Notes: a model not told the origin generated them from the letters alone. Positions 1-63,825 are shown, counted from the first letter of the whole stretch. The stretch: DNA of 63,825 bases, filler included, from Perkinsus olseni (GCA_013115125.1; 5 parts of 5 records of this genome joined end to end with filler, not necessarily neighbours in it); one strand, 5' to 3'. Numbers and translations are program-made.

Positions 1-292
1 AACTCCAACCTGCCTTCGCCAACTTCATCGCAAACTGACGCCCCATGCCCTTCGACGCGCCGGTAACAACAGCGTACTCGTCGCGAGAAGCCCTCACTGG
101 CTTGAGGTTATAAGGATAACCCATATTGAAGATAGGGCCCTGAAGTTTGTGGACGACCCAACACAAAGCCAGACCCGTCAAGATGATGGGTGTGCAACAA
201 AGCATAATCGCTATGAGAGTCAACCACTCGAATAAGTTGAATGGATAAGCACCCATAGAGAGGACCACTGGTAAACTTTGCTTTTCAGCCAT
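1..292 (-). CDS. Short-chain dehydrogenase/reductase (17-beta-HSD/3-ketoacyl-CoA reductase-like), 5' part; runs off the window start
   Basis: Manual translation from ATG at 292: MAEKQSLPVVLSMGAYPFNLFEWLTLIAIMLCC...RASRDEYAVVTGASKGMGRQFAMKLAKAGWS. Hydrophobic N-terminal anchor followed by the TGxxxGxG Rossmann motif. Confidence 0.85.
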   Translation of the reverse strand, partial: MAEKQSLPVVLSMGAYPFNLFEWLTLIAIMLCCTPIILTGLALCWVVHKLQGPIFNMGYPYNLKPVRASRDEYAVVTGASKGMGRQFAMKLAKAGWS

Positions 293-1147
293 AATATTAA
301 ATGAAATGTTAACTAAATACAGACACAGAAGTGATCAATGAGTCCTAAAATGATTCATGATTCATGAATGTTCCTACGACTGGTTGTGACTTGGATGACG
401 GGGGCTAGTGATGTACACTAGCGATTCAGCTCGTGGTGCAATTGGAGGCCGCAGCTCGAAGCTGCAGTTCTATTGTGTTATCCTGACAGTCGTAGAACTG
501 TGGTTCTGTTATTTCTGCTTCCCAACCTCGCGCGGTGATTTCAAATTCGAGATGGCGTTCCTGGTGAGAAGGACGACGATCGTTCCATCGTCGTATTGGA
601 GTCGAGTTGACGAAGAAATGAAGAACCACGCAAGATTGAAATGGCCAGTGAGTCGCTTTAAACAAACACAAGCTAGGCGAACGCAGGACTGCATAATAAC
701 GGCGAACTCGATCTTCTGTGAGAGCTTGTTAGCCTGACCGCTTATACCACTCTTTCCCCCTACGCCTCACAGCTGCCCCTACGCCTGCTGCGGCCACGCA
801 CGGGAGTTCACCGATCACTTCCACTCACTTCCAGTGCGTGTTCTTAGGTCCGAACGAGATGCTGCGGGACAATGCATATTTCGCTCGCCTTAAACTTCGC
901 CGCGGGATGCTCCACGGCCTCCACGGCTCCACCACCATCTGCCTTCGATCTGCCTTCGACAGGCCTTTCAATCTGGACAACCTAGGGGGCGAAATTCTCC
1001 CCGATAGCACACCTGATCAGCAGGCTCCATGTCCGCACTGGCATCAGCCGCTCGCTATCGTTGTGCAGTGCATATCGCCCAAATAACTGGAAGGGGTTCA
1101 GTACGACGGGTCATGTGTACTGGCGGCTAGCTGACCAGGTTTTTCGA

Positions 1148-1220
1148 GCCTCGGTAGCTCAGTCGGTAGAGCGCGTGCCTTTTAAGCCCGTGGTCGTGGG
1201 TTCGAGCCCCGCCCGAGGTG
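1148..1220 (+). tRNA. tRNA-Lys (UUU)
   Basis: 73-nt cloverleaf: acceptor GCCTCGG/CCGAGGT, D-arm GCTC-AGTCGGTA-GAGC, anticodon loop CT-TTT-AA, T-loop TTCGAGC. One T:C mismatch in the anticodon stem. Confidence 0.9.
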
Positions 1221-1376
1221 GTCATATAATATCGAAAATTGTATAGACTCAGAAAGGGTTATTCCTACGCAGGAGTCAACTAAGACGGCGCGACTTGATG
1301 AATATGTTTGCGGCTCTTCTGCTACTAGATTACCTAGATTTACAGGTGACTTTCCATTCCCGGTTTATCGGGCTTA

Positions 1377-3429
1377 ATGGCGACCTCCGAAGCGCCTACG
1401 GTGCTTTCAATGGGCGGATTCCCGTTCACTCCTTTGGAGATCTTGGAGATAGGCGTTATAATGATATTGGCGTTGCCTTTCATCGTTATTGGAATCGCTG
1501 CATCTTGCATAGTACACTTGCTGCAGTATCCGGTACTACATGGAGGGGCGGATATGGGCCAGATCTTGCCAGAACGATGAGCCGCGAATGAGTCATTCGG
1601 AATGACAATGACCATACTTCTCCCGTAGAACCCTCCTTAACAAGAGGTCTGAGCCTTATCAGTTACGCGACTTGGGCTACACGCAGAAGCTGACCCCAGT
1701 GCGAGCCTCTCGGTCCGAGTGAGAATTGTGTTCCTACTAGCAACATCCAACATATGATAGTTCTGATGGTTCAGGTACGCAGTGGTCACAGGGGCTTCTA
1801 AGGGACTGGGCCGAGATGTCGCTCTGAAACTGGCCAGAGACGGATGGAGCCTTGTGATTGCAGCGAGGAACCCTGATCTTCTCGCTGACCTCAAGAGAAG
1901 TATTGAAGACTTATATGGAAAAGACTGCAAGGTCATACCGGGAAGATAATTGTGGGACGGGCCCGGCGCTCCCGCTTCTGATCAGAGCCACCGGTTTTCG
2001 AAACTTTATCCTCCAATGAGTCTGTGGGAATCCCCTTTCCGCGTTCACTGGTGTTCAACAGGTCATTCCTGTCGCTTGTGATCTCGGCTCTGACGGTGGG
2101 CGCCGCACACTCGAGAATGTCGTGAAGGACCTGCCGATCACCCTTGTGGTTCTGAACGCCGGCTGTGCGTATACCCGAGACCTAGTCAATGTGTCAGAGC
2201 AGAAAATGCGTGATATGCTAGGTAGGGTTGGGATCTACCACGATACGCAGGATGCTGGTTTTCCTCTGATCTCTCCTGAACAACTCAGAGATTGATCCAA
2301 GTACTTTGCTCAGGTATCAATGTCGAGCAGCAGACCTATCTATCTCAGTAATACATTAATTATTCGGGTTTCAATCGTGTAACCACCCGTCTCATCATAA
2401 ACATTGTGCACACGATTTAGAAAGTTTCGCCTTGCACCAACTTTACGTGGTGCAACCGTTCGTCGTTGCTTCCCTTCCCCGGGGATTCACCAACCGCTGA
2501 CTTTGTTCGTCCCTCGTACGTTTTGGCCTGATATCCGAAGTTTTGTGCATTTCAGTTATTTCCTCACACAGCACTTTGTTCCCGGTGGGCGAGGACGGCT
2601 CTGCATCGTCAGCTCCATAGTAGCCTATTCTCTAGGCAGTGCCAATTCCCTGTACGTGGGCTCATGCCGAGCATCAGTTCAGTTCATCGGCCTCCATCAG
2701 ATACTTTAGTGCTAAGTCGTACCTCTCCCAGTTTGGCCGTTCACTAGCTCATGAGTGCCGTTCCCTGGGCTGTGGGGTCTTGACCATCCAGCCAGGTAGG
2801 CTGGTTGCGGGATACTCTGCGGTTCTTATTGAATGATCCTCAGGTGCAATGGCCGATACTAACTTCAGTTCCGCTGGGGACTGTGAGAACTCAGCGATTT
2901 TCAAGGTAGTAGAAGGCACTACTATTTCTCCATTGAGCCGTGATATGCATATCGAGGGTTGAGGGAGGAGGAATACGGATAAAGTATCTTGTTTCAGCTT
3001 CCTGGCGCCCAGATGAGCTCAGCCGACGTCGCAGAGGAGCTAGTCAGGCGGCTCCAAGCAGATGGTACTAAACCGGGGTTGATTTTGGCCGAGCGTGCGC
3101 GTTTGGAGCGGACGCTCCCTGTGGACAGAAGTCTCATTAGAGTTACGTGATCATAGTAGACTGAGGTCGTAAGGTTAGTAGAGGCACTGTCGAATCCACA
3201 GTGGGAACGGAGGGTGTAGCGCAAAGGATGGGGTCTCAGATGCTTCCGAAGCTACTGGTTGCCATACAGTTGGAATTCTGAACAAGATACTCGTTGCAGG
3301 GGGACCTTATCTCAGTGACAATCTTGCTGGGTTCGTGGCTAGGGTACGATGGGGAGTCCGACACTCGATGCGCATAGCCGTCCAGCATCCTTAAAGGATG
3401 CTTCTTTTGTGAGGAAAATATTTGTCTAA
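1377..3429 (+). CDS. Short-chain dehydrogenase/reductase, multi-exon paralogue of the gene at 1-292 (3' end approximate)
   Basis: Exons 1377-1532, 1663-1718 and 1775 onward splice to MATSEAPTVLSMGG...LQYPLRDLGYTQKLTPVRASRSEYAVVTGASKGLGRDVALKLARDGWSLVIAARN. Later exons give VLNAG, IVSSIVA and the catalytic YFSAK (YxxxK). Confidence 0.85.
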
Positions 3430-3449
3430 AGCTTTGCTCCGATAATATA

Positions 3450-9125
<5,676 letters not shown>

Positions 9126-9497
9126 CTTCTCCATTCTGCCGCGTTTCAACGTACATATGTGTCTCATACCATTGTTTTTCTACGACAGGGATTTTCCCCT
9201 CCTGCTTGAGTTAACGCTCAATTGACCTCGCTGCTGGGCACCGCTGGGGAGCATAGGCCTCAATCTTACCTGACTCGAGCATTGCCGTGATAGTGTGTGT
9301 GAGGTGGATCGTAGAAGTGTTACTAGAATTATCCGGACCCTCTGGAAAGCTCGTCGGCCAGGAGGCGGTCAGCGTCTCGAATCTAACGTGACGCGAGGCT
9401 TGCTTGGGTGGCGCGCGCCGCGGCCCGCGTCACGGCCCACACCTGTCTCCTCTCTCTCGCTCCATCACTGGTCCTCGTCAGAGTCAAAAATTACTCG

Positions 9498-12400
9498 ATG
9501 ACAGAGAAAAGCAAAGTATCAAACACGAAACTTCTGCGTGCCACCCCTCCCCGGCTGCGGGTGGACTTCGCGATCGCCATGATGTGCATCTTTACCGACT
9601 TTCTTGGTGATAGTTTGTTGGCCCCCGGTTATGAACTCTTTATAAAGGAGCACGGTATCAAAGGTGAGGGGCACTCAGGGTTCGGAACCGCTATCCTATT
9701 TGCGGGTGTCAGGTATGGGCTTCGGCCTCGCCGTGTCGATCATTACCATGTCGTATATAGTGGGAAGATGCTTCGCCTCCACCGTCATGGGACCTGTCTC
9801 TGATTATACTGGTCGCTGGAACACGCTGATGGTTTGCACACTGCTCCAAGCTGTTGGGTTTTTGTTGCAGGTCACGCTCTTCATGAAAGTCTGTCGAAAT
9901 ACCGTCAGTCATTTCAGGCGCTTTCTTGGAGTTTCTGGTCCCTCGTCGGCTTCCGCTTCTTCACGGGATTTGTCGGCGGAACAAGGGTTATTATCATCGT
10001 GTAGGCGTTCTCGTGACGGTGTTCTTGGACTAACAGGCCTTCACCACTCTTCGTTAGCGGCGAGTTTACTCGACGCTAGCCCACTTGTTCTGGGGAGTAT
10101 GCTTCCTTGTGACATTCGTGCGTTCACAGCATCTTGTTTCGTCACTGCTACTCGAGTTTTCCATCATATCAGGTATATAACTGATTGGATATCCGAGCGG
10201 AACATGCTCACTTTTTGGATGTCCTTCATTCCCATCGTCTCCAGTGTCTCTTCCTTTGCTGGCCCATTCGTCGGAGGAATAATCGCTCAGGCAAGCAGGC
10301 CCGATGCACTGCATAGGCCTTGTCATCGTCCGTTCTAGGGAGCCTCTTCTCAGGCGGACCAATCTCATCCCTTGAATCCGGCTTATGCCGGTCTTGCCCT
10401 GAACGCGACGAGCTTCCTTCTGGTTCTGTTATTCATGAGGAAGTCTCCGAAGGACGCCGGGCTACGTATTTCTACATCTAGAAGAAGCGAGGTCGCTTCC
10501 AGCGTGTCTTCGAAAGCGAGCAACGCCTTCGGCCCTCTCGTCGAGTGGTGAGATGCTAGCTCGAAGACGGAAGTCTTCCGCCTGGGCCGACTGATCATTT
10601 TCTGCTCTCAGGAAAGCCATCCTTCTCTGGTTCCTTGTCTGTGGTATATCCAGTGCAGGAACTCAGGGGTGGTCTGTCCTCCTTGTGACTATTCAGAAGG
10701 AGCTGGGCCTGTCAAGTCTCGTGCTGGGGTCTATCAGTGGATGGTGCGGTCTGATGATCATAGGTAGGGTTGCCAGCAGCTGTACTGCAGCAGTATACTC
10801 GTCTTTTCAGCTGGTCAGCTGTTGGTCCTCCCCATCCTCTTCCATCGACTCAAATTTTCTGAGGGCGCTGTTGTTGTCTTCGGCTTCGCACTGTCCCCTT
10901 TTATCATTGTCCTTGGTTTCGTCACTAACCTCTGGGTGGCCATTACAATCGGCTCTTTATTCTCTCTGGGCATCCCCTTGATCATGACGATGGGCTTCGC
11001 GGTACGAGGGGCGGTCTCGTTCGCGCTTGAATAACTCATTTGTCGTGTGTGTGAGTTTAAATTACAACGCCGGCAGTACGGCTTGGACGAGCACCGATGA
11101 ACTACTCTATAGAGGATCAGCCTGTTGAATAGGCCCTCTTCATTTGCCGTAGCCTGGGTGCTAGGTCAGTCTGGCGTCGATCATCACCTGCCTGGATCTC
11201 TGGCTCCCCAGTTTCGTGTCAGTGTGGTACGTTCTTCCGCTCAGGTGTTCTCTAGACTCTGCGACCCATCGAGGAAGAGCATCATCATGGGGTTGCTCTC
11301 ATTAGACTTGAACGTCTTCAAGATTATGTCGATTCTTTTGTCCGGAATCCTGTACGATAAAGATAAACGGACCCCCTATATTATGGTGAGCCTCTTCCTC
11401 ACTGTCTCTGCCCTTGGCGAAACCGTATGCGCGGTCTAAAGTTTTTCCTCCTCTTCATAGGAGCACGCGGCTAACGTGTCTCAATCGGTCGAGTGAAGGG
11501 GCTTGAGCGTGGTTAAAATCGTCAAGAGCATTTCGTCTCCTGTCAGTTATTCGGTCTGGTTGTTGTTGGTATATTTGCTGGCTTCGCGATAATGAAGGCT
11601 ATGCCCAACGCCCTGAGGAGGAGAAGTCGGGTGAAAGTACTCCTGGCAGCCACCGAAGCCAGCAGACACCGGATCAACGAAGATGTTGAGAAGAGGATGA
11701 GAATACCGGCATCCCCTCCATGCTCGTACGGTCCTCCAAAGAAATTTGGCATATCATGTTTTTTCGCCGTTAGCTTCAACTGGGACGAGTAACGAAACGA
11801 AATGTATAGGGATACCTTCTAGTAGCCTACTGAGTATAACCCCAAAGTTTCAGACCACAACTCGTAATGGGTGCCGAGATCCCGGAGGGTCCCTCGAAAA
11901 ATGTGCCAAATAATTTTGGAATACACGGCTTAAAATTCGGGAGGAAATCCCAGTTTTTACTGGGTGAGTACTTCAACTATTAATCTTCCGGTTCATTGCA
12001 GCACACCGATAGAAAGATAGCCAAATTTATTTGGAGGACTGAAGTGTTCGCTTCTGTCCCCGGTCGCTTATTGATGCTCTTCTCCTCAGCGATGGCTCAA
12101 TCATCGTCTCGGCTTCGGGAACGAGGAGCGTCAAGGGGACGCATTAGCGTTGCCCTCGGGGAGTGTATCCAAGGGAGAGATCGACGTCGTGCTAGATTGG
12201 GTCAAGTCCTGCGTCTACTTCACACCTAGGATGGTCGCGGAGAACAAGGGGGTAAGAATGAGAGTGATTCGTCCTTTCCGTTGCTCGGTCGCGCGAGCTT
12301 TTCTCCTCTCGGGATGCGACGGGCGTAAATCACGGAAGCGCCGCAACGGCACTGCGAACCACTTAGAGAGTTACCGTGAAGCGCCTGTTTGTCTCTGTGT

Positions 12401-12736
12401 TCGGCAGCCGAACATCTCAGGACATCGTACCAGACTTGGTGAAGTCCCTTCTCGGGAGATGGACCACCGCTATGCTTGAACAGCATGGTTACGTGAACTG
12501 GTATGAATGCGATAGAGAGATCGTGTTGCTACTGGAAGCAGGTGACGTGGCACCTCCTAAGTCCGGTGCGCCTTGAGAGTTCTGTCCTTACAGGCTTCCC
12601 TCAGCTACGTCTAGAGCCCCAGCATGCGAGGCTCATGCGTCTTCAGGACTTCTATCAGGCAATTCTGCATCACTCAGCCGCCTGCGAAGCGTATGCGGAC
12701 GCTCTGTCTACTACCAAAGACGGTAAGAAACCTTGA
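9498..12736 (+). CDS. MFS transporter (TetA/DHA1-like) with a probable soluble C-terminal extension; multi-exon
   Basis: MTEKSK...AMMCIFTDFLGDSLLAP, MGPVSDYTGRWNTL (MFS motif A-like), FRFFTGFVGGT, AGPFVGGIIAQ and several TM exons to about 11700. Downstream exons at 12090-12736 are joined tentatively. Confidence 0.7.
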
Positions 12737-12755
12737 CAGCTCGCACGATCACAAG

Positions 12756-12855
12756 NNNNNNNNNNNNNNNNNNNNNNNNNNNNNNNNNNNNNNNNNNNNT
12801 TAATTAATTAANNNNNNNNNNNNNNNNNNNNNNNNNNNNNNNNNNNNNNNNNNNN
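12756..12855. other. Assembly gap with artificial six-frame-stop linker
   Basis: N-run containing TTAATTAATTAA at 12800-12811. Confidence 0.95.
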
Positions 12856-12919
12856 GCTATCTGTCGATTATCAGGGCGCGCGCTAAATTTAGTGACAGAT
12901 TTTGAGAATTTAGTGACAG
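12856..12919. mobile_element. Terminal fragment of the MITE family seen at 46286-46819, truncated by the contig end
   Basis: GGGCGCGCGCTAAATTTAGTGACAG...GAGAATTTAGTGACAG matches the TIR end at about 46773-46819 (GGGCGCGCGCTA...GAGAATTTAGTGACAC). Confidence 0.7.
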
Positions 12920-13221
12920 ACCCTGGCAGTGCCGCTCCATGGAATGACCTTTGGCTCGCCTGTAGCGTGATCGAAATTGGTGTCACGTCACCTCCTATAC
13001 GTCACGCATCCTACTCGCTAAGTTCATTCCTTTGTGGAACTGTTCTAACCTTACGACCTTTGACCAGGACGTAAGCGTTGAGTTGACTAGTGAGAGCAAC
13101 GATCTTGGTCACTGTAGTCTTGCGCACTTCGACAGACAACAATCAAGATGTTCCATCTTGCTCTCTTGGATTTCCTCAACTCATCCTTGTTCGTTCATTT
13201 TGCGCATCGTGATCAGCCACG

Positions 13222-14886
13222 ATGGTTCGGATTGACCAGGACATCAAATTAGACTTCAAGGACGTCCTGTTCAGGCCGAAGAGGAGCTCTCTCTCATCTC
13301 GAAGCCAGGTAGGGGTTCGGGAGTATCTTAGGTTGAAGCTTGCGCTTGATCCAGACAAAGATACGCCATAGGTAACACTGGAACGTGAGCTCCATTTCAT
13401 GCACAGCCCCTTGGCGTGGACCGGGGTCCCTATCTTAGCGGCCAATATGGATACTGTTGGTAAGCCTAGGCAACGCCAAGTGCAAAGGTCACTCCCATCC
13501 CGCAGGCACCTTCGCGATGGCGGAAGTACTGAGCAAGTTCAAATGCCTAGTGGCAGTCCACAAGCATTACTCGCTGGAGCAGTGGCGTACTTGGTGCTCC
13601 AGGGTTGGCAGAGATGTAGTCAATGGTATCCGAGGTTGACCCTTGTAAGATTCCGATCAGGTCCTGGATAACGTAGCGGTGTCTACTGGAATACTGAAGG
13701 ATGATCTCATCAAACTGAATTCAGTAGGCAACACCGCTGTTCTCCAATATTGGAAACCTTCCTTTGAAGGTGATGGAAATCTCCAAGGCCAACTTCATCT
13801 GCCTTGATGTCGCCAATGGTTACGCTGAGGCCTTCGTGGAGGTAGTCAAGACCTTGCGGAAGGACTACCCAGACAAAGTAAGGCTGGGCTTGAAGCCATC
13901 ATTGGGTGAGAGCTGAGTAGGTGATAATGGCTGGCAATGTGGTGACTGGGGAGATGTGTGAGGAGCTCCTGCTGTCTGGCGCTGACATTGTGAAAGTCGG
14001 CATCGGCCCGGGGAGTGTTTGCACTACTAGAAAAATGACAGGTATGTGGTTCGAACCAGGGTTGGCCGTATGGAAAGTGACATATCATCCCGATTGCAGT
14101 ATCTCGCTTCAGGAGTTGGATACCCTCAACTATCTGCTGTTATTGAGTGTGCTGATGCCGCGCATGGGATAGGAGGCATGTAGTGCTCACTCAGTACCAT
14201 CGGTGCTACCACACCATTCTCAACTCGGTCAGGATTATTTCCGATGGTGGTTGTACGTGTTCGGGCGATGTATGTAAAGCCTTCGGAGGCGGTGCGGACT
14301 TCGTTATGCTTGGAGGTGAGTACTCCGTCGCACAACGGGCGTCGGTCGTCATCAGCCTTGCAGGTATGTTGGCCGGTCACGACGAAAGTGGTGGCCAACT
14401 GGTCCATGACCTAAAGAGGTGACCCACTGACGCTCTCTCGTCTATAATTGTGACACGATTTCAGCGAGAAGTGGTATAAGGAGTTCTACGGTATGTCATC
14501 TGATACAGCCATGAATAAGTATGCTGGTGGTGTCGCCAACTACCGGGCTTCCGAAGGGAAGTCAGTTAAGGTAATTCTCATAGCAATCGACCGTAGTAGT
14601 TGATGAGCCCCTTTCCTCATCTAGGTACCGTATAGGGGTCCTGTAGGGCACACTGTACAGGATGTATTGGGAGGACTCAGATCGTGCTGCACCTATGTTG
14701 GGGCGAGAGCCCTGAAGGAACTCTCGAAGAGGACTACCTTCGTCAGGGTAGTAGCAGTAGTGTGGCATCAGGTTGGAAGTGCCGTATCAGGTTACTCAAC
14801 AGCTGAACCCAGTATTTGACCACGCACCAGCAGCCCCTCAGGCTCCGAAGGCCCCACCACAGCCGACAGTAGCAGCGGCTAAGTAG
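13222..14886 (+). CDS. GMPR: GMP reductase (type 1), multi-exon
   Basis: [118 protein letters not shown]. Confidence 0.93.
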
Positions 14887-15223
14887 TAAAGGGGGTGTAC
14901 TCGTGAGAGATCAGCCTTGCAAGACTAGTCAGTGTTGCTAGCGTCTACAAGGTGGCCGACGCAGGAATAATCGTTGCTCTATTCTTTTTCTTGGCATCTC
15001 GGTGATGTCGTCAACCGCGGTAGGACCTTGCGGTTTTCAGGGAAGCCCGGGAGACTGAGTCGGATGGGCCTCCGTCGCCGAAGAGGTCGCGGGCGGACAG
15101 CTCGGGGTCGCCGAGGCATGGCCATAGGCATGACAGCACCAGCCCTCGTCATCGCCATTGATGCCCATCATCAGACTGTTTCGAGTTCCATCCAGCAATA
15201 GCCCCTTCCCGGTTTCGATTTTT

Positions 15224-17329
15224 AATGCCCTTGAAGTTGCGTGAGTGGTTGCAGAATGACTTCGGGTAGGCTGCGAGCCTCTGACTGAGACAGGAGCCCT
15301 AGATCGACGGTGCAGCATTCCGGTTGCAGCTAGTAGCACTGTAACGGTCTTTGCCCTCGCTAATGTCTCATCTAATACGGCCAAGCAATCCTCGAGTGTG
15401 AGGTCCCCTCTGCCACTTGAAGGGAGGCTCAGGTGTATACTGTCAGATATTTTGATGTTGCTGTCGGAGATGTCGGTGTAGGGCGAATGATTTTCAGACT
15501 CTTTGACGATGTGGTAAGATACTCATTGTCTCACCTTCGACCCGGGCTGCAATCCACCCAGCCGAGTGGTCTGTCGTAGCCTTGCTGCCGCTGATCATTG
15601 ATCTCATCGGTTTGTGGCAACTGGTGGTTCATCTTTGTTGGTGATCAGTTACCCGTTACTTGTGAGAATTTCCGAGCATTGTGCACTGGAGAGACGGGCC
15701 TGGGGTACTGGTTGCGGCCCCGATGGTAATAGCAATAGTAGTCGTAGTAGCAGCAGTAGCAGTGATAGGACATCTCTAGATGGTTGAAGTTGGGCAAGAA
15801 AGATTCTGAAGATCGTGCTGGTGTATGGGGGTCGCCCTCAGAAGGATGTTATGAATAGATTGTAGTGCTTTGAATTTACTGTAGTTCGAGGCGTGCAAGT
15901 CCCATCATGGGCATAAGCGCTCATTGACTGATTGATAATAGCAGTAGTGGCGATCGTACCATCTTTGCTACTGCTACAGGGGCGGCTGATCAGATGGTCC
16001 GACTCAGGTATCAGAACACCCGGATGTATCGGATTATACCAGGCTTCATGTGCCAAGGAGGGGACTTCAACTTCGGCAACGGAGGCATGGGTGAATCCAT
16101 CTACGGCCAATTCATGCGGAATGAACGGTGAACAGCATAGCACTGCCTCGTCCTCTGCACTCCCGGCGCAGGTTCGCCTTTAGCCATTCGAAGCGAGGGG
16201 TTCTGAGTATGGCTGATGCCGGCTGGGAGTAAGCCCGGGTGCGGAGGAATTTGTTATCAGTAGTGAGTCGTCTGTTTCGGTGAGCCTCTACTCACCTCTT
16301 TGCCGTTCACGATGCCTCTCTTCAATTCACGGGAAAGGTGAGTACAGTCTGTAAGAGAAAATGCAAGTAGTGAGGCGGCTACGCCACCTTAAGTACTCGT
16401 GGCTGCACTCAGCAGGAGCTACTGACTCACTGCTGCAATTTTTCGAGCGTCGCGCCACGGGGCATAGTGGCCTTATTCNNNNNNNNNNNNNNNNNNNNNN
16501 NNNNNNNNNNNNNNNNNNNNNNNNNNNNNNNNNNNNNNNNNNNNNNNNNNNNNNNNNNNNNNNNNNNNNNNNNTATACCTGCATGTGGCATAGTGGCCTT
16601 ATTCCTGCATGTGGCATAGTGGCCTTATTCCTGCATGTGGCATAGTGGCCTTATTCCTGCATGTGGCATAGTGGCCGCGTTTTTGTTCATTTTCCTCGTT
16701 TGCTGTAGACACAGTAACAACAGTAACTTCTTCATAACGTTCGGCCCTCAGAAGCATCTGGATAGTAAGCATGTTGCCTTCGGGGCCATTGAGCATGGGA
16801 TGGAGGTAGTAGGAGGGTCGGTCTTGTCTCACAGTAGAGGGTTGGACGAATCTTAATTTGCAAGAGGCCTCGGCCGCTCCAGCGGCGGAGCGGAGTTTCG
16901 CTCGACAGGTTCTCGATGCCATAGAGAAGGTCGGCACAATAGGAGGGAAACCCAAACGGCCGGTCATAATACACAAGAGGTGACGGGCCTGGCGTCGCCC
17001 TCTCCTCTTCGAGACGGCGCGGAGGTTGCCGTCGTTCCTTCAGTGGGGAGCTCAACGTCGATCTGTTGCGGAGAGAGGCTATAGAGGCCAACGAAGGACT
17101 GCCACTCGGCTCGGAGGAGTACGTCGAGAGGAGCGCTGATAGCTGGGGGAATCCTGACCCGGAAATTGACGATGATGATGTATATTGCATGCCCGAACGG
17201 TAGTTGTGGTGGGAGCGGGTGGGGAGAAACAAACGCCTCTTGGTTAGGTTGACCATGCCCGACCAGTACTCCCCAGTGCCGGATCATCTCTTCCGTCGGG
17301 CTAAGGCTCAATGGGACAATCAGCTCTAG
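15224..17329 (+). CDS. Cyclophilin-type peptidyl-prolyl isomerase with acidic C-terminal extension; multi-exon, start uncertain
   Basis: [100 protein letters not shown]. Confidence 0.85.
16460..16676. repeat. 26-bp minisatellite (CCTGCATGTGGCATAGTGGCCTTATT)n in a cyclophilin intron, spanning an unlinkered gap at 16479-16573
   Basis: About four contiguous identical units right of the gap and a partial unit left of it. Confidence 0.9.
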
Positions 17330-17428
17330 TTCGCATGTGGCGTGTCTGTTGTTTCTGGTCATACCATCTGTCGAGTAACTCTAGTGGTTAACTACCCCAC
17401 TTACTGTGGGGAGTTTAGTGGCGAAGTG

Positions 17429-19054
17429 ATGATTGGCTATTCATGCGCTGTCCTTCTCATCCACCTACTTTTGCGTGCGGCTTCCCATCGGAGATGCAGC
17501 CAGACGCCCGCGAGGCTCCTTGAAGAATTCGGCGATGGTGGCTTTTGGGAGTATGTCGGACGATGGTCGACCTTCCATGTGGACACTGCCGTGGCTCTCA
17601 ACAATATGCGGGAATTCAGAAGTTGGTACTCTGCTGTTTCGGGAGGGGAGGAGGCTGATTGCAAAACGGGTAGTGGGGTCCTGGCCTTGCTCAGCGCAAT
17701 AGCTGCTGATTACGATTCTGGAAAAAAGAGCGCTCGAACGTTGTTTGAGAAGGGACGGATGTTGGTAGAGGAGGGACGGTCGGAGGGCTCCGCTGTGGAG
17801 TGGGATTGGGGCGGCATTGATAGGCAGCTAGAGGTCATGGGAAGCCTATTGGACTTACCTCTTGAGGATGAAAATGGCAGGGAGTTGAGGCGGAGCGAGG
17901 CAGCGGGGAAATGCTTTGGCACCAACCTCCGTATTTTTATATATGAATATCATTCTAGCCTGCCCGAGTTCGACACAGGTCGGCGTGCGCCGTTCGATAA
18001 GGCTGATCCGGAGTATCTTCCGCTGTTCAGGGATGGGCCGCCGTTGACCTGTGCCTTCGGGATGTACGCCAGCGAAGTGTACTTCCCGCGGCTCTTGAGG
18101 ATGCACCCGGGTTGTCTCACCGACGACCCGGAACGCGCGGATATCTTTCTATTGCCGAGCTACTTCAAGTGTTTGGATATGCTGGACTGGTTGGATGATT
18201 TTAGGTTGCCGAATAGCAATGAATCGGTCGCCGGAATGCTGTTGGAGGAGGTCATGAATCTTGCGCACAGCGAAGGTTTTCTGGACCGACGAGGAGGTGT
18301 GGATCACGTGATGCTGTGGAGTTGGGGGAAGTATCCATGCGCTGTTCAGAAGGAGAGCTCGGAGTGGCAAAGATACGCCGGAAGCATCCAAAATTTACAA
18401 GTTGAGGGGGTCTGTGGGGGCGGAGCGAAACGAAATTTCCCAACCGGTTTCTCACCGTGGAAGGATATCATAATCCCGGGCTACGTCGACCTGTGGCGCA
18501 TTGAGGAATTGCGAAAATTTGACCGCCCTTTAGCGGAGCGAAGCATTTTCTTGTCATTTCATGGCCGTCACGGTGGAATGGACGAGACCTATCTGAACGT
18601 GAGTATCCGTACTAGATTGATAGAAGAGCTTTCGGGCAAGGTGGATGTGAGTATTGGCGGTTTCGTCGAGGAGTATCACGAAGTGGTTGGAAACTCGATC
18701 TACTGTGTAGCACCTCGTGGGGTCACGCCCTGGACGATACACTTTTACGTGGCAATTTTCGCAGGCTGCATACCCGTGCTGATTAGTGATGACTTCCAGC
18801 TGCCCTTCCCGAGTGAGATTGACTACTCTCGGTTTATCATTCGATGGCGAGAGGAGGAGTCTTTAGAGGGCCTCTATGACTATTTGAAGACGATTTCGGC
18901 AAAAGATGGTATGAAGATGCGGGCGTTCATGGAGTCTGTTGAATGTTGGTTGAACTACTGGAGCGAAGTACCGGGCTGTTCACCCGTTGTCGGAGTGTTG
19001 AGGGGGCTGCGGAGGAATGTGGACCACATGGCACGTCGGATGCATGGCCTCTGA
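17429..19054 (+). CDS. Exostosin-family (GT47) glycosyltransferase, single exon
   Basis: N-terminal signal/anchor, then LRIFIYEY, GMYASEVYF, TDDPERADIFLLP, GGVDHVML, FSPWKDIIIP, FHGR, YCVAPRG and AGCIPVLISDDFQLPF. Confidence 0.85.
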   Translation: MIGYSCAVLLIHLLLRAASHRRCSQTPARLLEEFGDGGFWEYVGRWSTFHVDTAVALNNMREFRSWYSAVSGGEEADCKTGSGVLALLSAIAADYDSGKKSARTLFEKGRMLVEEGRSEGSAVEWDWGGIDRQLEVMGSLLDLPLEDENGRELRRSEAAGKCFGTNLRIFIYEYHSSLPEFDTGRRAPFDKADPEYLPLFRDGPPLTCAFGMYASEVYFPRLLRMHPGCLTDDPERADIFLLPSYFKCLDMLDWLDDFRLPNSNESVAGMLLEEVMNLAHSEGFLDRRGGVDHVMLWSWGKYPCAVQKESSEWQRYAGSIQNLQVEGVCGGGAKRNFPTGFSPWKDIIIPGYVDLWRIEELRKFDRPLAERSIFLSFHGRHGGMDETYLNVSIRTRLIEELSGKVDVSIGGFVEEYHEVVGNSIYCVAPRGVTPWTIHFYVAIFAGCIPVLISDDFQLPFPSEIDYSRFIIRWREEESLEGLYDYLKTISAKDGMKMRAFMESVECWLNYWSEVPGCSPVVGVLRGLRRNVDHMARRMHGL

Positions 19055-19206
19055 TGTTCTTCATCTGGGTTTCATGTAGGATGCCATTTTCTCATCTTCT
19101 TGCGTTATAAGGCGGCTGGGTGGTGGTCCGTACGTTGAGTGATGGGTCTTTTGAGTTTGGAAATTTCTGCTCCTGAATCGCCAGGTGGCAGTAGTGGTAA
19201 CCATCA

Positions 19207-20021
19207 TGAGCTTCCCTGAGCCTTCCGTGGGCCTGGCTCTACCTATCACGGTCAGTGTACGGTACGCAGATGCAGCAGGTGACGGCCAACGGGCTTATCA
19301 CACAACTGCCCCGCTTCGCTAGTCGATTGCCCTTCGCGATGCAGTCACTTCTATGCCCTCTCAGGATGTATTATTAGTAGTTGCTATGGATCGTCAGCTT
19401 GCTGTCCTTCCTCCTCCTCCTCCCCAATCCGATGGAACAGTGGAGAGCCATGCGCAGTGTAGTATGGGGGCGCCGACTCCTCCAGGCCCTGGTGGGCGAT
19501 CTTTTCTTCGGTTGTCGTTCACAGTCTCATGAAGAGCATGATGCTCGACCAACTGGGAAGTTTTTGCGGAATCAAATATCTTGGAATTTGAGCGTATTTG
19601 TTTCTTGAATGTAGTTGGTGATCTTCGATAAGCCTTACGGCGCGCTCTCAAGGTCGTTACGGTGGAGAAGCTGGTTGAATCTCCGTTAACATTTTCGTTC
19701 GAATGGTGGTTAATTTTGCAATCACGGCTCCGAAAAATACCAAGAGCATTGCCAAGCACCTCTGAACGATGCACGCCCAAGGTGATGACGAACCTGACAA
19801 ATCGTGTGTTTCTTCGAGGATGGCTCCTACGCAGCAATGCCGCGCCTAAGTACTGCCTTTGGCACGTTAGACGAGTGCGGTCAGAGTCGACGAAGAAGCT
19901 GACTTTGCGCTCGTAGGTCAACGACAACCGCCCAAGGTGTATAGCGTTCAGGAGATTGACATTGAGCTCAAGGCGTTAAAGATTGAGAACCAGATAATTC
20001 AGAGTATGATCAGCAGGTGAG
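19207..20021 (+). CDS. Hypothetical multi-exon protein
   Basis: Spliceable GT-AG-bounded open segments ending EIDIELKALKIENQIIQSMISR*. No recognised domain. Confidence 0.3.
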
Positions 20022-20575
20022 AAGGGGCCGGTGCTACCTTAGCGGAGCGAAGCGGGAGAATGATATGTGTACCACTGGGCACGGCAAAAAATATGAAAAT
20101 TTGAAATGTGCTGTCGAGAGTAGTCGGGACCTAACAAGAAGGACCGGGATCTTGGCATTAGAGTCCCAAGCATACTTGTCGTCATCATCCTGAACTCTCG
20201 GAAGAGAGCTTATCCAATCGGTGGCGCGTATTCATAGCAGTGGCATGGTGACATAGCCCGCTTGTATCATGCGCTGAATCGTAGAATGGACCTCCCCGCA
20301 TTTGTAGCTTCGGTCGACCTTGGATTCTCCATCCGCTTGCGTGGACCCCTCGGTGGTTCAGGTTGGAGCTCGAGCGGGCCAGAGCTCTCGGCAGCAGCTG
20401 CAGTGGCAACAGCAGTAGGAGTCGAAGGCAGACCTCAGCCCGCCCCTAGTATAAAGATCTTTTCTCATACTGTAACCGTACCCGATGATGTTGTCGTTAT
20501 TGGGGAGTGCAGGCGGCGGGGGTCGCCGCAGCGCGGTATTGTGATGGTCTCCGTAGGGATTGTCTTGGGCCGAGG

Positions 20576-23500
20576 ATGGGGAAGAAGACAGAAGAGGTGA
20601 TAGAGTTGGGCGGACCGTCCAGCCCTCGCGTCTCCGAGGGCTCGATAGCAAAGCGGAAGGAATCTGCCGGCAGCAGCAGCGTCATTGATGGGGAGCATCG
20701 GCATCACCACCATCACCATCATAAAGACAAAAAGGAGAAGAAAGAGAAAAAGAAGAGGAAGAAGGAAAAAAAGGAGAAGAAAGCACAACAGTTGGCAGCC
20801 GCAGGTGACTCGCGTCGTCGTCGCTCCTGTAGGGGAGTATGTGCCTGCTAGGTGCCATGGGCGATACTGCCGCTCAGTCAGTGTACTCCATGCGGAGCAA
20901 TCGGATACGGTTGAAGGGAACGGGGAGTGGCGATGTGTTGATGGAGGAGGCGAAGGCCGACTTTGCAGGCTCCCCGACGTCGAGTCTCTCCTCTAACGTA
21001 GTCCCCGGGCTGAGTAGCGAAGGGGGGTATGTACTATCCCTCAGGCCATCCCGCCGGGGGTAAAGCTGACGGCGTCGGCTCTGCAGCAGCAGGCGGCTGG
21101 ACAGATGCCCTCGAGTAATCCTGTTTGCCTGCTAGTTCTTCGATTGTGATGGCGTAGGTGGGCGATCAGCATTGCGGATATACTCGGGGAAGACCGGCGG
21201 GAGTGGAGAGGTGATGAGCCGACCGATTCCTGTCATTGGGGAGACTCAAGTAAGGGTGGGCCAGTGGGGTCCCTAGGTTCGATATAGAGGTCGGGGGTCC
21301 ATTGTGCAAGAAGGGTAGTTTTCCTTGGTCGTACTCTCTTGCCGGCTGGAGGTGTACTTGGTGGTAGTACGATGTCGTCTCTCAGGATACCGCCACAACC
21401 CAGCTGATGGACCTATCGGGGAGGATGAAGCTGAAGCCCGACCATAAGGACCGTCCACTCTGGGTGAGTCTAGTCTCTGCCCTGTCTTAGTTACTCCGTA
21501 TCACATCCACGGCACTTCGGTTGTCGCTTAGGTATGCCCGGACGGTCGTATCATCTTCGAGGCCGGGCTTCACCCTGATCTCTTCGGCCCGGTCACCGAC
21601 TTCCTCGTTGCCATCGCCGAGCCGATCTCAAGGCCTTCTTGGGTGAGTCGGACCATGCTGCCGTCGTTCGTGGGACCGCTCTCCCCAGGTGCACCACTTC
21701 CAAATCACTGTCTTCTCACTGTGAGTTGGGCCGGTTGCTGCGGCTGGAGAATCTTCGCTGTGCGCAATAGATACGCCGCCATATCTTTGGGCATGTCTGT
21801 GGAGGAGGTCATCTCCGACCTTGATCGGTTTTCTAAGAATCACATCGATCCAGTGCTCCGGGACTACATCCAGCAGAGCGGCTCTCGAATAGGGAAAGTC
21901 CGGCTGGTCCTCAGAAGAAACAGGTGGTGACACTAACAGTGAGGGGGCCGCTGTCGGAAGGGCCTGTCAGGTACTTTGTTGAGTCCAGCGATCTGTCCTT
22001 GCTGCGGATGATTGAGGACAACAGCAAGATACGGAAGTGCAAACTGGGACAGATCATTTCAAGTAGGTCCAGCAGGCAGGACCTACTATATTTATCGCGA
22101 ATGTTACGGTACTACTTATAGTATACTTGATACCATATATGTATGATTTTCATTTATTTCATTTCATGGAAGAAACGCGGACCCCTTCGGGAACTTCACT
22201 CGTAGCCGGCGTGGGCGTCGATAGATGATTGTGCGGTGAAGCATCACCCACACCGCTTCCATGGGGATGGCAATCTTGTGTTTAGCCACGACGGCAGAGG
22301 TCAACCCCGGGGCCGCCAACTCTACTGGGGAGAAGGCGGATCCGCAGGTCGTCCACATGTTCGAGATCAACTCGGCTGACGTTGAAACAGTGAAGGCTAC
22401 TGCGTAGGTTGAGCGGAGCGAAGCGATCCCTATTGTTGTATTTTCGGCAGATATCGTGAGATCCGGATACCCTTACTGGAGGAATACGACTTCCGTGACG
22501 ACGATGACTCCAACTACATCAACATGCAGTTCAGGTGGGGTGGGGTAGCCAGGATCGCGTTTCGATCGACCAGCGCTAATCTGAAGAGACCGCGCTGGCG
22601 ATAAGGGGACAACCGTCGCCCCCACTCGCTCGAAAGCGGAGGGTCTGTACACGCCTTGACCATGAGCAGTTCATGCGGCAGGGAGATGGAGTTGTCGTAG
22701 ATGTGTGGTCGCTGTAGGCCCACTACCGTCGTCCGACCGTATCAGGAAAGGTCCCTCCACAAGATGTTCAGCGGCAGTCGCGCTCGGAGCGGTAGGAGAG
22801 GAGGAGCTGGATGAATTCTGTATGGTGACGATGGTTTTTTCATAGGTATGATCGTGTTACCCTGTGGTGCTGGCAAGACGTTGGTGGGGATCACTGCGGC
22901 GGCTACCATGAAGAAAAGGACTATGGTGGGCTGGGCGTGTGAAGAGACCGAAACACGCTTATTGTTCGACTCAGGTCCTGACGACAACGGCGGTGGCGGT
23001 AGATCAATGGAAGCGGCAGTTTGAGCTCTTCTGTTCGATATCACCTGAAGATGTTATCACACTCACAGCTGAGAACAAGCAGCCAATACCTGAGGATCGT
23101 CCATGCATCCTCATCAGCACGTAGGCCGTGAGGGAAGGGAATCGTGGTTCACAATTTGGCGCCGCCTTGAGTGGCATAGTCGATATCAGCACAATTCTCG
23201 CTTCCTTTACAGTCTGACCCCTGGGCCTCGGATTGGCATGCGAGTCGAAGCTTTCGGCGCTCCTCTGGAGCCTCATTACCGCAACCCTTATGCAGGTACA
23301 GTATGTTCTCAGTGTCGTATGAGAGGATGTCCCGGGCGTCCAAGGCTGTGTTTGAGTCCGTCACTAAGCTGGAGTGGGGCCTGCTAGTGGCTGATGAGGT
23401 AACGACACTCGCTCGGCCTTCCTCCGTGATGGTCGCGATGCAGGTTCAAGTTATGCCAGCTAAGACCTTCCGTTCAGTGGCAACTACGGTCCGCGCTCAC

Positions 23501-24883
23501 TGCAAACTGGGTAGGACAGTCTCAACTTCTGATAGAATTATGGCAAAATAGATCTCGACTGCATCCGTCAGGCCTCACTGCGACTCTGGTGCGAGAGGAT
23601 GAGCTCGTCGAGGATCTGCAATTTCTCATCGGGCCCAAACTGTACGAGGCGAACTGGCAGGAACTTGTTAATGCTGGATACTTGGCCAGAGTATGCCCAC
23701 CCGTGGCTGTGGGTCTTCTTTCTATCCCTACCTTTCATCAGGTCCAGTGTATCGAGGTGTGGAGCGAGATGCCGCCTCTCTTCTGGAAGGCCTACCTGGA
23801 GACCAGCAGCTACCACGTGAAAAGAGCCCTGTAGGCGTTTTGGTTGGAGCCGCGGGTTGGAGCGAATCTTAGGTACACGTCGAATACTAACAAGTTGACC
23901 GCCTGCGAGTACCTAGTCGCCTTGCATGAGTCTCGAGGGGACAAGATAATCGTCTTCTGCGATAATGTGGTCTTGCTGAAGGAGATGGCGCAGCGGACCA
24001 AGAAGGCTTTTATTTGCGGCAGTGTCAGCATGGCCGAGAGAATGGCGTGTATCCGGTGCTTCCAGCACAGCGATAAGATCAACTGTATCTACCTCTCCCA
24101 GGTTGGTGACCGGCGTCACGTCCGAGTGCCTGAGTTGCCGCAGTTGTTGTGCACAGGTCGGCGATAACGCTATCGATATCCCCAATGCTAATGTGGTGAT
24201 ACAAATTAGCTCACATTACGGCAGTCGACGGCAGGAGGCTCAGAGGCTTGGAAGAATCCTTCGACCCAAGGCCTACCGAGACGATGCTGGCTTCAACGCG
24301 TACGTGAGTGTGGTCTTTGTTCATCCGGAGAGCAGTGGGAGTAGCGGAAGTGGAGAAGTGGTTTTGTTAGGTACTTTTATTCTCTTGTCTCGAAGGACAC
24401 GCCAGAGAAGGAATATGCATTGAAGCGGCAGAAGTACTTGGTCGATCAGGGATACAGTTTCAAAGTAACCACCCCTTGCTGTTGATGGGGCTCTGCTGCG
24501 GGCGAAGACGTGTTGGTCTGCCTCGGAGTGGTCATGCCGATCCGCAGGTCATAGCCGACTTCGATGAGTCGGTACGGAAGTCTGGCCTGAAGTTCGCCTA
24601 CGGAGGTGTCGAAGCGGAGCAGCACGTTCTCGAGATGGCCCTCACAGCTGGTGGAAGTGGCGGCGAGTCGGCCAGAGAGGAAGAACAGAATCTCAGCATT
24701 TGCGACTCGAAATTCACCGTGAGTCTATGCCTTTCGGTCTCGACCCTCTCCAACATCCCTAGACGTTTTCAGGTGACGGCCGAAGACGAGAAGCGGTACT
24801 TGGATCGGTACACGTCGTTGGCAGATCTATCAGGTGGCGGAGCTAGCGGCGGCTACTACCAGCCGAGTGGCGCCTTGCCTTGA
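20576..24883 (+). CDS. XPB: TFIIH helicase/translocase XPB (ERCC3/Rad25); multi-exon, with a His/Lys-rich N-terminal exon tentatively included
   Basis: [107 protein letters not shown]. Confidence 0.92.
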
Positions 24884-25549
24884 GGTTGAACCTCGATTAT
24901 TGCAGAATATTTGATTCCCACGTTACCATCACTGTCTTAATAGTTTCTAAGTCGGCCCTCGAGGATTGTCTTCTCTTTCCTGTGCGGTTGAAACTGTCAT
25001 GTCTGCACGTCGGTGGTTGGGATCGTTTCTGCTTATTCGTCGACTCTATGCTGTTGGGTGAGGCAATTTGTTTCATATTTATTAATGATGAGCCGTCGTA
25101 CTCCGGTCGTTAAGGCCTCGCCATCGTCAGTGTCCGCCAGCGGCTCTGGGAAGGTATAGTATGGAAGTCTGTGGTTAGGGGCCGAATGGTTTGCGTGGTT
25201 AGGATAAGGAGGGCAGCGACGACCCACAGGATGTTGGTTACGGCAGTCTGCTAGGCGACGGTCGAAGGTGGAGGAAGAACTACCTCAGTACGTCCGCTTG
25301 ATATGCCTCTCGTCATCCCAACTACTGTCGCTTGTCCTTCAGCACAGTCGGAAGTATCGACCACAGCTGCGAGTCTACCGGCAGCCGCAGCAGACGAGAA
25401 GCCTGGTTACACGGGGTCGCGGCGTCACAGCTCGAAGGTCGGAGACGCATGCCGCCCCCCGGTCTCTCAAGGCTTTTGTGGTGATCCACTGTGTTTATTT
25501 CCTTAATTGTGCGCGGATGTGTCCCTTAATTGATATCTTTCATAGATCG

Positions 25550-25648
25550 NNNNNNNNNNNNNNNNNNNNNNNNNNNNNNNNNNNNNNNNNNNNTTAATTA
25601 ATTAANNNNNNNNNNNNNNNNNNNNNNNNNNNNNNNNNNNNNNNNNNN
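25550..25648. other. Assembly gap with artificial linker
   Basis: TTAATTAATTAA at 25594-25605 within an N-run. Confidence 0.95.
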
Positions 25649-28153
25649 NCCCCTTCCCGTAACATATTAATAGCCAAGGCACTGTCAGGCTTAACCTCAT
25701 TCTTGAACAGTAACAGACCAACCAATCGCAAGTCCTTCTCTAACACCTCGCGAGGCATCGCCACCATCTCTTCCACTGCCACCCTCGGTGGCAGCCGCCT
25801 ACAAGATAACGCCAGCACGTAGAAATTCTGCCCAGCCAAGTCCGCGCAGATCTTTGCATAATCATGAGGGAGGGTATCACTACGGCAGGTGTCCCGGATA
25901 CTTTCCGGCGAGCCCTTGACGTACACGGCGAGTTGACCGTCCAGAGCGGACCTTATCACACATCCGCTAGTCATAGTCTCTCTGTCGAAGTGCATCCGTC
26001 GTATAATACTCAGCTTGCGAGCACCGTCGGGTGAACTGACGACGGGCCCTTCATCAGAGTCCGAGAGTTTCCAACCAGAGGCGTTCAACATGGCAAGCTC
26101 TACCTGATCCCCACTCAATGTCCCATCCGCCAACCTGACCACACTGTGACAGCAGGCCAGTCCTAGTCTGAGGTCCCCAGCGACGACGCCCATGCTGCCA
26201 CCATCGCCGTATGGTTGTGGCTCGGCTAGAGTAGAGGGAGTAGAGGGCTGAGCAAGTTGGACCTGTTTCTCGAAGCAACACTCACGCGCAGGGAGGACTG
26301 CTGAGAGTTCCATACCATCCTTCGTGATGGTACCGGTCTTATCAAACACCATAACGGATATTTTACCGGCTACCGGTATCCTCTCCGGTTGAAGGCAGAA
26401 TATTTTATGATGATTACGTAGACGTTTGGCAGCCACTGTTTGGCCCATTACCATTGCTACTGGTAACATGGGGTTCAATGTCTCCTTAACCACAATCAAT
26501 ACTTGCAGTATGGTGACCACCCAGCTCCCTATGTGAGTGAAGACAAAGAAAGCCACCGAAAGCAGCAGGGCGTCTACGAACAGTCCCAGGTAGACGAGAG
26601 GGAGCTGGTCGTGGTACTTGAACCTAAGGAGAGCACCGCTGAATTCGAGTGCCGGGGCGGCGAGTCGCCTACCGGACTGGTTCAGGAAACATGACAAGAC
26701 GGATCATCTGTCCCTTGGTGGTGAGGCCTCCGATAGCGGATACCACCATCACAGCACGCTCGTCGCTTGACCCACTCGACTGGACGCATCTAGTACCTTG
26801 CACACGAAACGGCATCGCTCAACTAGGATGCGCCCCACGGAGACCTGTGCGAGCGGGAAACTTACCAGCGTAAACAGCATTCCGTCGATCGAAGTCCTCA
26901 CAACCCTCCTCCACGGCCACTTTGTGAACCGGCATGGGCTCGCCAGTGAGGGCTGACTCGTCCAATACAGCCGTTCCGTCGAGTAGGAAGCCGTCACAGA
27001 GCAGCTCCTGTTGCTCATCTACCCGTAACAAGTCACCCATCACGACGTCGGTCGATCTGGTCGTAGTCCACTCCCCGTCGCGCAACGCCACAACATCAGT
27101 ATCGTGCTGAGCAAGCTCATGGAGCTTCTTCTTCTGAGGCCTTACGACCGTTAAGGCTTTCACCGACCCTGTTACCAGCATGACGACCAACAGTAAGGCG
27201 CCCACATTCCACAGGTAGTAGCCCAGATCGACCCAACAGCCCATGCTCTGGATCACGTAGAAGACCGAGCTGAACTCAGCCACCAGCGATTGAAACACAG
27301 TCGGCAGCTGTACTGTAATCTCATTGCGGCCGATGAGCCTCTGCAACCGGACGTACTCGTCCTGAGCTAATCCACCATGAAGCAGCCGTCGCCGAGCTAT
27401 GCTTGGAGTGATCTCGATCCCTCCGGCAGCCGGTACGAAGCTGTCCTCCACAGCAGCGTAGCGGTAACGGACACACGTGTATGCAACGCTCTTTGCTCCA
27501 TCTGTCTCGTCGTCCCGGACTCGCAACAGAGTGCGGCATCTTGTTCTACGGTAACCAGCAACCAGACGATTAAACGCCGTTAGAAAACGACTGAGGAGAC
27601 TCGGGGCTGCCTCGTCACCGGTGTCACTCGGACCAGCCAGACCACTCTCATCGAGAGCAACAGGAACAGCCTCCTCGATAAGCAGATGGGAGGCTTCTGC
27701 TGGGCTACATGGGAGCATCAAAGCAACCACCAAGGTGCCATACAACTCAATCAATAGGATAGCCATCACGTGAAAAATTGCAAAGGAGATGATAAAGGCC
27801 CCTGCAATACCATCCCAATCGGTACCAAAAGCCTGGGCCACCTCGGGGAAGTAAGTGCAAACAGCGAATGAGGCCATGACTATAAAAGCTACGACCATGA
27901 CCACCACCCAGGCTGCTGTTAGTACCCTTCCGAAGAGACACTGCCGGAAGCACCTCTGAATGAGGGTTTTAGAACAGCCCTCTGCTGCATGGAAGGCGAC
28001 TCCTCGTGGACCGTAGAGGCGGGGACGCTTGCCTTGTGATTGCCGAGCGATGGTGACAATACGGCGACGGTAGACGATGAATGCGCATGTCGATAGGCCG
28101 ATAAGACCGAGGGTTAATATCCAGGCGAACAGAACCCAGGCAATGAAGGTCAT
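25649..28153 (-). CDS. P5-type ATPase (ATP13A-like), copy 1; 5' half, truncated at the gap
   Basis: DESALTGEPMPVHK (actuator domain), TTKGQMIR, NPMLP (TM4), FDKTGTIT (phosphorylation site), VKGSPE, LLLFKNEVKPDS. Confidence 0.88.
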
Positions 28154-28854
28154 GGGAGCCTTTGGGGTTGAATATGAAAACTAAAAACTGAAGGACAAGC
28201 TCCCATACCGTGGTGCAGTCACGACGCGGCCGCAGCGAACGCCCAGAGCGGCTCCCGTAGTGTAGCGTACTGCACTAACACAACATTAGTGAGGAGGATG
28301 AAGGACCCTCGACAGAGCAGAGGACTGTATGCAGGACCATGATAAAAAACGGCCGAACGATCATGGTCGTGATTCTCAGGGAACCTCATTCCAGAAAGTT
28401 ATGGAAAGCATCGTGAGCTACAGTACCAACATCACCGACAGGAGGCCTGTCCCCATCACCATACTGTCTTATTGTAGTCGAGAGTCAGTCAAACTAAAGT
28501 ATGTTTCCACCCAAATCGCCGGGCACGAGGCGTATCTTTTAGCGCGCGTTCCTAAGGACACCTTGGAAACATGACCGTGGCGTGGTTCTCACTGTGAACT
28601 GTATGTACATGAGCACTGAGGATCCCTCTCCGTCGTGTATTACCTCTCCTGCGAACATGCAGGTAACCATAAAGCGTTGTAGGTAGTTGAACACCTAGTG
28701 CTGATGGTCAAGACAAGCCCTGCAGGCTGGCTTCCTTACACACTACATGTACTATAATCAACAACAATGACTCAGATCTCGACGTCATTACGATTACGGC
28801 TGGAGTTTATCGAGTGAATACTGTTGGATAGTACCCCTCCTTCGAGTGAGGCCC

Positions 28855-30456
28855 CTACCATAAATCGGTCAACTCACTTCGACAATGGTCCCACCCGTCT
28901 CCTTGTGTGTCTGTCTCTTCTCGGCAAGTCCTTACAATTTCTGCCGCCGACACATCCCACCAGCCGAGGAGGACGCCCTCACGATTGATTTCTATCTTGC
29001 ACGCAGCACAGGCCGACGACAGATAGGGTACTACAACTACGGATCCTCGAACATGAACAGAGTAGCACCAGCTGCAGCTGCAGCTCGACTTGAATGCTCG
29101 AGCAGCACACATGGACATCACAGAAATGAGGACGATCACTTCGAACTTCACGTTAAAACCGGGGCGTCGTCCCGTAGGTTCGGGCTAGCTCCTTTGCCCT
29201 ATTCTCCCTCACAGTCATAAAGATTCTGAACCACTCCAAACCCTCAGACTCTCCAAACTCCCTACCTAAAGCCGAGCAGTTCGCATTAGGCTCTGCAATC
29301 TTCCTAGCAACCGCCTCGCAGTGCGCGTCAGTGGGATTAGCTGGCAGCCTTTCCGCCGGTGGAGCGAAAGGGATTATGTCGCCTAGCAATGCTGTGACGT
29401 TGGCGATGGGCCCTGTGGCGTCGATATACGGCACCTCGCACAAACGCCCGAACTCCACTCGCATATTTCCATCGTCGTAAAACCTGGGTCGAAGGAACAA
29501 CATGAGCGCGACAGATGAAGACACCATTCATGCGTTACCAAAGTCTGTTGTAGAAGCCCCCCCCGGACTTGCGAAGCTGGCTCCAATGTAGTAGCCGGGG
29601 GGATGGTTTGGTATGTCTTGAGAGACCTCCACCCATATATCTCGGTATATGATGATGCACTTTGGGTAAGTAGCACGCTGGCTCTTGTAGCCCTCAACTG
29701 GGTGAGTCACCTGCGAAGGGTGCGGTCGAGGATACATGTCGATACGGCATGGTACAGACCCTTCTCCTGGGATTAGCAGTGGCGCGGAGAGTGGCCACAG
29801 GGGGCAGAAGCGCCATGAAGCGTACGAGGTGGGGAACAACAGTCGCCATTGCACTGAAGGAGCAAATGAGCACTCCCGCTCCTCAACTGAAGACCATGGA
29901 CACCACATAGCCTGAACGATATACTGCACTACTCATGTCATTGATAGCATCAATGAATCACAGCTGTATCCCGCAAGACGCAGTTGCCGCGGCAGTCTTG
30001 GAGAAGGTAATAGCAGCCGCCGAGTTTGCAAGCAAGCCAACGCCCACCGCTACTCCCTTGAGTTGCCCACGAAGCTTGACCGCCGCCTGGCCCAGCCGGC
30101 GGAAGCGAAAATCGAGGCCAACTTGTGGTACTGGAGGTCACTACGACCTCATTCAACAGGGCCAACATCTGGGCGGATGCAACGATCGGTCCACCGGCAA
30201 TACCCATCAAGACGAGGTGGAAATGCTCATCCATACAGAGACGCACAAATTTCATCGGAAGCACTCGCCCGCCTGCTGCACCTACACCACAGAGGAGACA
30301 GAGTTTCCACCACCAACCCTCGGGAAGGCGTTGGCACTGGGGCGAGGTCAGACACGAGGGCTCTAGATATCCTTGGTCCTGACACGGCGAGTCCCTGTCA
30401 CCGCTGTAGAGGGCGCAGCTCCATGCTTGTTCCCTGCATAAATGAGGCACCACCAT
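28855..30456 (-). CDS. Hypothetical Cys-rich protein(s) between ATPase copies 2 and 1
   Basis: Run of consecutive minus-strand ORFs (29950-30456, 29528-29929, 29153-29527, 28855-29151) with protein-like composition. No recognised domain. Confidence 0.35.
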
Positions 30457-30771
30457 CGCATCGAACCCTGGGCGCGGCCGTCAACGATCCACACCGAGAT
30501 ATTGCCGCAACTTAGTAAAAAACGCGCATGTTTTTGATAGCTGAGAAATGTAGCAGTGGCAGGCTCTAACACGAGAAAACGTCAGAAGTGATAGGAGGAG
30601 GTGTCAGAGGTAAAAAAACTTAGTACATAATACAGCCAAGCTTGGTGAGACAGGTTCAAATTAAGTACGTCACAGCCAATAAAAACACGTGAAAATCCTC
30701 TTTACAGCGACTTTGGTAAATTAAAATTATACAAGCTGATTCATCCGATGAGAGAATACAGAACCGAGCGC

Positions 30772-33700
30772 CTAGGGCTTGCCGTCTCCCGCTCTCGAGG
30801 AACGGAAGAGGGCGGCACCGGGACCCAGGAGGCCCACCTTGACGAATAGATGCATGAACAAGGCCACTGCGGTGAGTAGTATTGTCATGAACATACGATA
30901 ACCGAGGGAGAATACGTTGTTCGGGCCGTCATAGCCGAGAGCCGATATTTCGGGACTGTCGTATGGCAGGATCTCCAACGCTCCTTCAGGTGGTCGACAG
31001 TGGTCCTCTGGAGTAGGAGTCCAGTCCGGGTAGCCTAGCTGCTGATAGCGATGAACTTGAGGGCCCAGGAAGCAGCCACCGATGTTGCCGACTGAGAATC
31101 CACTAACGAACGGTATTGTTCCCGTCGCTAGGGAGGAGCCGCTGTCACAGCTGACCCGATAGACGCAGGAGAAGTCACTGGGGTCCACCCAGAGCAAGGC
31201 GAACGTGAAGACCATGAAACACGCGTAGAAGATGGTCACGCTCCAATTACGCAGGACAGCGAAGCGGAACTCGCCTCCGTAACTAGCCGTGAAAACATGG
31301 TTCACTAATACGGTGAACATGACAAAGACAAGCACAGCGGTGTCGTAGTTGTCGCCTTTCTTCATCCAGTCTTTGGGCGGGACCTTCATGTCGAGCGTGT
31401 CCACTCTGTAATACCAATGAGAAGCAAGTGGTGACCATAGCACGGCGTAGGATACTATGAGGGCTAGGAACGCTACACAGGCGGGCACCAGACACGCTAG
31501 GACTGTACGCCATCCCAGCAGGGAAGCTGTCGGACGATAGCCGGTGAGGCGATGAGATGGTCCGGAGAGAGTCGCCGTCCATACCATGAAGACACCGAGG
31601 AGGATGTCAGTCATTATGAAGATCCATTCACCAACATTGAAGTTACCGAGGATGGTGATGAAAAGTCGACCAACTGTGAGGATCAGGGCATAGACGATGT
31701 AGTAGGAGTAGGTGGCTAAATTGGTGGCCAGACATGCTCTACCTTCACGTATGAGATCGACGACAGTAATAAGACTACAGCCATCACGACATGAACTGAA
31801 GGGTGATACCATAGAGGCTTCAGCCTGGGATAATGCCATAGCAGCATGAGCAGCACGTAAAGCACCACAATCATTACCACCATCACCACACATACCAACC
31901 ACCAATTTACGTGATTGATACCATTTTACAACTGTTACTTTATCCGACGGTTTCATCCGAGCATAGACTAATATATCATACCAATACTTCTCCAACTTAT
32001 CAGGTTCTTCATGATAAAGATACCTCCATGCCTTACGGGTCACTACTAACTGGTGAACACCTTTTATGGGTAGGATGTCCTGTAGACTGGACTGGTCGGG
32101 GTCCGACCATACAAGTCGTTGTTGTTGGTCTACATCACCGAGTAGTACTGGTCTAGTAGTATCTATTATACCAACCTCCTTGGATATACCAATAGCAGTT
32201 AAAGGATTATCACCGGTACACACTACACTACGAACATCCCCTTCCCGTAACATATTAATAGCCAAGGCACTGTCAGGCTTAACCTCGTTCTTGAACAGTA
32301 ACAGGCCCAACAACGTCAACGGGCTCTCAATTTCCGCTCTGCTCATCTCGAGGACCCGGCCGACTGCAGCAGAATCAATCTCGCGCATCCCCAATCCCAG
32401 CACATACATGCTCGACCCCGCCAGACTATCGGCGACCTCCGAGAAATCCTCCGGAACTCCTCTCGCTCCACAGCACTCCCCTATGCGCTCATGGGAACCC
32501 TTCACCGAGGCCAAGACGCGGCCACTCCCCCGCTCCCGGACTACGCAGCCGCTGGTCATTCGGACATGGTCGAAGGGCAGCAGCCTGAGCACGTCTAAGA
32601 CAGTCTTGCCGTCGGGAGACGTAACAGTGGTAGTGTCACCGCCGACCGAGAGGGACCATCCGCACCTCTCTAGCATGGCAATCTCTACTTGGTTGCCTAC
32701 CAGTCGGTTATCACGAAGCCTTCTGACCGTATGGCATGCGGCCAAACCGTACAAGATTTGGATGGGGAGGTGATTGCTCGCCAATGGGTCTGTAAAATCG
32801 ACGCGGTTAGTGAAGCTCCCGTCACGCACAGGGAGGACCGCGGAGAGCTCCATACCATCCTTAGTGATGGTACCGGTCTTATCAAATACCATAACGGACA
32901 TTTTACCGGCTACCGGTATCCTCTCCGGTTGAAGGCAGAATATTTTATGATGATTACGTAGACGTTTGGCAGCCACTGTTTGGCCCATTACCATTGCTAC
33001 TGGTAACATGGGGTTCAATGACTGCAGCAAGACCAAGAAAATCTGCAGGAGAGTGACGATCCAATTGCCCATGTTTGTAAGGCCGAGGTAAAGGAAGGAG
33101 ATGAGCATAGCGTAGGCAAACATGATGCCATAGACTATCGGCAGTTGGTCGTGGTATTTGAACCTGCCATACAAAATACGGGCCCTCCGGTGTTGCGAGC
33201 CTTTCTCGATCATTCTTATCAATGACGACCTGACTCGAACAGAGTGATGGACGATATTCTCTCACCGCTGAGGATTCCAATATTATTACACGCTGATGGA
33301 GGTTAACAGCGACGGATGAGGATCATCTTACTACCTGACCGACTGGGGGAACATGACCATCCTGATAAGCTGGCCCTTGGTTGTTGAACCCCCGACAGCT
33401 GTGACGACCATAACTGCCTTCTCATGCACACCAGTAGATTCCATGCACAGCGTACCTGCATGCTTACGATGTGACGCTCACTCTGATGATAGCGACTACA
33501 CAAACGATCAACGGATAGAGAGGATTTCACGCCTACCAGTCCGACGACGACGACGACGATGAGTCACGGCTTCGAAGGGAAGCAAGAACTAAGCGGCACT
33601 CTCAACGACATAGCAGGGAGAACAACTACACAAACCCGGGTACTGCCTGCATGGACCAGACTCTTCGACGTGAATACAAAAGCTTCAGCATCGGTTGTAT

Positions 33701-34943
33701 TTGTAGCGATCTTTTGAACTGGCATGGGCTCTCCAGTGAGCATGGATTCGTTAACAACAGCAGCACCGATCAGGATGTGGCCGTCGCAAGAGATCTCACA
33801 GTCCTCCACTTTTATTATGTCGCCCAGAGTGACTTCACATGAAGGTATCACTGACCACTCCGAGTCCCTCAGGACAGCGACGTCGGTGGAGTGTCGAGCA
33901 AGCTCCGCCACTTTCTTCTGGCCTCTACGCACTATGAAAAGGGCCTTGACGCATCCAGTGACTATCATCATTAGGAACCATATAAGTCCTATGTTCCATC
34001 CACTGTAGCCGAGGTAGGTCCACGAGCCCATACTCTGGACCACGTAAAACAGGCTGCTGAACTCGGTGACAAGACACTTCAGGACCGATGGCACTTCCAC
34101 AACGATTTCGTTAGGACCAAGAACTTCCCGCCTCCCGGCTGCCTCCAACTGGCTGAGTCCACCACAGGCTAGTAGCCTTCTAGACTCCTCAGGTGTTATT
34201 TCAGTGCTCTCAGCGGCCGGGCGGAACCGATCCTCCTCTTCCTCGTACACATAGCGCATACATGTGTACTCGATAACTCGATCTCCACCATCGCTCACTT
34301 CAACCGGTACAATACTCTTCTGAGATGCTGTCCTGAACCGCTGAATCAGCTGACGCCAGTTCGCCAAGATCCTACGAGAAATACTCGGCAGAGGCTCGTC
34401 GGACGTTTCACCAGGGTCCCCTATAACGGTCTCGTCCAGGGCTGGGACCACTTCCTCAATCAGCACGTAGCCAGCGGTTGCCAACGATTGGGGCACCATA
34501 AACCAAGCGCGAATGGCGTCATAGAAGGAGATGAAAAAAGCCGCCGTAGCATGGAAAACGACGAATGTGAATAAATAGGGGCCCATGATACCGTTCCAAT
34601 CGGTACCCATAGCAGCATAGAGGGCAGGGAAGTAGCTCACAGGAGCCAATAGCACCATCACTACGAAAGCTGTGACCATGACCGCTAGCCAGCCTATCCG
34701 AGTGACCTCCCCCGCTTGGGATACAGCATAGCCGGTTTGTACGAGGCATCTTCCCACCGAGCCATCAGCGCAGACGAATGAAAGCTTTCGTGTTTCAGAG
34801 GACCCATCCTTCGCTGTTTGACTCTTGGCGGCTCTCCGGCGGACGAGCTCCCGTCGGTATACCGAAAAACTAATGGTGATTAACGTTAAGATGATGAGAA
34901 CTGTTCCCCAGCATAGTAGGAAGAGGGCTGGGAAAACCATATG
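30772..34943 (-). CDS. P5-type ATPase (ATP13A-like), copy 2; complete, with few introns
   Basis: NESMLTGEPMPVQK, TTKGQLIR, NPMLP, DKTGT, VCTGDNPLTA, VYARMKPSDK, MCGDGGNDCGALRAAH, LIREGRACL and C-terminal TM helices. Confidence 0.92.
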
Positions 34944-35099
34944 GCACAAGCGGACGGTGCGCTGTGCTGTGATATCAATGCTGAACAAAAGAGGAGTGGC
35001 CGACGCCTAGGTAAACGCAACGATCATCGTGCCACGATGATCGTGGTCGGCTGATGCAATACTAGAGAGTCCCTAGCAGCGCAACCACTGATCGCCTAG

Positions 35100-37100
35100 A
35101 TGTAAAGAAAGAGAGCTCCTCTTAAGAACTAAACGCAACTCGAGCAGGTTGATCGGGGAGAACATTGAAACGCTGAACATGAGCGGAATAAACGCTTACG
35201 CAGCATTGTTATCCGGTACAGCAGCTCGCTCGTGGTCACCACACAACTCATTCTGCCACCACACTGTGCTGGTGGCCACTGGGCCGGTCGACCGAGACAA
35301 TCCACGGCGCGAAAGTACCTGATCACACGACCGTAAGGAACCGATGAATCGATGGCTCGCGAGAGCCTCTGGTCCAGCTTCTGGGCTCCGGAAGCGCGCT
35401 GCGACGCTCCACCATTCGGGCCTATGGCTATCGTTAAATTCCAGGCCCGCCCCTGGCACAAGTTGCTATGCAACCCACGCCCCGCACATGGTGTGGCCAA
35501 CACCACGGTAAATGTATGATCAACACAGAAGGGCATTGAAACTTTTCGTTAATTGCGCTATGAACATGGGGTACCATGAAACGGAAAGTTTGAGCGGCTC
35601 GAACCGGGAGCAACTGGGAATGAACTTGTCAACACAGAGAGCTTCACCGAGGTCAGTGATCTCTGAAGCTTGTGACTTAGGTCTCGAACGAACCGCTCGA
35701 CACCCTGATTTTGCTGTGAGGTGACTACATTATGTAGTGTACATTCCAATAGCTCCATTCTACGTAGTACGTATGACGCTCAATCAGCGTCACAATTGTG
35801 CCCAACTCTGCGTCAACCTCAACTGGGACGATCCTATCAAAGGTACAGAGAAGCTTGGTGCCGTCGTCTAGCTACTCCACCATCACAAATCCACGACACA
35901 TACTCTTGTGAGCATGGCAGAGAGTCTGCGCTCAGGAATCCGAAGCAGCCGTTCGCCAAATAGCGAATAGCCACCAACAGTTTGTTCATGACGGCGCACC
36001 AGTAAGTCGAGGAAGGAACACCTAAGCTGGTTTAGGTTGAGACTCACGCTACCGAATCTTCTGTAGTACATAGCGCTGTAGGGCCCCCCTCATGGAGAAG
36101 ATGCGTCCCAAATGGGGGGCGCCCAATATCCGGAACGCATGTTAAAGCCAGGAATCTCACATCAGTTGTCAATACCAACTGGGAATTGCCAACGGATCGT
36201 TGCCAACCCGGCAACGTCCGCTGACATCACATGACAAGTCAGCTCAAGGCTTCGGTACTTGTGCGGGTAGTCGATATGACACCGGCCATGACACTCATGG
36301 ACCGCGGCCGCAAGGCTATTGCCCAGCCGCTGGCAGCGGGTCTGGCGCTGCCGACGCTGAAGACGACGATCCGAGTCGGGGGCCCCTACCCAGCACAGTG
36401 TGTGAGGTGGTCGCCGACCACTGGTCGGCACCTGCTACTGTGGCGCCATTCCATCGACGAGGCAATTCCGAAAACCATGTTCGACTAAATCCATCGAACG
36501 AGAGTAGTGAGGATCCAAAACCTCTAACGGAAAACGGACAGACGAATTCGCTGAAAGGCATTCAAAGAAAATTGTCCAAAGACTTTTGTCTTATGTACTA
36601 TGTTTAATGGCGAGACGAGGTCCGTTGCCCACCGTAATCTTTGCATTCTCCTCATCACTTGGAGCCGATGTGATAATCACATTGTGATTGTTGAATCTGC
36701 GCGCATCGAAATCCTACAGGAGAGCCTTCTCAGACTGCGAAGCTGATCGCCGAGCAGCAAGACACCAGTACGGTCGAACCACCAATGAAGCGCCCGAGCC
36801 TCGGGCCTTTGCCGTGCATACCTCGGGCCCCGAGGTATGCATGGCAAAGGCCAAAACTGAGCTGAAAGACTCGCGGACGGTAAGGGAACTGGAGAGCAAG
36901 AGAGAATTGGAGAGACAACACAAGCAATAGATGGTGTGAAAGGAGACAGGGTTAGTACATCAACTCTGCCAGGAATTAGTAAACTACAGTTGAAGGAGTA
37001 GTAACGAGAAACTGACGGTGAACCAGCAGCACTCGTGACGACAACGGTTGCAGCTACTGAGGCAACGAGGGACAGGCTCCAGCCAGCCGTTAACATCATA
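35100..37100 (-). CDS. Possible multi-exon secreted hypothetical protein
   Basis: MMLTAGWSLSLVASVAATVVVTSAAG signal-like start near 37100 followed by GT-AG-bounded Cys-containing segments. Not resolved. Confidence 0.25.
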
Positions 37101-37321
37101 ATGGGGTGCCGGAATTGACCCTTCGTCAAGTATGCGGCGCGCGAAGGCAAAAGCTTGTCGAACGTGCAACTGAGCAAGAAGCGACTACATGTTGGAAAGA
37201 AGATAGAAATAGGACCACAGAAATACGAATCTACTAATGAGCTGTACACAACCTGGGACTTAACGATCACTCATCGAGGAAGCTGTCACGAATCCAGCTG
37301 TGACGAGAGAGCACGTAGGAG

Positions 37322-38327
37322 CTAGACAGATGGTGGTGAATCGACAGAGGACTTCCTCGATCGCTGCCAACGACGGATCAGACTCGCTACTGGACCAAGG
37401 AGGCCAACCTTGACGAAAAGGTGAAGGAAGAGGACGGCTGAGCCCAATATGATAGTATCGTCAATCCTGTAGCCCGTGGAGAATACATTATTGGGACCGT
37501 CGTAGCCAAGGGTTGAGATCTCCGGACTATCATAAGGCAGCAACTTGAGAGCTTCTGCTGGAGGCATACAGTTGTCGGCCGCATCGGGGGTCCAGTTGGG
37601 GAAGCCGAGCTGCTGATACCGGTGGATCTGCGTACCCAGGAAGCAGCCACCGATGTTTCCCACCGAAAATTGGCTAACGAACGGGATCTCACCAGTGGCC
37701 AGGGAGGCGCCACTGTCACAGCTAACGCGGTAGACGCAGGACAAATCACACGGGTCGACCCACAGGAGGGCAAAACTGAGAGCGGTGAAGGCAAGATAGA
37801 AGATATTCAAGCTCCAATTACGTAGGATATTGCATCGGAAGGCACCTCCGTAGGAAGCAGTATAGCAGTGGGTGACCAATATGACCAACAAGACAAACAC
37901 CTGTACAGCAGAGTCGTAGTTGTCGCCCTTCTTGGTCCAGTCCTTAGCCTGAATATTCAAATCAAGAGTATTGACGTAGTAATACCAATCCGCGTTCTTA
38001 GGTGACCATAGGATGGCATAAGCAATGATTTGGCAGAGGTAGGAGCATACGATCGGGACAGCACAGGCGAGGATGGTTCCCCAGCCTAGCAGGGAGGCTG
38101 TGGGTCGGTAGGGAGCCAATTTTTTGGTGGGACCGGAGAGAGTCATCGTCCAGACCATACCGACTCCCAACAGAAGATCAGTCATGAGATAGACCCATTC
38201 GCCGAGGTTGTTGTTGCCGATGATGGTACCGGATATTCTGACGCCGGTGAGGACGAAGGCATAGACGATGTAGTAGGAGTAGGTGGCTAGATTGGTGGCT
38301 AGACATGCTCTACCTTCACGTATGAGA
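37322..38327 (-). CDS. P5-type ATPase, copy 3; 3' part, truncated at the gap
   Basis: LIREGRACLATNLATYSYYIVYA...PTASLLGW...KKGDNYD...YGGAFR is colinear with the C-terminus of copy 2. Confidence 0.88.
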
Positions 38328-38427
38328 NNNNNNNNNNNNNNNNNNNNNNNNNNNNNNNNNNNNNNNNNNNNTTAATTAATTAANNNNNNNNNNNNNNNNN
38401 NNNNNNNNNNNNNNNNNNNNNNNNNNN
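38328..38427. other. Assembly gap with artificial linker
   Basis: TTAATTAATTAA at 38372-38383. Confidence 0.95.

Positions 38428-38496
<69 letters not shown>
38428..38496. repeat. (TAG)n microsatellite at the contig start
   Basis: Read directly from the sequence. Confidence 0.95.
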
Positions 38497-38497
<1 letters not shown>

Positions 38498-40306
38498 TTA
38501 CACGAAGCTATTATTAGATGCTTTTCCTTCTCCTCCTCCTCCTCCTCCTCCTCCTCCTTGTGTCCTTCTTGTTGTTGTTGTTGTTGTTGTGGTGGTGGTG
38601 GTGGTGGTGGTGTTATACAGAGCCTCAATTCTCTGAGTTCCGGTTTGAAGTATGGTATTGGACAATAGTATTTAGTCGCTACTGCATGACATTCAATAAT
38701 ACCACCACCACCAGCACCACCACCAGCACCACCATCACCATCACTAATACTACTACTAGTGGTAGTAATTGTTGGTAATAATGATGCGGGCATGGTGATA
38801 TTATCATCGATGAACTGTACTGATTCTACCAGACGGTTCCACTCTTTCTGATCTCTTTTATCATAGAGAACATTGTATCTGTATTGATAATATTAATAAT
38901 AAGACGATTTATCGATGATGATGCTGTTGATTGCTGTTGTTGTTGTTGTTGTTACACTTGTTTGACAGTATACTCAGGGAAGTCACAGTCCAGACGGCAT
39001 AGTTTGCCACCATCATCTAATTCACGCATATTAGCCTGATAATATTGATGATGGTTGAGGATATATACAGCTATTGTATTGCTTACTTCAAGATTCCTTT
39101 TACTCTCGAATAGATTGTCAACAGGTTGTGGTATCCAACCTTTGGTAGTGGTTAGGTCATCATCATCAGCATGATGATCATCACTCGTTGTTGATGACGA
39201 TGATGTTACTAATGGTCTACAATACTCAACTGCCTTCTTATATGTTGACGATAAGAAATCATCTTGATCCAATGAAGAGGGGGGAGCAAAAACGGTAACA
39301 GGAGCAGCAGCAGGAGTGGCAGTGGCAGTACCTGTGAGAAGAACATGCAGGCGAAGAATAGAATTGTTGGTATGGACAAGATGATGACGATGATGAAGCA
39401 TCATTACTTTCATCATTATCCTCAACATCCTCTTGACATGTATCATAAGGACTCTCTCGGGTACTATCATCATCAGCCATCTCCTCCACTTGGTGTGGTT
39501 GTTGTCCATAATCACAACATGTTGTATAATCACAGTCCTCGTCATCACCATAAGAATCGGTACCAATAGTAGACCACGATGAGGAGAAGTAAGGTGTAGC
39601 TGATTTATTACTCAAGGATCGCGATATCCTAATAATAGCGGAAAAGCTAAGTCTATTGATATTGTGATAGCCAGTGATTATCATCACCACCACCAACACC
39701 AACAATGAATGCTGAGCGGTGGGCGGTTGTACTACCTGTTAATTGATGATGACATTAATCCTTCACCTTTCCCTCCTCCCTCTGATGATGATGGTACTTC
39801 ATCATCATGTTGTTGTTGTGGTACAACTAGTTCTCCTAATGACTTCCTGTGTTGTGTCATTCTACAGGATGATGACGATGCGGCGTGTGGTGGTAGTAGT
39901 AGTAGTAGTAGACGTCCACTGTGGGAACAACAACAGTAATCAACACCAGTAGTGCTACTATTACTACCAGCTCCCACTGCTGCTGTTATCATGCTCACTA
40001 TCATCACTGCTCTTGTTGTTGCCTACTCTACCACCACATGTACGATATAATATTGATGACAGACTTCTCCTGCTGCTTCTACTTGTGGTAGTACTGGTAG
40101 CACCTGACGTGTCTGCTGACTTGGAATCATCGCATAATACTGCTGCTTTTCTTCTTCTTCTTGTTGTTGCCGACGCGTGGTTATGATGTTTTATCATTGA
40201 AACTGTTGTACTAGTAATGGATAATACTAACATCACTACCAGTAGTAAAGACTATGAACACAACAATGATGATGATGATGTTATTATTATTATTACCATA
40301 TCCAAA

Positions 40307-40378
<72 letters not shown>

Positions 40379-40900
40379 CCGCTGAGTGGTCATCGCCACC
40401 ACGACCACCACCACAATCACCACCTCGTCAAAACGTGTTAAAGATTCTTGGGTCCGGAACTTGACTTGAGTGTGCGCCATGACTCCTCCCAGACAGGGTG
40501 TCCGGCTCGAAGACAGCCCGTCCTGTCGCCGCAGGGTTACAGTCCATATCTGGCAACATATCATTCTTGCAAGATCTCCAATATGTCGAGATACAGTCTC
40601 TAATCTGTGTAGAGAAGGAAGGAGCTGGAATACGTGTGCAATTATAACTACATCCTAGCCCATATCCTTGCTGGCTAGTAGTTGTCAGCTTCCCTCAGGA
40701 GCGGGGAGGAGATAAGCGCCATCCACTTGTATGATGATCGGAAGAAGTGGTATAGATGAGAGCAATATTGAATAATCAGTTTATGAATGAGCACTCCCCG
40801 TTGAGTTGCTTCTCTCCGGGTCTCTGTGACTATGCCGCCTCTCACATGTCCAGCCGATCTTCAGTTCATGATTGTATGATCATCATCATCGCCATATTAC
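38497..40900 (-). CDS. Hypothetical multi-exon, low-complexity protein
   Basis: Protein-like segments between homopolymer tracts: LETVSRHIGDLARMICCQIWTV...RFDE; KAVEYCRPLV...GWIPQPVDNLFESKRNL...RLDCDFPEY; KYYCPIPYFKPELRELRL. Confidence 0.4.
40310..40378. repeat. (TAG)n microsatellite
   Basis: Read directly from the sequence. Confidence 0.95.
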
Positions 40901-41279
40901 CCATATGATGGTGTTGTTGGATAGGTGGGAGACTCTACTAAGGAGAGGCAGACGATAATGATGTGTAAGTGAGAGTGACTCGCATCACTCCAACGGTGGT
41001 ACCAGTGATACTAAGGAGAAATTAAAGTGTCATAAAAGAATCTGAACCAAAGTAAAACGAGTCCGTATGCTTTCTGTTGTCATTGGGAATGCCTCATTAC
41101 TGTATGAGATTGTCTTTCTTATTGAAATACACACGACATTCAGAAACAGCGGTCACTAATGTGATCCATCATCATCGTCGGACATTGTTGTTATCGTGGG
41201 GATATCATTTCCCAATAGGGAAAAGTAATTACAACAAACGACAACATCAGCCTGTTTCGTAATAAGAACAATCTCTTAA

Positions 41280-42230
41280 ATGTCAATTTCACCAGAGCCA
41301 AATTGGGACAATGCGTGGACAGAGCGTGTCCCCTTCCATCAGCCACTCCCAGTGATGTATCACTCTGTTTACATCTTTTATGTTGGACAATATTCCCTTA
41401 AGTTGCATCATACTACTGTTGTATCATCAATGGTCAAGGGATCTGCGGTATCGGTGGGCTTACAAATGCCGAATCACGTGCTATAGGGTGCCGGTACCAG
41501 CAAATAAATTTGATGCTGATTATCTTGAAAAGGGCCAGACACCCAACCATCACTCGCCCAGTGAGAGGTGAAAGCCGCTCCTCCTCCTCCTTCGGATCCT
41601 GTATCACCAAGCCTGTTGATTCTGGAATACAACAACATATACATAACTATCGTCCATTAGCGTCCATTAGCGTCCTCAGCATTCTCTCCTCCTACCCACC
41701 ATTATGATACCATCATCAAATACTGCGAGGGACAAGACATCACCTCCTACTCATCATCATAATCGTATTACTACAACAGGGTATAGTGACAATACCATGA
41801 CCATCACCCACCATGGTGCGATACCGACATTATCGAGACCCCTTGGCGGTGGGAGGTATTCATTAATAATACCACAATATGATGATAAAGTAGATGATAA
41901 GCATACTGTCATCACTAGATGCCATAGTATCATGCATCATATACCTTGTAGGATGTAGCTGGCATCAACATCAGCAGCAGCAGCAGCAGCAGCAGCAGTT
42001 CCATGTTGATGGTGTTCATCAGGTCGTGTATGGTCATACTGGAGGCAGGCATGGCATCATGCACCCCACAGTAGTCCTCCTCCCGATCCGACAAGAGTAT
42101 GCCAGAGTGTGGTATTACCAGGAGTAGGACAGGACTCGACTAAATGGGATATACTGCCAATAACAAATCATCATCATATACCAGTAATAAGGATGAACAT
42201 TAACCTGTATGAATGATGTTCATGTTATTA
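41280..42230 (+). CDS. Hypothetical multi-exon protein
   Basis: Spliceable segments PNWDNAWTERVPFHQPLP...VPVPANKFDADYLEKGQTP...PPPDPTRVCQSVVLPGVGQD. Confidence 0.3.
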
Positions 42231-42928
42231 GTTTCATTCAAGTAGCATCATAGTCGGTCATACTACCACAACTACTGTACCATCATGCAACTGCGGTAAC
42301 TTCACAATCACCCCTCTGCCACTCGGAGACTTGATACACCATCGTGTATTATTATAATAGCAACAACAATGGACGGTGGTCCAACAACAAGAGAAGTAGG
42401 AGACAAGACTGGCAAAAGGAGCTGGTGTGTACGTAATACGAGGGTGCTCCATGATCACCATGCATCGACCTTAGATTTTTCATGTGCCACTAGACACCCT
42501 TACAGTATGTAGTTGATGAGTTCCTAACGTTCACTATGTGATGGTATGGGACGGATAGTATTGTTAATGATGACGTTACAATTAGTGCCAGTGGTATTAT
42601 CGTCATTAGATTCATTAGATTATTGTAGACGTAGGATCTGACTTTGGGAATACTATGCTGGTGGTGTTGAGTACTGAATTATCACCACGTGTGTGGTACG
42701 TAATAGTGCCAACACACGTGTCCATATTCAATAACCATCACCACTAAGATACTGAGGAGGCTGCGTCCTATCACTTATAGGTATGTTGTTGTTGTTGCTC
42801 CGTAGCATGATAATATCATTTCTCTAACTATCAACACAAGCAGCATGACGCCTTACGTTGCCATCATCGTAGATGATGAAACTTGGTAAATATGATTAGA
42901 AGACTACCAATGGTAGACAGCATCGTCA

Positions 42929-46240
<3,312 letters not shown>

Positions 46241-46285
46241 GTATGCAAGATAGTGACAGGTCATTATCATCGGCACAAACATCGG

Positions 46286-46819
46286 CTGTCACTAAATTCT
46301 CTGTCCTAATCACTAAATCTAGCGCGCGCCCAACTGATCGATATCTGCGCGCTTTCTTACTGCTGCCGCCTCTTCCGGACTCCGGAATCCGGAGCCGATT
46401 AAAGTGCCCTGGGGTAACCCTTTGGGTTTATGGTTGCCTTGGGTAACCAGAAACGGTTTCTGATTGCCTTGGGCAACCCTTCGGGTTCCTGGTTGCGCGC
46501 GCCCAACTGATCGATATCTGCGCGCTTTCCCACTGCTGCCGATTCCTCCGGAGTCCGGAGCCGATTAAATAGCCCCTTCCGGTTTCGGGTTGCCTTGGGT
46601 AACCCTTCGGGTTTCTGGTGGCAATTCTTTTGTTTTTCTGCTGAGGGCCAACTTCATCACCATGCCGAGAGCGGAACGTGTTCGCTGGTTGTATACGATG
46701 GGCCATGTGCGCTATGAGCAGTGCAAAACGCAACACGTGTGTGGGGAACGCGGCGCGCAGATATCGATCGGTTGGGCGCGCGCTACTTTTAGTAATTAGG
46801 ACGGAGAATTTAGTGACAC
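46286..46819. mobile_element. Non-autonomous TIR element (MITE), about 534 bp, with roughly 65-bp imperfect TIRs and a putative 4-bp TSD (TCGG)
   Basis: The left end CTGTCACTAAATTCTCTGTCCTAATCACTAAATCTAGCGCGCGCCCAACTGATCGATATCTGCGCGC mirrors the right end. TCGG occurs at 46282-46285 and 46820-46823. It is a GC-rich island in an AT-rich contig and has an internal direct duplication. Confidence 0.8.
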
Positions 46820-46829
46820 TCGGTGGACG

Positions 46830-49080
46830 TGCCATTATCATCATCACGGCGGCAGCGTTAGAGGGTACTACAGGCCATCATCATCATGTTGATCTTGATG
46901 ATGATGATACTCAGGTAACATGATGATGTATCGTCAGCAGCAGCAGCAGCAGCAGCAGCACAGTCTCTATAATGATGATGATGATCAGTGATTCATTCAT
47001 TGATAATGATCTGAGGTGATTATCGATGAATAATTACACCACCACCATCATCACCATCACCCTCAGAATCCATGATGGTGATAGTAGGGAGGGGATGTGG
47101 TGGGATATAATAACGATGTTATGGGAGCATCCCTTACCTACTAGATGGGCTAGATGCTATTCTTACGATAATATGGAATATTATTATATCAATAAAGATA
47201 AACAACAACAACAGCAAGGAGGAGAAGTGGAGGAGAGTGATAACGACAGTGGTGGATGGTGCTGCTGTTGTTGGAATCATCCATTAACGCCATATTATAG
47301 ACAATTAATGGCTATAGTGAGGGTGGTAGATACTACTACTACTACCGGGAATAACAACGCTATTATCACTACACAACACCTAGAACATACTATCGATACA
47401 TTGAGGTCATAACAATACCACCCCTTGGACTACTCCTACTACTATCATATGTCTCAGGAATCATATTGCGGAGGAGCTGGATACATGGCATGGCCCGATA
47501 CCTGCAGTGGTCCATGGGGGGGAGAGGTAGTATTACTAGCTTGCTACACTTGTTACGGTACATCGTTACCGTCTATGATCATTATTATTTTAGTAATATG
47601 ATGGATGATGATGATGCACCGGGTGGTATGTATTATTATTATGTTAACTCAATAGATGGTATTACTTCATGGGAGGATCCTAGAGTTGATGCCCAACTAA
47701 TACATGCAATACAAGTTAAGGTTATACAACATATTGCTCACATATTCAACATACAACAACAACAACAACATCCTACAACAGCAGCAATGGTAGGGTGGGG
47801 TAGACCTAGTGTGGGTGGTGGTGGTACAATGTTGTTATCATATTCATGCAGGCATATGACGATACTTATGATGATAATGCAACGGATAGTAGCATGATAA
47901 TACCAGGAGATCTTGGTAAGATAGTTAATAAGAAAGTAAAAGGATATTTATCTGGAGTATGGCCTTCCACAGCAGCAGCAGATGATTATGATTATGATAC
48001 ACCCGACTTTGGCAGTATTAATGATGATGACGATGATGCTGCTGCTGAGGTATTAGTAATAGCAGTATTAGTAATATTAGCGTATGATAGATACTGAATC
48101 TCGATGATGAAAGGTGTGGTAATATGACAGCACCCCATGATGATGATGAGGAGGAGGAAGGGGTGTATTACAACAATGATGGGTAAGAGTAGCATAACTA
48201 TCGATATCATTGCAAGTTGTTGTGTCCATCATCCAGGGCCATTGTCCCTTTACATGATGACGCTGTCAACTATACATATGGTGATACCGTCGATATAACG
48301 AGAGATGATGGCGGCGATGGAATATTGATGAGAGGGAGGAGTGGTGCTAGTAGGATGCGGTATAATACATCATTCACTCTATCATCATTAGGAGTATCTA
48401 CTGATGATAATAATATGAGTACAGTAAAACGTTCCAACTCGATAGGAACTTATAATAATAAACGCAGTGGGTCATCATTGATAAGGGATACTACGGTAGG
48501 AGTAGTACTACCACAACACCACCAACAACAGAAGCAGCAGCAGTGCTATTCACTGTCATCATCATTGTATCCGTCAGATGTATCATAACCAAACAACAAC
48601 AACAGCAGGAGGAGGAGTGTTAGTAGCGGATGATAGCATAGAAGAGCTAGCAGCTAGACAACTGGCATCATCAGAATCCACGCATGAAGCTTATACCCGG
48701 TACTAGTAGTAGTACTGATGCTGTGTACATTGATGATGGTGTAGGCATGTTGAGGATGAGAGAGAACAAGCGAGGTTGATTATGGTACATAAAAGGGATG
48801 AAAGATATCGGACACTACACAATGAAACGCAACTGCATGCTGCCATGAGTGTAAAGGGAAGTGGAGAGAATAAGGCTGCCAACAAAAAGAAGAAAAAGAA
48901 AAAGAAACATGATAGCAAAAGGAAGAAAAGCAATAGTAATAGAGGTAGTCGTATTATGATTGATCATAACCTCTACCATCAGGATCATCAGTGGACGATA
49001 ATAAAAATAATAATGCGGAAGATGATGATGATGTTACATCAACATTGGAAAGGATAAAGTTACTGACGAAGAAATTGAGT
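46830..49080 (+). CDS. WW-domain protein with low-complexity tail; multi-exon, approximate limits
   Basis: EHPLPTRWARCYSYDNMEYYYINK...WNHPLTPYY and YYYYVNSIDGITSWEDPR are WW-like motifs. Confidence 0.55.
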
Positions 49081-49214
49081 ACTCAGTAGTTCTACTACCA
49101 TTCCATCATTAAGCATGTGATTACCATCACCATGGTAATATTGGTATAGTGTTACAGTCAGTGTTAATTAACATCATCATCACCATCACTAGAAACGATA
49201 ACACCTCATCATCT

Positions 49215-50302
49215 TTATAAAGTGGTATCACCATTTCTACAGTAATGATTCAACTTATGAGTCAGTGCGGCCTTATCATCATCATTCAATGGTATAACTT
49301 TACTATACCTCCTCCTTATATTCATAATAGATTCCAATAATATTGCAGCAGCGGTGCACACATTAAGACTTTCTACAACACCATACAAAGGTATATAACA
49401 TCTCAAATCAGCACAGTCCCTGATGATATCTGATATACCGCACGACTCTTGTCCAAATACAACAGCCAATCTATCAGGCAGTGTACTAGTAATAGTAGTA
49501 GGATTGGTAGTGTCAAGTAGGTCATGATACGATACAGCCTGTGGTGATACATCAGTTGCCCATATTTGGTAACCTCTGCTATGGAGATCGTTGATAGCAT
49601 GATAATGATCATTGAACCTTGTTACCTTGAGATATCTGATCGATCTCCTACTTACACCATCAGCTGTCTTCTTTATTCTCATCTTATCATCATTACTATT
49701 CCATGATGGCAACATATATAACTGATAGATACCCAGAGCATCGCACAGTCGATACATACCGCTAATGTTATGAATATCTCTAACACCATCTAGCACTACT
49801 ATTACACCATCATCTCTGCTGCTGACCACCTTATCGACATCAACAATAGCAGCAGCAACACCATTCTTAGATGACGACCCAAAGCCGCTAGCAATATCAT
49901 AACGATGACGACGATGAACCCCTCCTCGTCCTCCTTCCTGTTGTAATATTGATAATGTATATTGTAGCCTAGATCGTCTCCGAGGAGTAAGGTATATCCC
50001 CTTCCCACATACAAGTGCAGTTATCCATCTCAGAGTGCCATCAGAAGGTGGGGCGGCATGGGCAGCATACTGTAGTAATCTCGTTATAGCCTTATCAATG
50101 ACCATCGGGTAAAATAGAGTATTGAACCATTGTTGGTAGTCATTACCAGTTGTTGTTGTTGATGATGTATCATCATTCCTACTCGCAATCATCACAATAC
50201 ATTCTACCACCCAATCTACACCTTCAACCAAATCATCAATCAGACATGATGGACCATCACACCCTTTATTATCCATCTCCATCATAAGCTTGCCAACCCA
50301 TA

Positions 50303-50350
<48 letters not shown>

Positions 50351-50839
50351 CGGTATGACTACTATCAGTCTCCAGGGTTGTTGGGGTTGATGATATTATT
50401 GTTATATCATACACATTGAGATACTTAACGTTATGCCCATTAGGATGGCAAGAATCCCCAAGCGAAGCAGCAGCAGTACCAGCAGTACCAGCAGTAGTAG
50501 TAGCATCATCACATCGGATGGTGTAATCATCATCTCCATGAACTGATGATGATTTCAGCAGTGCCCTAACTAGCACACCCTTGCGAAGATGTGACGTGGT
50601 GGTGGAAGTTACGGTACGACTAGCGGTCGTAGGATGGTGGTCGGTAGCGAGTAGTTGATGCCTGAATACCTTGATATCATCGTTAATGTAATAACTTCTC
50701 TCATCCTCATGATCATTCCCGGAAGGATCCTTCATTATCATCTTAAGTATACCATCCACCGGCACAATAATACCAAACCCTTTCTTGTGATCGAAGAACT
50801 TAACACGGCAGATTATCGAATAATAACAGCATGGACCAG

Positions 50840-50873
<34 letters not shown>

Positions 50874-51028
50874 GGCATCGTGAGGGTGGTAGAGATTAGT
50901 GAAAAGAACATTGTGATTACCATCATGAGTAGCGTTCAGCATGATTCTCGTATTATACTCGCTTTTGCTGTTGGTGTTGATATATCGGGCAGATGATTGT
51001 AGAGGATGATGGAAGAACGATGGTTGAG

Positions 51029-51031
<3 letters not shown>
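49215..51031 (-). CDS. SpoU/TrmH-family RNA 2'-O-methyltransferase with an N-terminal cold-shock-domain-like segment; 5' end uncertain
   Basis: VVLDGVRDIHNISGMYRLCDALG, VVFGQESCGIS and YIPLYGVVESLNVCTAAAILL are SPOUT motifs 1-3. CRVKFFDHKKGFGIIVP resembles CSD RNP-1. Confidence 0.8.

Positions 51032-51101
<70 letters not shown>
51032..51101. repeat. (CAA)n microsatellite at the contig end
   Basis: Read directly from the sequence. Confidence 0.95.
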
Positions 51102-51201
51102 NNNNNNNNNNNNNNNNNNNNNNNNNNNNNNNNNNNNNNNNNNNNTTAATTAATTAANNNNNNNNNNNNNNNNNNNNNNNNNNNNNNNNNNNNNNNNNNN
51201 N
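51102..51201. other. Assembly gap with artificial linker
   Basis: TTAATTAATTAA at 51146-51157. Confidence 0.95.
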
Positions 51202-53106
51202 CTTTTTTCGAGACCTCACGCCGTGAGGCTCACGGACATTTACTGGCGCCTGTGACACCCCAACTCCTCCGAAGTTTCGCACTGGTGGGTCACAAGCGTG
51301 AAGCTGCGGCAAGCCTTCAGCTCACGGCCTCAACATGGACCAGTGAGTGGTGAGTCACCACTGGTGACCAGTCACTGACCGCCAGTAGCCCGGAGCCACT
51401 CAACGCAGTAGGCGTAGCCAGTTTCCGGCCGAAGCTTTCGGCCCAGATTGAAATTCAAACTCAAAGCTGGGCAACGAATGTACGCACCTGGCAGATACCA
51501 TGCGCTTCTGGGGTCTTATCTATTTTGGGCGAGCGCCATCTTGATCGCATTTGACTGCCTTGTTAACTCTTCGCGAGAAGTAGCTAAACCGAGTAATGCT
51601 CCGTGTTTCTTATATATTCAGCGAGTAGTAAGCCAATCATATGATGGCACTCATATTCAATCTGGCTCAGTCCATTAATTAACATGGTATTCTTCAAAGA
51701 GAAAACGGTGGATCGTGAGAGACTATGTTAACTTACGCGGAACAACAAATGAATAACAGTTCAACGGTCAGTCTGACTGACTTAGTCAGTCTGGTCGTGC
51801 CAGATGATATGGTACTGCTGGGGATGAGAATGTCTTGAGTGTTTAACTATCAGGCCGCGAGTGATGCTGAAATAATAATTTCAAGGACCTTTTTATAAGG
51901 TCCTTATATCTTCGTGTCTGAGGGCCTTACTGAGAGCGTCTTAGAGTAAGTCTCATAGATATTAAAATATGAGGGATTAGCCAGTGGTTTCGCGCCATAC
52001 ATTTTCTTCAATTTCAGGAATAAGAGTGGCAAGGCGGTCCGACGAATACCGATGCTCTGTCTACAATGTAGACAGAGCAATGTGGACTCTACATCCAATA
52101 ATCGAACGGGGAATCTGTCGAGCTCCGACGGCGAAGCCAGGAACCCGTTGAGATCTGAGCCTGCGATCTGAGTTAAGTCCAGAGGTGAGCTTGCGACGCG
52201 AGTTTTGTGCTCGGTCCATAAGAATCGTGGGCGCATTGCTTAGATATTTCATCAGGAGTCCCTCGTCGGTCCTGCAGAGGTTGATATCCCTCGTTTGATT
52301 TCATGGGAAGATGAGTGGGACTTCGTTGGATTCCCCAACCTCGTTGGATTCCTCAACCGCAGATGAGTCTCCTGCCTCGTTGAAGGCCATTGCCAATTTG
52401 ACCAGACGAGTAGCATCGACCTTTGGCGACGAGTCGTCGCCGACGACAATACGCCTATGTTCAAGGTCCGTAACAGCAGAGCTCCTAGAAAGAATAAGCC
52501 TTCTACCGACGGCTACTGCAACTATATCTGTTGCCAGCACGTTGCGTGCGGGGTACAACTTCAGGCAATTTTGGACTGTTCTATTGAACAGACTCGGGTC
52601 AGAATTTACAGAAATCGTGAGTTACACAGTGTACACAGCGACGTGAGACTGTAACTTACACTCTCACGTTGCTCGCCAAACAGCCGTCGAGGAGTCGCCG
52701 ACTGATGAAGGTGCCGCCTGGCGGTAAGAAGTACGTCAAGGTCCCGGCTCACCTGGACCTGGCTATGGAGCAGGCTAGTGTTCTGCTAGTTGGAAAAACC
52801 TACGAGGTAGTTCGAACTCATCACACCGAAAGTGCTCGTTACCACTAAGATGCAAAAAAGTGAAGGTGTTGCAAAAGTAGAGGTGTTGACAAAGTACGTG
52901 TGTTGCCAAAGTACAGAAGTTGACAAAGTCCACCATGTTGCCCAAATTCCAACGTCCGCAAAACTCATATGTTATGTAAGTTCGACGAGTACTCTTGTTG
53001 CAGATGTTAACGAGTTTGCTATGCAAATGTGTTGGATTCGTCGCCCTGTTGTCAAAGTACCTATGTGATAATTTGACCCTGGTGAAATCCAACCACTGTT
53101 GTAAAA

Positions 53107-54150
53107 GCTAATGCATGCGTTGATGAAGTTCACGGACCAGTTGAAAAAGAATGCCACGTTGTAGAACAACGCGTTGCTAAATGTCACGTTGCCGAAGTTA
53201 ATATTCCCGTTGGGAATGTCGTTGTTGCCGTTGCCATTTCACCAGAGTTGTTATTGTTGGTGTTGTCGAAGTTCACTCACCCAGATAAGTCTGCGGGTCA
53301 GAATTTTCGAGTATGTTGGTTATCTAACCAAGTCATCTGCACGACTTGTGAGAAGTATAAATACCTGGCTTTTGGAGAAGACTTGCCTGCGGATCTCGAC
53401 AAAGTCGGCAAATTTGATATTGGACCAGCATTGGATGCAGCGAGGCGCCGCACATTGCTGCAATCACTCGAACGACATAGCAATGTGGAAACTCATCGCC
53501 GGTGCAGAGAGTTCGGGGAACGGGCTCAGAAGGACAAAACAAATATCATCAGAATGAATGTAGCTAGGATGGCCTATGTTACGATCACTGAAGGCGATAG
53601 TTTTCGCCGGTTCGAGCGTAACCCCTCGGTCCTTGCTCTCTCTGGCGCTCTGGTCGGCGATCTCAATCATTCTCGTAAATTCATATCGTCGTTTGCTGTT
53701 TGTCTAAAAAAAGAGCTTCTGGCTCGGCTCTCTTACCTCATCACTGCACCTCGGGGGTGCTTTGGTGATAAGCCCTCCCCGATGGGAGCAGCGACTGATA
53801 AAGTCACACTGGGAAGGAGAACCTTACAAGCTGCTTCTGTGAGTACCCTTATAGATGGCAAGATCACGGTTTACTTGGTTGGGGCACCACCAGCTATTAC
53901 CAAAACTGGTGCTGCTTTGGCGAAGTTGCTGTTGGAAACAATCGAGGCGGTGGGCCTGCCGAGGGACTTCGTCAAACAGAATTGCGTGAGCCTCTCCACT
54001 GACGGCGAGTATGTGAATTTAGGCGTTGGTGACAAGCTTAATGCCCTCCTGGGATTGGAGGAAGTTTCTATCTTGCGTTATTCTTATGATAGGCCATCTC
54101 CATGATGTCTCGATTCGAGACTCTCGAAACCTACTATCAGTAAGAACATA
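53107..54150 (+). pseudogene. Decayed DDE transposase of the hAT/Dada-related group; frameshifted and C-terminally truncated
   Basis: Zn-finger-like ICTTC...RHSNVETH, GDLNHSRKF, first Asp in ATDKVT..RRTLQ and second Asp in STDGEY. At about 54090 TATGATAGGCCATCTCCATGATGTC reads YDR-x-HLHDV across a frameshift (the [C/D]xxH motif). The catalytic Glu region is not found. Confidence 0.7.
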
Positions 54151-55591
54151 AGAATTTCTTATGTTTGGAGCAGCTGAAGCTCAGCTGCTGAGCTCGTCCA
54201 ATTCATCTATGCCACAACCCCGGCCCGGGGTCAACAGCAAACCTGAAAGAACTGCCAGCTCCCAGTTGGAAGGACTATGCATAATTCAGCCACGACTTGA
54301 AGGCGTCGCCTTCGAAATTTATCGGTTGGGTGGCAGCAACTGGTGGCTATACGGAGTTCACTTCTTTCCAGGAAGACGAGCCCGTTGTTGGGTGATGGTC
54401 CGCAGAGGGGCAAGGGACGTGGTGGCTGATATGTACATCGGACCCACTACAGGGATGATCTCCTCCACGGAAACCGAACCTAGCGGGGGGCGTCGTTTTG
54501 GGAGCCGTCTAAGGCTGGTGTTCCATAGCCTACGGAACACCAGCCATAGTCGCCCTAGGATCTAGGACCTACGGGCCGCAGGTCCTGCATCCAAGGGCGA
54601 CTCACTAGAACTCTGCCCTTCAACACGGGGGAGGCTATCTAGTGCTGTCGTGAAATCTTCGCTGTGCGCATCAGCAATCTTTCTGTGGACACCGTCTGGA
54701 ACCAGAACAAGAATGTGAGGGTGAATATTCAAAAGAGCTTAGTGGAAGACAGTGATGTGCCGGGGAAAAGCGGACCCTAGAATAAGAGATTGAAGAGATT
54801 GAATCCAAGAGATCGGAGTTAGTATGGATGCTGCCAGCATCCATACTAACTCCGATCTCTTGCATCATGCTGGCAACACAAGATACTTTGAGCCAGGCTC
54901 TTTGAGTCAAAGATGTGTTGCACGCTCACATTAACGCAAACTTTGCGTCGCATCGTATCTTTTCGTCGCAAAGATACGATAGTAACGAGACTCTCGTTAC
55001 GAAAGCAAGCTCCGTTGAGCTATCTAGCTGATGCTGCGGTCCGAGAGGAGTTCAACCACGGACGCCCGGCTGCTCTGAAGGTAGGCCGTCAGCCAACTCG
55101 GCTAGGGGTGGTCCTGGACCACTGGTCCATGATGCTCTGGTAGTCCCTGCTTGATATCTACCAGAGATGGATAATCCAATGCAAATCCATCATGGATTTG
55201 CATGAAGTACTATCGTGAGACACGAGCGGATGGGCTCTATTGACAAGATCGGGGAGAAGATCAAGGTCAGTGACTGACCTAAGGCCAGTGACCTTGCATC
55301 CACGCCTGTAGCAGGATCCTGCTACAGGCTTGTATGCGCAGGAACTACTCTTTTGTTCTCGACAGGAGTACTAGGTTGATTGAGACGACTTACTGGAGTA
55401 TCACGCAGTAAAGCTGGATCGCAATATTGAAAGCACCGCACCGAGCCGAAGCCTTCCGAGCCTACCGACAGGATCGGGTCCGACCCGCCGGGTGAAGATG
55501 GTGAGATAGAGCCCTCCATCGCGTCATGATGACGCGATGACGCCGTCATCTCGACCCGGAGGACCTCCGTTAGAGCAAGAAATCTAAACGC

Positions 55592-55663
55592 GGGCTGAGT
55601 CGAGAATCGAACACAAGACCTCTCGCTCCGAAAGCGAGAATCATACCACAAGACCACACAGCC
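55592..55663 (-). tRNA. tRNA-Pro-type body with anticodon TCG; probably a pseudogene
   Basis: GGCTGTG TGGTCTTGTGGTATGATT CTCGC TT-TCG-GA GCGAG AGGTC TTGTG TTCGATT CTCGA CTCAGCC C. There are T:T mismatches in the acceptor and T stems. Confidence 0.75.
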
Positions 55664-55792
55664 TCAAAAGACATGTCGTAGAGGAAGCTTGCGCGCTTCT
55701 GTGTCTGTCACTAGAAGCCGCGGGCCTCCGAAGACGCGGTAGCAACTTCAACGCGACTGATTATCTAGCTCACACTTCGAACGATGTGGCAA

Positions 55793-55881
55793 TACTGGAA
55801 CCGAGAATCGAACTCGGTACCTACTGCGTGTTAGGCAGTCGTCATATTATGACGGTTATTAACCAACTAGTCCATTCCAGC
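55793..55881 (-). tRNA. tRNA-Val (AAC) with a 15-nt insertion in the D-loop; probably inactivated
   Basis: Acceptor GCTGGAA/TTCCAGT, anticodon arm ACTGC CT-AAC-AC GCAGT, T-arm CCGAG TTCGATT CTCGG. Length is 89 nt. Confidence 0.8.
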
Positions 55882-56099
55882 AAGCTGAAAAGGCATCTCA
55901 TTTCATCATACCTTCTCATTCATTCTTGCGCGCTAAGCGCGCAAGCTTCCTCCCCCACATGGACGGGTCCGACCAGGAAGATAGGCACGGGCTGCTAGGT
56001 CGAGTCTAGTCCATCGGACAGCGAGGGTACCTTCGTTTCCGAAAAGATCCAAGCTGTGGAGCGTGGTAACAACGGAATTCTCGTTGAACCAGATATTGA

Positions 56100-57144
56100 G
56101 CCTCAATAATTGAGGTTACCAACGGAACTATATCTAATGATGATCTCCATGTGGGTCTCACAATTCAGACCGCTATTCGACTCTATTATCATCATTAGTT
56201 TGTTGAAGCGGGAGTTGTCGACAAGGATATTGAAGCCTTCAGTAAGCTCTCTGGCCTTGCGAAAGTCTATGGTTGGGATTTCGTCGGTGAGATTGGCAAA
56301 AGTGCACTCGCGTTGGGACGAAATGACTTTACCTATTTATGTGTTCGCATGAGTAAAGATAAGCCTGCTGAAGGGAGGGCTACAGGTAGTTGATTTTCAT
56401 AGTAAGTAATGGATTGGTTAGTTCCATCAATATTTAGGTTCTCGTAGTCTTGAGCCATCGGATCCCTCCAACTCAAGGGCGGGCTCTGTAGCACAACCTG
56501 AGTTGATGGTAGCCTCTCATGGGAGCAAAGAGGGTAATAAGAAGAAGAGAGGGCGTGGTCGCGTTTATCCTTCGTGGGTCACGCAATTGATGGATGATAC
56601 TGTTTTTGAGTCCGTGCAACTTCCATATCGGATGTTTTGACGAAGCTTCCTTTTTTCTGACGTTGCTAAGCATTTGAAGTATTGGCGGAGATTTCCAGCT
56701 GTCGTTACAGCTAAAGTTACAGAAGGTGGTCATCCTGATATCCAACGCAAAGCTGTTCAATTTAGGGATTTCTATCGTGAGGGTGGCTTTAATCGGTTGT
56801 GTACCCGATTAAGAGAGTATCCGCAGAAGCATCCCGATGACGATGGTGCGCAAGGGGTTCGTATGGTCATCAAGCGGCTGTGCGAGTTTGTTGTTGATTG
56901 TGGTAGTAACTTAACAGGGCATGTGTCACGTGCCTCTGTTGAAGACGACAGGCAAAGGAGCAACGCCGGCCCGTCTACCATTGCACCGAAGTGCTGGGCG
57001 TGCAGAGAGGCAGTTGGAAGGTGGTCCACGCGTCTCCGCAGAACCACTCCTTGCGACTGCCATGCGCAAATTAGCACTCCGGAAGTCAGTGATCGTAACG
57101 CAGCTAGAACTAATATCATCATCGGAAACGACTTGCTCAAGTAG
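56100..57144 (+). pseudogene. Degenerate coding remnant of unknown family
   Basis: Protein-like frames interrupted by stops (TIQTAIRLYYHH*FVEAGVVDKDIEAFSKLSGLAKVYGWDF; KYWRRFPAVV...FNRLCTRLREY). Confidence 0.25.
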
Positions 57145-58570
57145 TGCAGGATTGTGTGACTACGTCCCCTGCCGCGACGGTGTCACCCTAAGTAAAGCCT
57201 GCGGCCTTCCTTTCACAAGATAATTAACAGGAAACCTTGCAATACTTTGAAAACTTCTATTCCTCGTTTCCCTTCTGCTTCTCATGTCCTTCAAGGACAC
57301 GTAAAACAATCTGTTCCAGGTTACTATCTGGACTATCCCCAAGGTTGAAGTCCCTGTATTAAATACAGTGTGTTTGTTACGCGTAGGTTACGGAGCGATA
57401 CCATGTTGACGAGGATGTGATTCTTGTGTTATCTCAATCTTTTGGCTGTGCGAGTGAAAACGAATCGCTACGCTACACTAGCCAGACTGGCTCTGTCTGA
57501 CAGGGCCTGTCACCTCGATTCGATATTCTTGAATGGCGGAAAGCTCGCCTGCCGCGAAACCGGACAAAATATCCACTGAGGCTCCGCAGTATCTATGGCC
57601 ACCGTTCTCTTTGTCTAACCAGGGCGTATCGGCTCGGTCCATGCGATTATAATCTCACGCTTGTTAGTTATTTCTCCGGTATTATGAGACCGATAACAGT
57701 GGATCCCGGCGGAGAGGAATTCACGAGACTAGTTGCGGAGCTACGCACGGAAGTAGACTCTCGTCGAACGCGTGCTCGAGGGCGCCAGCAGCAGTCTGCC
57801 CGAGAGAGTCTTGATCGGAGCTTGGAAGAGCTAGATGAGCAGATTCAGCAACTAAGGGAGAAACCGATGCGGACTGCCGAAAAAGGCATTCATGTGGTGC
57901 GTACTACGTGCGTTTCTTGCTAGCTCCCTGCATCTGTCCTCCTCTTCGTAATTTTGACCAGACTGGTCACTGTACTGGGTCGCGGTATCGAGTAATTTGT
58001 CGGCGGGTAGCACTCAACTGAGCTCGGGCTCGCACACGAACACACGAATCCTGAGCCACGAGCGCCTGGGTTCGTGACCATTACACCTGGTGTGCCTCTC
58101 TACCTCAGGAACCCACGAAATTCTTTGAATGATGAGAACATTACGACACGATAATGTACCCTCTGAGAGGGGCCCTCTCTGAGAGGGGCTCTCTCGTGCG
58201 CTTCAGGCCTCCCCTGAATCTGCGAGATTCAGGGGAGCTTCTGGTTTGACAGTGTAATGAGGCAGTATGTCCGGTCACCGAACTTTAGTTGTAGAGAAAT
58301 CACTTTTAATGTTTCGATCATCGGCGCGAAGTCGCCCGGTAGAATCTGCGTGCTGCTCGCGCGCTGAACTCCCTGTTTCTCAACCTTGGAGATCGCCTCT
58401 TCTCCGCTAACGGGTCTCATGATTTTTTGTTTACTTCTCTAAGAGTCTTAGACTAAGACTGTCAAATAGAGACGGATCAGTCTCGTTGACTAGTTTGGAG
58501 TCCGTAGGCGCGACTAGCGAAAGTTATAAACGAAGGAGTGGACCGTGTGGACGATCGAATGAGGAGTCAC

Positions 58571-61500
58571 ATGAGCCAGCTGGACGATAATATACCTCTA
58601 AAATCCCAGAAGTGAGTATCCTCCTCTCGGGTAATCCCACTCGTATTCCGCCGCAAAGTTGACTTTTATTCTCAGAGAAGACGTCTTTCTTACTCCTGAG
58701 CTAGGGTCGTCAGATCGGTTTCCCGATTTCCCGCGGGGCCTTCGAGGGAGCCTTAATCAAGCACGCGAGATTGCTAAGACGATAGAACAGAACGTTATTT
58801 CCCGAGGTCGGACGAACTCGCAACGCCCGCCAGATTGCACTGAGACGCTTCGTATCATTTGCGAGGAGTCTCCTAGTTGCGGCGTTGTCGATCATGATGA
58901 TCAGCACAGCTACCGAGTGAAAATGAAAGTGCTAGGAGCTTCGGGCTTACCCGACATGTCTGACGACAAGTGGCTCGGCGGGTGTTGCGACGCCTGTGCT
59001 CGAATTGTCTTCAACGGAGAGATAATAGAGACGGCAGTCGTCGACAACTGCAGAGAACCTGTATGGGAATCTACTCGTGTATTCGAGAGAATACCTAAGC
59101 GCGAAGTGTGGTTCGAGGTCGAGGTCTGGGACAAAAGGAAGGGGGTCGTGGCCGACGTCCTTATTGGTCAGAGCGAGAAGCAGAGTGCTCGGCTGGATCT
59201 GGTTGGTTCTCCCGCAATTCCAGCAGCAAGGATTGCCTCCATGCAAGGTTTTCCAGCATATGGGCGCTGATATCCGTGTGCCAATACGTAACGCCTACGG
59301 AGAGGGCAATCCGACGGTCACGCTCCGTCTGGAGGCTGAAAGGTGGACGCTTGTTCAGGTGAGCCCCCTTTGCTCATGAGACTCTCGGAGAAAACTCGGA
59401 GAAGTCCTTCGAGTGAAATCTATGCGACTCTCCGTTCTCTTGGAGAACGAAACACAGCTCGAAAATAAACAGCTTCGAAGTCGGTGGCGTCAAGTTCCCT
59501 AAATTCCGCTTCTCGCTCTCAAGTCCCCGTCGGTGCTGATCCTCAGTTCTACGTTACTGCACTCGAGGCCGCGGACGGCTCACATTTGGACGAAGACCAC
59601 CTCGTCAAGCTAAGCCTCAGTGAAGATTTCAATCAGACAAGCTATCTCCGAATACCGGACAGCAGTGTGCCTATCGAAGTCTCAACGATCGAGGTGCCCT
59701 TGAGCCGCTCCGATAGCAAGGTTAAGGCGGTTGCGAGGCTGATGAGAAGAGAACGATGGTAATTCACGTGAGATTCCTAGGTTTCTCACTTCGTTCGCTC
59801 TTGCTGTCCGCCGCGTCTTTCAACCGCGATTTACACAGATGTGAATAATGAGTCTCGTCTGGAGCTTCCCAATGATCTTTTTCACTGAGTCTGAAAAAAA
59901 CCCGACTTCCCAGAATTCTACTGCAGGTTGATTGGCGACCCTGTAGAGCACGAAGTTGCGATATTCGAGGTTCCGGATATCTCATTGGAGTCGCCGTTGG
60001 ATACTACACGCGTCTTGTCGACTCGTGATCGGCAATGCCACTACGAGCTCCACTTCTGCTCCCGACTTCATCCGGCGCGAGAAAACGGATTCGTCGTCCC
60101 GCCAGTACCAATGCCCGATAGTATTTGCGGAGAATATGTGAATTGGAATATTTGGGTTGACTATCCAGATAGATCGTCCCAATGTCCGGTCCACGACGGG
60201 AACGAACTTGTGGCGGAGGTTCGGTCTTCTCCGTTTTGGCAGGAGGAAGCTGATGGAAATTGCTTCGTCCCTGGTCGTATCCAGCTCAGCGGACCAGCTA
60301 CGCGGAATGAGTGCGAGATGGTCCTAATCTTTCGAGACAGCTCGTCGACTGACGGTGTAGCCTTTAGCCGGTTCATTGCTCGGGAGTCGGGCCCAATAAC
60401 TCTATTGCTGTCAACGCTGTGTAAGACTTGCTGTTGGACGCGTGTTGAGATCTCGTGTGAACTCATGCCGTGGATTTATATATACTTGGATACAGCTCGA
60501 GGTGAGGTGGAAGTCTCAGTTGGAGACCGAGGGCTCCGACTGGTCACTGGTTGTCCGATAATCGTGGCTCTTAACGAGACGTCGACCTTCATAAAATTCC
60601 CGCAGCATGAGAAGGAATTCTTTCTGCCGAACTACCTGCAGAGGGAAAGCATGCATCCAGCTTACGTGAACATAACCCTCGGCGATACACTGGTTCGTCT
60701 TAGCTGGAGCCTGTTGCCTGTTGCCCTCTCAACCACCCAATCGAAGATAGGCGAGAACTCTGGCAAGGCTCCTCCTGACGGAGGTCTTAGGCGACTGGCG
60801 TTGAAAGTTGACAGCGCGACTAAACTGCCAGCGGAGGCCTGCCTGGTGCGTCTCGATGTCTGTCCAAGGAGTATAGCGATCTCAGCTAGTGCGATGCCTT
60901 TGAAAGACGCGGATGAGCTCATCAAGATTGTGTGCAGAGAACCGCGATACACCAAGAGGGTCGAGCCAAGCCGCCATGTTATCTTCGAAAGTGATTTGAC
61001 CGTCGACTTGACAAACGGTTCCATTCTAGCGTGCACCGTCATCGACTCAGAAGGTTCAGCACTTTGTCTCGGGTACCTGGATGCGGATACTCTCGGGGTT
61101 GGGAGAGAGCACACTGTCTCACTGCACCCCGCCGGTAGCTTGCTGATTACTTCCTGCCATGTCTCCAAAAAATCGCCGACCGTGGTACTGCATGAAGTTG
61201 AACAGGAATCGGGCTCGGCTGGCCGTCTCGAATGCTTTGCTGGACATGAGGTGACTATCCCCGCGCCTGATTCACTCTGTTTGAGTGATAGAGCCCCTGA
61301 CGCCGTGGTAGTCCCTCCACCGACGGATTCCACTGGACAGGAGATCTCGGGACAAATGACACGAGATTTTAAGGAAGATCAGGCAATTAACTCCGCGGAT
61401 GGAACTCGCCCGCCGGTGACAGAGGAGTACGGTGCTGCTACAACTTCTCCCACGACATTGGGACCCAGTCCGGCGATCAGACCTGGTGTCGTAGCTGAAG

Positions 61501-62096
61501 ATTCCCTTAATCGAGAGTTCGAGCCGATCGAAGCATCCGTGATACCCAACTTAGAGCCGCGAATCACTGCAACTCTCCCTGAACCCGGTATAGCACTAGT
61601 GACCACCACGTCAGCAGCCCCTGCAAAGATTGTTCGCCGATCCGAGTCCACGTCGCCTTTAGGCTTGGCGCGGGTCTCTCTGCATGATAAGGTCTCTTCC
61701 TCGGGTGGCGCGGTCGAACTTTCACAGCCAACTTTTTCCCCGCGTTTCGGTGCCATGGGGACGGCCAGTATCAGTATCGATATTGAGAGCCTCCATCTGG
61801 AGGGAAGGGACCTCGAGCCCTGTATCTACGTGTGTGAGACGGAGCCTTTCCGAATTGTGGAACGAGTATGCAGTTCAAGGGCGACCTTCCCGAGATTACC
61901 GACAGGAGCTTCTATTTTCCTCACGGGTTCTTCTCATGGACTTTTGGTGGGATGTCATGAGGTTGACATTGAGGCTGTCACCGAGTCTTCAAACAGGTCC
62001 AGATTTCGTCTCATGGATTCAACAGGTCGGTTGACGGCTGCGTCAGGAGAGTTCAGGTCGAAGTTTAACAGCAATAGGGGCTCGAGTGAACTATGA
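58571..62096 (+). CDS. Large C2-domain-containing protein; multi-exon, 3' end uncertain
   Basis: YRVKMKVLGASGLPDM...DACARIVF...TAVVDNCREPVWE...FEVEVWDK...DVLIG (C2). A second C2-like stretch LALKVDSATKLP...TKRVEP...VIFE lies in the 722-aa ORF 59928-62096. Confidence 0.7.
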
Positions 62097-63825
62097 GCTC
62101 GTGCCGAAGTTGGCTCTGGTAGGCATTACCTGGCAGGTAATACCTGCAGACTGGTTTCTTTATAGCGCTCGAAACTGCGCATGATAAGGATGAGCCGTGA
62201 GAAGCTAAACAGTTTCCTGGAGAGATTCTCCCGCGTTGATTTCACACAAAATTAGATCCAGGTCGAATATTCCCGAATTCGAGCTACGGCAGGGTTATTC
62301 GGGACTTTTGGCAGCGAGGCAGGAATTCAAATTGAATTATTCAATCCGAGTCGTGGTCACCTTGTTGAGATAGTTTTCTCGGAAAGCCCATCTCGTGTGT
62401 TAGCGCCTGCTTTGTGTGCGCCTGCCTCTCTGGCATGACACTGGTATGAAGTTTGGTCAATGATTTATTGGCATCGTTCAATGACGAGATATTCCGATAA
62501 TATTGGAATTCTTCGGGTTTCCATTGCTCGCATCGCACAGCCCAAAAATGCTACCCATCAGCATAGTCACTATGGCACTTTCATAATGACAGTGTCACTA
62601 CGTGGCTGCCACGTACATATAATGCACTACGCCACGTCGTGGAATAGTGTATCATTTGAGCATTATGTAAATGAGTCTTAGATGTAAGAAATGACGGTGT
62701 ATCATACCATGACGAAGTGCGCACGGGGCGACGCACTGTTCGTCACGCACAGCAGGAAGCCGCACCGGTGGCTCAGAACGTTACAGCGGTTTCTTCCTCT
62801 CTGCCATCCAGCCCACCCCGCTCAGCCATGGGCTTCAGCGGAAGCCCAGTAATTCCAGAGTCTACAATGTCCTGATTTCACACCGGCGGCCACAAGACGT
62901 CTCCTTCTTGGCATTTCTAGTATGCAGAGCCAGGCAATTCAACCAGGCTAATTCGTAGTGAATACAGGACAGCAGTGCTGCCACAACGCCTGGTTCAGTA
63001 GGCTGGAGCCGCAAGCGCAATCGCACGTGGGGCACTACTCAACTCTCGTCAATGTGGTTGAGCGACTCTGTACATACATCAGAATGAGCTGATGAGCACA
63101 CGCACCGTTATTGACCCATACAACGCAGCGCTTTCGAGATCGGTGCGGGTGAAAAGAGAGATAGTTGGAGAAATACCTCCTGGAATCCAGATCCGGAAAT
63201 TCGGAAGCATATTCGAAGCTTTGAAAGTTCAGGCCTGCCAGCCTGGCAGTGCCAGGCGACACGACCATTTGTATGTCGAGTATGCGTCGCCGCATTCGTC
63301 TCCGCGCTAGCGTCCCCCGTGTCCCAAAAGGACTGTTCCGGGAATAGTGTTCTCGCCAAAGACGCGCTCACTACGCAAGGGAGCCCAAATCCTGTGTTCG
63401 GAGTCCGAAGCATACCGGCATAAAGTTCTGAGGTTGCCAGAACTTTGAAACCGGCAACCCGTCAGACGGGTCCCATCTCAAGTGCTCAACGATTGAGCAC
63501 TGCTCGATGAGCAGCCAGTGGCTGCCAGCCACTGGCCGCCAGTTACACGCGCCAGTTACTGTGATGCGCTTCGCTCCGCTGTGCTCGAGACGAGACACTT
63601 CCTACTGTAGGAATCCTACATGGATTTACATGGCTTTAGATGATTTAGTACGTCTCTTCCTGTGTGTTGAGTCCTATGTCATCTGATACACCCGAATGGC
63701 ACAGCATACTGGCCATAGAGTGTCCATCCCAATGGTTGACTCATTCCATTTAGGTGAGACACTTTCGCCGCTTGACGCCAAGCTAAAACTGAACATTGTT
63801 TGATCTCAGTGAGCAAAAGAGCACA

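Follow-up and report, generated by a model that had tools for sequence, protein, structure and literature searches.

Why would the DNA of a Perkinsus contig follow, over and over, a strict 22-nt rule, T[1-7]+rc(T)+T[2-8], in which T is an 8-mer that differs at each site? The window, by which we mean the whole 63,825-nt stretch of DNA analysed, consists of five contigs separated by spacers of the form N44+TTAATTAATTAA+N44, and the range in which a first-pass annotation reported the motif (51214-63620) falls within a single contig (51202-63825, 12,624 nt). All nine 22-mers that it listed obey the rule, with the coordinates and 8-mers it gave, and the three sites it named as one-mismatch cases (51767, 57491 and 63457) have exactly one mismatch each. 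Although the nine are genuine, its count was incomplete: 54107, 55108 and 56094 had been overlooked, bringing the contig to 12, and five more perfect cases lie outside it (1585, 35025, 36407, 36668 and 46373).

A rule common to many 8-mers

The window was compared with contigs from other sequencing runs, labelled X2, X5, X7 and X8, which were assembled separately and from different samples and studies, although at least one run might share the assembly's isolate. The perfect footprints, none of which has a strand, and one overlapping imperfect footprint are as follows.

51214..51235, perfect footprint, T=CCTCACGG
51347..51368, perfect footprint, T=GTGGTGAC; an X5 contig carries 22 additional bases within it
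52426..52447, perfect footprint, T=GCGACGAC
54107..54128, perfect footprint, T=GTCTCGAA; X2 and X5 contigs (54066-55077), 0 differences
55108..55129, perfect footprint, T=GTGGTCCA; X2 (55050-56942) and X5 (55050-56952) contigs, 0 differences
56094..56115, perfect footprint, T=TATTGAGG; within the X2 (55050-56942) and X5 (55050-56952) contigs
58438..58459, perfect footprint, T=TCTAAGAC; 6132-nt contigs over 57148-63279, X2 with 1 difference and X5 with 0
62126..62147, perfect footprint, T=TTACCTGC; the stop of a 733-aa frame lies 30 nt before; also contained in a transcript-like X7 contig (59926-62219)
62324..62345, perfect footprint, T=AATTCAAT
63235..63256, perfect footprint, T=CTGCCAGG
63493-63514, one-mismatch footprint, T=TTGAGCAG; 4-nt overlap with the next
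63511..63532, perfect footprint, T=GCAGCCAC
63599..63620, perfect footprint, T=TTCCTACA; within a tandem-repeat unit of ~150 nt (63562-63707)
1585..1606, contig 1, perfect footprint, T=CGAATGAC
35025..35046, contig 3, perfect footprint, T=CATCGTGG
36407..36428, contig 3, perfect footprint, T=GTGGTCGG
36668..36689, contig 3, perfect footprint, T=ATGTGATT
46373..46394, contig 4, perfect footprint, T=TTCCGGAG

The 4-nt overlap of 63493-63514 and 63511..63532 implies two events, 4 bp from one another. The bases inserted in all 17 perfect motifs derive wholly from the local 8-mer, and nothing is common between sites.

The perfect motif (k=8) occurs 17 times in the whole window, against none in 30 dinucleotide shuffles and a theoretical expectation of 0.00024, so the earlier judgement that chance is an implausible origin stands. 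When the length of the repeated unit was varied, observed counts against the mean of the 30 shuffles were 301 and 249 at k=3, 28 and 16 at k=4, 5 and 0.7 at k=5, 2 and 0.07 at k=6, and 0 and 0 at k=7 and at k=9-12; k=13 likewise gave no match in the window. The sharp excess that had been predicted for k=8, and for no other length, is thus present. If mismatches are admitted, the total rises to 41 loci (17 perfect, 13 with one mismatch and 11 with two), compared with 0, 0 and 0.35, or ~0.35 overall, in 20 first-order Markov simulations. Motif density is very uneven across the five contigs, with 12 of the 17 perfect motifs and 30 of the 41 loci in contig 51202-63825.

The geometry of the palindromes is equally restricted. 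Odd-centred palindromes with arms of at least 7 nt number 68 and even-centred ones 3, where chance predicts ~4 of each. Of 47 pairs that have a 6-nt core in common at apex distance 7, 20 are complemented at both inner positions, and none of the remaining 15 inner-base classes exceeds 4. The short classical footprint T1-7·c(T8)·c(T1)·T2-8 shows no excess over background (2 of 21 at apex distance 1). Target preference is weak: the 23 target 8-mers all differ and lie mostly outside RNA genes, and position 2 is T in 11 of them and position 7 is A in 10, above an expectation of 25% but at a sample of only 23. These two positions bear a weak resemblance to the consensus for hAT targets, nTnnnnAn. 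The motifs were also described as non-coding, which is approximately correct: one of the 30 loci with no more than one mismatch lies within an open frame of at least 150 aa, and such frames occupy 36.5% of the window. This scarcity is partly circular, however, because an insertion of 14 nt breaks the reading frame.

Unequal palindromes, single-8-mer alleles and an interrupted tRNA gene

Several longer structures (no strand assigned) follow the same logic with fold-backs of unequal length, and two further sites bear on the history of the motif.

54827..54873, complex footprint, T=GATGCTGG; fold-backs of 28 nt (left) and 4 nt (right), net +39
54934..54973, complex footprint, T=ACGCAAAG; net +32, both apex bases the predicted complements
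52621..52662, complex footprint, T=GTTACACT; net +34
52059..52094, complex footprint, T=GTCTACAT; fold-backs 13+7 with one substitution
55166..55198, complex footprint, T=GATGGATT; fold-backs 5+12, filler absent
55521..55550, complex footprint, T=GCGTCATC; fold-backs 11+7
36792..36835, contig 3, complex footprint, T=GCCCGAGG; fold-backs 7+24 with one mismatch
52080..52087, empty site, a single ATGTGGAC
55792..55882, minus strand, tRNA-Val(AAC) gene with a decayed footprint in its D-arm (55840-55861, T=CGTCATAA)

Longer structures that obey a two-hairpin model with an 8-bp duplication number 5 in the window, against 0.1 in 20 simulations. Their fold-backs range from 4 to 28 nt, while the direct duplication stays at 8 bp and its inner bases are complemented. 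Filler bases beyond the fold-backs occur at the 52621 site (26 nt between apices, perfect fold-backs 5+5) and at the 54934 site (24 nt, 7+2). Overall, a pair of opened hairpins accounts for these structures better than any model of replication slippage.

The motifs are genuine genomic sequence, and an assembly artefact is excluded: X2 and X5 contigs contain seven perfect motifs and, over 1-6 kb, each show no more than one difference. The predicted empty alleles are also present in other isolates or haplotypes. Five indel polymorphisms pair a single 8-mer in one isolate with a hairpin structure in another (+14, +14, +39, +32 and +34). At 52080..52087, which sits within the right fold-back of the older footprint 52059-52094, an X5 contig carries 14 additional nucleotides that make a perfect 22-mer, and an X2 contig is without them. 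A divergent haplotype has a single GTGGTGGG in X2 and the 22-mer in X8. One X8 contig omits exactly 39 nt at 54827..54873, leaving a single T, and one X8 contig omits 32 nt at 54934..54973, leaving exactly one T. At 52621..52662 the X2, X5 and X8 contigs omit 34 nt, again leaving one T, and the form seen in the window recurs in an X7 contig (52254-53136). Both apex bases are as predicted in all three model-fitting polymorphic structures (the 39-, 32- and 34-nt skips). A fourth skip, 55894->55930, failed to fit the model as a scar polymorphism, and the polymorphism test is therefore capable of failing. Any single polymorphism may reflect either gain or loss, because slippage between direct copies could delete a palindrome down to one T.

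The tRNA-Val gene offers a view of direction. ARAGORN miscalls the interrupted gene as a 91-nt tRNA-Ile, and deletion of 15 extra bases (55847-55861) restores a canonical tRNA-Val. Other genomic copies lack these 15 bases, and therefore the single 8-mer is ancestral at this site.

Proposed origin and competing explanations

The motifs are probably scars at former donor sites, where a cut-and-paste DNA transposon has inserted and excised time and again, making an 8-bp target duplication and flank hairpins in the manner of hAT elements. Insertion would duplicate the 8-mer T, and excision would seal each flank as a hairpin with, at its tip, the complement of the element-adjacent base, giving T1-7·c(T8)·c(T7..T1) on the left and c(T8..T2)·c(T1)·T2-8 on the right. 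Host nucleases would then cut the hairpins open ~4-28 nt from the tip, so that both fold-back tails carry a common 8-nt inverted copy of T. If the cut in both hairpins falls 8 nt or more from the tip, the tails could anneal through the inverted T, and trimming and fill-in would produce exactly T1-7+rc(T)+T2-8, which lengthens the site by a net 14 nt. Different opening distances would yield longer, unequal palindromes, and a joint made via the two direct T copies would regenerate the original site without a trace. Since some of the scars vary between isolates, they would form a record of frequent and recent transposon jumping.

Within this scheme we infer the element, its hAT-like superfamily and a repair route in which hairpins are opened over a long range and then joined by microhomology; the hAT label is inferential because it rests on chemistry and duplication length, with no element or transposase found. 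The hAT excision reading of the first-pass annotation agrees with the 8-bp duplication, the apex geometry and the empty alleles, but its element, filled allele and transposase did not appear. No element with terminal inverted repeats and 8-bp target duplications is present in the 63.8-kb window, which comprises five short contigs and says nothing on the whole genome; a scan for 8-bp direct repeats around terminal inverted repeats gave three matches, all microsatellites. Element-filled alleles, sought in the contigs of the other runs, are absent from the listed differences between these and the window. A hAT transposase combines an RNase-H-like DDE core with a C-terminal hAT dimerisation domain, but none of the 17 window frames submitted to Pfam matched a transposase family, and the sole multi-copy frame (56641-57141) has a Perkinsus gene model as its only match. 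Among named proteins, the closest relatives come from Perkinsus olseni. The lack of any excess of short classical footprints also counts against the hAT reading, because many would be expected of an ordinary hAT element with end-joining repair. We found no description of such scars in Perkinsus in the literature searched.

Other known footprints were rejected. P-elements make an 8-bp target duplication and leave remnants of their own termini at the donor site, and no element-terminus sequence is common to the 17 perfect sites, where all inserted bases are local. MULE/Mutator elements have target duplications of 9 bp or more; k=9-11 gave no match and even-centred palindromes are not in excess. 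Dada elements, in the excerpt of PMC3706591, make 6-7 bp duplications at one specific site in a small-RNA gene; here k=6 gave two matches and k=7 none, the 23 targets all differ, and the tRNA target in the D-arm (CGTCATAA, or TTATGACG in tRNA sense) is distinct from the reported TAGCTC A-box site.

It is unlikely, although the most credible of the competing readings, that the same chemistry (8-bp duplication and flank hairpins) belongs to another superfamily or to an undescribed or domesticated transposase, such as a relative of Dada or Merlin. Sequences related to both are known from P. marinus (PMC3706591 and PMC8101967, excerpts), Dada-tIA_PMar has an apparent duplication of 8 bp (TAGCTCAG) for which its authors favour 6 bp (PMC3706591, excerpt), a tRNA gene harbours one decayed footprint, and the window frames submitted to Pfam include no hAT gene. 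Yet Dada families with defined ends target one site in small-RNA genes, as far as the excerpt describes them, the counts at k=6 and k=7 are low, and Merlin-related ORFs of P. marinus are described in the excerpted text as having no recognisable TIRs or TSDs (PMC8101967). The apex-complement rule, moreover, is reported for hAT (PMC5873905) and for no other superfamily in the excerpts compared. Templated insertion independent of any transposon, through replication template switching or snap-back synthesis in break repair with the opposite strand copied, seems to us a very improbable source. Such processes do yield short inverted duplications of local sequence, and the filler at the polymorphic sites 52621 and 54934 is unexplained by fold-backs, but they contain nothing to set a direct duplication of 8 bp whose inner ends are each complemented over 1 nt, or to keep that length while fold-backs vary from 4 to 28 nt and k=7 and k=9-13 give no case.

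Still less credit can be given to the view that the palindromes are functional hairpins, selected as protein-binding sites or RNA structures, with single-8-mer alleles arising by deletion. The 62126 motif does lie just past a stop codon in a transcript-like contig, and slippage can delete palindromes; however, each motif has a unique sequence drawn from its own flank, motifs decay (the 24 loci with one or two mismatches), and one breaks a tRNA gene that is intact in its other copies. An error of assembly, polishing or sequencing retains next to no probability: the window is a draft of short unplaced contigs, with the first motif 12 nt from a contig end, but the seven motifs recovered elsewhere come from different samples and studies, and presence or absence between runs varies as the model predicts.

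Returning to donor-site scars of a hAT-like element, a lineage-specific end-joining route is plausible. We tentatively suggest, at slightly less than even chances, that Perkinsus genomes carry, throughout their length, thousands of polymorphic scars made by a low-copy, very active hAT-like or domesticated transposase. Its hairpins would be cut open at a long distance from the tip, and microhomology in the inverted target duplication would guide the joint, perhaps as this lineage has weak or no classical end-joining or Artemis-type opening. If so, the scars would be a major, clock-like supply of indels and new palindromes, a readable history of transposition, and a means of marking strains of a shellfish pathogen.

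Relation to known excision systems

The Hermes nick is offset by 1 nt. In V(D)J coding joints, sealed hairpin ends are opened off-centre to give palindromic P nucleotides; unlike the scars described here, these arise without target duplication, usually span 1-4 nt and belong to a somatic, programmed process. The hAT elements Ac/Ds, Tam3, Hermes and TcBuster are closer, with 8-bp target duplications, hairpins on flanking DNA, microhomology at the joint and palindromes centred, as in Ac/Ds footprints, on the complement of the element-adjacent base (PMC5873905 and PMC3499496, excerpts). Their footprints, so far as these excerpts report, are heterogeneous, mostly with 0-3 palindromic nucleotides added, and come from reporter assays or single loci, whereas here one product (+14) dominates a dense, polymorphic genomic signature with no element in view. 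That product has both fold-backs at 7-8 nt or more and annealing over the entire inverted duplication, and short classical forms are unenriched. For Ac/Ds in budding yeast, palindrome arms of up to 20 nt and microhomology at most joints after hairpin opening are on record (Lazarow et al., 2012; Yu et al., 2004, as cited in the excerpt of PMC5873905); that was a heterologous element in a reporter, while the genomic scars here have arms of up to 28 nt.

The chemistry of hAT, Transib, MULE and RAG is connected, and the MULE Muta1 likewise forms hairpins on flanking DNA (PMC5499845). Muta1 flank hairpins (43+43 nt) have zero offset and would give even-centred palindromes, which are unenriched here, and more than 90% of Muta1 excisions in yeast are precise (PMC5499845). 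In mPing, as here, copies of the target duplication guide the joint, and the excision site is repaired precisely through microhomology derived from them (PMC4561436, excerpt). There it is the direct copies that pair, which restores the site, whereas at the Perkinsus sites the inverted copies released by hairpin opening would anneal, for a gain of 14 nt.

A 22-nt motif and its longer relatives

The first-pass annotation had reported nine perfect 22-mers in the last contig, each consisting of bases 1–7 of a local 8-mer (T), the reverse complement of T, and bases 2–8 of T. All nine follow this rule where they had been placed (9/9), and the three one-mismatch cases reported with them are as described. 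A scan of the whole window over different lengths of T (k) found 17 perfect cases at k = 8, 0 at k = 7 and 0 at k = 9–13, including previously overlooked cases at 54107, 55108 and 56094 in contig 5 and five in contigs 1, 3, and 4. Dinucleotide-preserving shuffles (n = 30) contained 0 at every k of at least 7, and 0.00024 cases are expected on theoretical grounds at k = 8. The sharp excess at k = 8 that the annotation had predicted is thus seen, within this window. Loci with 0, 1, and 2 mismatches number 17, 13, and 11, vs. 0, 0, and 0.35 in 20 Markov simulations, and 30 of these 41 loci lie in contig 5, or approximately 30 loci in 12.6 kb. The observation of the 22-nt motifs is confirmed.

The contigs of the window and the spacers between them are as follows.

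Contigs, approximately 12.7 kb each, in descending length order: 1–12755, 12856–25549, 25650–38327, 38428–51101, 51202–63825
Spacers, 100 nt each, 44 N + TTAATTAATTAA + 44 N, approximately 12.78 kb apart: 12756–12855, 25550–25649, 38328–38427, 51102–51201

The identical build of the four spacers indicates that the window comprises five separate contigs rather than one continuous locus.

Each 22-mer can be described as two overlapping odd-centered palindromes whose arms are 7 nt long and whose center is a single base. Across the whole window, perfect palindromes with arms of at least 7 nt comprise 68 odd-centered vs. 3 even-centered cases, where chance predicts approximately 4 of each, and the arms of the odd-centered palindromes reach 28 nt. 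A scan for two hairpins opened at any distance searched for the order T1–7, c(T8), left fold-back, right fold-back, c(T1), T2–8, where c() denotes the complement, accepting longer structures in which neither fold-back had more than one mismatch and no filler was left unaccounted for. Five longer structures fit this form, vs. 0.1 in 20 simulations.

Longer structures that fit the two-hairpin form
36799/36828, T = GCCCGAGG, fold-backs 7+24
52066/52087, T = GTCTACAT, fold-backs 13+7
54834/54866, T = GATGCTGG, fold-backs 28+4
55173/55191, T = GATGGATT, fold-backs 5+12
55528/55543, T = GCGTCATC, fold-backs 11+7

These five fits indicate that the direct duplication is always 8 bp and that both inner bases are always complemented, whereas fold-back length varies from one structure to the next. 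Among pairs at an apex distance of 7 with a common 6-nt core (n = 47), both inner bases are complemented in 20, and every other class contains at most 4. Short classical footprints considered at 925, 6856, 49622, and 58544 are not claimed, because apex distances of 1–2 do not exceed background (2/21, 2/324).

Loci with 0–1 mismatch rarely fall within open frames of at least 150 aa (1/30), which make up 36.5% of the window, a comparison that is partly circular. Events also cluster at the scale of nucleotides, as the motifs at 63493 and 63511 share 4 nt and an event seen in X5, one of the public sequencing runs described below, lies within an older footprint. This X5 event, inside the 52059–52094 footprint, is the one observation that supports nesting; when all 17 perfect 22-mers were collapsed to 8-mers, 0 hidden older perfect motifs appeared in the second round and 0 in five offset controls. 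Multi-arm zig-zag palindromes with three to five arms spaced 7–8 nt apart occur at 58158–58195 and 35018–35046. They resemble the outcome of recurrent events at a single spot, with no clean parse into successive footprints.

Differences between sequencing runs and a disrupted tRNA gene

Public runs of one organism contain 73–94% of the sampled words of 51202–61201, and contigs assembled separately from four runs (X2, X5, X7, and X8; four samples from three studies) were aligned to contig 5. Contigs from X2 and X5 span 54066–55077, 57148–63279, and either 55050–56942 (X2) or 55050–56952 (X5), with 0–1 differences. The annotation had expected the motifs to recur in other reads, and seven perfect motifs are found in these near-identical contigs, which therefore reproduce them, together with two complex footprints, by separate assembly of other reads.

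Alleles with a single 8-mer, which the annotation had predicted as the empty state, exist in five differences between runs. Behind 52080, the X5 contig carries 14 additional bases that turn the window's single ATGTGGAC into a perfect 22-mer; these bases are absent from the X2 contig. Where a divergent haplotype takes the place of 55274–55344, X8 reads GTGGTGG·CCCACCAC·TGGTGGG vs. a single GTGGTGGG in X2, again a difference of +14. An X8 contig lacks exactly 39 nt at 54828–54866, so that the palindrome with 28-nt arms is gone and a single GATGCTGG is left, and X8 also lacks 32 nt at 54935–54966, leaving a single ACGCAAAG. The 34 nt at 52622–52655 are absent from the X2, X5, and X8 contigs, which retain a single GTTACACT, and an X7 contig has the window form. 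At the 39-, 32-, and 34-nt skip sites the window contains T1–7, both predicted apex complements, and T2–8. The two-hairpin model could not be fitted to an X8 skip from 55894 to 55930, indicating that not all indels here are of the footprint kind and that the test was able to fail.

Several further differences were seen. The X5 variant within the motif at 51347 has 22 extra bases, for which no parse was found, and behind 51693 the X2, X5, and X8 contigs have 18 extra bases relative to the window that do not follow the footprint rule. An X8 contig over 52314–52621 has 14 gapped positions, as would be expected if the 52426 site were empty in that allele. The one long even-centered palindrome in the window, at 55296–55337 with 13-nt arms around GGATCC, breaks the odd-center rule, and the stretch that holds it is swapped for 21 or 35 different letters in other haplotypes. 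More than one haplotype of this DNA appears to be present in the organism, and probably several.

The direction of change can be read at one of the tRNA genes of the window.

55592–55663 (−), tRNA-Arg(TCG) gene
1148–1220 (+), tRNA-Lys(TTT) gene
55792–55882 (−), ARAGORN call of a 91-nt tRNA-Ile, Rfam score 42 bits

A two-mismatch motif at 55840–55861 lies inside the third gene. In contigs of other genomic copies, the consensus of the loose ends parts from the window at 55846 and picks up again with the bases after 55861, and deletion of 55847–55861, which interrupt the D-arm, restores a canonical tRNA-Val(AAC). Together, these observations indicate that at this site the single 8-mer is ancestral and that a working gene acquired the palindrome by insertion. 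Depth of X2 reads over the two contig-5 tRNA genes (55592–55882) is approximately 65 times the single-copy level, indicating that they are highly multi-copy. The 14 bases found only in X5 are most simply a gain. Other polymorphisms may, case by case, reflect deletion through slippage between direct copies.

Excision scars as the probable origin

We consider it likely that the motifs are excision scars of a transposon that duplicates 8 bp and forms hairpins on its flanks. Under such a model, the left flank hairpin would read T1–7·c(T8)·c(T7..T1), and the right one c(T8..T2)·c(T1)·T2–8. Were both opened at least 8 nt from the tip, their tails would have the 8-nt reverse complement of T in common, and annealing of the tails through it, a step that we infer, would yield the 22-mer and so add 14 nt. 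If the model is true, either the long product is strongly favored by repair here or the site is restored. In Hermes, a hAT element, the first nick falls one nucleotide inside the flank. The target 8-mers (n = 23) have thymine at position 2 in 11/23 and adenine at position 7 in 10/23, a weak preference that leans toward the hAT target consensus.

Within the excision-scar reading, the leading candidate is a hAT element in the strict sense. Published accounts center the palindromes of Ac/Ds footprints on the complement of the base adjoining the element, attribute these footprints to hairpin formation and resolution, describe yeast Ac/Ds footprints with arms of up to 20 nt and microhomology at most joints (PMC5873905), and report the same footprint logic for TcBuster (PMC3499496). 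The structures here resemble these hAT footprints in the 8-bp duplication, the odd center, and the complemented inner bases. In contrast, the Muta1 MULE forms a 43+43-nt flank hairpin with no offset (PMC5499845), which would yield even-centered palindromes, and those are not enriched in the window. In P. marinus, Dada is reported to make 6–7 bp duplications at one fixed site in small-RNA genes (PMC3706591), and Merlin-related ORFs are described without ends (PMC8101967); the diverse 8-mers here fit neither as reported, but an undescribed relative may, less probably, be the source.

The excision reading proposed by the annotation is favored by geometry, 8-bp specificity, reads, and empty alleles, with the element and its hAT superfamily putative; within the scope of the searches described next, no element, filled allele, or transposase was found. 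A search of the window for 8-bp direct repeats flanking terminal inverted repeats returned three matches, all microsatellites. No filled allele, with an element between two copies of the 8-mer, occurs among the matches listed between run contigs and contig 5, and Pfam identified no transposase family among 17 frames of the window. Self-BLAST of the window revealed few repeats. The sole match of the frame at 56641–57141, the only multi-copy protein-like frame, is a Perkinsus gene model, and the tandem pair 46322–46448/46495–46604 did not provide a clean empty/filled comparison.

Hairpin-type excision footprints are of a textbook kind, usually studied one reporter at a time and deemed too varied and too rare to be read from a genome. 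A literature search, with subscription journals and supplements outside its reach, returned no description of the signature in Perkinsus, nor, for any organism, of a stereotyped 22-nt footprint seen across a genome. What is new is that a single +14 product dominates, that it is dense and polymorphic, and that no element was found nearby. If genome-wide, the scars would allow vanished insertions to be counted directly, and with them the rate at which a cut-and-paste element excises in a natural population, would offer a view of hairpin opening and break joining in an early-branching relative of dinoflagellates and apicomplexans, and would serve as inexpensive presence/absence markers for telling apart isolates of this clam and oyster parasite. 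Transposons could in this manner create palindromes, disable genes (here a tRNA), and make hypervariable non-coding DNA without staying in place.

Genes and repeats of the window

In contig 5, the 733-aa frame at 59895–62096 matches a partial hypothetical Perkinsus olseni protein at 99% identity. This frame lacks a Pfam family, and its relatives are confined to Perkinsus (35% identity to P. chesapeaki). An X7 contig, derived from RNA only as a guess, connects 59200 to 59926 (regions 58676–59200 and 59926–62219), which points to an intron of 725 nt in a C2-domain gene. Other contigs contain split P-type ATPase exons, a GT47 glycosyltransferase, and a SpoU methylase; Pfam matches on the 17 frames comprise the P-type ATPase, GT47, SpoU, and C2 families and a few sub-threshold matches. 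The P-type cation ATPase occurs as three partial tandem paralogues (25650–26697, 30772–33222, and 37322–38327) with 70–95% DNA identity between pieces. Contig 4 is AT-richer, with approximately 41% GC vs. 52% elsewhere, and long trinucleotide microsatellites lie at its ends and in its interior.

38428–38500, 40308–40378, 44249–44327, 51031–51101: (AGT)n and (ACA)n and their complements

At 63562–63707, X2 and X5 contigs run from 63707 back into 63562 across 10 intervening letters, other contigs skip 150 nt, and depth is 7–8 times the single-copy level. This end of the contig looks like a tandem repeat of approximately 150-nt units with variable copy number.
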